Positions 1-64,000 of a stretch of 64,000 nucleotides of DNA are shown here, piece by piece. Numbering within the stretch: position 1 is the first letter of the stretch; every line of letters starts with the position of its first letter. The DNA is taken from contig NC_086108.1 in NCBI RefSeq assembly GCF_963921235.1, forward strand, positions 41,604,001 to 41,668,000, in the 5' to 3' direction. A program made the translations under genes and the position numbers. Below the pieces are notes generated by a model. It ran no database searches. It saw only the letters and a list, made by a program, of their open reading frames with translations, and was not told the DNA's origin. Source of the DNA: Mobula hypostoma (Eukaryota).

Positions 1-120
1 AAATAACGAATAGAAAACTGTACCATTTGGGATGCAAGACTGAAAGTAATTGAGTCTTCATAGTTGTTCAATAAAAGAAAGCTTGAGAATGCCAGTTGTC
101 CACATATACTCTTTTTTTTG

Positions 121-425
121 GCATCCATTAGTCTTGCGAGACCATGGATCTGCGCCTGGAAAGTCTTCGCTCTCCAGGGCGCAGGCCTGGGCAAGGTTGT
201 ATGGAAGACCAGCAGTTGCCCATGCTGCAAGTCTCCCCTGTCTTCGACACCAATGTTGTCCAAGGGAATGGCAATAGGACCCATACAGCTTGGCACCAGT
301 GTTGTCACAGAGCAATGTGTGATTAAGTGCCTTGCTCAAGGACATAACACGTTCCCTCGGCTGGGGCTCGAACTCACGACCTTCAGGTAGCTAGTCCAAT
401 GCCTTAACCACTTGGCTACGTGCCC
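121..425 (-). mobile_element. tRNA-derived SINE with RTE-like 3' tail, full length
   Basis: Minus strand starts GGGCACGTAGCCAAGTGGTTAAGGC (A box) ... GAGTTCGAGCCC (B box); other copies at 21057-21311 and 46419-46703. Confidence 0.8.
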
Positions 426-426
426 A

Positions 427-1421
427 CACTCAGTCACCACCTTATTAGGTGCAAGAGGTATGTAATAAAGTAGCCAGATATTTTTGTATGTTCATGGTCT
501 TCTGCTGCTGTAGCCCATCCACTTCAATCTTCGACGTGTTGTGCATTCAAAGAAGCTCTTCTGTACACCACACGTAGTTATTTAAGTTGCTGTCACCTCT
601 CTGCCAGCTTGAATCAGTCTAGTCATTCTTTACTGGACTAGACTGTTTAATTGTTGTTTTCTTTGGAGCTTAACAGCTTACCTGCTAGTATTTTTTAATA
701 ACTACTTACAGGATATACATGTAACTGTTTAGTATGTTTCCTAGTGGTCACAGTATGTTTATGCAGTTGTTCAGTGTGTCCCCTAATGGTAAGCTGTGGA
801 AGCTTCCTTTGGTGTTACATTATTTGAATACGGACTATCAGATTGGATATCCCTTATCCGCAAATTTGCATGGAATGCTTCTCATCTATGGAGTATAAAA
901 AGAGCTCACCATGTGGCAGTTCCATCTTTCTTCTTTTTGTTTCTTTCTCCCTTCACTTACTAAATCACCACCACTGTCCGTTTTTAATTTTTTTTCTGTT
1001 AACGCTTAATAAAGTTATTATGAAGCAACAAGTTTTGTGCCTCATTCCTGACTTCTAAAATCATCGGAGTCTAACACCTCTGACTGCTCTCATTAACAAG
1101 GCATTTTTGCTGACAGAGTTGTTGCTCACTGGAATTTTTAAATGTATTTTGCACATTTCCTTGGAAATCTAGAGACTGTTGTGCACAGAACTCCCAGGAG
1201 ATCAGCTGTTTCTGAGATACTCAGATAACCCCATATAGCACCAACAATTATTCCATGATCCAAGTCACTTAGATTACATTTCTTCCCCATCCTGAAGTTT
1301 GGTCTGAATACCAGCTGAAATCCTCGACGATGTCTGCATGCTTTTATGCTTTAACTTGCTGCACATGATTGGCTGGTAAATATTAACAAGCAAGTGTACC
1401 TAATAAAGTGGCCACTGAGTG
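427..1421. mobile_element. Tc1/mariner-type non-autonomous element, apparently interrupted by unrelated sequence at about 636-1077
   Basis: Terminal inverted repeats CACTCAGTcaCCACcTTATTAGGTgCA (427-453) and TGTACCTAATAAAGTGGCCACTGAGTG (ends 1421), followed by TA. Confidence 0.75.
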
Positions 1422-3629
1422 TATTTTTGAGTGAGTAAGGTCCAGATTTCTATTACATGCAATAAGTGTTGTCCAATGTCCTTCCAAGTGGCCAAGCTCA
1501 AATTTTAAGATTATTCTCGCTTTCTTCCAAAGATGGATACGGGGAGACTTTCTGATGTTTCTGGTGAATATTCGTCTATTAGTAGAATGTGAATGTCAAG
1601 TACGCACTGAGTAATATAAAAAACTTGAGTTTATGATTGCTGAGACTGTGCAGAATAATATCATTTTGCTCCCCTAATCTTTTGATGCAGTCTGTGGGAG
1701 TAAAGTTTACCGGCACATTTTTATATATTTTGGAGTCAATTACTACAGCAACTTGGCAGCCTGTTGATCTGTTTCAGGCTATGATTTATTTCCTAAGCAG
1801 CTATTGCCAGTCATAGAGTCTTGTCAGCAGACTTAGGGGAGCAAAGGCAAGAAACATTTAGTGACTAAAGTTGTCATAACTGGGCCACAACAAGAATGGT
1901 ACCATTATTCACATAGTAATGATGAGTATGGCATTGGTGAGAATTGCACACATAAGCAATATTATTTGATCCCTGGGGAAAACAAAGCAAGAGCAAGTTA
2001 TAAATACTAAGTCCAAAGGAAGTGTGTACATGGGATTCTCATTCATGATCAGTGCATGTTAAATTAGATGTAATGGTATGCGAGGAGTGTTGATACCTGG
2101 ATAGACTGTAATCAAATCCATTAGCAATGTAATAAATAAATTAAGGGCTTCCTGAAATTATGATTGTTTTATAGACTAGTGCTTAAGATGATGTGTGTCT
2201 GGCAGCAGATGATTTGTGAACTTTGTGATCCCTTGGGTGATATGCTCTACTGAATTTTCCAGCAAGGGGCCTTGGAATAGGTAGTCGTTAACCAATTGTG
2301 CACCTACAGTGTAATACACCTAAACAGTTGTCAATCAATTTCTAACCAGTAAATTCTGAACAATGGCAGCAAGAGGGGTGCCCCATTTCCAAGAATGATT
2401 GAACATTTTACAGAATTTAAAAATGTAAAAGCAACAACCAGGAGACATAATTTTATTCTGAGCTACAGCTGCACTCAACAGGCATAGGCAATACCCTCAG
2501 TAAGACACAAACCACGGGGATGGGGTGGAGGGCTGGGAGGCAGCAGATGGATGATGCAAATATTTTGCCCTTGGTTAGACAATTGACAGTGTATTTCCCA
2601 GTATGACAATATCTATACTGAGTATGGCACATTTTCACCTGTAAGTAAGAAAAATGTAGACAGTATTAAACTTAAAAGAACACCATTTTCCTGTTATTGT
2701 TTTTGATAATTAATTTATTTTTCTTTGTAGGTAAAGATTTAATTTTTCAAATAGCTACAGATGAATTATTGATGAGTGAACAAAGCCTTCTTTTTAAATA
2801 TTTCAGATATTTAAGAATTGGATCATGTCTTAACAATTTTAAAATGTGCGCTGAATTTGGGGTCACAAATCTGAATTGATTTTTGTTTGCAGACACAAAC
2901 TTGTAGATAATAGCCTGCTTGAACGCTGATTGTCATTGTCAAACACAATTTATTGTTATATGTGAATAGAGTTAAAAAGCTTCAGTAATTAAACCAATTC
3001 ATGCATTATTTTATTGTTACAGTTTAGTAGAGAAAATATATTTTCTGTGAAATGCATGTAACAAATTTGTTTCACCTTTTGAAGCTGATGGACTAAAGAA
3101 CTTGGAGTGTTAGCTGGAGCACAGGTGAAACTGTTACACACTTGCCCATCTTTTTCCTGGGTAGATATGAAGTAGTAATAACTACTGGCCATGATAGTAA
3201 GCCCTGTCTCCTGAGAATGGATGTTTAAAAGTGCAATGATGCAGAAAACTCTGGGCACTATAATCATTTTCACCACACACCTTCCTGTGGAAGAACTGAG
3301 GAATTTTCCAGGCACATTTCTGGGCCTTTTGCTTTTTATGATTTGAAGGTAAATGTAAGGGCCACAATTAAGTCACTTACTATTGATACTAAAACTGCCC
3401 ACATGGTTGGTAGTGAGCTAGAAAAATCTAGGGTATAACTGTAGACTGGTTAGGTGGGCACAAGTTCATTCCAGAGAAGTTCACTCCGCATCTGGGAGCC
3501 AGAGGAATATGAAATAAATAAGAACATAAGAAAATAGGAGTGTGGCAAGCCATTCGACCCCTCAAACCAGCCTCTTCAATCAATAATCAATAATAGATCT
3601 GCCCCAACCCTTATCTCCTCTTCTGTGCC

Positions 3630-4200
3630 AAATAGAAGGAGAAATTATAGGGTACTGTGGAATACATGTCCATAAGTTCCTGAGGTCATGTTGTGGCCCA
3701 AAAGGTAGATAAGTAGTGAAGAAAGCATAGTAAAAACTTGTCTTAATTGGCCAAGGCAAGGAGTGTAGGTGCAGGAACATCATAGTAAAGATGTAAAAAA
3801 TATTAAGCAGTGCTGTGTACATTCCTGGCAACTGCACTACTCGGAAGTGTAACTGAACGGGAGAGAGTACAGAGGAGATTCGTGAGGGTTTTGCCAGTAC
3901 AGGAGGAGCAAAGTTTTGAACAGAGACTGGGGTAGTTTTGGAATAATGGAAATTGAGACATAGTTGTGGTGAATAAGATTATGAAAACCTTAGGCAGAGT
4001 GAATGTTGAGGACTTAGTGCCATTAGCAGAGAGCTTTATAATGAGGGTCATTTTAAATAATTGGTAAAAGAATGAGGTGAAGTTGAGGAAAATATAATAC
4101 TGCTCAACATTTCAGTGGAATTCTGAGCTTGATAGATGAAAGAATGTTGGACGCAGAAATTCTCACCATCTTTAAAAAGCAACTAGATGAGTGAGAACAG
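3630..4200 (+). mobile_element. Old, decayed CR1 LINE 3' fragment
   Basis: Degenerate similarity to the CR1 copy at 36397-37260 (gatAAgtagtgaagaaagc, gagagagtacagaggagattc, gcaactagatgag). Boundaries approximate. Confidence 0.55.
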
Positions 4201-6851
4201 TGGTGGTCGCAACCTGGAGAAAATGAAATTAACTGGAAGTACACACTGGCAGTTGGCCATAAATTTCTATGAACTGCAAGCTTAAAATATCTTTTAAACT
4301 ATTGCAATTCCCCTTGAATATGTCATGCTAATGCATCAAAGAGACAAGCATTTATGTTTTGCCTTTCAAATCTTCTGACTCTCGTTTCACCTAGCATTCA
4401 ATTCAGGAGTATGATATTTACAAATGTGTATCTGTGCCCCAAAATGTGGTGAGTATAGTTCCTCGTACAATGGTATGAATCCCGGTGAGTTTAGTTCCTC
4501 GTATTAGGTGATATCAATCCCGCAATGTAACTTGGATCTCCATATCAGTCCAAGCAAGTAGCAAATGCAGAGAAATATCTCTTTATATTCTGAACTTGGT
4601 CTCAGAACACAAGGAAGAAAGCCTTTATTCAGTGCATTACACAAGCTCAGGAAGTATCTTGTTCTGATGAATTGCTTTAGAAGCTTAATCACTGCAGTGA
4701 TGTAGGAAAGACTGCTAATTTGTGCACAGCAAGCTCCCACAAAAGTCTGCACGCAAGTGAAGGGAAAATCCTGTTTACGTGGTACAGTTGAGCGATACAT
4801 TTTGCCAGATGTACACCTTGACTTAGGATTGACCACAGTAATACACCTCCTGTCACAAAGGGAATATTACAATTTTCCCTTTTTATTAAGAAAAATGATA
4901 AATAGTCTTTAGTGGAATGTCACAGAGTGTACAAAGGAGGGTTACACAGTGCAGATAAGGGGAACACAGATGTCATTTTGCTTACATATTAAAGAGATTT
5001 TTCTTCTGCTCTGTTTACTAACTTCAATGATGGCTTTCATTTATCAGCAACAGTTTAAATGAACTAATGTAAGGAGGTGTGGGAAGAGCCATGCATGCAA
5101 CAATAATGCTCTTGTTCAGGATTTGACTCCTTCATATTTAATGACACCTCAGGCATTTGTTTTGGCTTGCAGACTCACTTGCTTAAGATAACCCCGAACT
5201 ATAGTAGAATTAATAATAGATGATCATGCAGATCTCTTGTCACATTGTTAGCAAATTACTTAATTAATAACTTTAACAAAGGCAGTGCGCGCCAAAGGAA
5301 ATAAAGTTAGAAATACTGACATTACTGAATGACGCAATGTATTCATTTTTAGATTGAAACAAAATCTCACTTTGATTATTGCATGTCTAACAAAATCCTC
5401 TTTGTGGAGCATTGAGTAAAGTCACTGTCATTTGACTTTTGGGAGCTGGCATCGAAGTGGAGAAAGAATGATAGGATGATAATTCTGTCAGAGAGTTTGA
5501 GCCGAATTCTATACCTCTGCTGATATGAACTGGAAGATCCTGATGGAAGTCATGGGGAGCAGCAGTTACAACCTCTTTTTTTTTTAATTTTATTTTTATT
5601 TGGATAAGGAGTTCACAATTATCATGTACTTTTTTCACACATATAACCTTTTCCATTTTTTTATATGTATAAAACTACAATTATTTATACATTCTTAAGT
5701 ACACATTGAGATGATATAAAAGCAAAATAAACATTTAAATAGATAATTATGTACTGTGGTAAATCTAACCTATTAGGCTAAGTAATGAAATTAGTTGTTA
5801 AGAAAAATGGTAATAATAGTTTCCATACAACCCTTCTGGACCATTTCCACTGGTCCAAAATGTTGCATACAAGCCTATATACCAACCATTGTAGGTGTTT
5901 ATATCCCAATTTGTTCGTGCTTGTTCCTGCCCGCAGACATAATTATCCAATCCCTATGTACTTATTTACTTAATTTTTTCATTTTTTTTTATCCCTTTCC
6001 CAAATCTTTCCCTTTACTTGTGTTAATTCTCTATTTTAGCAGTTACAATCTCATTGTGTTAATAAACACTTTCATTCTGCAGTTTGTTGGAGAGAAAAAG
6101 CATTAAAATTTTTAAGCATCTTTACACATTGAAAAAGATCTGATACTAATCATGCAAAATGAACAAGCATGAACAGAGGGGCACGTTGACTGATTTTAGG
6201 ACAATTTTGACTCCATTTATTCTAAGCTAACTCTTTACCCCTGCCTGCCCAAGGGCGTTCTTGAACTTTACCTCCTTCACAGTAATAAGGCTTTTGAAGA
6301 GGAGTAGAAAAGGGAACAATCACTTTCCAGGTCAGCCGAAGAAGAAGTAGATTAACATTTTGTTTTGTTCAATCATGTAGGTTGTGTTTTAAATCCAGAA
6401 ACTTCACTCAGTGACTAGGTAATGAACCAGGTTTTTCTGCTCTTTCAAAGAGAAATTTTGACTCATTCAGCACAACATTGAGTGCTGAAGAACTTGTTCC
6501 TGGACTGTATTGTTCAATGTTCTGTTTGATGTCTTTTACTACCAATTGGAATCAGAGTCATCCGTTAATTCCATCAATAATATTGGTGACTTCAAAGCAG
6601 GTTGATTACTAGTTGCTGATATTTCAAATAGATTATAGTTAATGTTGCAACAATGTGTGGCCTTATTCAAAACAAACTAACGGAAGTTGTAAAAATGAGT
6701 GAACGTTTGACTGAACTGAGAAAAGTTCTGGGTGAAACTACTGTGTTATTACCTCAAACAAGAGAAAATAAAAACAAAACATGAAAGGGGAACAAAAGAT
6801 AGTGGAAACATCATACAGAGGCAGGTAGCAACTACATTGGGGGGGGGGGGA

Positions 6852-7290
6852 ATTCCAGCCGACTTAGGAGGAAAGCAATCAGCATAACCGGAGACACCAC
6901 ACACCCCGGCCACTCCCTGTTTGACCCACTGCTGTCCAGCAAAAGGTTCAGGACACTAAAAGCCAGAACAAATAGACTGAGGAACAGCTTCTATCCCAGA
7001 GCTGTGGCCTCCCTCACACCACTCCCACAGAACAATGACTGGAACTGTGAGCACACACATGCATACACAAGGACTCAAATACTTGCACTAACGGCACTTT
7101 GTGCATTACTGTGATATTCTGGTGCTGCTGCAGTTTATTTTCTGTTACCTACCTATTTAATACTGTTTTTCTATTACTGTCTTGTTTTTATCGACTGCTT
7201 TATTTAATTGCCTGAGAGTAAGCCAAACAGAGTTTCATTGTACCTATGTATAATGACAATAAAGATCATTCAATTCAATTCTATTCAATC
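6852..7290 (+). mobile_element. Rex1/Babar-like LINE 3' end
   Basis: Encodes ...HPGHSLFDPLLSSKRFRTLKARTNRLRNSFYPRAV; ends ATGACAATAAAG plus (ATTCA)n tail. Confidence 0.7.
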
Positions 7291-7504
7291 AAAAAGCAGA
7301 TTTAATACTTTATGCTTAAACTTTAAAATCTTTTGAGTTTTTTGTTTGGTGAGGTGCTGTACGAGTGGGTAGAAAGAGCTAAGGAGATATTTGGTGCAGT
7401 CCATGAGGGATAAGATTTGGTGAAGGGAAATGATACACAGGACCAAATGATAATGTCTCATTCTGTGTGAACAAATTTTAAAGTAGAACAGCATTCTCCA
7501 AAAT

Positions 7505-7625
7505 GCACAAAGACTGTGTTATTTGGCCACAGGGTAGAAACAACCCAGATGGAAAGCGTGCAAGGGGCCAGCCGGATTCAAACCCAGGACCTCTCACCTC
7601 AAAGTCTGGTGCGGCTGTAGGATAT
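7505..7625 (-). mobile_element. Short tRNA-derived SINE fragment related to the 38921-39236 element
   Basis: Minus strand has B-box-like GGTTTGAATCC followed by ACGCTTTCCATC, shared with 38921-39236. Confidence 0.5.
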
Positions 7626-7749
7626 TGGACTTCATTATATGGGATGTTGAATACAGGAAGGCTTTGCTCCAATTTTCCAAAACTTTGGTCAGACTTCATC
7701 TGGAATACTTTGTGCTGTTTTGGTCTGCAGGGTATAGAAAGAATAGAGA

Positions 7750-8015
7750 GCACCATAGTAGTATAGCAGTTAGCGTGATGCTATTACAGCTTGGGACGTT
7801 CCGTAGTTTGGACTTCAAGAAGTTTGTGTATAAACCATGTGGGTTTCCACCAGGTGCTCTGTTTCCTCCCACAGTCCAAAGACGTACCGGTTGGTAGGTT
7901 AAATGATCACAGTAAATGGTCCTGTGATTACGCTAGTATTAAATAGGTGGATTGCGGGAGGTGCAGTCCATTGGGTCAAAACGGCCTGCCCCTCACAGAA
8001 TCTCCAAATAAGTAA
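7750..8015 (+). mobile_element. HE1/V-SINE-like tRNA-derived SINE nested in an old CR1 fragment (about 7625-8300)
   Basis: tRNA-like head (gtatagcagttagc) and V-SINE core GGGTTTCC...GGTGCTCTGTTTCCTCCCACAGTCCAAAGACGTAC. Confidence 0.7.
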
Positions 8016-9096
8016 ATAGAGCACTTTAGTTATGAGGAGACATGGAAGAAACATGGTCTGTTCTCATTGGAGCAGACGAGGTTACAAGGTGCATAAAGAT
8101 AGAGCAGTCTGCAAATAACCCATATCAGGCATAGATAAAACTAGAGGACATAGATTTGAGGTAAGTGGAAAGAGGTTTCAAGGGGACATAAGGCAGAGCT
8201 TCTTCACCCAGAGAGTATTCAGTACCTGGAATGCATTGCCTGAGAGAAGGGTAGAAAATGAGATGCATTGAAGAATTGTCTAGCTGAGCTCTTGAATCAC
8301 CTTGGTGTGGAAAGCTATCGACCAGGTGCTGCACGGCGGAAGGGCCGAGTGGCAATGGTCTACGATTCCATGGCACGCCTACTGAAACTGAGAAGTGCAA
8401 CAGCTGCCGTAAAGAAGAATGCTATAGGATAGCTCACTGACTAGGGAGGTGGCAGCAAGCTTCCTGGACAGCATTAGAAAACCTGGTGCATGATGTCCAA
8501 GGGAGGAAGATGACCTCCCACGATAGAATAGCATAAAAATTGCAGTGTGTACATCAAGTCCACCAGAGAATTTCCAGCGTCATTGCTGCTTGTTTTAGTG
8601 AACACTTAGTAAGAATTGTATCAGAGAATATCCTTTATTTAGGTGACCCTGGTGAAAGATGCAGCAGCAAGAGCATGAAATAACAAGTATCTCCAGAAGT
8701 GGGGATTAGAATCAGCAGCAACAGTATTTGAAGAGGGTGCTCAGTGGGGGACAACCACTAAGATGTAGGTCTCTTCAGTGATCACTACCAAGCTAAGCAG
8801 CTCATTCAGAGCAGTACTTTTAACTCCTCTAATCCTGTGTCAAAAGTGAGTTACATCACATTTCAGCTGGAGATTCCTTGGCCAGCCAGGAGAATCTTTA
8901 CCTTGTTAAAAAAATCAGTAAAATTGCCTCCTTCTGTGTCCTCCTCCACCCAACCCTGAACTTCGACAATGACATGGAATCACTTTGACTCATTTTGAAA
9001 GTGATGGGTGGGAAAATTAGTTAGAAGGGACTAAGTGGAAACTCCACAATACCTTCTTAAATGTATAGGTGGTTATAGTGATGGGGAAATTAGCAT

Positions 9097-9497
9097 ATAA
9101 CCATATAACAATTACAACATGGAAACAGGCCATCTCGGCCCTTCTAGTCTGTGCCAAAATCTTACTCTCACCTAGTCCCACCGACCTGCACTCAGCCCAT
9201 AATCCTCCATTCCTTTTCTGTCCATATATCTATCCAATTTAACTTTAAACGACAACATCGAACCTGCCTCAACCACTTCTGCTGGAAGCTTGTTCCACAC
9301 AGCTACCACTCTCTGAGTAAAGGAGTTCCCCCTCATGTTACCCCTAAACTTTTGTCCTTTCACTCTCAACTCATGTCTTCTTGTTCGAATCTCCCCCACT
9401 CTCAATGGAAAAAGCCTATCCATGTCAACTCTGTCAATCCCCCTCATAATTTTAAATACCTCTATCAAGTCCCCCCCCAACCTTCTATGTTCCAAAG
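9097..9497 (-). mobile_element. Young CR1 LINE 3' end
   Basis: ORF 9172-9675(-) contains RRLGGDLIEVFKIMRG...FTQRVVAVWNKLP...FKVKLD (CR1 ORF2 C-terminus); tail repeat (ATGGTT-like); very similar to 36860-37260. Confidence 0.9.
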
Positions 9498-10063
9498 GTT
9501 CAATGATGAGTGATATTAATAGTGATACGTGCATTTGGTACGAGAAATGACAATGAGAGTGATGTAGAATGGGGTAATTTAGCATGTCAAGCAATGCACC
9601 ATAATAGGGTGGATTATTGGGGAAGTGGCCCACCTCCTGACGGATTTTTCCAAGAGGGGATGGAGCCTTAAACACCTCTGCCCCAATGGCACCTGTGGTA
9701 ATGGAAAGAGTTCAGGAGACAGCAGAGCCAGGAGGATTGGTTGTGACACAGTATTATACCCTTTTTGACAGCTGTACATGACCCAGTTGAGTTCAGAAAT
9801 CATCATAAGTTGTTATTAATTATTATCTGTGATTTCTGCAAAGCAATGTTTGCTCTACTTAGAGCTTAGAAAGTGATGTTGAAAGTGAAGTCAAACTGTC
9901 ACTATGCCAGATGACCAGTTGAGTTCGAATTTTTGACTTCACTTTATCAGTACTTAATTATTGCGGAATAGAGCAATATGATTTTTATTTTCTCTCTCCC
10001 TTCTCCTTAACACAATGATCAATTCTATGTTTTTTCACTTATTAAGCATAATTAGAATATTTT

Positions 10064-13000
10064 TAAGACCATAAGACCATGAGATATAGAAGTAGAATCA
10101 GGCCATTTGGCCCATCGAGTCTCCTCTGCCATTTCATCATGGCTGATCCAATTTTCCTTTCAGCCCCAATATCCTGCTTTCTCCCCTTATCCCTTCATGC
10201 CCTGACCAATCAAGGATCTATCAACCTTTCCTTAAATATACATAAAGACTAGACCCCTACAGCTGCCTGTGGCAATGAATTCCACAGACTCTCCGCACTC
10301 TGGCTGAAGAAATGTCTCCTCATCTCCATTGTAAAAGGACACCCCTCTATTCTGAGGCTGTGTCCTCTGGTCTTGGACTCTCCCACCATAAGAAACATCC
10401 TCTCCACACCCACTTTTTCAAGACCCTTCACCATTCAATAGGTTTCAATTCTCATTCTTCTGAATTCTATTGTATACAGGCCCAAAGCCACCGAACACTC
10501 TTCAAGCCGTTCAACCCTGGAATTCTTTTTGTGAACCTCATTTGAATCCTCTCCAATTTCACACATCCTTTCTAAGATAAGGGGCCCAACCTACTCATAA
10601 TACTCCAAGTGAGGCCTCGCCAGTGCTTTATAAGGTCTCAACATTACATCCAATTTGTCTTCCTCACCACAGACTCAACCTGAAAATTAACCTTTAGGAA
10701 ATCCTGCACAAGGATGCCTAAATCCCTTTTCAACTCAGTTTTTGTATTTTCTCTCCATTTAGACAATAGTCTACCTTTTGAAAAAGGATCTAGTGCTCTC
10801 CCGGTGTATTTGACGAATAAACTCTTCTCGGGCTTCCAGCTAGGTACTGATATTGATTTTAACCAATGTTTCAATAACAAACTCTGCCATCTTCATCCGA
10901 GATTATGCCTGGGCATGTCTAGTCTGGTGTATTTATACCCCCGTCATCTGTCTCTCCTGACTGGTTAGTCCTCATCCAATCAGGTTTCTGCTGTTCCACC
11001 AATTTACAATCGAATTCCAGTTCTTACTTAGAGAGAAACCTCTGTCTTTGTTAAAATTCATTTCCTCTACTTTTATTGCAATGGCTCCCTTTACCAGGTG
11101 GTCCCAAAAGCCATTTGCAAGGCACAGTAGTTTTGTGTCATCGAAGCTAATCCTATGGCCATTGCGAATGCAGTGTTCTGCTACCGCTGATTTTTCCAGA
11201 TAACCCAAACGGTTCCTTGATGCAGGCTTCCACCATGTGTCCTATCTGGCCAATATGCTCTGTCCCGTATTCACAGCGAATCCTGTAAACATCAGCCGTG
11301 CTGAGTCCCAGATCATCTTTGATCTGCATAAGCTATGATTTGAGCTTCCTTATGGATTTATGGATGATATTAATCCAGTGTTTCTTCAGGGTAATGGCGA
11401 TCCTTGCAGAAACCTTGCAAATATAGGGAAGACAGGTGGTAGTGATGAGTTCCTCCTCATTGTCAGAGTTCCTGGTTTTTCATTCAGCCCTGTTAAGGGC
11501 CCAATTGATTTCCTTCACCTTGTAGCCATTTTGTAGGAATGTCATGTGTAATTATCTTATTTCCCTTTGGGTTCAAAATAGTTCTCGCACAGTTAATCAA
11601 AGTAGGATTGGGAGGCTTGATGGTGCCTGTTATTGTTGAGGTATAAGTGCATGTAAGTGGTTTTCCGATAGATGCCATGTCTGAGGCTACCATCCAGTTT
11701 CCATCGTATTAGAATGTCCAGGAATGGGAAGCAACCATTCTTCTCCATTTCCATCATAAATTGAATGTTTGGTTGCTGTTCAGATGTTTGTGGAACTGTT
11801 GGAGTGCCTGGAGTCCATGAGGCCACACTACGAAGGTGTCATCAATGTATCTGAAGAAGCATTTGGGACGTAAGAGCGATGAACTCATAGCCCTCTCCTC
11901 AAAGTCCTCCATCTATATTTCCACAGTTTCTGCAAGGATCGCCAGGATGCTGAAGAAATACCGGATTAATACCATCCACAAACCCATTAGGAAGCTCAAG
12001 TCACAGTTAATGTGGGTCAAAGATGACCTGGGGCTCAGGATGGCAGGCATTTACAGGATTCCCTGTGAATGCAAAACAGCAAATATCAGCCAGACGGGAT
12101 GCACAGTGGAAACCCGCATCAGGAGCGCAGAAGAAGATCCTTTTGGGTTTCCGGAGAAATTGGTGGTCGCAGAACATTGCATTTGCAATGGCCATAGGAT
12201 TGACTTCGATGGCATAAAACTACTGTGCCACACCAATGACTTTTGGGACTGCCTGGTGAAGGACGCCATTGAAATAAAAATAGAGAAAAAGAATTTTAAC
12301 AAAGGTGCAGGTCTCTCTCTAAGTAAGAGCTGGAATTTGATTTCCAGCTTGTAAATTTACGTTTGTAAATAAGGTGGGAAAGCAGAAACCTGATTGGATG
12401 AGGACTAACCAATTAGGAGGGATGGATGATCGGGGTATAAATACCATCGGACTAGGCATGCCCAGGCATCATCGCTAATGAATATGGAAAAGTTTGTCAT
12501 TGAAATCTCAGTTAAAATCGATACCTGTACCCAGCTGGAACTGATAAGAGTTTATTTGTCTACCCTTTCATTTCTTCTAACCAAGTACATGACCATACAC
12601 TTCCTGACACTGTATTCCATCAATCACTTCTTTGTCCATTCTCCTAATCGGTCTAAATTCTTCTGTAGCTTCTCTACTTTCTCAAAACTACCTGCCCCTC
12701 CACCTATCTTTGTATCATTTGCAAACTTTACAACAAAGCCATCAAATCTACCATCCAAGTCATTGACATATACCATAAAAAGAATTGGTCCCAACACAGA
12801 CCCTGTGGAACACCATTAGTCACCGGAAGCCAACCATTCCTTGCCTCCTGCCAATCAGCCATAATTTTATCCATACTGATATCTTTCCTGTAATTCCATG
12901 GGCTCAAAAATTGTTAAGCAGCCTCTCGTGTTGCACCTTGTCAAAGGCCTTCTGAAAATTCAAATACACAACATCAACCAATTCTCCTTTGTCTATCCTG

Positions 13001-13344
13001 TTTGTTATTTCTTCAAAAAATCTCAACAGATTGTCAGGTAAGATTTTCCCTTGATCAAACCACGCTGACTTTGGCCTACTTTATCTTGTGCCTCCAAGCA
13101 CCCTGAGACTTCATCCTTAATAATCAACTCCAACATCTTCCCAACTACTGAGGTCAGAGTAACTAGCTTTCTTTCTTTTGCCTCCCTCCCTTCTGGAAGA
13201 GTGGATGTGACACATGCCATTTTCTAGTCTTCTAGAACCATTACAGAATCTAGTGATTCTTGAAAGATCATTTTTAATGCCTCCACAATCTCTTCAACCA
13301 CCTCTTTTAGAACCCAGGGGTGTAGTCCGTCTGGTCCAGGTGAC
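10064..13344 (-). mobile_element. CR1 LINE 3' portion split by a Penelope-like insertion (10780-12557)
   Basis: CR1 ORF2 motifs on the minus strand (LTSVVGKMLE, KFANDTK, RDLGILV, TRGHSL...FFSQ...WNSLP) and (ATGGTCTT)n tail; CR1 sequence resumes at 12558. Confidence 0.85.
10780..12557. mobile_element. Penelope-like retroelement (family B), inverted: minus-strand RT + GIY-YIG arm (to 11912) joined to a plus-strand GIY-YIG arm (11913-12557)
   Basis: Minus strand reads MEDFEERAMSSSLLRPKCFFRYIDDTF, FPFLDILI, YRKTT...YL, KSAVAEHC...AIAIK...NFNKDRG; plus arm reads GIYRIPCEC...ISQTG...AEHC...AIEIK...NFNK. Flanked by GTCTACCTTTT (10769-10779) and GTCTACCCTTT (12558-12568). Confidence 0.88.
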
Positions 13345-14574
13345 AATGAAGGGTCTTTCTCCAGTTATTGGTACAGAGTTTCTGTCTATTGGAAGTTCTT
13401 AAATACGCTGTTGCAAATCACATACCAGTTGAGGTTTCAGCTGAGTAAGTACTTAGTGAGGGGTTTATTTTTCTGCCTATTTCTCCCTAGGTTCATTACT
13501 CCGAATTTCCCCATCCTCTTCCTGCACTTCCATTCCTCACCAATGAGCAAGCTGAGAAACTGAATTTTCAATATTGTATATAAAACAAAATGAAGTATTT
13601 AACTGATCTAGCTAATTTTCATACATAGAATTAAGTTGGACCGTCCTAGAGATTTTATTTAAACTTCATGTCAGTTCTATTCACAATTAATCTCAATGAA
13701 ATATACTTTACAATGAAAAGTCCACCAGTAAAGCTGTATGTTCACAGGATCATGTCTGCAGCACCAGACAAGAATCTCCTTAACATCTGGGATGCAGCCA
13801 GACTCTGGTAACTCTGCTTGCAAGATTCACTGAACGGAAATCAAACAGACCGTTGGCCAATGAAATAAGCATTTTCTAACTTGATGATCATAATTAAGTA
13901 TTTCTATTATCTGGATACATTTGGTTCTTTCAGAATGTTCATAGTTAGTAGTTATAAACACAATTTGGTAATATCAGTATGCTGATTTGCCTCTGATTTA
14001 TTCTCCATTTTGAATGAATTACTGAGGCAAAGTACAGCATGCTGATGTGAATATACAGAACATTTGCTGTTATTGACTGTGGATGGATTTGCCACTATGT
14101 GTGTATCTCCTAATACTTGACATGAAACCCACAAAACAAAGTGGCCAAACAACTGGTTAAAGTTGACATGGTACAAAAAATGGTTTTCCTCATCTCTCAC
14201 CTTGTCCAAGTACAAATAAGCAGAGACAAACTGGTAAAAGATCATAGAAGATATTTAAAATTATCATTGTACTAGTGACACACTACTAATGAACTCATAG
14301 ATTTTTCAAGCACTTTTGAGCAGTTTGCAAGATACCATATGACCTGGGAGGTCTTAGCAGATTAGTCTTTTTGAGGTTCTCAGGATCTGAAACAATCTGT
14401 ATGATTTCTATTCTCAGGAAATAAAAGTATTTGGAGATGAAATGTTAATTAAATCTGATGAAATGCTCAATGTATATTTTTTTCAGACTTTGGGAAAATC
14501 TTAAACTAAAGGTGTTGAATGCTTTTTACATTTTAGATAATTGACTCTATCGTCTGATTTCAAAGATTGAATAT

Positions 14575-14885
14575 TAAAGATTAAAGATCAGCTTTTTGTC
14601 ACATGTACATTGAAACATCAACGCATACAGTGAAATGTATTGTTTGCCTCAACAATCAACACAGTCGAAGGATTGCTGGGGGCAGCCCACATGCCGGTGC
14701 CAACAATGCATGCCCACAACTTGCTAACCCTTACTAATCCATATGTCTTTGGACTGTGGGAGGAAGCCAGAGCTCCCAGAGGAAACCCATGTAGTCACAA
14801 GGAGAATGTACAAATTTTTTACAGACTGCAGCAGGAACTGAATCCAATCACTTGCGCTGTGAAGTGCTATGTTAACCATTGTGCT
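14575..14885 (-). mobile_element. HE1/V-SINE-like element
   Basis: Reverse complement of the V-SINE core (gtctttggactgtgggaggaagccagagc...ggaaacccatg) with a 3' part similar to 45715-46020. Confidence 0.65.
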
Positions 14886-15047
14886 GAAGTGTCAGCCTCA
14901 TGTCACATGCTGATTATTTTCCATGATGTAATCAGCGGGATGCTGACGGGTCACGGCAGAGTGGAAAGCTTGTTTTCTCATGTGGAAATGCTTGGAAAAA
15001 TAAAGGGTCACCCATTTAAATCTGAACTTGAAAGGGAAATAACTTTA

Positions 15048-15240
15048 CCTTCCTGAACCTGGTGGTGTAGTACTTCAGGCTTCTGTATCTCTTGCCAAAC
15101 TTTAGCTGCATAAAGATAGCATGGCCTGCATGGCAGGGATCTTTGATGACAGATGTTGCCTATTTGAAGCGGTGCCTCCTGTAGATCCTGGGGAGTAACG
15201 TGCCTGGAATGTATTGGGCTGAGTCCACTTTGCTCTGTCC
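15048..15240 (-). mobile_element. Decayed Rex1/Babar-like LINE fragment
   Basis: ttcctgaacctggtggtg...cttcaggcttctgtatctc...gcatggcctg...gatctttgatg resembles 16300-16480 and 47950-48060. Confidence 0.55.
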
Positions 15241-16267
15241 TGCAGGATGAGTGTGTGTGGAGGTGATCAGTAGGGGTAACAAAGACTAGATGGGACCCTG
15301 CATCATATGGCATCATCATTGAATGAAATATGTGGATTGAACATCAAGGACTTCCCACTCGGGAAAATGAAGCCTCCAACTCCCTTGACCCACAGATCAG
15401 GCAAGGCTAGTGTATTTTGAATATCACAGAAGCAGACCTTGCCTTTCAAATTATGACCTCCTTCTTTATGGTAATGCAAATGAATTTTACCCAAGCAGCG
15501 TTACAGTTAGGTATCACTCACCGCATTTCCAGATTTTAAGAATATTGACGTTTTGGGTACAGAAAATCAAAATGAATTACTGAAGTCTTGTAACTGAAGA
15601 ACAAATATTTTAGATTAAATTCATTTGCATAGTGTACTTACAAAGTTGCAGCAAAATATTCCAAGCCCAGACTATATATAGATTTCAGATAACTATTTAT
15701 TGATCACCTGTCAGGTGTTACTAGTTACATAATTCAGTTATTAATATTCCCCACTAAAATATAACTTGAGGACTGCTCAGTTATTAAAATATGCCCAATA
15801 TATTTGGTGGTATGCTAACACACCTTAAAACCAGTTTTCTGTTTTAAGAAATCGATCATCTGGATATATAATTGAAGTTATAGAGCTGTTAAAGGCCTTC
15901 AGCCCACCATGTTCATACCAACCATATTGCTCGTATATGCTAATCCCATTTAACTGCATTATGTATGTATTCTTCAGAGTCAGGTTCACTGGCATGGAAC
16001 ACGAAATATGTTGTTCTGTGGCAGCAATACATAATAAATTAACAGGCTCGTCATGATCATCATGACTCCAGTATTTCTACTATTCTTTAATGTTTCTTAA
16101 TTGTACACATGATTTTTTTGTGTTCTATCGCTGAGCAGCAGTGAACCATCTGATTGGCCTACCAGAGTTCCCTTTGAGAACTGGTTGACTTGATCAGCAT
16201 TTCTGATCTGGCTATTGTTCACAATTGCACTGAAATAAAAATAACTATATATATATATATAAAATTT

Positions 16268-16890
16268 AAATTAAATAAAAGCAAAATAAATAGTGAAGTA
16301 GTGTACATGTCCATTTAGAAATCTGATGGCGGAGGGGAAGAAGCTGTTCCTGAAATATTGAGCATGTGTCTTCAGGCCCCTACACCTCCTCCTTGATGGT
16401 AGCAATGAGAAGAGGTCATGTCCTGGGTGAAGAGAGTCCTTAATGGCAGATGCTGCCTTCTTGAGGCATTGCCTTTTGAAGATCTCCTCAATCCTGGGGA
16501 GGGTAGTGCCCATGATAGAGCTGGCTGAGTTCGCAACTTTCCGTAGCATTTTTCAATCCTATACTAGATGGTGATGCAACCAATTTGAATACTCTTCATG
16601 ATATATATGTAGAAATTTGTGACATATCAAGTCTCCTCAAGCTCCTAATGAAATACAGCTGCTGTGGTGCTTTTTTGTAATTGCATCAATTTGTTGGGCC
16701 CAGGATAGATCTTCAGAGGTGTTGACACACCCAGGAACTTGAAACTGCTCACTCTTTCCACTACTGATCCCTCGATGAGGACTGGTGTGTTTTCCCTCAA
16801 CTTCCCCTTTCTGAAATCCACAATCTTTGGTCTTAATGGTGTTGAATGCAAGGTTGTTGTTGCAACCCCACTCAACCATCTGATCTGTCT
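16268..16890 (-). mobile_element. Rex1/Babar-like LINE 3' fragment
   Basis: Minus-strand WGCNNNLAFN..KTK..IVDFRK..VERVSSFKFLGV and HPGHDLFSLLPSRRR...NSFFPSAIR, with frameshifts. Confidence 0.8.
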
Positions 16891-16899
16891 CACTTCTTT

Positions 16900-17940
16900 A
16901 CCATCCTTCTGCGCCATGCCTATTCAAATGCCCCTTAAAGGTACTGATTGTATCTGTGTCCACCATCTCCTCTGGCAGAGACCTCTAGATATCAATCACA
17001 CTCTGTGTTTCAATAAAAACCTTTCCCCGCAAATTCTCCTTCCTCTCATCTGAAGCCAATGCTCTCTTGTTTTTGATTTTCCTGACATACAGAAAAAAAC
17101 TCTATCTCACCTGTTTGTGCCTCTTAATTTTGGTTTATATCAAATCACTCCTCAATCTCCTTTGCTGCACGGAAAACAAATCCAGCAAATCCAATTTTCC
17201 CTCTAACTAAACTCTTCAATCCAGCCAACATCTTGCAAATCTTGTCTGCAGTCTCTCCAGGACAACCATGTACTCCTTGTGATGTAGTGATGAAAGCCAC
17301 ACATAATACTCTGTGTGATCTAACCAGTATTGAGCAAAGTTGCAACATCCCACCTCTTACATTCTGTGCTCTGACTTATAATGACAACTACAGAATATAC
17401 CTTCATCACCATCCTATCTACCTGCGAATCTGTTTTCAGGTAACTGTGGACTTGAACCCCAAAGCCTTTTTGTTTTTCAACATTCCTTAGTTCTCTTCCA
17501 TTTACTGTATATACCCTACTCCCATTTGACTTCCCAAAATTAAATTTCATCTGCCAGTGTTCTGCCCAATTTTCCACCTGATCTGTCCTGCTAAATCCTT
17601 GCACAACTTTCTCGCTCTCCACAGCACCACCAACTTTCATGTCATTCACATAGTTGCTAATCATTCATCCCACGTTCACATCCAGATAGTTAAAATATAT
17701 AGTATACTAAATGGGTCCCAACACTAATCCCTGTGTACAGCACTAGTTGCAAATGTCCAATCAGGAAAGCATTGTTCCATCATTCTTCTCCTCTGCCTTC
17801 CTCCACCCCGCCAGTTTTGGATCCCATGAGCTAGTTTGTCTTGGATCCCATGTGCATCAACCTCTGGACCAGCCTGCCATGTACCTTACTAAAGTCCATA
17901 TGGACAACGTCTACTGCCCTACCTTCCTCAATCTTCTATC
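16900..17940 (-). mobile_element. Decayed CR1 LINE fragment
   Basis: Minus-strand WAEHWQMKFN, GVQVHSYLK...QVDRMV motifs, frameshifted. Confidence 0.75.
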
Positions 17941-18153
17941 ATCAATCTAGTTTGCAACGCTTTCGATTCCAGTGCTTCTTTTAAAGTACAGTCTAATGCA
18001 ATGAAATAGTGTTGGAATTATTCTGCCTGCATGCGTGTCATTTCATTGCTGATGCAAACTGGTGGATTGCAGCTGCTCTTCGCAATTATCTATCAAAGCA
18101 GTAAATTTTGGGGAATTGAGCACAGACCAAATGTATTTTTTTGTGTTTGGCAG

Positions 18154-18273
18154 GTTGACGACCAAATGAAACTACTTCAGAACTGCTGGAGTGAGCTTTT
18201 AATCTTGGATCACATTTACAGGCAAGTGGCACATTGGAAAGAAGGCGCAATCCTCCTTGTTACTGGGCAACAG
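18154..18273 (+). CDS. NR5A2: NR5A2 (LRH-1) internal coding exon, ligand-binding domain (helix 4/5 to beta-sheet), 120 bp, phase 0-0
   Basis: Translates [40 protein letters not shown], near-identical to the LRH-1 segment [40 protein letters not shown] as I recall it. Preceded by a T-rich tract and CAG (AG 18152-18153), followed by donor GTGAGT at 18274. Confidence 0.97.
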
Positions 18274-19979
18274 GTGAGTGCAGAATGCAACACACTGAGG
18301 GGACTGCAAGGGCTTTTGTGGTCCATTTACCTTTCTCTGACCTCTTTAAAATATTTGACTTTAAAGCCGATTGGAATGTACAGTGATTCAATTTTGCTTT
18401 CTTCCAAACATGACATACTGCCAATATTTGTTTTAGTGGTAAGAAAACTGAAATCAATACCTTCCAGCATAGTAATATTCATCATTGTGCAAACAGAATT
18501 TGTTGTTGATAGCAAAACTATTTAATTTTGGCTGTCTCATAATTGGGAATAGAACAGTAGCGCAGTATTCATGTAACAGCATTAGTAATCTAAAAGTTGA
18601 CACAATAGCCCCATCCATGAGAATTTTAATTCCATTTAAAAAAGACAGAGAACAAAATAAACCACTGCCAGTAAACAATATCTGACAAAAATTGGTGGAT
18701 TGTTATAAAACTCTAACCAATTCAATAATGTATTCTAGTGAAATCTAATCTATATGTGACACTAACCCCACTGAGGTTGTTTCTCTGCTGTCTTCTGAGG
18801 TTACTGGCTACCTGGTTATCTAGCAACGTAGTTCTTTAAATGGTTTCCATCCTCTCAGGGCAATCAATGCAATATAGGCAACAGTTACAGTTCATCACTT
18901 GTTCAAAGCTCTTTTTTAGAGATTGAAGAGGAAATTAAATCAAGTCAACCTGGAAGTCAACAATATCTCAGAAGTGTCAAACGATCAGGTTTTCATAACC
19001 CAGCACCAGACCAGGAACTCAGTAAATCACATAATTGGCTTTTATCTCTTTCAGTTCTAATCCTTTCAATCACAAATTATGCCCCTTGTAATCCTTTTCA
19101 TGATCCCATTGATTGGCCTAGGCAGTATCATCATCTGCCAGAGCAGTAACCAAATTTCCTGATCCTCTATAACCATTTACCTAATCACCAACCCAATGAT
19201 CGACAATCTAACCTGTGAAGGATACTGTATCCATCTCTTGCTCGGTAGTACCTGTACCTTGAGCTAACCAAGGGGATTACAATGGTGGGCCCACAAAGTA
19301 GTCAATAGCCCAGTCTCCAGTGCATTCTAGAATTTTGATGACAACTTCTGCAAAATACATACACATTTACCTCATAGCATGTGTTATGCTACATCAGAAT
19401 GCTTTGAAAGGGCTATTGGTAAATGCTGCATCTTTATGTATCCTCTGCAAATCAACTAGAAACTGTTAATGCTTTTGGGTGAGAAGTGTAAGGGCTACGG
19501 TCTTTCTCCGGGTACTTAAGCAGTGACGCCTCCTGTACAGACTGAGTGTTGCTCTGTCCAAGTTAGCATCTTTCACCTGGTTCATTAAACGAGGATCATC
19601 TGCTGTCTCGGGTAGATTTAAAAGATCCCATGGCACCATTTCAAATTAATGTTATTTTCTGTGCTCTGGAACATATTTAGCCATCATCCAGGGGCACAAA
19701 ACATTTCTAATCATTATCAAATTGTTATTTGTGGAAGATTAACTTCACCATTACAGTATGATAATGTAATACAAGCATTTTGGAAAAGCATAAGACTGTG
19801 AAAGGCACTATAATAGACCTTTCGTCATTAAAACTGGAAGGGTATCCTTATTGCCAACTCTTGTTTCATGTCATTTTGAGATTTCATCTGATGACATTGC
19901 TCACTCATCTCTTGGGTGTCCAGCATTCCTCCTGTAATCTTGCCTGTCGCCAAATCTTGCCATTGTCCATGAATGTTAT

Positions 19980-20540
19980 TGTGTGTTCGTCCATCGTCAA
20001 CGTCGATGAGGACCTCGACACCTTTATGATAGTGTCAAGACTAGCGCGTGATTTGGATTTAAGTGAGGGAGAATTACACAGCGTCAGCCTCACTCTTCCC
20101 AATTCCCATCTGGATCCAGGGGCAAGACAGAGTCAAGACGGCTGGAGATGGGACTAGGCGCGTGGATGACCAGGACGTCTTCCGTGTCTTGTCCTGCTCT
20201 ACACATTCCACGATGCTTGCAGAGACCGCCTTCTTGACCATTGGACCTTCCATTGGTCTTGTCGGCTCAATCCGCCGGAGTCTGTCTTCACATGCTGGGA
20301 TAGACAACTTCCTATCTCACCGAGGGTTTGAGACCCATCGGCTACCCTCACCTGGTTTAGCCGGCTTGTCAAAGCCGTTGCCCGGTGTATGGCCGCTATT
20401 GAATGCAAGTAGCTACAGGGAGCCACAGGTGAGAGCTGAGTGCCAGGTGGGGACCAAAGGTGGACTAACTACCTTGAAAAGGATGTGACATCTTCCCCCA
20501 CCAGAGGTGCTACCCCTCCCTGACACCCCATACACCCCAT
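19980..20540 (-). mobile_element. GC-rich non-autonomous element, probably RTE-derived
   Basis: GC/CpG-rich island without a real ORF; shares the motif GCGTGAnTnGATTT-AnGTGAG with 60685-61146. Family assignment is tentative. Confidence 0.45.
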
Positions 20541-21056
20541 GAATGGTATACCATTCACTCAAGTATTTTAGCATCTATCTTGAATAAAGAAAGTGATTTA
20601 TTTTGTGTTATAGTGAGATCAATATGATTTATAAAGTAAAAAACACACAGAATTGACTTTTCAAAATAGCAAATATCTAGCAAGTAGCACAACAAAGTTT
20701 CTGTACAATATAATTACTTCAAAGTACAAAAAATATCCAAAATTAAATCTAATTCAAGATTGCTGACTGCTAACTACTGCAGCAAGGCTTCAAAGAACAA
20801 AATATACCCAAAATGAAATCTCTCAGCCCACAATAACTTTGGCGTTTAGCAACCAATGATTTAATAGGTGAAACTAGCTCAGAATTTCCATCAACCGCTG
20901 AAGGACACATTAGACCTTTCCCAACAGACAACTCTTTACAGAAGCGAGAACAACTTGTCTTCAAAATCTTTACCCTCAGCTACATGCCCTACTTCTCTAA
21001 AAATATGGACTGCCCATGACCCTGCCTCTCCAAGGTCTCCTGCACATAAAATAAAA

Positions 21057-21311
21057 GCATCTGTTAGTCTTGCGAGACCATGGATCTGCGCCTGGAAAGT
21101 CTTCACTCTCCAGGGCAAGGTTGTATGGAAGACCAGCATTTGGCCATGCTGCAAGTCTCCCCTCTCCACGACAGCAATGTTGTCCAAGGGAAGGGCATTA
21201 GAACTCATACAGCTTGGCACTAGTGTCGTCGCAGAGCAATGTGGCATTAAGTGCCTTGTTCAAGGACAGAACACATTGCCTCGGCTGGGGCTCAAACTCA
21301 CGACTTTCAGG
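21057..21311 (-). mobile_element. 5'-truncated copy of the tRNA-derived SINE at 121-425
   Basis: Colinear match to 121-387 (gcatc..ttagtcttgcgagaccatggatctgcgcctggaaagtcttc...ctcacgac.ttcagg). Confidence 0.85.
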
Positions 21312-22291
21312 TCTTGGCCATCAGGCTGCACAACTTCAGTTACATCACTGCTAGTCTGGACCAACACAACATCCTTACCAGATGATTGGTCAAAATAGTG
21401 TTCAATTAGCTTAATTTTTCCCAACACTTTTAAGAACTCAGCACTCTCAGTAGCAGTTCGTCAGGAGTTCGGACATCCACCCTGTTCAGGTCACAAGCAT
21501 TATCTGTGGATAACCGCTTCAAATCACATTGAACCTTTATCTCTGTGGAATCCATGATAAAGTACCTTAATCACTTTCCCTGACACAAGCCTAACCACTG
21601 GCTTAAAACACAAACCATTTAATCAATCCTAAAACAGGAGTCACACAGCATCCACAATCCCCGGACGATGGCCCCCACAAATGTAAGCCCTCTCACCAGG
21701 GCTCATGTACAAACTCAGCTCATTAGCTAACTCTATTATCATGATTCAGAAGTGAGAAGGCCACCATTCATAAACAATATACATCTAGGGTCAGTATAGA
21801 ACCTAGGGTCATCCAGGTTCAACCAAGGAGGAATGTCGTGAAGTTCCAATTAAAGGAACCTTGATGTGAGCAAATGCTGTGTAAATACTACCCATACACA
21901 ATTATTGGTCAGCAAGAAATAGCAGATCATGCATTGCATAAAATTATAAAGAAAGTATATTTACCAATTTCAGCTTTATCAAACAGTTAATAGGGAAAAG
22001 AAAATAAAAATTGCACTACAGTTAAACCAATCCAATGTGTACTTGACCATTGGAGATTGTACTGGAGTATTTGGAGGTGACTCTCTTACTCACACGCCGG
22101 ACCCATGATCTGCGTGAAAGCGCCCGCCACATTCTGAACTTCCCTCGAAGTCCATCTGGAACAAACTGGCTCTCTCTCAGGAGTATTAGCCCTTCCTCCT
22201 TGGAGCCATTCATCTGCACTTCTTGCAGCAGGGACTCTTCTTCCAATGGCATTCTGTGGCCCCCTTCCTTGTACCCCACTCCACAACTCCC

Positions 22292-22761
22292 ATCCAATTG
22301 CATCAGCTCTTCATCTGTCAGTTCTTGGTCATGGGATGCCAAAACCTCTTCAACATCATGTTCGTCAGCTTCCACAAGCCAAACTCACTTTGTCCTTACT
22401 TCATTCACCACAATCGAAACGCTTAATTATGTCTAGTTTTACACTAAGTGTAACACTCTTACGAGCTCTTTTAGGCTTTTCCGATACCATAGAACTCATC
22501 TTGCAAATGGCTGCTCACAGGCACGTGTTAAAGCAATGCCGGCGAGAATGCAGTTCTGAATCTGGGGAGAGCGGCTGCTCGGGGCGTGCGCTGCCTTTTA
22601 TCGTGCACTGATTTTTTCACGCGCTGATCTTTTTATCACGTGCTGCTTTTTTTCTTCTAACAGTGAAAACACCTTCTGAAAGTGAAAACAGGGTACTAAA
22701 GTAGGTCTTTCGTAACAGTGAGGTTTCGTAAAACGAACGTTCGAAAAGCGGGGGACACCTG
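22292..22761 (-). mobile_element. Tigger/pogo-like DNA transposon derivative, one end present
   Basis: Minus strand starts TA-CAGGTGTCCCCCGCTTTTCGAACGTTCG (Tigger-style TIR) and encodes DVEEVLASHDQELTDEELMQL, typical of pogo/Tigger transposase C-termini. Other TIR not found. Confidence 0.65.
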
Positions 22762-23840
22762 TAATTGCCATCAAATAGCACAATAAGGTTTCTGTGCAAT
22801 ATAATAACTTGAAAGAACAAAATATATCCAAAATTAAATCTAATTCAGATTATTGACTGCCGACTACTGCAGCAAAGCTTCAGAAGGTGAGTTTTGGTTC
22901 TTGAGAAACAAAACTAAATCTGCCTAACTCCAGTGATAACAATATATTCAGAAAAATTTCACAGGCTGGTGTGAGCTCCACTTCAGTCAGTCTTATGATT
23001 TCTTTCCTTTTTCTTCCTTTATCTCTTTCCCTCTCCCCCTTTCCTCCCTCCCTCCCTCCCTCTCCTCTCTCTCCTCTTTTATACATGTTTGCCTAATTTC
23101 TCCTGCATGCCATCCCTCCTACTCCTCCTGCAATCATGACCAGAATAAGAGCATGGCTTAAATCGGTGATTCCCAAAGTGGGAGTTTCTAAAGCAGCAAT
23201 GAAAATAAAGGGGATGGTGGTGTGTGGCACTCGGTAGCAAGAGCAGAAGTTGAAGGAGTACAGACTTAATTTAAGAAATTAATTATTTATTATAAATATT
23301 TGATCCCCAGTGTCTCATAATTGATTACGATGATCACATGGTCGCCTCATCACTTGCTAACTAACTGTTCTCTTAAATTTGCTTGAAGCACATTATAGTT
23401 TCTGAAAAGCAACATGACACTTCTGTATTCGTGATATCATGAGAAATCTGGACTAGAGAAAATGTGTTATTTCCCGGCCCGCGCATTATTGCCATTTACT
23501 ACGTAGTACAATGTTAGCTGGTACAATTCCTCTACTCGAATCATGCAATGACTCAGTTTCTGTGAATTAGGCTATAGCATTCAATGGGGTATAGTTCAGA
23601 ATCTGCCCTTTCAAATGGTCTTGACCAAATTTCTCTGGCCTATGGCACAACTGAAATATTGTGGCCCCACTTTACGTACCTTCAGGCAGAGTTAGGTTTT
23701 GGCTGATCTGTGATGATGTCATAATTTTCTCCTTTATTGACCACAGTGCTTGAGCTTGGACTTAAAATAGGCTATTGATCATGGTCACTAATCCACAACG
23801 AAAAGAGTGAAAGCAGACCAAACAAGAGAAGTGTAGGCAG

Positions 23841-24197
23841 CACACATAAAAATTGCTGGTGAATGCAGCAGGCCAGGCAGCATCTATAGGAACAGGTACA
23901 GTCGACGTTTCGGGCCGGGACCCTTCATCAGGACTAACTTAAAGAAGACTAATTCCGCTAGTTGGAGCTGAGTGGTGGTAGAGGGGAACTGGTTAGGTTT
24001 GGAATAAATTATAGATGGGGAGCAGTGAGAGATGGTTTCACTAAACTCCCGTCGAAGAGAAGATTTAAACTTCTTTAGCATAGGCATCACCAGAAGAGGC
24101 TCTACAGTAGTGAATTTAAAAACGCAAACACGAGGAAATCTGCAGATGCTGGAATTTCAAGCAACACACATAAAAATTGCTGGTGAATGCAATTTTT
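23841..24197 (-). mobile_element. Internally deleted Penelope-like element (family A) nested in the hAT transposase gene
   Basis: 27-bp terminal direct repeat CACACATAAAAATTGCTGGTGAATGCA (23841-23867, 24165-24191); pseudo-LTR matches 62271-62404; flanked by 14-bp duplication AGAAGTGTAGGCAG (23827-23840, 24198-24211). Confidence 0.85.
23899..23936 (-). ncRNA. Minimal type I hammerhead ribozyme motif (Penelope-associated), core intact
   Basis: Minus strand: UAGUC-CUGAUGA-A-GGGU-CCCG-GCCC-GAAAC-GUC/GACUG; stem I UAGUC/GACUG, stem II GGGU/GCCC, palindromic ACGU in place of stem III. Confidence 0.8.
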
Positions 24198-27100
24198 AGA
24201 AGTGTAGGCAGTGTAGTGCGGCGTAACTAAAAATATGGATTTATACCGCCACCAAGCAACCAACAGCAGCCTTTGTGTCTGTTGCGTGAAATAGTTTTTT
24301 TCAAATGAGGCATTGAAATATCCAGGTGCTTGAACATTTAAGGAGAATACACTCTGATAAAGCAAACAAGAACCTGGCTTATTTCAGTCACTTAGTGAAA
24401 ATCTTCGGAAATGGAAAACATTTCAAAAGATGTTTGCCAGCACCTCACAACAAAACAGTAATAGCTTGCGTGCTTCAAACAACATTTCATTGCTCATTGC
24501 TAAATCTGGAAAGCCCCACACAATTGGAGAAGAACTGATTCTGCCAGCAGTAAGGGAGGTTCTGAGTATGTTTTTGCAAGTCACCAGACCAAATAATTAA
24601 AGTGATTCTGCTCAGTGACAACTCTTTTCAAAGTTGAATAGATGAAATGTCTGAGAATGTAGAAGACCCCTTGTTCAACATACAAAGGACATCAGAAGTT
24701 GCTCTGCAGTTAGTTGAGTCAACATATCTATATATTTACCAATCACTGTGTAATTCATAGACAACCATTTTGTCACAAAAAGCCTCAGTGACGGCTGCAC
24801 AAATTATTAAATGCTGTTATCATAGCGGTAAATAAAATCAAGTCCCATGTTCTCAATTCTCAACCATTTCAAGAGTTTTGTATTGAGAATAATGATGAAC
24901 AGTTTGAATGCTTCCTGGTGTACACATAGTTTCGAAGGGAAACTGCCCGCGATGCTTTTCTGTGCATTTTTAAACTGTGATAAAATTCTTTGAAGACTCA
25001 AATGCTTCATTCAGTAATCAACTCAAGAATATTAGGCATAGCATTGCTTATTTGACAGAATTACTCTCAAAGTTTAATTAAATCAAACTTCATTTGCAAG
25101 GAAATGATGTGGATCTTATCAAAGTTAAATTAATTCTCTCCATAGAAGTTAATCCTATTTAAGTGCTTCATTGGCTGTCATGATCTTTTCCAATTTCTGA
25201 GCTTCTCTGAGTTGGAAGAGAAAGAAAGAATACCAGTTGATGATCTTCAAGTAAACTGTGTTCTCCTGGGTGAGCTGCATAAGGACATGTCAGAGAGATT
25301 TCAGGATCTTCTCTCCATCCAAATTCTGGACTGGGAATAAACCCGTTCCTGAACATGTGATGAGGAATTAATAGGAAGGATGGAGAATGAATTGATCTTG
25401 CTGCAAAATGACTTTGAGCTGAAGCCAGTGTTCAAAAAAATCATACCAAGACTTATGGTTGCAGAAAGAAATCTCAGAATGCTATCCTGTACTGTAGATA
25501 AAGGTCAAGAAGTTCTTTATTGACTTTCCAACATCATATTTAGTAGAATACGGTTTCAATGCAGTCATCTGACTTCTTTCAAAGCAAGAAAACAGTCTGC
25601 AAATGACTAAAAGTGGGGATCGGGATGTGAGTCTCCTTCTGAATACTATTCAGCCTGATGTCAAGCAGCTGATATCACTGAGCCAAGCCCATCCAGGTGA
25701 AAAAGCAATGAATCCGTGAACAGTTGGACGATTAATGTACACCCTAAAATTGAGGAAAATTATTTTACCGTAGTTAAATAAAGAAATAATTTTATTTGTA
25801 GCTTTAAATAAACTTGAATTTTTTTTTTGCAATTATTTATCACTGCTTTGGATTTGCAGTTCCTATTTTCTTTCACTGTGCATCATAAATTAACATTCTT
25901 TACAGTTTTTATGTAATGGCTGGAGAGAGAAAGTGGGGTGCTGGGGATGGGGTCTGGGAGACAAGGAGGCGATAACCCATAACAGTTTGGGAACCACTGG
26001 CTTAGATCAACTAACAAGATACTGTGTGTGTGTGTGTGGCTTGTGGATCTCAATATGAAGGATTCCTTACAATGGTTCCAGACTTGGTCTGACACTGAAA
26101 GGAGTGTTGTGAGGTAAATTTTATTACCTGTAGGGTATGGAGAGCCAGTATTGTTCATCACTGACCTGGGTTCTTCCATGATTCTGAGGCAATAATCTCC
26201 CTAACAAATTCAGCCTAGGACATCTCTGGGACACTGTTCTAGGTTGAGTGAACAGTTAAGGAGTTTTAAATGTGGAATGACTTTCCTATATTAACTTAGT
26301 ATGGCATAGCTAATATTGTACCTAAAGAATGCACTCTATAAAAACATCATCCATCCAAAACCAATTCGTGTTTTATGTTGTCGCTTTTTTTCAAGAGACT
26401 GGCTCTCTCTCCCAGTCTGTCTTTCGCACTCTTTCTCACTCCTTCAGCTAAGTTACTATTTTAGCCTCACATTCAAACTTAATTTACTTTCTGATCTGTA
26501 CATAATAGACCTTGAAGTGTGACATCACTTACACAACAAACTTCAATAATACTATTATTGGCAGAATTCTAGCTGTTTGGGTATCAACAAAAATGCTTTA
26601 CAATGTTTCTGAATTTCCATTAGCTTGATTGTGATCTAAAACAAAATAGCAATGTGATATATATTAACCTACAATTCACTAATTACTTTTAGTTGTGCAG
26701 ACACCTAAAATCAAAGCTCTGTAGCATGTCTTCTGTTTAGCTTTGACTTGTGTTGCACCCTCAGTGCAGAAAAGTGTTGAAAGGTACTTTATGCCATCAC
26801 ATTCCGAGGAATTGCCCAAAGGAGGATTGTTGACTTTGTTGAAAGAGATGGTGTAAATGTAGTGAATTCAATAGTTCAGTAATATTTGAGTAATGTTATA
26901 AATATACTGCTTGATTAATCATCCTTTGGTTACATAATTCATTATTGGTTATATGTATGAAGTTCGTGAATGGCATATGTCATTATGTCACGTGTGCGGG
27001 CCATACTAAAGTAAGTATATACATTTGTACGGGTTCCTGTGTTTTTCTTTTGAGAAGCTTCTGTAGTTACAAAACATAACAGTAAGGGTTTTGTGAAGGA

Positions 27101-30100
27101 AGCGGAGAACATGAAGCCTGGGCAAATGAGCAACTATGAGCTAACAGTGGTCCATGAAAGATGCCAGGGAGGGAATGAAGGAAACTCAGTGTGGAATGCA
27201 GTGTTGTCAGAAGTTCCAGAGATAAGAATGGGTAAGATTGATGCAAAGGAGTTTTCACGTGAGGACCGGGTGTTAGTTTAGGTCAGCAAGGACATGCATT
27301 GAGTAAACAAATGTTTTGGTTAGCTTTAACCAGGTGTTGTGCTTCCAGAATGTGGTTGGAGCTGCTCTCATCCAGGCAGATGCAGGGTATTCTATCCTAC
27401 TGCTGACTGTAATAGATGACAAAAAAGTTTTGGAGAGTTTAAGGGGTTGTGAGTCACTTGAAATTGACCATTCAGTCTTTTGTCGTAATTCTGTGATTCA
27501 TCGGGCCAAGTTTTTGGCAAATGGTGTAGCCCAGGATATTGAGCGTGCGGTATTTAGCAGTGGTAATTCGGTATAATGTTAAAGATAGGTGGGGAGAGCT
27601 TCTCTCATTGTAGATGGCCTTTGCCAGTCTTTTATTTCTCAGAAATGTTACTGCCTCTTACTAACTTCGTCTGTCTAAATGTTGTGGAGATTGGCTGTTC
27701 TGTTTGCTTCATTATTTGTGGCAAATGTGAATTATTAGTTATCAAAAATGAGTTTCCTAACTCCACCTCTCTTATAAAAATCTTTCTTCCTCCTACAATG
27801 ATCACTCATAGCTGGTGCACTATTGCGTGCATTGGGCCTTTAGCCCTGAGGAGTCACTAATCAGAGTGTTTGGAGTAGAGCTTCATATTATGTGATTTTT
27901 GTAGTCATACAATTGAGACTGAATGTGACATTTCATATAATATAAACATAAAGATGCAGGCACTGTTCTATAGTGCTGCCATGTGTGCTGAAGAACCATA
28001 CAGTCTTCAAGTCATCGTCGTTGATAAGATCTTACTCCCAGAGAGGTTATTTTGATCAAAAGCCAACAAATCACTTCTGTGTTTCCAGAGCATTACAAAA
28101 AATACAGCAATAAAAATGTGACACTCTCATACCACTCTTTAAGGTAATTAAAGAAAGCTGCAGTTTAAATTACTGGCCCTGACTGGCATGTTCTTTTCTT
28201 ACTTAATCAATAGTTCTTGAGGAAGTTTTCTGCATCATCAGTGCAATTTCTACCACAGGCTTTTGTTTGTTAGCTAGTTTGCACATAATGCTAGGTTTGA
28301 TATATTGTGTGTGACATTAGAAAAGCAGCCAAAGGCTAAATAAAAGGAATAACAATTTTTGTCTTGTTGCATTGTCTGCTGCAGAGTGTTATTAGTGTTT
28401 TGATTGGTATCATAACAGCAGGCTATTTATAATTAAGGCCCAATGCTTTGATGCTTATTCACAAGAGCCTGAGGGATTTTAAAAGCTTTGATGCTTTTCT
28501 GTAAGGTATTACAGCACTATAGCTTAAGATCGCTGTTTTCATATATATTAAGTTGTTTTGAGTTTTTTTAAAAATTCTATTGACTAAGTCAACACAGCTT
28601 TAAAGTTAAGTTGATATATCTTGAGAAGTTTTCCTGCTTGAACACAAAACCACAGTATCATTTAATCACTTTACATGTTTTCAAATCTTCATTTTATACA
28701 TCAATGAGTTAACAGAGATTGAGCAATTAGGGAAGTTTTTGATTCACCAAGCAACAGGCAGATTCAACTCACCGTTGATTGCAGTATTTAACCATGTTGA
28801 CCACACTTGAGCTCCACTGATACCTGCTATGACAGTAGGGGAAAGCGATACATAACTTTGTTTGCGCCATCATTGATGGAACGACTACAAATAAATAATC
28901 AATATTAGTCTTGATTAGGTTCACAGGTGAGACTGAGGCAATTATCTTAGGCCTTTGGACAAATAGGTCTAGGAATATAGTACAGGCCTTTGTCCACAAA
29001 TAACGTCTCTGCTAAAGGACCAGTAAACTTGGTAACTTAAGGGAAACTCAAAAACAAAACATTTTCAAGATTCTGTTATAGCATCTGATTTGACAGCAGT
29101 GGTTCTAGTCTGGGGATATGCTGTACCATGGAGCTTCATTTCTAATCTTAATATGACCATTCACCTTACGTGGAAACACTCGAGAATTTTTCCGATTTCT
29201 TTCTCCTGTAGATAAGAGAAACTGCTGCTTACAGAAAAGAGAAACACTTCATATCTCTTCCATGTCATTGTACATCTGTTCCGATCTGGTATCATATTAA
29301 GACAACATTTCAAACGTGATTTGATTGGTGACTAAGTATTTAAATAAATATCTTGCTCAACTTTCTAGATCTTCCCAATGATTCTTCAAAATTGTGAATT
29401 CTAAAATTTCCCCTCCTTCAGCTAAGTACTTTCTTCTCAAAATCAATACTTTGGATCAAATAGCTAATTAACCTTCTGCATAAGAGCCTTTTTAATTTGA
29501 TGTGAAAAACCTGGCTGGCTGATAAATGCACATCAAAAATGCCAAGTATAAATTCATTCCTGCACACCCTTTCTAAGAATTTTGGAGTTGAATTTTGCTG
29601 CTATGTATATGGCAGGTAAGCAGTGTCTGTGTAGATTTAAAGTAGCCCCAGTCTATTTTCTTAACAACAAAAGGATCCTTTGAGATAGTACCAATTTACT
29701 ACTCTTGCCGTAGTTTTCCCTGAGTAAGCCTCCCTCTGCCAAACATTAGTACTCAATTTACATTGATGCTGGGGAACAGCAACTGCTTTCTCGACTGCCA
29801 GATTACAAGTGTTGCACTTCTCTGGTATTTGCATACTTTGATTAATGAACATCTGGTATTCCTCAGCCATTGGGGAAAAGCTCGATGCCAAACAGTTCAT
29901 TATCTTCCATTATTTTACACCCTATTAAAATGACAGGCTTCAACAAGCATCTCTCCCAACAAAGTTAGATTATTAGGAAGCACTTGTTTGTATAACATTA
30001 TTCTCCCTTTGCTATCGTTCCAAGTAATTCCGATTGATGTTAATGCGACATCTAATTGTATATTGCACAGCCAAACAACACTGGACACGCTGAATTGGTC

Positions 30101-30784
30101 TGAATATGTAAGTTAAATAGACTTACTATGAGAACTGCTGGAAATCTAGTTGTGAAATGAATGTTTCACACTACATTTCTGATATTTCTCAACAGGACTA
30201 ACAGTAAGTTCACAAACTTGCAAATTCCAAAACCTGCAGGTTTGGAAGACTGCTCTTTGTTGATGATGTCCGGTCCTTATAATCAACCTTGTTCTCCTCT
30301 TTGAGTCTGGTGTTGGAATGCAGAGCTGACAAACATTTAGACCTAGTGCTTGGACAACAGGGAAATCCCTGCAAGGTTAAGGGTAAATAATGTACTGTAT
30401 ATAAATTAACTTATATTTTAATTAAACAACTTTAAATTTAAAATATTAGAAATTATTAAATCTTGAACAGGATTGACAATTTGGCGTCAACCCTGTTCAA
30501 GATTTGGTGATATGACTTAGCAGCCTGTCAAAGTTTTAAATTTGATCCCTTAACGTTATTTATGTCTTTCAAATCAACACTGGCTGATCTGGAGAAAGTA
30601 AGTTTGTACTTGCCTTGTGACAAGTGTGGTCACCTCGCTACAGTTGGAGTCGCAGAGAGGTACAGTCCAGAAACAGCCCCAAAACAACCCCTCTGCACCA
30701 AGTCCATCACAGTAGTCAATCACCATCAATATTTGTCTTTCACTAATCCCTTTATTTTTTGGTCTCCCCAAAGATTCTATCACT

Positions 30785-30990
30785 TACTTACATAATGGGG
30801 CTACTTATAGTGGCCAGTTTACCTCCCAACGTTCATATCTTTGGGATGTGGGAGGGAAATGGAGCACCTGAAAATAACCTATGCAGCCACAGAGAGAAAG
30901 TGCAAACTCTATACAGGCAGCATTTGAGGTCATAATCGAACCCAGACCTTCACACTGTGAGACAGCAACTCTACTTACAGCACCATCCTT
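30785..30990 (-). mobile_element. HE1/V-SINE-like element, decayed
   Basis: tctttgggatgtgggagggaaatggagcacctg...gtgcaaactc...gtcataatcgaaccc (reverse B box). Confidence 0.6.
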
Positions 30991-31407
30991 CAGACCCATT
31001 CTCTTAGAAAGCGTACTAGACATTTAATGATCTTTCGTGGGTCAAGAGAACAGGAGCTCCCTGAATGCAGAACACCTTGAAGCTAAGGGATAGATGAAAC
31101 AAAGTACATTATTTTTTTTTACATTTACTGTATTTTGTATTTTTGAAATAGTAATTGAATTGCTTGTGGAATATAAGCTGAAATAATGAAGGACCATATT
31201 TCCATGGTCAGTCCCATTGATCTGTTTGGTTCAAGATTGAATGCAATGGCATGTGCAGAAGCCATGAAGATTGTATAGAGTTTGCAATGTGAAGTCTCCA
31301 GACCTACTTGCAATATCTGGCCGTGTATTAGTCATTCTGATCCAAGCTAGAGCAAGAAAACAGATGTTGTAATTAGCCTCGGCAGCTGGATACTAAGGTG
31401 GGTTGGT

Positions 31408-32588
31408 GAGTCATAGGCTTATAGTAGACATCAGTAGATAAACTAAAGGTGTAACCATGGGCACCTGTATGGGTCCCAGCTATGCCTGCCTGTTTGTTGG
31501 CTTTGTGGAACAATCTATGTTCCAAACCTATTCTGATATCTGTCCCCCACTTTCCCTTCGCTACATTGATGACTGCATTGGCGCTGCTTCCTGCACGCAT
31601 GCTGAGCTCGTTGACTTCATTAACTTTGCCTCCACCTTTCACCCTGCCCTCAAGTTTACCTGGTCCATTTCTGACACCTCCCTCCCCTTTCTAGATCTTT
31701 CTGTCTCTGTCTCTGGAGACAGCTTATCTACTGATGTCTACTATAAGCCTACTGACTCTCATAGCTATCTGGACTATTCCTCTTCTCACCCTGTCTCTTG
31801 CAAAAATGCCATCCCCTTCTCGCAATTCCTCCGTCTCCGCCGTATCTGCTCTCAGGATGAGGCTTTTCATTCCAGGACGAAGGAGATGTCCTCCTTTTTT
31901 AAAGAAAAGGGCTTCCCTTCCTCCACCATCAACTCTGCTCTCAACACATCTCCCCCATTTCACACACATCTGCTGTCACTCCATCCTCCCGCCACCCCAC
32001 TAGGAATAGGATTCCCCTTGTCCTCACCTACCACCACACCAGCCTCTGGTCCAACATATAATTCTCCGTAACTACCGCCACCTCCAACGGGATCCCACCA
32101 CCAAGCACATCTTTCCCTCACCACCACCCCCCCGCTTTCCGCAGGGATCGCTCCCTACAGGACTCCTTTGTCCATTCGTCCCCTCCATCCCTCCCCACTG
32201 ATCTCCCTCCTGGCACTTATCCTTTTAAGTGGAACAAGTGCTACATATGCCCTTACACTTCCTCCCTCACTACCATTCAGGGCCCCAGACAGTCCTTCCA
32301 GCTGAGGCGACACTTCACCTGTGAGTCGGCTGGGGTGATATACTGCATCCGGTGCTCCCGATGCGGCCTTCAACATATTGGCGAGACCCGATGCAGACTT
32401 GGAGATCGTTTCGCTGAACACCTACGCTTTGTCCGCCAGAGAAAGCAGGATCTCCCAGTGGCCACACATTTTAATTCCACGTCCCATTCCCATTCTGAAT
32501 TGTCTATCCACGGCCTCTTCTACTGTCAAGATGAAGCCACACTCAGGTTGGAGGAACAACACCTTGTATTCCGTCTGGGTAGCCTCCG
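31408..32588 (+). mobile_element. Penelope-like retroelement (family A) fragment: RT C-terminal half + GIY-YIG endonuclease
   Basis: ORF 31457-32071 has MGTCMGPSYACLF, LRYIDDC, LPFLDL, YYKPTDSHSYL, IPFSQFLRLRRICS; ORF 32335-32655 has IYCIRC..C...IGET...R..EH. Frameshifted; 3' pseudo-LTR absent. Confidence 0.92.
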
Positions 32589-34690
32589 ACCTGCACACCT
32601 CTCTCCTCAAGACTCTAGTTATGAGAGATCTGAATTCTTTTATGTCCTTTATTAAAATTATTCATGGATATAAAAATAGTTAGCTAGTCAACACTGATTT
32701 GGAAGGAAACTGCTTTTCACAGATGGACTAAAATGTTGTGCTTCTCCTATCAATAATAACAAAAAACACTATCTGGCATATTTTACATTTAATTTTTATT
32801 GAATGAATTTTTTCTCCTCTCACATTCCAAGTATGTTTATTCTTTACCATCTTTTAGACATCCGCAGGCCATGTAGAAACTAGTAAGAGGATAAGCAGGA
32901 GAAATAATCTTAGGCCACAGGCAACACTGAAAGGGGATTTGGAACTATTTCTTTTGCTTCTTTGCCCCTAACCACTACTCAATCCATGAGTTTCTGAGAA
33001 ATCTTTGTCAGTATAGTTTATACTGGTTATGTCTGTTGAGTGCAGTGAAATTTATGGCACCAATATCCATACTTCTATTATAGTATCACAATGTGTAATC
33101 ATTGTTTATATCGTACACCAGAGGTATTCTGCACTTCTATCCCAATCAAGAAAACTAACACTGAATAAATCTATTTTACAGTGCTTTGAGGTATATAGCC
33201 TATCAAAAAGTTCAGTAAATATGGGTACTTGAAAGATAATAAGTGGCAAATATATACTGTATATAGAGAGAGTGCCTGACTGGATTGCTCCATTAAAGAC
33301 CTAGTGCAGATTAAATGAGCTGAATTGCCTTCTCCTGTACTGTGCTGGACATGATTCTACAACAGATCTGTGCTAACAGTCACGCTACACGTGAGCTGCT
33401 TCCTGTCTTAACATTATCCAGTCCATTCTGTATATCTTTAAATACCCTTAATCCATATTAATCTATCCTGCCCTTAAATTCATGTATGATTTTCATTTCA
33501 ATCACTCTATATGGTGTAAATTTCATGACAAACCTTCATGGTCATTATTAACTATATACATATTTAACTATGACTAAGATTACTGTTTCTGCGAGTGTTC
33601 CTAGTTATGATTACTTCAACCAGTGCTTGAGATATTACCAAACATGGATACTGAGCATCCTTGTTACGTTGCCTCACACTTAACAGAGCCACATTGTAAA
33701 CCTGGTTAAGAGTGAGTGACGCCACAGGAGGTCACATTCAATTACTTGTAACTGATTCTAACACTAAGCCCACTCTGCCTGAAGCACTCAGGTAGCATCA
33801 TTAACATACTTTTCAGCACAATTAAATTGATATAATTTGATTGACGCCTTTGGGTGATAGTTTCACTGACATAATTATTTATACTGATCCATTGTAGGAA
33901 AAAGAGCTAGAACCATCGAAAATTCTCCAGGCTTGCAGTTAAAACTAAAGATTCTACTCATCATATTTACTCAATAAAAAATTCCAGTCTGCCTTGTTTT
34001 TAATTGCAAATCCTGCTCCAGGGACTGGCTCACTTGCTTAAGAGGCAGCAATGTTCCATTCACCACTGAACATTCTGCAGTCAATTATGGTAATGAATTG
34101 TCAATAAATATAAAAATTTAATATAGTCGGCTCTGAGTGAGTGGCAGATATGGACTTGCCTCACAGACAAATTTGCTACTGCTGCAAATATTAAGTGCAC
34201 CTGAAAGAGCTGCTGGCAAGCTGACAAGTCTGTAAGGACCTACAGCACAGCTTAGGGAGTTAAAGAAGCCCCTAGGTAGGTTCCACGTGATGCCATCTCA
34301 CTATGCACTTTGAGTCATCATCTACCTGAACACTACAAAATACTTCACAGTTTTTGGATCAAAGGCCTAAACCAAGAATAAATTAAAGGATACTTCAGAA
34401 TTTTTTAGGCAACACCATTTTCTAGTGAGCTTCTGCTTTGCTGCATACTTGTTGTTGATTGCTTGGATTAAATAAGGGTTGTGGGAAACCATCACATTAG
34501 ATGGGTTGGCTTTGGTCTGTATCCTTTATTAATCTGTTTTCCATTGTTAAACCACAAAGCTCACAAGCAAGCACTTATCTCCTGGCTTAGAAGTTAAACC
34601 GCATTTTATTATCGATGTGATCACATCTTAAGTTGAAGCAGGGAATATAAAAATTATTCGTTGGAATAAAATTGCCATAATAAATTATAA

Positions 34691-34888
<198 letters not shown>

Positions 34889-35054
34889 TAAAATTTTAAT
34901 CAGATGTCAATGCATTTGACTTATTAGTTGGACTTTTTGAACAAAGGTGCACTGTCTCTTGGTTTAAAACTTGAAAAGCAGTGTGGGAAGTAGTAATACA
35001 GAAAGATGTTTGTCATGTTGACAGACATGTTGGCATTTTGGCTGCTGGTTAGAG

Positions 35055-35160
35055 AAAAGCAAAATACTGCAGCTGCTGGAAATCTGAAACAAAAACAGAA
35101 ATACTGGGGATGCTCAGTAGGTTAGCCAGAGAGAGAGAAAACAAGCTAATATTTCAGGCC
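35055..35160 (-). mobile_element. Old Penelope-derived pseudo-LTR remnant
   Basis: aatactgcagctgctggaaatctgaaac...aatactgg...gctcagtagg resembles the family A pseudo-LTR reverse strand. Confidence 0.5.
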
Positions 35161-35796
35161 TCTGGTATACTAGACTCCCTCACAGCTGACTGGTGGTACT
35201 GAGTAAGTCTGGCTCTTGGGCATGTCAAATGCCAGTGAATAAAATTGAATTTCTCCACTTCAGAGTAACAAAGCATTATATTGCTGTCATTTATAGTGTC
35301 CAAACAGTGGGAATCGGTAAAACAGGCAGAAGATGAATGGAAATGGAACATAAAGGCTTCCATGACTGTCTAACAGCAATGTGGATAGGACTTATTTTTC
35401 GCTTGAAAAAAAAATTGAGCTGAACAATTTTTCTGTGAAAATATTTCTGGCAAGCATTTTTCTATAGAATCCCCTACATATCCTTAGTTATCTGTGAATG
35501 GGAGATGTGTTGTAAACAGACATCGCTCTCAAGCTAAGCTTAAAATGTTATAAACTAAGAGAAAATAAAAGAATATTTCAGACAGGAGTAGATCAAGCAG
35601 CCCCTCAAACCTGCTCCATCATTCTGTAAAGTTATGGCTGGTCTACACTTGGGTTCAGCTCCACTTTCTAACCAATTTTCCCCATAAACATCAACTATTG
35701 TTCAAAAATCAGTATTGAATATATTTAATGCTTTAGCTTCAACTTTGGCTGTGACAGTAAATTCCAAAGATTAATGACTTCTTGGAAAGACAAATT

Positions 35797-36065
35797 TGTA
35801 GTAGTTAGCACAACACTTTACAATACCAGCGACCCAGAGTTCAATTCCTGCCACTTCCTCTAAAGAATTTGTATATTCTCCCCATGACCACACTAGCTTC
35901 CTCTAGATGTTCTGGTTTTTTCCCACAGTCCAAAGGCTTACCAGTTAGTAGGTTAATTGGTCATTGTAAATTGACCTATGATTAGGCTCGGATTAAATCA
36001 GAGGATTGCTGGGTGGCATGGCTCGAAGGGCTAGAAGGGCCTATTCCACACTGGATCTCAGTAAA
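35797..36065 (+). mobile_element. HE1/V-SINE-like element
   Basis: gtagtagttagc (A box), gagttcaattcc (B box), tcccacagtccaaagg...gtaggttaattggtcattgtaaattg core. Confidence 0.7.
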
Positions 36066-36396
36066 TTATTAAATACATTGCTTAAATGAGCAAGCACTTA
36101 CTCTAAGGCCCTAGCTATAATTCCCTCATGAAAGAAAACATTATCTTAGCATTATAGGTAAATCCCTCAAAATCTTAAATGTTTTTAGTGAGATCACCTT
36201 TAAATCTTCCAACTTCTAACCTGATCAGTATTTCCTTGTAATGAAATCAATCCAGTGAGTCTCCTCTGTGTGTCATTCAGATGTTCATTCACATTGGTGA
36301 ACAAAAGCTGAGCGGTGTGTGAAACATTCAAATGATCCATTGCAAACTAATCTCGCTCAAGGAAAATCAGTCAATTCTCAACTTGAAAAGGATACA

Positions 36397-37260
36397 TACA
36401 GAGAGATTTAGGCCAGTTAGAAGGGTGGGCTGAAAGATGGCAGATGGAGTTTAATGCTGATAAGTGTGAGGTGCTACATTTTGGTAGGACTAATCTAAAT
36501 AGGACATACATGTTAAATGGTAGGGCATTGAAGAATACTGTAGAACAGAGGGATCTAGGAATAATGGTACATAGTTCCCTGAAGGTGGAATCTCATGTGG
36601 ATAGGGTGGTGAAGAAAGCTTTTGGTATGCTGGCCTTTATAAATCAGAGCATTGAGTATAGGAGTTGGGATGTAATGTTGAAATTGTATAAGGCATTGGT
36701 AAGGCCAAATTTGGAGTATTGTGTACAGTTCTGGTCACCGAATTGTAGGAAAGATGTCAATAAAATTGAGAGAGTACAGAGGAGATTTACTAGAATGTTA
36801 CCTGGGTTTCAGCACCTAAGTTACAGAGAAAGGTTGAACAAGTTAGGTCTTTATTATTTGGACCGTAGAAGGTTGAGGGGGGACTTGGTAGAGGTATTTA
36901 AAATTATGAGGGGGATAGATAGAGTTGATGTGGATAGGCTTTTTCCATCGAGAGTAGGGGAGATTCAAACAAGAGGACATGAGTTGAGAGTTAGGGGGCA
37001 AAAGTTTAGGGGTAACATGAGGGGGAACTTCTTTACTCAGAGAGTGGTAGCTGTGTGGAACGAGCTTCCAGTAGAAGTGGCAGAGGCAGGTTCGATTTTG
37101 TCATTTTAAAAAAAATTGGATAGGTATATGGACAGGAAAGGAATGGAGGGTTATGGGCTGAGTGCAGGTAGATGGGACTGGGTTGAGAGTAAGCATTCAG
37201 CACAGACTAGAAGGACCGAGATGGCCTGCTTCCGTGCTGTAATTGTTATATGGTTATATG
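36397..37260 (+). mobile_element. Young CR1 LINE 3' end
   Basis: ORF 36444-37109: MEFNADKCEVLHFG...RDLGI...LYKALVRPNLEYCVQFWSP...RLRGDL...FFTQRVV..WNELP; tail GTTATATGGTTATATG. Confidence 0.92.
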
Positions 37261-38920
37261 CAATTCATGGGCAGTTTTATTTACTTTATATTCATGTCAT
37301 TTGATGGCAATGGGTACTATGATGGCCATTGATCAGAAGGATAATATGTCTAGTTAATCCCTCGTATCGTTAGCCAATGTACTGTGGTGATATCAGTGCA
37401 GGTTTATCACACAATTAACAGCAGTAATGTCATTCCATTCACCACCTAGAAAATTTTCAAGTCAATAAATGTAAATCCAAATGAAAATTCTGTTATATTA
37501 TTTTTAGAATTAGGTACTGCTTCTGTTTTGAAGGTTTGCTGACATAACAATAGGTTTAATTAATTCTCATCAATAAAGAAAAAGTTTGAGTGAATACAGT
37601 GGCAGGGTGTTCCCTGTACTTTGCCATGATGGTCATAACTATATTGTCTGTGTACTTAGGAAAGTTGGGCAAGATAGCCATCTGAGGGAAGGATACTCCT
37701 GTTGAAGTGTTTCAATCGATTTTTGGGGCGAGTGGATATAAAATATAAGTATTATTATTTCCATGCCAGCTGGGAGTTAGGCCAAAGGAAAGCCCAAAGG
37801 AAGCTAGAAGGAAGATTGAAAATTTGCTTAGGTTCTATGCATAGGTGAGCCAATTCACTATTGTTCCAGCAGTATTATTTGCTGGTGTACATTTTAGAAA
37901 ATGGACAACCTAAGATTGAACTAGTACTGATTGCACTTTCTTTTGGAAGTTCTATAGTTACGTTACAGTTTTTGGAGGATTAGTGACAATGGAGAGCACT
38001 TGACTGGACATATGTAAGCTGATGACTTTCCTTAACTGGTTGGATAATTTTACTTACTGTTGGGATGATCCTTCTGGGGCAGAAATAAAGAGACTTTGAT
38101 CCTCATTTTTATGAGCATCTTGGCTGATTCAGAGGTGGAAACAGAATCTAAATACCTATGGGGAATCTTTTCTCATTTATGCATACATGTATAGATTCAA
38201 GTAAGTGGAACCAGGTTTCAGAAGCAGGGTGGAATGCACAGCTGGGACTAAATGTGCACAGTTTGTACAGATGACCAAACTCTTTTCTCTCTCCTTTTTC
38301 CCCAATTTATTTTCATCTTTCAGTTATCCGAAATAAATTCGATTATATTTAGGAAGAGTGGTAAATATCCAACAACTTGGATGTTGCATTTTGTACATCA
38401 ACTATATTATTTTGAACATAAAATGGACTTTTGTATGTCACCATTCTCATTACAAGCTGTGTTCCATTTTCGTTTCAGTCAACATGGCATAAATTTTTAT
38501 TTGACGTCTTTTCTTTCAGCAATCTATTCAAGGGGTTTTTATTGTTTGAGTTCCAGTTCATCTGGAGTGCAATGATGAGAAGACCTTGAATTCTGGTCTT
38601 TCTTTTGTAGTGGGAACATGGCAGTTTCAGGAAGAAAATGGATACTCCCGGTGGACAATATTCAACTCAGGAGTTATGCATTGAATCTGGGTTTCTGAAG
38701 CTGTGAAACTGTACCTCTAGTAGCTCCACAAATATCTGTCACAGTGAGAACAGAAAATCATGTGTTGTGAAGTTGTATCAATAAAACCTGGAAAAAAAAA
38801 ACACACAATCCATCAGGAGATGGTTAATAGTCACAGTTCCACAACAGCCACCTCAAATGTGATATGCAATGGTTTTAACCCTCGGGTTAGGTGTGACTGA
38901 TCTGACAGGGACAACCCTTC

Positions 38921-39236
38921 TCATTTTTTTGTGTGTGCATCCGTGCGTCTGTCCGTCATTCCGTCTGTGCGTGTGCGATGTTGGCGGGACGATGTCTTTT
39001 TTCATGCCTTTTTTAAAAGGCGCAGAGCGAGAGAGAGAGAGACTGCGTGGCCGCCACTCCTCACACAGACATTTTCACAGTATTTTTCCCTTTATTTTAT
39101 GAGGTTGAGTTGCGATCTTGACACTCAACCTGGCACGGATGGAAAGCGTACTCGGGAGCGGATCCGACTGGGTTTGAACTGGGAACCTCCATTCCAGAGT
39201 CCGGCGCTGATGTCATTGCACCATCAGCCGGCCCGG
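38921..39236 (-). mobile_element. tRNA-derived SINE with 13-bp flanking duplication
   Basis: Minus strand head GGCCGGCTGATGGTGCAATG (A box) and GTTCAAACCC (B box); GGGACAACCCTTC at 38908-38920 and 39237-39249. Confidence 0.7.
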
Positions 39237-39547
39237 GGGACAACCCTTCCCAACACCAGCCAATCAAAATCTCACTTCTTGTCTGAGCGTTCCAGTGATA
39301 AGGCATTCTGGCAAAGGACAAATGCTCCTGTAAGGCCTCAAGGGCATTCTGTGCAGACTTCTGCCAGACTGACTGTCTAAGGGTATTTGTTTACACAAGC
39401 ATTTCTACAAGCGATGTGTAGCATGCAACAGAATAGAATATTTTATAAAGTGTGGCCAAACACATTCTTCACATTACCTTAGCATTTAGTGCTTTCACAT
39501 CTGGGGTCTAAACGTAGATGTATCTGCATACCAAAGCAATCATCAAG

Positions 39548-39643
39548 TCAGGACGAAGGGTCTCGGCCCGAAACGTCGACTATACCTCCTCCTATAGATG
39601 CTGCCTGGCCTGCTGTGTTCAACAGCATTTTTTGTGTGTGTTG
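39548..39643 (+). mobile_element. Short Penelope family A pseudo-LTR insert with truncated hammerhead
   Basis: GACGAAGGGTCTCGGCCCGAAACGTCGAC...ATAGATGCTGCCTGGCCTGCTG; flanked by CATCAAG (39541-39547, 39644-39650). Confidence 0.8.
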
Positions 39644-42155
39644 CATCAAGATAAAGGGATGTGTGGGAGTGCACCAACACATTTTTCTTTGATCTGTGCT
39701 GCACCCAACAGGAAATTCTGACAAAGTTGTGTTTCCCAGGTTTACGATCATTAATGAGCAGCACAGGAAGGTGAACTATGGTGATGTTGGCTTGGATTAG
39801 TAGAGAGACTTTAACAGAGTATCCCACAGACACGATGGTCATGCAGTATAAGATTAGCTTGAAGAGAGAAATCCATAGCTGAATATGACTGTGCTGCTTC
39901 TCCAAGGTCCCGATTGTCCCCAGAGCTCAGCTCCCCTGCAGTGGAGGAGGCAACTTTGTTTGGGGGAAATTCTGCTTCTTTTGTTTCGAGATTGTGGCTC
40001 CCGGCATTCTGGAGCTAAATGCCTTGCTCTTCATTGTTGCCATTTCCCAGAACTGGGTCTGTCATTGCTGTTGGTCTGAGTACCTTTGGCCCTGTCTCAG
40101 CTATGCCTTCCTTGTCAATAGTGTGTTAGCAGTATCACCCATTTCTCCTCACACTTTCCTGTTTGATTCTCTGTCTTAAACCTCAGAAATCATTAACCTC
40201 CCAAGGTGGGGATTCCAGATGCCTATTACTGCCCTTGACTACTTTGAATATTGGTACCTTTGGGTCTGCAAGCTTTTGTTTAATTTTGGCCATCCCAGCT
40301 GTGGATGGCTTTCCCCGTCCTCCACGTCCTCTAGACTGAGTTCAGTGGTAACTTTCAGGTGTTCACACTCAATGCCGGCACATTGCTCTGTATCCCCCTC
40401 CACCAGTGTATATTCCTCCTTGACATGGGCACACATCATGTGAAGTGACAGTGGCTGCTGGAGTTCTGTTCGCCTTTCGAGCAAGTATGGCTAACATCCT
40501 TTCCTCCTGTCCCTGTGTCTCCTCCTGTCTCCATGGCTGAGTATAGCTGTGCTAGTGTCATATGCCATGGCAACTGGACAAGTTCATGCCAAACAAGATT
40601 CTCATCTGACCTAGTCTCATTTGCCCACATTGGCCTATATCCCTTTAAGCCTTTCTTATCCATCTACCTATCCAAGTGCCTTTTTAATGTTAATGTGCCT
40701 GCCTCAGCACTTCATTGAGTTGCTCGTTCTCCATGTAGACCCCCCTCCAGTGAAAAAGTTATCCCTCAGCTTCCTTATAACTCCTGTGAAATTGGACTGA
40801 TTTTTAAGAGGTGACCTGTCTTCCTACCCAGGTTGCTATATCTAGCTTTCGTCCTGTAACTTGGCAGACCTAGGGCTTTACAGGTGGTCATTTTGTGCCC
40901 AGGTTTGCTGTACTCTGGGCTGTCCCAGGTGTACCTCATGCCCATAGCTCATGCCCGTTGAGAAGCATCATGACTGTAAATGATGTTTCCAGTCTTAATC
41001 TTCAGCTTTATCTAATTACCCTTTATGCTAGACCAGCCGCCATGCATGTCTTAAACATGAGCACCTCCATAACGGGTATCCAGAGGCTCAACATATTTGA
41101 TCAGGTTTTACTCCTTCTTTTGTGGGATGCTGAGGGAGGATTGTACTGTGTATCGTACCAAGGTGTTTCTTGTCAAAAACACTGATACCCTTCCACTTTG
41201 CTGAAGTACTTGCTCCCTGAGAAGTCTTAGGGGACAAAGATCTCCTCAGATCTGAACCCACTCGCCTTGCAGCTTCTTCATAAAAATGCGTCAGTCCCAT
41301 GGCACATTGGAGTTTGCAAACATCATGCGCAATCACATAATGTCTCCACAGTCTGTGCCCTAGTGGTCAAATAGTCTGATAGACGTGGCTCCTGGCTGTG
41401 ACAAAAACTTACTTTAGTGAAAGATTGCAGAATAAACGAAGAATTAAATTTCTAGTCTAGAAAGGCTTTTCACTCATTCCCCATTCATTATCCACACTGG
41501 ATGGAAAGCAGATAAGAGAAATGACTAGGTATTGATCCAATCCATCTACACATTCTTTACTTAATCAAATATTTAGGTGGAATACTGATGTGCATCTGGC
41601 GTAGAAGCAATGTAGAATGAGGTCTCAGCAGTCCATCAGCATCTGTTGTCTACTTCATCTTAAATAGACATTGTTATAAAATAGAAATCAAAAGCATATG
41701 AAAGATAAAGCATATATCATCAAACTTGAGTATCAGTAACTGTGCAGTGTCATCTGCAGTTGGCAAGCATAAGCTTCGAGATGATTTGCCAAGGAACTGT
41801 GCCTGCAGAATATTAACACAAGATCCAATGATTTGCAAGAGGATTCATGATATCTCAAACTTTGGTGATTCATTGTTCATGCAACAGTTCTTTTTAATTT
41901 CAACTCCATTCATAGTATGTGGCCTTTGCTTGTAAAGTCAGCATCTATTGCCAATCCTTAATTCTTCTGAAAAGCAATCTCAGATGACAATTAGGTCACC
42001 ATAATGATGGGTCTGGAGTTACATTATATAAGCCAAAGCATGCAGAAATGGAACACTAGGCAATTTCCTTTCCTAAAGGAGACTGGCGAGCCAGGTAGTT
42101 TTTTTGTTCAACAACCTGTTGTTTTCCATTCACTATTATTGATGCCAGTTGTCTT

Positions 42156-42617
42156 ATAGAAACATAGCAACATAGAAAACCCACAGCACAATACAGGCCC
42201 TTCGGCCCACAAAGCTGTGCCAAACATGTCCTTACCTTAGAACTACCTAGGCTTACCCATAGCCCTCTATTTTTCTAAGCTCCATGTACCTATCCAGGAG
42301 TCTCTTAAAAGTCCCTATTATTTCTGCCTCCACCATCGTCACCAGCAGCCCATTCCATGCACTCACACTCTCTGTGTAAAAAACTTACCCCTGACACCTC
42401 CTCTGTACCTACTTCCAAGCACCTTAAAACTATGCCCTCGCATACTAGCCATTTCAGCCCTGGGAAAAAGTCTCTGACTATCCACACGATCAATGCCTCT
42501 CATTATCTTGTACACCTCTATCAGGTCACCTCTCATCCTCCGTCGCTCCAAGGAGAAAAGGCCGAGTTCACTCAACCTATTCTCATAAGGCATGCTCCCC
42601 AATCCAGGCAACATCCT
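42156..42617 (-). mobile_element. CR1 LINE 3' end (another subfamily)
   Basis: RMLPGL...YENRL..LGLFSLERRRMRGDLIEVYKIMRG...FFTQRV; (CTATGTTT)n tail. Confidence 0.88.
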
Positions 42618-45600
42618 ATTTTTATTTAAATACTTGAATTTAATTTGGCCACTACTGTGGTGGTAATTGAACCTGTGACTCCAGTAAATTGTCCAGTCCT
42701 CCAGATACCAGTTCAATAATTTATCTGATTGTAAACATGACTCTGGTGTCAGTGTCATTATCATTTTTCATCACTGTATAAGCAATAATGTATAAACATT
42801 TTATTAATAAAATGTATTAATGCACTTTATCCTAGTACCATATAACACCACAATAGTATCACATAGATTACTTCATTAATAGTCTGTTTAACAAGTGGTT
42901 TATATACATATGTGTGCAAATGTTCCTGAATCCTGTAAAATAATCAGTGCTGTTAATTAAAAAAGGCTCCACAGACAGCAATCGCAGAAATAAGTATCTT
43001 GGATTGCTTTAGCGCTTTGCTCCTTATGCTTGCCAGCTGCATCTACCCTGCACAGTTACTGATATTTAAATCAGGAAACATATCCTGTGATATGCCACAA
43101 AATAAACCATAAAGAAATGTGGTAACTTTATTCTACAAATGTAAATTCATATCTGTTTTGAAAGAAACTGAATGTATTGCTGAATAATATCAAAGTACAT
43201 GGGCTCTGCAAGTTACCAAAACTATTCAATCCTCTTCCAGCAATCTTATTAGAGTTGAAGTAAGCTGCAAAATAAAACTTGCTTGGTACGTGGTTCATGA
43301 ACATTTGGGGAGATGAGTACCACATATTGTTTTTTGTCCCTCTAAATTCTGTGATGGAAGAAATGCATCCAGGTCAGGGGAAGATTAATTAATTGAAATT
43401 GTGCATAAAAGTGTTAAAACAAAGGAGGCAAATCACTGAGTTAGGCTTTGAATATCATCTGCTGTGGTGAATGGTTGGACTGCAGACCAGCATCAATTTG
43501 GGCGAGCTCTGACAGAGTGAGGTTTCATTCAATAGGTAGCAGGGCAGGATAACTAAGCGCAGTATTTCATGTAATTCAGGTAAAGTGACTTTTTCATGGA
43601 CTGGTCAATGATTGGTCATAGGCCAATGCACACACCTGACAGACTGCATGTGCAGGATAAATGCCTTAAGTTTTAAAGGTCATTTGCTCTTGCACTGAAT
43701 GATAAATATTTATGTCAGAAGCACAGCGTTCTCTGCCATATTATTGATGGCACAGATTTACCTTTTAACAAGACTGCTTATAGTGAAGGCATCGACTTTA
43801 GCTTATCATCCACATTGTAAATATGCATATGATGTGAGGGATGTGCTGAAACATGAACTGCAGGTGTTTTGTTATTTGGTCTAATTATGGTTTACAAAAT
43901 AGTTTGCATTCATATACTGCATTTCCATGGAGAATTCATCACATCACAACAATTTAAATAAATGTAGCTGCGGTGCTCAGCGCACAATGTAGTTAACTGT
44001 GTCCTCTTTCTGTTAAATCAGTCATGCACCTATTGTTGGCTGTGTCAGAAAGTGTTACACTGATTCTGGCATCCACTTAGTAGTATTGCATAACAAGGAT
44101 TGACAATGCAAAGTTATAGAAATAAATAGAATTTTAAAGTACATTAAGATTTAAGCTGCAAGGTTCATCATCCATCTTATTTCTACTAACTCCATAAGAT
44201 GGATTACCAGTTGTTTCATGAATGCATCTGTGACATTAGCTTCAGCTCCACAATCTCTCCACTCTTGAGTAAAGACTTTTCTCCTGAAATCCTCATGTAT
44301 TGGTGAAAGTATTTCTGACTCTTAGTTTTGGGATCCCTGCAGGTATGAAATTTCAAGGCATGAAGGACCAGTAAGTCAGTTGCAAACTTGCTGCTGAATT
44401 AAGCATATTTTAAATCTAAAAGCAATAAGTAAAAACTGTTTATTTCTTGATTGTGACTACCATGGAAACCACACTGAAGAGGTCGCCTTCATGTGTGAAT
44501 GCTAGACAAATCTATCAAAACTTAATTCTGCTTTTATATCTTACACTTTCAGTGTCACTTAGCTGTGTTTTTGCACACAGAAGGCTGCTGAAATTTGTTT
44601 CAGAATACATTCTTTGGAAATATCAGTATTTTTCCTCATGTCTTGTACTCAATATTTAAATTCTATTAATTAAGAAATTACTGGAGATCTGTATAAGAGA
44701 CATTTTATTTTCAAACTGTGAAGGTTATGTTTCAAATACATATCCTATTACTGTGTTCTTTAAGTACCACACGATTCCACTCCCTTTACTACAAAACCTC
44801 TGATTAACAGCCATCAGCTATGTGGCTGGACTCCAAGTGGATGTAAATTATTTAGATGCATCTCATATTTTTTTTATTCATTACCATGATATGGGCAAGG
44901 TCAGCATGTATCACTCATCCCTAACTGCTCTGGCGGAGTGATAGTGAGTATATTTTTTTGAACCGATGCATTTTATGTGCTCCCTCAAAATCAAGGTGTG
45001 GAGATCTGGATTTTGACCCAGCGGATTGAAGGAATTGGCAAGAGGAGTGTTACATTTCTAACTCAGGATGCTATGTAGGGGTGCCAAATTTGAAAATGGT
45101 GCCTTCCTATACACTTGCTGTCCTTAGCCTTCTAGTTGTTAGATTCAGGAGCTGCTTTCAAAGGTCTATCCACACCCCAAACTACACACCACTTATGGTG
45201 GAAGGAGGGAATGTTTCAAGTGGTAGAATAAGTGTTAATTTAAAGCACTTTATTTTTACCTGGGTGGTATTGACTTTCTTGACTGCAGCAAATGACAATC
45301 CATTCTCTGGAGCTGTGCCTTAACCTGATAGAGGGTCTCAACCCTCTCCACCCCCTGTATAAATGTTGTTTGACCCACTGAATTCCTCCCGCAGTCTGCT
45401 CTTTCTATTCTGGAAGGCTTTGAAGAGAGGGGAGGCGAGTCACAAACTGCCCAGGCCCTGGCAGCCACTTCATTCATATGGTTTTAAGGCTCCATTTTTT
45501 TTTTGGTGATGATTAAGGGGTTGTGGTTTAGCTTTCTCAGTTGGAGATGGCCATTGCTTGGCCCTTGTAACCATTGTGCTTACATTGTTTCTCTGAGCAC

Positions 45601-45714
45601 TAGCACCTGTAAAGCGGATACCATGGACAAACATTGCCATTTTGACCTTTACACTGGACAGGTTCCGTCATTGTTGAAAATAATGATGTTTATAAAATTA
45701 CTGTTTGTGGCCCA

Positions 45715-46020
45715 GTGGCATGGCAGTTAGTGTAAAACAATTACAGCACTAATGACCCGGGTTCTATTACACCACTGTCTATAAGAAATTCTTATGTTCT
45801 CCTCATGACCACAGGGGTTTCTTCCAGGTACTCCGGTGTTCTTCCATGTAGGATGTACGGATTAGAGTTAGTAAGTTGTGAGCATGCTATGATACTGCTG
45901 GAAACGGGGCAACACTTGTGGGCTGCCCCAGCACATCCTTGGATGTGCTGGTTGTTGACACAAACAACACATTTCACTGTATGTTTCGATGTTTCAATGT
46001 ACATGTAAAAATAAAACAAA
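45715..46020 (+). mobile_element. HE1/V-SINE-like element
   Basis: gtggcatggcagttag, gacccgggttctatt, gggtttcttccaggtactccggtg; 3' part is the reverse complement of 14600-14720. Confidence 0.6.
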
Positions 46021-46418
46021 TCTGTCCTTAATCAATATCTCTTTTCATTGATTGCTTAATTGGCAACTTCCAGATATAGCAGGACGACAATAATAATCTC
46101 CTCTGTTGCCTGTGGGATCCTTCAGCACTTAGCACTCACCTGTTGGGTGCTGCATCTGCAGTCTAATACACATGTAAAACAATCAGCAAACTCATTTTCA
46201 GGTATATTGGAGGACCTCCTTTCATCCACTTCTAGTCTCCTTATTGAACTAGAGATGGTTCCATAACCAGATGGTAATAGTATAATGAGGAAAATAACAG
46301 ATTAAAAGGTTACAAGTTAGGCGGAATAACTTAATCATTATTATGTAATTGTTGGGTAGTAGGGTGGAGATATGTCTCTACCAAAGGAGATGTAAGGCGC
46401 TCGTTCCCTCCGCAAGTT

Positions 46419-46703
46419 GGCATGTGGCCAAGTGGTTAAGATGTTTGTCTAATGATCTGAAGGTCGCTAGTTCAAGCCTTGGCTGAGGCAGCGTGTTGTG
46501 TCCTTGAGCAAGGCTCTTAACCACACATTGGTCTGCCAGGCTGTATGGGTCCTAATGCCCTTCCCTTGGACAACATCGGTGGCATGGAGAGGGGAGACTT
46601 GCAGCATGGGCAACTGTCAGTCTTCCATACAACCTTGCCCAGGCCTGTGCCCTGGAAACCTTCCAAGGTGCAAACCCATGGTCTCACGAGACTAATGGAT
46701 GCC
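46419..46703 (+). mobile_element. tRNA-derived SINE, same family as 121-425
   Basis: GGCATGTGGCCAAGTGGTTAAG...AGTTCAAGCC...GTGTCCTTGAGCAAGGC...CCATGGTCTCACGAGACTAATGGATGCC. Confidence 0.82.
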
Positions 46704-46719
46704 TATCACTATACGGTCT

Positions 46720-48835
46720 CATAATCTTATAAACCTCTATCAAATCTCCCCTCAGTTTTCGTCACTCCAGATAAAACAACACAAGTTTGTGCAACCTCTC
46801 ATTGCAGCACGTGCCCTCTAACCAGGCCTCATCCTGGTAAGACTCTTTTGCACCTTCTCCAAACCCTCGACATCCTTCCTATAATGGGGTGACTGGAACT
46901 GTATGCAATACTCCAGATGCAGCCTAAATAGGGGTTTATAAGCTGCAACATAACTTCCTGACTTTTAAAATTAATGCCTGAACTAATAAAGGTAAGCATG
47001 TTACATACAGCCTTAACCATCCTATCCACCTATGTAGCCACTTTCAGGCAGCTATGAAATTATACCCCAAGATCCATCTGCTCATCAGCAGTGATAAAGG
47101 TCTTGCCCTTAAGAGTGTACAGTACCTTTGCATTTGACCTACCAAAGTCCAGGATTATCTCTGGTTCTCTTCTTGAACAACATTAGCCACTCACCATTCC
47201 TCCGGGACCTCACCTGTGATTAGAGAGCACATGAAGATATTGGTCAAGGCCCCAGCAATCTCCTGCCTCTCTCAACAACCTGGTGCATATCCCATCATGC
47301 CCTGGGGACTTATCCACCTTAATGCTCTTTAAGAGACCAAACACTACTTCCTGCTTTACCTCAAAATACCCTAGCTTATTAATACTCTCAGCAATAATTT
47401 CCCTATCCTCCACATCCTTTTTGGTAAATACTGATGTAAAGTACTAATTATGGACCTCACTCACATGCTCTGCTTCCAACCAAATGTTCCCCCTTTATCC
47501 TAGAGTGGTCCTACCAGCTGCCTAGTTTTCCCTTAGTTATTCTCTTGCTCTTGATGTTTATATAGAATGCATTGGAATTCTCTTTAATCCTACTTGCCAA
47601 GGACTTTCCATGGCCCCTCCTGGCTTTCCTAATTCTCTTATTGAGTTCTTTTCTGGTGCCCTTATAATCCTCAAGGACTTTGTTTGATACTTTATACTTT
47701 ATTGTCGCCAAACAATTGATACTAGAATGTACAATCATCATAGCGATATTTGATTCTGCGCTTCCCACTCCCTGGATTACAAATCGATAGTAAATATTAA
47801 AATTTTAAATTATAAATCATAAATAGAAAATATAAAAATTGGAAGTAAGGTAGTTCAAAAAAACTGAGATGCGGGTCCGGATATTTGGAGGGTACAACCC
47901 AGATCCGGGTCAGGATCCGTTCAGCAGTCTTATCACAGTTGGAAAGAAGCTGTTCCCAAATCTGGCTGTACAAGTCTTCAAGCTCCTGAGCCTTCTCCCA
48001 GAGGGAAGGGGGAAGAAAAGTGTGTTGGCTGGGTGGGTCATGACCTTGATTATCCTGGCAGCACTGCTCTGACAGCGTGCAGTGTAAAGTGAGTCCAAGG
48101 ACGGAAGATTGGTTTGTGTGATGTGCTGCGCCGTGTTCACAATCTTCTGCAGCTTCTTCCGGTCTTGATTTCTAGCTTCCTATGCTTTACATACTTTTCA
48201 TTTTTCTTCTGGACTAAATTCATCACATCTACCGACATCCTCTTACCTTGCCATTCTTGTCGTTCCTTCTGACTGGAACTTACCTGTCCTGTACTCTGTG
48301 CATTTGTTCCTTAAACACCCTCCATGTGTCAGATGTGGACTTGCCCAAAAACAACTGTTCCCAATTAACTATCCCTTGTTCCTGCCTAATACTCCCATAG
48401 TTCACCTTGCTCCAACATACTATTCTCCCTCAAGGTCCATACTTAGCCTATCTATAGCTGTCTTAAAACTTAAGGAGTTGTTGTCACTGTTCCCTAACTG
48501 CTCACCTGCTGAAAAGTTGGTCACCTGTCCAAGCTCAATACCCAACACCAAATACAGTACAGCCCTTCCTCTTGTTGGGCTATCTACATATTGATTTAAG
48601 AACTCCCCCCAACCCGGATAAACCTGACAACTTCTGCCCCATCTGAACCCCTTGCTCTCAGAAGGTCCCGGTTTATATTAGGGAAGTTGAAATTCCACAT
48701 GACAACAACCCTATTGTTTTTACACTTTTCCTTAATCTGCCTGAAAATCTGTTCAACGTCCCAGTGGTTTTTGGGAGGGGTCTGTAGTATGATCTCATCA
48801 GAGAGTTTGCATCCTTCTTATTTTTGAGTTCTACC
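46720..48835 (-). mobile_element. Decayed CR1 LINE (endonuclease to RT region, with deletions), interrupted at 47686-48164
   Basis: Minus-strand KVDKSPGHDG, RKARRGH.KSLASRIKEN.NAFY, WVELKNKK...YYRP motifs. Confidence 0.75.
47686..48164 (-). mobile_element. Rex1/Babar-like LINE 3' end nested in CR1
   Basis: ORF 47910-48140(-): NLPSLDSLY...THPANTLFFPLPSGRRLRS...FGNSFFPTVIRLLN; 3' end GACAATAAAG plus (TATAAAG)n. Confidence 0.82.
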
Positions 48836-49289
48836 CAAAATACAGTATTGTGCAAAAGTCTATACAGCTAGGGTGCCTGAGACTTTCGCATTGTACTGTA
48901 GTTATTTAATGTATTGCATTGTACTGCTGCTACAAAAAAACAAACCCTGACTCTGATATGGGTCTCTAATATGGACTGAGAGTGGGAAGGCGGTAGGGGG
49001 TGGGGAAACATGGTTGGGAAAAAGGGAAGGGAGAGGGGAGGGAGCAGGAAGCACCAGAGAGAGATTCTGTAATGATCAATAAACTAATTATTTGGAATTA
49101 TATGACGTTGCCTGGTGTCTCAGGGCTAGGTATGTCTGAAAACGCACCCGCCCACCCCTAGCACTCCTTCTCTGCCAGCTGTCCCACACCCCTCCCACGG
49201 CACTCCACCATCGCCATTTCCAACGTACTTCACTCCCACCAGATTTACAAACTCTCTCTCTGCTTCATGTTGACAAATACAGCGATGTG

Positions 49290-49510
49290 CAGTACTGTGT
49301 CTGCACTCCGAGTGTGACCACCTCACTAAAAGTTTCATCAGAGGTACTTTCAGCATCTCAAATGGTCCTGAGTACTTCCAGCACCAGCTCCAGTTCCTTG
49401 ACTTTGTCAGTCAGGACCTGAACCTGGATGCACTTCCTGAAGATGTTGTCATCAGGGAGACCATTAGGTACCCTGCAATCCTACATCTTACTGTAGGGGT
49501 ATTCCATTGC
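49290..49510 (-). mobile_element. CR1 ORF1 N-terminal remnant
   Basis: Minus strand reads about PDDNIFRKCIQVQVLTDKVKELELVL, resembling the CR1 ORF1 zinc-finger/leucine-zipper region; colinear with 46720-48835. Confidence 0.5.
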
Positions 49511-50364
49511 CTTAACCACCATCCTCTACCTTTGTCAATTCTCAAGCTTAAGTTCTAGTCTCTGCCTGTTGTCACCAGAGCCCATTGAACCAAACTCTGA
49601 CCACATAAACCTCACTTCTTTTTATTGACCCTTGCTAGGTTACCAATAACCCAAGCAATCTCCCACTCCACAGACAAGTCCTTACAGGCCCCATTCACTT
49701 TTTAAATGGGTGCATAAACATCACAAGGAGCTGTCCCCAACTCATTCTGTGATCTCAAGGTCCACATACAAGTCCCAACAGACTCTATTCGCTTTTTAAA
49801 GTTGATGTGTAGGGTCAACAAGCAGCTCTCTAGCGTTCATGGGTTCATGGACTGTTCAGAAGTCCGATGGTAGAGAGGGTGGAGCTGTTCCTACAACATT
49901 GGCTGTGGTCTTCCTTGATGGTGGTATTGAGAAGAGGGCATATCCTAGATGGTGAGGATGCCATCTTCAATCTTTTAAAGATGTTCTTTGCCGCCACTAA
50001 ACAAGTTTCACAACATATGTCAGTGATAATAAACCTGATTCTGATTTATCTCCAGCTGCTTTTCCAATTTGAAAACCATGTCCTACTCTCACTCAGACTC
50101 CACTAAGCTGATCTTTGTTGTGGCCGTTGATAACCCATCCTGTAATCCTGCTTCTGCCAAGAATCGTGCAAAAAATGGAGCACTAATCAATCCACCAAGA
50201 GAAAATGGTAGTTGGTAATCATAAGGGAATTATCTCATACATATTAAGCCTCCCAGGGCTACCGACAAATAAAATGCAACTATTTTACAGTGACACTATG
50301 CTTTTTGCTCCCTCATTTCACTTATAAGAATTCTTCAATTCAGTCAGTTTTATTATTGGTTGGT

Positions 50365-50720
50365 GGATACCACCCACCCAGGAATTCTCTCTTCCCTCCC
50401 CTCCCATCGGGCAAAAGATACAAAAACCTGAAGGCAAGTACCACCATGTTGAAGGACAGTTTCTATCACATTGTTACGAGACTTTTGAACAGACCTTTTG
50501 TATGATAGGATGAACTCTTGACCTCTCAGTATGCCTTGTTATGATCTTTATGTTTACCTGCACTACATTTTATTTGTAGCTTTAACACAGTTCTCCATTG
50601 TTATTATTCTCCTCAGTGCACCGTGAAATGATTTAATCTGTATGAACAGTGTACAAGACAAGCAGTTCACTGTTTTTTGGTACATGTAACAATTATAAAC
50701 TAATACCAATATCAATACCA
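50365..50720 (+). mobile_element. Rex1/Babar-like LINE 3' end
   Basis: HPPRNSLFPPLPSGKRYKNLKASTTMLKDSFY..VTRLLN, followed by a 3' UTR ending in (ATACCA)n. Confidence 0.7.
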
Positions 50721-50836
50721 AAGGATGGCAGTGGTGCACTTCAACTACCATCAATCTACATCGGAAAAACCTATCATTAATGTTTTCACTCTGCAGATTT
50801 ACTGATGACTTTGGAACCCATTCATTATTTTTCTGT

Positions 50837-51033
50837 CAACACACATAGAAGTTTCTGGGGAGCGCAGCAGGCCAGGCAGCATCTATAGGAAGAGGTACAA
50901 TCGACGTTTCGGGCCGAGACCCTTCGTCCTGACTGTACCTCTTTCTATAGATGCTGCCTGGCCTGCTGCGCTCCCCAGCAACTTTTATGTGTGTTGCTTG
51001 ATATTCCAGCATCTGCAGATTTCCTCGTGTTTG
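50837..51033. mobile_element. Fold-back (inverted) Penelope family A pseudo-LTR insert
   Basis: Left arm is the reverse complement of the right arm, with the junction at ...CTTCGTC-CT-GACTGTACC (50922-50939); 14-bp duplication CATTATTTTTCTGT (50823-50836, 51034-51047). Confidence 0.88.
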
Positions 51034-51375
51034 CATTATTTTTCTGTTATAGTTTGAATCAACTTAATGGTCAGCCAGGCCATTTTGGAGTTAATCGCAC
51101 AGCTTTTTTTACATAGTCCAGGCTGGATAAAGACAGCCTATTTCCTTTTCCAAAGGACATTAGTGACCAGCTGGGTTTCTACAACAATCTAGTAATTTCA
51201 AGAATACATTTTTTGATGCTAGGTGTTTAATTCTAGATAATTTCATTAATCTTATTTAAACTTCTTAATAGCCCTGCTCTTGCCCCAGCATAACTTGCCC
51301 CTCTGGGGATATCGCAGGCTGTGTAAACCCTTGTGCTTCCAAAGTTGTAATCCATCTGGCAGATATTTACAATAA

Positions 51376-51583
51376 CAACAGGAATTCTGCAGATGCTGGA
51401 AATTCAAGCAACACACATCAAAGTTGCTGGTGAACGCAGCAGGCCAGGCAGCATCTCTAGGAAGAGGTACAGTCGACGTTTCAGGCCAAGGTCCTTCGTC
51501 CTGAAGAAGGGTCTCGGCCTGAAACATCAACTGTACCTCTTCCTAGAGATGCTGCCTGGCCTACTGTGTTCACCAGCAACTTT
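51376..51583. mobile_element. Second fold-back Penelope family A pseudo-LTR insert
   Basis: Arms inverted about ...CTTCGTC-CTGAAGAAGGG (about 51494-51511); 14-bp duplication GATATTTACAATAA (51362-51375, 51584-51597). Confidence 0.88.
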
Positions 51584-54500
51584 GATATTTACAATAATAT
51601 GGGAAAGGCCACAGTTTTTTCCCCTCCACCATCAGATTTTTGAATGGACCATGAAACCATGAACACTACCTCACATTTTGCTCCCTTTTGGCTCTACTTA
51701 TTTTTTATATTTTTTATTGCAACTTATAGTAATTTTTTAGGTATTGCACTGTACTGCTGCCAAAAAACAACAAATTTTATGACATATCAGTGATAATGAA
51801 CCTGATTCTGAACTACTGGAAGATGCAAGCCAAGCTACTGGTCGTTAAGGGACTGCAAAAGAAGGCAGGTGACTATCCATAATTGCCTCTTTGCAGATCC
51901 CATGTACAAGGCAATACTACTCTGTCAGAGCGGAGAATGCAGGTCCTGCTCTGTTGGTAGGGCTCCTTATGAATTGCCCGTGATGCAGAAGAAATTCCCA
52001 GGATGATTAGTGGATCTCTCATTTTTTCATGTTTGATTAACGAAGAGAAGCTGAATATCCTTATCCTTGCTGAGCAATTCATTGCACTAACTGGCCTGGA
52101 TATGGAATTAACTGAAGTGCTGTGTTTGAGAGTGTTTGCTCTTAGCAGGGAGGCAATTATCGCTCTGTGCATTATTCAACAGGTAGGTATGCAGAAAATT
52201 ACAGATGTCAGCAACAAGACGCAGTGTATATGTTTTATAGGCTCACTTCTATCATCCTCACTAAAACCAAGGTTATGTTACCAAGCTCCTTAAGAATGTT
52301 TTGCTGATCCGTAAATGATTGCCTGCTTTATAACATTTCATGGATGAGAATGTTGTGGATAAAATAACTTCTCACTCTGGTTGCTTCCATTTAATGGGGA
52401 TGTTATTGGGATAAGTAGGGCTCTACTGTTACTTGAACAAATGCAGGAGGTATGTGCTAGGTTCACCTCTGTGCTGCTAAATGGTGCAACTTCTTTCATA
52501 TAGCACATGGAAAGCCAACAGAAGATTTGTACAGGCTTCCAGAAAAATTAACATCTGTAAAGCTAAAATGAAAAGTTGGCCAAAAGCTTTACTCTTTGTT
52601 CATCCACTTTCCTCAGAAGAATATGGACATCCGCATTGTTTACATGTGGAAGTTTTATAGGCACCATGCTATGTTTGATAAAGGCCACAGAGGATTAGTG
52701 CGTTAAAGTATCGAACATTCAGTGAGGTATTGCAATTGTGAATCCCAGACCTCATACATGTATAAATGTGTTGTGTGTAAAGTCCAGCCTTGCCTCTGTT
52801 ATCCCTTGACAAAGTGGAAGTTCTCAAAGTGACAGGTTCCAAGCTTTGCATAAGAACACGAGAAGTAGGAGCAGAAGTTAACCATCAAGCTTCCAAACTT
52901 GTTCCAATGTCTGTCAAACTTGTGCAAAATCTTCTGCCTCAGTGCCTTTTTCCAGCACTAACAATTTCCTTAACATCAAAACTTTGGTCTGAGGTTATTG
53001 TTCTGACCTGACAGAAAGAAAATAAAATCCCCTTTCATGAAGCTGTTTAAAATGCACACTGAGAGCTGACCAATATTAATCAAGGAGACAAACTCATTTG
53101 TTTCAAAGGAATGCAATACACCAACATGGTTGGTCTCAGGAATGGAAAATAAATTCAGTTAAGACCACATATCAGAGAAATTGTTAATATTGATTGTGAC
53201 ATTCTCAGAATTAGATTGTGTGAAAAGACTTTGTAATAGCAAGTCATATTCCTCCCTGTGGATAATTGTAGAATTATTATCCATTTAGTGTGGCAAGGCT
53301 GCGGTTCTAATACTACAATACAAACTACATGGTTTTGTCGTGAGCTTTGAGGGCACAGCATGTTGATAGAGCAAATTATATTTTTTGGATGATTTAATCT
53401 TAACCACTTTTTAGACAAAATCTACCCAGAATTAAATAATGGTCAGATTTGTTGGTTCAACAGTTATTTCATAGCATGTGTTATTCAAATACGATTTTTT
53501 TCAAATGTCCAGTTTTTGGAGTTTGCTTTGACTATGCTTGCAAATTATTGAGGCCGTGATCTGCAGTGGAATGACATTTGGGGCAAAGGACAGTGAGTAA
53601 TGCATTGATGCTGCCAACAAACGCTTCTGGGTGGTCATCTGGTGTGAACTTGGGAGAAGGTTGGCACAATCAATCAACATGAGGATGGTAGGATGAACTA
53701 TTAGAGGTGATTACTGGTAGGAAAGTGTAAAACATTATATTTGAGGCCTGTTTGAAATGCGAATAATAGACAGAATTACTTATATGTGAATGTTTTATAT
53801 TAACATTGGGAGAGAAAAATTAGTTGATTTGAGCATGCAATCCAAATCAATATGCAGTACACATGAGCTACACAGTTATTTTCATATGGCAACCATCTAT
53901 CAAAATGGAAAGGCACAGAACCTTTGGTTTGAAAGAAACATATTTGCCTTACTACGTGACTTTGCAAATCACACACTGGTTGCATGCGAACAATATACTG
54001 TACTCGTGAAATGAGCTGGGAAAATCCGATCAGATGACATCTTTGACCTTGTTTTAGTTCCTGGTCAGGGAAGCTAAAAGTAAATGCAAGTTAATAGAGT
54101 TTTAATCCAGTACATGCGCAGCTTTAATGGGTAAAACAGTTAGGGCTTGTGTTAATGGAACTTGGCAGAGGAGATAAGCGACGATTTGTCACTGGCTGCA
54201 TTTGACTGGGTGCCTGTAAAATGAAGTGCCAATAAAGAGGAGTTTAGACATTACTTGACCCATGTTCTCTTTACTCAGCAGCTTGTCTTTACACTGAACA
54301 CAATCTGAAACAAGCACCAAGTGACTGGCACCACATTACAATCACTGTCAAGCCTTAGATAAATGTAGTTCATTTAAAAATGAAGGGTTTATCAATGGGC
54401 AAATAATTGCTGAGCACTATTGATTCCCTGCATCTCACTCAGCCTGGGACATCAGGGTTTGCTGAAATGGTAAACATTTAATCAGCATGCATGTCAAACA

Positions 54501-57004
54501 ATGGACTCCATTCAACTGCCGCAAACCAGTGTAAAGAAAGACCAAGATAGTTTAAACACCACCATGACCTGACCTGACAATACATATTTAATCTACTCTG
54601 TCTACATGTTATATGGTGCAGCAGAGGATATGTTTTTTGCTTTTCCTGCCTGATAACAGAAGCTTTAGCAAACTGACAGTGTTGTCTTGTGGATTGTTTC
54701 AAAGACATTCTACACAAAGCTTGATGATATTTACTGAACACAAATGGGGGTGGGGGGAAGGGCTGATAATATTTGCAGAGTCTTGACACGGCTTGATGTC
54801 CCAAACCAACCAAAAGGTCAGGCCATTGTAATTGTAAATCTGAGTGCCCTAGCCCCTGCATCGTGTCACCACTTAGTGTGGCTTCTGATGTATAGCGTGT
54901 CCAAGCATTTTTCTATACCTTGTAGACTCAGGTCATAGTACACTGTAAATCCGAACATTGTATAAAGTATGCTGAGAGATTATCCTGGAGCAAATATAAA
55001 GATAATAGCTAATTAAAACAATAATTGAATATTGGCACATTGCATTTTAAATTCTGTTCAGTTAGAACTCAAGATCGTCTCAGCCACAAGATAGACTGTG
55101 GCTGTTAATATTTGTGGAACACAAGGTTGGTACATATTCCAGTTTTGTTTTTCATTGACATTAGAGCATTAAGCCCTGTTTGAGCCCTGCGAGAAGTGAT
55201 GCAAGTATGCACCAAACTAAATAGCAAAGAGGTGAAAGTTTCCTCTGCTACAAGGTCTAGTAGAAGGATTTTTCTGCCACAAGGTCTAGTACACATTGTA
55301 GGTAGTTTTCCAAATAGATGGTTTACAATTTCATTACCCACTTTGCACAGATGGAATATTCACTCACACATTTAGAAATAAAATTTATCCATTTCTTGTT
55401 GAAATTATTATTGTTTCCAGTCACAGAGGCAAACACGACTAATGTTTTTGAGGAAAATGCCACAGAAATGATATTGATAAATGAGCAATCAGTTATCAAG
55501 TCAGATTACCTCTCACTGAAAAGAGCAGTTCTGCTGGCTGGAATGACAATTAATGCAACTTTATATTGTTATTCTAACACGGATAACCCTGGCAGTTGTA
55601 ATTATGTAGACCAACATTAGAGCTGAGTACAATTCTTACACAAAGCATTCATATTAAAGAGCAATGAATTTTCAAAGAATACCATTGAACATTGATTAAA
55701 AGCAGCATAATTCATATCCACTAATGGCTTAAATCTGCCTAGATTAGCAACAAGATGACCATCAGAATCAGGTTTATTACCTTATTATATGACACGAAAT
55801 CCATTGTTTTGCAGCAGCAATACAGTGCAAAGGCATAAAATTGCTAAAAATTACAAAATAAATAAATAGTGTTAAAAAGGAATAATGAGGTAGTGTTTCT
55901 ATTGAATTCCCAGAAATAATAACCTAATTAACCACAAATACTATCAGCTGTCAAAATTGATGTTCATTTCTTTATAATGTGCATACAAGGGAGTCTGTGG
56001 TTACATACTCCAGAGACAAGAGAACACTGTTTGCAAATTACCATTTCTTAAATATATGAAATAATTTTAAATTCTGTAAAGATTGATTAACATTCAGTAG
56101 CTGTGACGGTTCGATATTTACACCTCTGAGAGTTGGCAGAAGCACATTATGGTGCATAAAACTGCTGGTACGTCTTAATTAACTGCAAGATAATAGGAGT
56201 TTTTTTTCTAGTAAGCAAAGCAGTTTGGCAGTTCATGTATATAAGTCATTTCCAAGTTCAGAGTTTAAGATTAATCAATATGGACACAAGAAAGAAAGCT
56301 GGTCCATGCTGGGAACTGTGAGCACTGGACTGTTTGAGGTGTGACAAGCAAGAGAATCTGAGACACTTAAAATAAAATCAAGGGAAAACTTATGAAAAAA
56401 GAAACATTAGGTAAGAAACACCATAACAGTCAATGGATTTTAACCTTTAACAAGGTTTGCACTCATATGGAGAGCCAGTAGAAAGCTGACAATGATGATA
56501 CGTTACAAAAACTGAGTACAGTCAATAAAAGACTGCCTTCACTCACAAAATATGCCGAAGCAGTTACTTCTGTGGTAAATAGTTTCAAATGTGTAAATGC
56601 CTAGTAATGAATAAGATTCAGGGCAGTAACTATTTCCATGATTGATGAAAGGAAGTGTTGCATCCTGCAGGTCTTATTATTTTGGCACTTAATGCTTTTC
56701 TGCTGATTAATTCTTGATCTGACCAGAAGTTAAATAGATGCTCCTACTGTGCAACCACCCAACCAGTTGACATGCTGTTATATTATTTTCCTTCAGTTTC
56801 ACTGAAAAATAGCCGCAAGTATTTTCTCTGTGGGATCCTCAGTCCAGGAGGCAGCGAAAGAAAAGATATCAAGCCAGAAATGAGACAAGCTACAAATTGG
56901 CAGTTAGATGTTGGTGAAGAGCTGATTACTACAGTTCCATGCAGATAAATTTTGTGCAGAATTTGCCAGACCGGGCATCTTGGATAGATCTAATAAAAGG
57001 AGCT

Positions 57005-57110
57005 TCAGATGAATAGTCTATTGACCTGAAACGTTAACCCTGTTTCTGTACGTGGATATTTACATAGATATTATCTGACCTGCTAAGTATTTCCAGCACT
57101 TTCTGTTTCA
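57005..57110 (+). mobile_element. Old Penelope-derived pseudo-LTR with degenerate hammerhead
   Basis: cagatgaa...ttgacctgaaacgttaac...ctgacctgctaagtatttccagcac; core reads CAGAUGA instead of CUGAUGA. Confidence 0.55.
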
Positions 57111-59674
57111 TCTGCAACATGCCCTGTTTATTTAACTTCGTCACCCTTCAACACAAAATTACTTAATGATGCAAATTATGGGAAATAGCTGCTGAAGGCA
57201 ACAGATAATTGGAAACTTGGTGATGACAGGGCAAAATTTATGATTTGAGGACAACATGGAGGACAGCAAATAAGAACAGCAGGTTCTGAAAAAGAATTAC
57301 AGGTTGAAGCGAACTAAAATATCATTCAGTGTTATCAACCTTGAATAAAGACATAAATTCAAGATTGTTTATTGTCGATCTTCAGTACATGAGTGTAAAG
57401 GAGAATAAAATGATTGTTACTCCAGATCTGGTGCAGCATAAAAAACACAATAATTATAAATATAAAAGCATACATACATTTATAGTGTGTGTATGTGTGT
57501 GTGTGTATATATATAGGATTCCTTGTATATACATAATATTAAATTATATACATGGATGTACACAAAGTGTCGCTAGGTGCAGAAATATCTGAACATAAGG
57601 TGACTCTGATAGAGTTTTGCGGCATCTCTGATAAAGGGAGATACTGTAGTATGGTAACATGCTGTTCACCCCGCTGAGTTCAGGTGAACATCAAGCACCC
57701 ATTTTTCTCCATATGTATATTCGATACAGGAGCAGCTTAAGGCCTAGTTCTTCCAGAACACATTCCCTTTCTAACCCCAAGAGATCTAAGCATTATCGAT
57801 TAATAGCTCCACATATGATTAGTTCCTAGTTATTGCTGAAGTCAGATAAGTAGAGAGATTGAAAATAAAGTTGTAGAGAAGAAATATCATATGTGGAAGA
57901 CAGTCAGCAGTCATCTTAGAAAAGTCATGTTTCTCAGAAAATTGTTTAATGTATTCCCAGTTAGCAAGAGAGCCATAAATTCATATTAAAGAGCATCATG
58001 TTTAAAGCGATGAATGTTTGATAACTATTTCAAGTAATCCATAAATATTAACAGTGGGTAGACATTTTTCATTCACTCCCCATCATTTTCAGTCAGGGTA
58101 CCATTGTTAGCTTCCATCAGTTTTTTGTTTGAAAAGAACTTCAGCTATCAATCAAGGTGCTGCAGCCATTGTATTTCAGCTGTGGAATGGAGGAGATGGA
58201 AGGAGTAAGTTTTGTTTCACAGCAGAAGCTTGGTGTAGTACGTAGAAATTAAATAGCTCTGCTGGTTGTTCACTGTAAGCAGCTGCAAAGGGAATCTCCA
58301 GCTTCACAAGTTCTTAGCAGTCAATTCCTTCAGAAGTTGACAAGATAGCAGTTTAAGTTGGTATTGAAGGTACCGTGGAAGGAACTGTTCTGGTGGAAGA
58401 TTTTGAAGATATCGCTGAGAAGGTACAGTGGTACATGCTTGTCTTTCCTAAATTAGGAAGAACTGCTGGCAATTATGCTGTGATATTAATGATCTCAAAA
58501 GGGGCATTTCAAAGTCCATTATGTACTTTGGCTACCAGATGCTTGAAGACATTTCAGATAGCAATAGTAGATGCAAAATTTGATATTGCATATCAATAGA
58601 AGCTGAAGAGTTCATCAAGAAACCAAACTGATAATAACCTTTTCATACTGCCTCGTTTAGTATTAAGGTAAGCTTTATAAGCTTGCATTTTACTGGAGTT
58701 TATCTAGACACCTTGAATGATATGGCATTGAAAGCCACATGGTAGGCATATTACCTGCTTGTTCAAATAAAACAAATTCTTTAATAGAAGGTAAAGGTAC
58801 TAACATTTATGCTTTACCGGCATAGTGGAAACTAATGGACATATATTTGATTATTGCAGAACACTATTCAAATTGCAGTAACAAATTTGTTCACGTATGT
58901 TGATTAGAAAGTCAGAAAAAGGAATGCTGGTTAATAGTCATAGGCTGTGATCACAAAGAATATATTGATTTCTCAGATATTCTTTCTTGTTGATCCATCG
59001 TGTATCAATGTTAGAACCCAGAGCAGACAAATCAATATCTACCATCAGCACTGGACATTTAGACAAAGGGGAGGATATCATTGTTCTATCAGACTCGCTG
59101 TTTAATGAGCACCGAAGAGTAAAGAGTGTAAAAGCATAAAGTGATCTAATGGATGTTTACCAGTCTCTACTCTCAGCCTCCAAAAGTTTTCCAATCATTC
59201 CTGATTCGCACATGGATGTCTCTTTTGTTTGTCTCAAAATGTAGTTCTTGAGGGTTTGTTCCTTAAATTTCAGTGGGAAGCTTTCCCCACCCATTGGAAA
59301 TTTGGGTCAACCTTTTCCAATCATTGAAATTACTATTAAGTAAACTTGACTTCTACTCACTTCTCTATTTTACATGCCCACTTAAGGCAAATAAAGCTTT
59401 CTCTTGAAGCACCACATGCAATCGCAGCTTCCTGATATAAATTTCCACCATCCGTGATGTTCACAACTCCACTGTACTCCTTATGTCTCTCTTTTGATTC
59501 TTTGACCGTCTATTCACTATTTATCTAGCCAAACTCTTAAAACTGAAGACATCCAATTTAGCCACACAGATTTTGTGCCTTAACATGTACTCCAAAACTT
59601 TCCTTAGCCATGATCAGAGACTGCACCCCCATACTATTTGAAAGCCCGCCTGATGTTGCCCCAAGTTGAGGGCT

Positions 59675-60005
59675 GTTTGAGTGCTGTCACAACAACCTCA
59701 CACTCAATTTCAGAAAAGTGAAGGATTGTGGACTTCAGCGTAGGTAAGTCTGGAGAATACATTCCTGTCATCATCAAGAAGTCAGTGCTGGAAAAGGTGA
59801 GCAGTTTCAAGTTCCTGAGGGACAACATTTCAGTGGATTTCCACCATCTGATTCTTGAACAGTCCACAAACACTACATCTTTATAGTGCCTTTTATACTA
59901 TTTATTTATTTTTGTAATTTACAATATATGTCATATCTTAGACTATACTGCTGCTGGAAAACAAATTTCTCAACTTATGTGAGTGAAAGTAAACCTAATT
60001 CTGAT
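59675..60005 (+). mobile_element. Decayed Rex1/Babar-like fragment
   Basis: attgtggacttcag (IVDF), gtgagcagtttcaagttcctg (VSSFKFL), tail gaaagtaaacctaattctgatt. Confidence 0.55.
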
Positions 60006-60659
60006 TGTCTGTCCAAGACAAAGATCAACCATTTGCACTTCAGGGACATTATCCAGTTCTGTGCAATATTTTAACTCTTCTGCTGATGAAATGCATTGTT
60101 CCACTTTCAAACTTGAGCTTTCCACTGCATCCCTGGCTGGAATCCCATCACCCACTTTCTATTACTCTGAGTTCAACCAAAGCCCTAAAGTTTTGTATTC
60201 AATCGCTTAAGTGCATTATCCTTACATTTATAGTTTCCAGCCTCCACCTGTCCCCCAATCATACAACACTTTAATAATCATCTTTCTGTTCAAATTCCTC
60301 CAAACCTTCAGTTTTCTTTCACTTTGAAGCTGCATATACAATTCTACCCACTTCGGACAACATTAGAGGAGGTAAAGACTCTATAAGTCTTTTTTATCTC
60401 CCTTTCAATTATCATGGCTAAATTGGGTATAAGTACATGTCCATCTTTTGCCCCATATACCTCAACAGCCTTAAGTTGAAAAGAAATAACATTTGACAAA
60501 GTCAGAGCTTATTTTCCGTGCTTAATTGTCTGTTAGAGGTGGTGTTAAGTAAAATCCTGAACTGTTGCAGTATGTGTAGTGAAGTTCCTCCTACTGCGTT
60601 GTTTAATCAGAAGTTCGAGAATTTTCAGCAGTGAGAATGGGCTGGGATCTCTAAGGAAG

Positions 60660-60684
60660 TCTCTCTCTCTCTCTCTCTCTCTCT
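60660..60684. repeat. (CT)n microsatellite at the end of the adjacent element
   Basis: tctctctctctctctctctctctct. Confidence 0.9.
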
Positions 60685-61146
60685 GGCTATCCAGCCCATA
60701 GGATGATGATGGTTCCTTTCAGTCAGTTATCGGGGTGGTACCCCACTCCTCAGAAAGGAACAGCGTGTGCGTGAATAGATTTTAGGTGAGTAGGGGGTTG
60801 CACAGGTCCAGTCCCACCCTCTCGACATCCCCTCCCGGATCCGGCGGCATGGTGGGGTCCAAGACAGCTGGGGGTAGTTCTGTTGCAGTGAGTGGCCAGA
60901 CCAAGCTACGATGCAAGGAATGCCCTTTCCGCGCTTCACAGTACGTGTTTGCTAGTTGAGAACCCTCACTATGCGAGGGTTCATCTGCCCTTTGACAGGT
61001 CTTGTTTTTTGTCCTGCAGGGTGTCAAGCCACACATCCTCACCAGGCAATCCAGGTGGGGGAGCCAGTTTAGTCGCCGACCACCCGACCATGCAACAGGT
61101 AGTACTGGGTTACATGGTACCAGTAGCACTCAGACGAGTGACCTGA
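60685..61146 (-). mobile_element. GC-rich non-autonomous element, probably RTE-derived
   Basis: GC-rich island ending in a (GA)n tail on the minus strand; shares motifs with 19980-20540. Family assignment is tentative. Confidence 0.45.
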
Positions 61147-62270
61147 TCTGAGGAAGTAAATCAGAGATAAACTTGTGAGGATACCTGCTTCCCTTGCTCT
61201 CCCAAGATAATGAGATCACAAATCCGTGTGAGTGCTGTGGAAGGTCCCTTGGTGAATGACTACAGTATAACTGGTGGTTAGTAGATAACGGTGTTGCTCA
61301 ACATCTGTGGTGGAGTAAGGGCAACGTTCAGGATGATGGATAGGGATGGACCATTTTATCCTGGATAGTTATGCTTCTTGTTGTAGCTGCCCTCAGCCAG
61401 GCAGGTGACAAAAATTCCATCCCACACCTGACCTGAGCCTTATATATGGTGAAGGGGGTTTGCGGAGACAGGAGGTGGGAAATTTCCCACTGGATGAACA
61501 GCCTCTGATAGGCTCAATTGAGTTGACAATTAACAGCGAACCACACCCTGCCTGGGATACTGATTTCAGTGATGTTGAAGATCAAGAGGAGGTCGTGTAG
61601 TCTCTGATATTGGAGAAGATAAATGGTTGACATCTATGTAGTAGAAATGTTAACTGTTCCAAATCAGACAAGCTTGTATATTGTCCAGGTCCTCCTGTAT
61701 GTGTGCACTGATTACTTCATTTTTTGAAGATCTACAACTAGATTTATTGAGTGTGTATCCATAACCCCACCCTTCACTGTGATGGATAGGTATGATACAC
61801 GACCTGAAGAACTGTGGCACTGAATTTGAAATGATTGGCCTTCAACTACTGTATTTAAGTAGTTTCCACCCAATTTTCTTCAGTTGAATTACCCAATGCT
61901 GCAGTCAAATGTCCCAAGATAATTTCTTGCAATGTTCTAAAATTTATTTCTTTTGTTCGTGTTTGGATTAAGGGTGTAATGAGCTCTGGAGCCGAGTGGT
62001 CTAGGCAAAATGCTGATTTAGTGACAAATTTATTGACAAATCATTGCTGCTTGATAGCATTCTTGGCGGCACCCTATATCAATATACTGATGACAGAGGG
62101 TGGACTGAAATGGTAGTAATTGACCTAATTGGGCTTTTTCTGCCTTTGATACATGTTTCTAGTCATAAAATGCATGTACTTCACTTGTTCTGGAGTAGAG
62201 GCATACTCAGGAGTGCATGTCTTTGGCACTGCAACTGGGATATTGGGCAAACTGCTGGCCTTTATCATGT

Positions 62271-63438
62271 AACAACAGGAATTCTGCAGATGCTGGAAAT
62301 TCAAGCAACATACATCAAAGTTGCTGGTGAACGCAGCAGGCCAGGCAGCATCTGTAGGAAGAGGTACAGTCGACGTTTCAGGCCGAGACCCTTCGTCAGG
62401 ACTAACTGAAGAAAGAGTGAGTAAGGGATTTGAAAGCTGGAGGGGGAGGGGGAGATGCAAAATGCTAGGAGAAGACAGGAGGGGGAGGGATGGAGCCAAG
62501 AGCTGGACAGGTGATTGGCAAAAGGGGATACGAGAGGATCATGGGACAGGAGGTCTGGGAAGAAAGACAAGCCGGGGGGGGGGTGACCCAGAGGATGGGC
62601 AAGAGGTATATTCAGAGGGACAGAGGGAGAAAAAGGAGAGTGAGAGAAAGAATGTGTGCATAAAAATAAATAACAGATGGGGTACAAGGGGGAGGTGGGG
62701 CCTTAGCGGAAGTTAGAGAAGTCGATGTTCATGCCATCAGGTTGGAGGCTACCCAGACGGAATATAAGGTGTTGTTCCTCCAACCTGAGTGTGGCTTCAT
62801 CTTTACAGTAGAGGAGGCCGTGGATAGACATGTCAGAATGGGAATAGGATGTGGAATTAAAATGTGTGGCCACTGGGAGATCCTGCTTTCTCTGGCGGAC
62901 AGAGCGTAGATGTTCAGCAAAGCGGTCTCCCGTCTGCGTCGGGTCTCGCCAATATATAAAAGGCCACATCGGGAGCACCGGACGCAGTATATCACCCCAG
63001 TCGACTCACGGGTGAAGTGTTGCCTCACCTGGAAGGACTGTTTGGGGCCCTGAATGGTGGTAAGGGAGGAAGTGTAAGGGCATGTGCAGCACTTGTTCCG
63101 CTTACACGGATAAGTGCCAGGAGGGGGAGATCAGTGGGGAGGGATGGGGGGGGACGAATGGACAAGGGAGTTGCATAGGGAGCAATCCCTGCGGAATGCA
63201 GGGGGGGGGGAGGGAAAGATGTGCTTAGTGGTGGGATCCCGTTGGAGGTGGCGGAAGTTACGGAGAATAATATGTTGGACCCGGAGGCTGGTGGGGTGGT
63301 AGGTGAGGACCAGGGGAATCCTATTCTTAGTGGGGTGGCGGGAGGATGGAGTGAGAGCAGATGTACGTGAAGTGGGGGAGATGCGTTTAAGAGCAGAGTT
63401 GATAGTGGAGGAAGGGAAGCCCCTTTCTTTAAAAAAGG
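62271..63438 (-). mobile_element. Penelope-like retroelement (family A), 5'-truncated, with GIY-YIG region and 3' pseudo-LTR
   Basis: Minus-strand FFKERGFP...RIPLVLTYHP...VIYCVRCSRCGLLYIGET...EQHLIFRLGSLQPDGMN; near-identical to 31893-32588; flanked by GGCCTTTATCAT (62257-62268, 63439-63450). Confidence 0.92.
62367..62404 (-). ncRNA. Minimal type I hammerhead ribozyme motif (Penelope-associated), core intact
   Basis: Minus strand: UAGUC-CUGACGA-A-GGGU-CUCG-GCCU-GAAAC-GUC/GACUG. Confidence 0.8.
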
Positions 63439-64000
63439 GGCCTTTATCATATGTAGTGTCCCCAATTGTTTTTTGAGGCAAAGTGAAAGAAAAGGGCTAA
63501 TGGTTCATCCTCAGGATGAGCCTAAGGTGAATTAGCCATTTGGCATTTCTGGCTGAAGATGATTCTGACTACTTTGCATTTGGCACTTGACAGCATGTGC
63601 AATGCTCCACTATCATTAACAATAAGAATATTCTTAAAGCTAATCTGTTGTTTTGATAATTATTAGATTATCTAAATTTCAGGGCATATAAACCTAGTTT
63701 AGATATTCCTCTTATTAATTTAACCTTTCAATTCCAGATATCTACCTATCCATATGTCTTGAGCAAAACTCAATATGTAGCTTTCTATCCAACCAACCAA
63801 ATCTTCTGTAAGTAGGATGAAAAACTAAGGGTCCAGCACAAACATTTATTTGAAGCAACTGGTCACACTGTGCCACATAGAACACCTGCTCATGGTTGTT
63901 TAATATCTGCTAATAATCCCTGATGAGGGACTTTAACAGATGACTTCTGGAAGCTCATGAAAGCAACTTCCATTGACATTACATGGTCCATGCCTTTATC

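What the first reader, a model, noticed from the sequence alone, without database searches (positions are those of the whole stretch)
39541..51597. Fold-back Penelope mini-inserts invert at the same site of the hammerhead ribozyme in three separate insertions
Seen: the uninverted pseudo-LTR reads AGTC-CT-GACGAAGGG (62404 to 62389, minus strand). GTC-CT-GAC is a micro-palindrome formed by the 5' strand of ribozyme stem I and the start of the catalytic core. Three inserts with different flanking duplications switch strand exactly here: 51376-51583 (...CTTCGTC|CTGAAGAAGGG), 50837-51033 (...CTTCGTC|CTGACTGTACC) and 39548-39643 (GTC-AG-GACGAAGGG, the same flip with only a stub). Established: Penelope-like elements often have inverted 5' pseudo-LTR pieces and carry hammerheads. 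Inference: the inversion is a reproducible template switch or snap-back fixed by the ribozyme sequence, yielding about 200-bp palindromic non-coding units that may be a mobile family in their own right. I do not know of a description of such a fixed breakpoint.
Basis: partly seen in the sequence, partly recalled or inferred. Interest (0 to 1): 0.72.

Follow-up and report, generated by a model that had tools for sequence, protein, structure and literature searches.

The report
Penelope hairpins with favoured, unfixed junction

Summary
The three inserts are real and have their own target duplications. Only 51376-51583 has the clean GTC-CT-GAC junction; the other two keep the flipped loop but lack part or all of one arm. 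Genome-wide the exact junction occurs 505 times and leads among near-core fold-backs (17 of 50), yet it is only 3 of 86 inverted copies sampled by their 3' end (5 with derivatives). It is a hotspot, not a fixed breakpoint. The cause is a stop zone: arm 5' ends pile up at -8..+3, the ribozyme's 5' edge, not at its cut site. The hairpins are not a mobile family: arms match their partner, 28 copies carry 14 haplotypes, and the loop faces either way (15:13). Nearly all pair one arm ending at +127 with a shorter one, mostly ending near +92 (153 of 157; none long+long), like the two reverse-transcription starts shown in vitro for a lizard element. Best model: two cDNAs joined head to head, where GTCAGGAC ends pair with each other. 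The inverted-plus-tail anatomy is published; this scan reached the same reading on other DNA of this and other genomes.

The parts
51376..51500 (-). Insert C, long arm (+2 to about +127, with the ~35-nt tail)
51501..51502 (.). Insert C, 2-nt loop (CT on +, AG relative to the long arm) between GTC and GA(C/A)
51503..51583 (+). Insert C, short arm (+2 to about +85)
51362..51375 (.). Insert C target duplication, left copy (right copy 51584-51597), 14 bp
50837..50928 (-). Insert B, short arm (+2 to about +93)
50931..51033 (+). Insert B, long arm starting at +28 after the CT loop (50929-50930); ribozyme core and stem II missing on this arm
50823..50836 (.). Insert B target duplication, left copy (right copy 51034-51047), 14 bp
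39548..39643 (+). Insert A: stub with flipped loop (AG at 39550-39551) plus lone short arm to about +92; likely a fold-back that lost its long arm
   Evidence: loss of the arm is inference
39541..39547 (.). Insert A duplication, 7 bp (right copy 39644-39650)
62369..62404 (-). Minimal type I hammerhead motif of the uninverted copy: stem I 5' strand, core, stem II, GAAA, palindromic stem III, GTC cut triplet, stem I 3' strand
   Evidence: sequence; folds; no Rfam match at gathering score; cleavage not tested
62273..63496 (-). 5'-truncated Penelope-like copy: end of RT-EN linker, GIY-YIG region, pyrimidine-rich 3' region, ribozyme and tail
31442..32655 (+). Broken RT (YIDD motif) and GIY-YIG fragment of the same family
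23837..23948 (-). Lone short arm (-8 to about +94), uninverted; a separate tail-bearing piece lies at 24127-24191

Best explanation
Each hairpin is a one-off insertion of the 3' end of a Penelope-like retrotransposon, likely built when both cut ends of the target primed DNA copies of the same source RNA and the two copies were joined head to head. The element's GIY-YIG nuclease would make a staggered cut (13-15 bp duplication, shown). One end would prime at +127 and the other near +92 (arm ends shown; priming inferred). Both copies tend to stop at -8..+3, the 5' edge of the hammerhead (shown), most likely because a short RNA begins there (inferred). The two free 3' ends are then joined through whatever short complementarity they share. 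Ends that stop at -3/-4 both read GTCAGGAC, an imperfect palindrome that pairs with itself between molecules; the central mismatch would be resolved either way, giving CT or AG loops equally. The ribozyme sequence thus sets the favourite junction, but ribozyme cleavage does not.
For: 153 of 157 fold-backs are long+short and none long+long; 86 of 88 in junction-anchored loci. Lone copies also end at +80..+102 (30 of 46 partnerless arms, sample biased towards short), so about +92 is a start in its own right. Frangieh 2024 (PMC11167929, parts 1-2 of the text read) shows two RT start sites bounding the tail and cutting and extension of both strands. Loop 15 CT: 13 AG relative to the long arm. Short arm reaches further 5' in 40 of 79, long arm in 19. 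9 of 55 fold-backs have a symmetry centre with 0-2 nt loop, too tight for a snap-back. Among ends lying within the stop zone, the -4/-4 pair is the best-ranked duplex, -4.7 kcal/mol; the single-strand fold does not form the 2-nt loop. Arms come from one source: 63 of 788 diagnostic sites differ against 41.5% when shuffled; 18 shared rare variants against 1.24 (max 7 in 1000). 2 of 110 pairs differ at two or more non-CpG sites, which suggests two templates at times. Both arms pass or both stop at the zone: 17/2/5/55, Fisher p 5e-11.
Against: No RNA 5' end was seen: only contigs were available. No excess of cap-derived G before arm ends (8 of 34 against 9.4 expected). A hairpin opened by a nick near +92 predicts much of the same geometry. 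In vitro there was no strand preference between the two start sites, so the strict long+short pairing is not explained by that paper. 33 of 113 short-arm outer junctions have extra or mutated bases rather than a clean overlap. Stronger pairings exist for ends that reach -13/-14. The samples come mostly from one chromosome.
Confidence: 0.6

Rival explanations
1. One cDNA snaps back on itself, primes its own second strand, and the hairpin is opened by a nick near +92 on either strand, giving one long and one short arm.
For: Predicts identical arms, long+short pairing, both loop orientations and coupled arm lengths. Flipped-loop arms with a short stub joined straight to flank (about 8 of 100 by eye) look like an opened hairpin. 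Craig 2021 attributes the tail to nuclease resolution of an intermediate (passages).
Against: Needs 0-2 nt loops in 9 of 55 and for the modal junction; lone arms that start at +92 are common yet short+short fold-backs are 2 of 88; 2 of 110 pairs have arms of different subfamilies; the nick would have to coincide with a known kind of RT start.
Confidence: 0.2
2. Same two-cDNA joining, but the stop zone is a physical barrier (ribozyme stem I or bound protein) rather than the 5' end of a short RNA.
For: The mode (-5..-3; 16 partnerless arms) coincides with the 5' strand of stem I; 6 of 24 copies that run in from the ORF start also begin at -25..+8; no cap-G signal.
Against: Independent stalling does not predict that both arms share their fate (17/2/5/55); the stop lies where the enzyme leaves the structure, not where it meets it; an initiator-like TCAGTT lies at -10..-5 (sequence; motif recalled).
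Confidence: 0.12
3. Self-priming on an antisense transcript makes the head-to-head palindrome, as proposed for rotifer Penelope elements.
For: Arkhipova 2013 (PMC3846280, passages) reports palindromes at inverted junctions and proposes this; single template explains matching arms.
Against: Does not by itself give two fixed outer ends 35 nt apart, both loop orientations, or 0-2 nt loops.
Confidence: 0.05
4. The palindromes are a non-autonomous family amplified from one or a few master hairpins.
For: 505 exact junctions; a few derivative junctions recur letter for letter, for example four on one contig.
Against: 14 haplotypes in 28 copies, arms matching their partner, loop both ways; all 7 long-arm haplotypes at three sites also occur in long copies; dozens of other junctions.
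Confidence: 0.03

Closest known systems
Endonuclease-bearing Penelope-like elements with an inverted 5'-truncated copy and one-sided 30-40 bp tail (Craig 2021 PMC8557442; Arkhipova 2013 PMC3846280)
   Same: Head-to-head inverted pLTR piece, tail on one arm only, target duplication, hammerhead in the pLTR, RT plus C-terminal GIY-YIG.
   Different: The passages read give no junction spectrum, no stop zone at the ribozyme edge and no strict long+short rule; they propose nuclease resolution or antisense self-priming.
PAc (Poseidon of Anolis) in vitro, Frangieh 2024 PMC11167929
   Same: Two RT start sites downstream of the hammerhead that bound the tail; both strands cut and extended; cleavage by the ribozyme not needed.
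   Different: Different clade and host; no strand preference in vitro, whereas here one arm takes each site; inverted products were not addressed in the parts read.
LINE-1 twin priming and dual priming (Meyer 2010 PMC2837659, passages)
   Same: Both target strands prime cDNA; inverted piece inside a target duplication; short homologies at junctions.
   Different: L1 twin priming gives non-overlapping pieces with an internal deletion; here both arms copy the same ~90 nt and start at fixed element sites.
Minimal hammerheads of metazoan PLEs (Cervera and de la Pena 2014 PMC4209133, passages)
   Same: Short helix I, extra nucleotide after position 9, palindromic helix III region, predicted to work as a dimer.
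   Different: Activity not tested here; stem II is short (4 bp by prediction).
Non-LTR retrozymes (bioRxiv 10.64898/2026.07.22.740005, first part and passages)
   Same: Non-coding, hammerhead-bearing, derived from PLE pLTRs.
   Different: Retrozymes are head-to-tail tandem units treated as mobile; these are head-to-head, dispersed and not amplified from a master.

Membership tests
EN+ Penelope-like element | Single ORF with RT and C-terminal GIY-YIG | tested here: met
   974-aa open frame in L322 ending in the same 3' region; RVT_1 E 7.5e-5 and GIY-YIG E 1e-3, both below Pfam's curated cut-offs
EN+ Penelope-like element | pLTR formed by partial tandem, running into the ORF start | tested here: met
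   L324 has a truncated copy upstream that continues into a 906-aa frame; 376 pLTR-ORF junction matches
EN+ Penelope-like element | Inverted 5'-truncated copy and 30-40 bp tail on one side | tested here: met
   86 of 178 copies inverted; 153 of 157 long+short
EN+ Penelope-like element | Hammerhead motif in the pLTR | tested here: met
   Core, stems I-II and GTC triplet in sequence; a two-copy cofold pairs across molecules, -25.5 kcal/mol; no Rfam hit
EN+ Penelope-like element | Ribozyme self-cleavage | not testable with these tools
   No assay; no clear pile-up of ends at +28
Neptune or Nematis clade | [quoted passage not shown] | tested here: met
   C-x4-C-x2-C motif before the GIY-YIG domain; criterion from Craig 2021
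Neptune clade | RT phylogeny | not tested
   No tree built; no reference PLE proteins in hand
Non-autonomous mobile palindrome (MITE- or SINE-like family) | Copies descend from a master with constant ends, junction and arm-specific variants | tested here: not met
Non-LTR retrozyme | Head-to-tail tandem hammerhead units | tested here: not met
   Units are head-to-head; of 30 exact-junction loci only L015 shows a multi-unit tandem, L002 and L013 short duplications

The most novel reading that the evidence does not exclude
Fold-back insertion is a regular step of Penelope-like transposition, not an accident: an enzyme dimer copies one short RNA twice, one subunit from each of the two start sites and each from its own target strand, both copies run off at the ribozyme's 5' edge, and the self-complementarity that the hammerhead needs (stem I strand plus core) doubles as the preferred joining site. 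Thousands of genomic junctions would then record the missing second-strand and joining step of this class.
Probability: 0.35. Interest if true: 0.65.

Novelty: new member of a known kind. Interest (0 to 1): 0.4.

Why it matters
How Penelope-like elements make their inverted ends is stated to be unresolved (Craig 2021), and the one in vitro system stops short of it (Frangieh 2024). This family has over 33,000 young 3' ends, about half of sampled copies inverted, so it gives sharp predictions: one arm per start site, shared fate of both arms, a stop zone at the ribozyme edge and a modal junction with a 50:50 loop. For annotation, such hairpins should not be filed as MITEs or as a new mobile ribozyme. 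The structure itself is ordinary for the class.

Tried and rejected
Rfam at gathering score: no match. Ribozyme cut site as the source of ends: partnerless arms show none at +25..+30 among 191 arms; in a sample chosen for ends at +23..+36, 12 of 41 lie at +27/+28 against 5.9 expected (p 0.01), but CpG decay and microhomology blur this, so inconclusive. Cap-derived G at arm ends: not seen (8 of 34, expected 9.4; inverted 15 of 41, expected 11.5). A ribozyme-deleted subfamily as source of insert B: only 4 sense-strand deletions genome-wide, against 12 B-type of the first 100 of 306. Loop flip as a replication error in resident copies: 1 of 100 listed flipped arms had element-like upstream sequence, by eye. 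The first -5..0 peak (35 of 268) was inflated by old subfamilies whose upstream differs from the reference; all later counts use anchored or at least 88-90% identical copies. Two regex hits (L088, L228) were dropped as false after reading. Assembly artefact: arms of C differ at 8 of 84 sites and sit in a target duplication; long reads were not available. Sequencing runs: no RNA holder listed; contigs of four runs cover the element but cannot show starts. PDB sequence search of the RT fragment gave nothing useful. Two scripts failed (second half) and one used a wrong offset; repeated.
Full report
Setting and coordinates. The window lies in a 3.48-Gb genome. Position 0 is the first C of the hammerhead core at window 62400 (minus strand); the predicted cut follows +27 and the element's usual 3' end is about +127. 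The family is a Penelope-like element: a copy elsewhere has a 974-aa open frame with weak RT and GIY-YIG matches, both under Pfam's cut-offs; a cysteine motif in the RT-EN linker points to the Neptune or Nematis type by the criterion in Craig 2021, without a tree. There are 33,436 exact matches to one 3'-end anchor and 2,667 to a second, but only 376 to a pLTR-ORF junction pattern.

The observation. Insert C is a true fold-back at GTC-CT-GA(C/A), with a long arm, a short arm and a 14-bp duplication. Insert B passes through the same GTC-CT but its long arm resumes at +28. Insert A is a lone short arm with the loop read AG, a 4-5 nt stub and a 7-bp duplication. So one of three is the clean junction and two are derivatives. 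Both derivative kinds recur: B-type is 12 of the first 100 of 306 related junctions (by eye), and of the first 100 of 903 flipped-loop arms about 63 are clean fold-backs and about 37 derivatives (by eye). The flip is tied to insertion junctions: 1 of 100 listed flipped arms lacking the inverted partner base had element-like upstream sequence, and sense-only loss of the ribozyme occurs 4 times.

Is the breakpoint fixed? No. The exact 20-mer occurs 505 times. Among fold-backs that keep both cores with a 0-12 nt loop (1592), it is 17 of the first 50 listed, ahead of a 6-nt loop at 9 of 50. In 178 copies picked only by an exact 3' anchor (107 and 71; mostly the first 82 Mb of one chromosome; not all listed hits were fetched), 86 are inverted and 3 have the exact junction, 5 with derivatives (interval 0.7-9.9% for 3 of 86). 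The first 100 hits of a core-anchored pattern show dozens of other junctions. It is the mode of a broad spectrum.

What makes the mode. Arm 5' ends concentrate at the ribozyme's 5' edge: 35 of 178 long arms end at -8..+3 (2.9 per base) against 0.07 per base at -300..-61 and 0.39 at +32..+90; 24 of 79 short arms end in the same 12 bases. Partnerless arms peak at -5..-3 (16 arms), so the stop does not depend on inversion. The cut site is not a clear peak, in line with Frangieh 2024, where ribozyme mutants inserted normally and no RNA ends mapped to the cut. Two cDNAs ending at -3/-4 both end in GTCAGGAC(T); this pair is the best-ranked predicted duplex among ends inside the stop zone (-4.7 kcal/mol), while stronger pairings need an end at -13/-14, and the single strand does not fold into the 2-nt loop. 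A heteroduplex with a central AG/AG mismatch would resolve to either loop, and the loop is CT in 15 and AG in 13 of 28 copies relative to the long arm. This step is inference.

A family of its own? No. In 114 arm pairs, 63 of 788 diagnostic sites differ, against 41.5% in shuffled pairs (minimum 34.9%), and 18 rare variants are shared within pairs against a mean of 1.24. The 28 exact-junction copies carry 14 haplotypes; all 7 of their three-site long-arm haplotypes also occur among 56 long copies. No two of 30 exact-junction loci share flank 20-mers, and 113 of 128 long+short copies gave a duplication of 9 bp or more, mode 13-15. Later gene conversion between arms could add to the matching but would not give both loop orientations and the subfamily spread.

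How the two arms arise. 153 of 157 fold-backs have one arm reaching +115 or beyond and one ending by +106; none is long+long; among junction-anchored loci it is 86 long+short and 2 short+short. Short-arm outer ends centre on +92..+96, where lone copies also end (30 of 46 partnerless arms, a sample depleted of long arms). This matches the two RT start sites that bound the tail in vitro, with both strands extended. The short arm reaches further 5' in 40 of 79 pairs, the long arm in 19; both arms pass -60 or both stop short of it in 72 of 79; 9 of 55 have 0-2 nt at the symmetry centre; 97 of 110 pairs agree at all non-CpG sites compared and 2 differ at two or more. At the short arm's outer end 61 of 80 clean junctions overlap the duplication by 1-6 bases, and 33 of 113 are not clean. 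I read this as twin priming of one source RNA followed by end joining (0.6). The serious rival is a snap-back hairpin opened near +92 (0.2), which explains the symmetry but not the tight centres, the rarity of short+short pairs or the mixed-subfamily pairs. Whether the stop zone is an RNA start or a barrier is open: shared fate favours an RNA end, but no cap-G signal was found, 6 of 24 copies running in from the ORF also begin at -25..+8, and no raw RNA reads were on offer.

Relation to what is known. The inverted truncated copy with a one-sided tail is standard for these elements (Craig 2021, passages; Arkhipova 2013, passages, which also notes palindromes at the junction and proposes antisense self-priming). 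Minimal dimer-type hammerheads in pLTRs are described (Cervera 2014, passages). Twin and dual priming are described for L1 (Meyer 2010, passages; a 2024 L1 preprint, passages). I found no paper giving a junction spectrum or a stop zone for Penelope-like elements in searches; the library lacks most subscription papers, and supplements were not read, which may bear on that claim (Fig. S2 of Frangieh 2024 in particular). The initiator-like motif and the hairpin loop limit are recalled, not from a call. After my own analysis, look-ups showed that this scan has reached much the same reading on other windows of this and other genomes; those notes are not independent evidence.

Verdict. Interest 0.4, for the testable constraints on an unresolved step.

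Noticed in passing
L008 (G000:C1:31891289-31894308), L112: Fold-backs whose two arms belong to different subfamilies (3 of 3 and 2 of 2 non-CpG sites differ): candidates for joining of cDNAs from two RNA molecules.
   Followed up: partly
G000:C5:94338197, 95363753, 95742036, 97599339; G000:C1:27999907, 28958668, 30295895: The same unusual derivative junction recurs letter for letter several times within a few Mb: probably segmental duplication or carriage inside a larger repeat.
   Followed up: no
window 62412-62403 minus (about -12..-3) and older subfamilies: A pyrimidine tract followed by AG sits just before stem I in young and old subfamilies; it could be a splice acceptor, as reported at the 5' end of helix I in D. 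virilis, or an initiator. No shared upstream exon was seen by eye in truncated copies.
   Followed up: partly
L276, L281: Perfect loop-free palindromes centred on the GTCGAC that spans the ribozyme cut site: a second, rarer self-pairing junction.
   Followed up: partly
L015, L002, L013, L110, L274: Junctions with short tandem or templated insertions copied from nearby ribozyme sequence, resembling synthesis-dependent end joining (mechanism recalled).
   Followed up: no
L322 (G000:C2:29360200-29366900), L336, L345, L352, L353: Large fold-backs: a near-full-length copy with a long inverted partner, and copies that run in from the ORF start, stop at +63..+101 and meet an inverted short-start arm.
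   Followed up: no
window 10834-12540: A separate large inverted repeat (three arm pairs of 96-209 nt, 78-82% complementary), unrelated to this family by the blast.
   Followed up: no
window 23837-24191: A lone short arm and, 180 bases away on the same strand, a tail-bearing piece; possibly one insertion interrupted or two neighbours.
   Followed up: no
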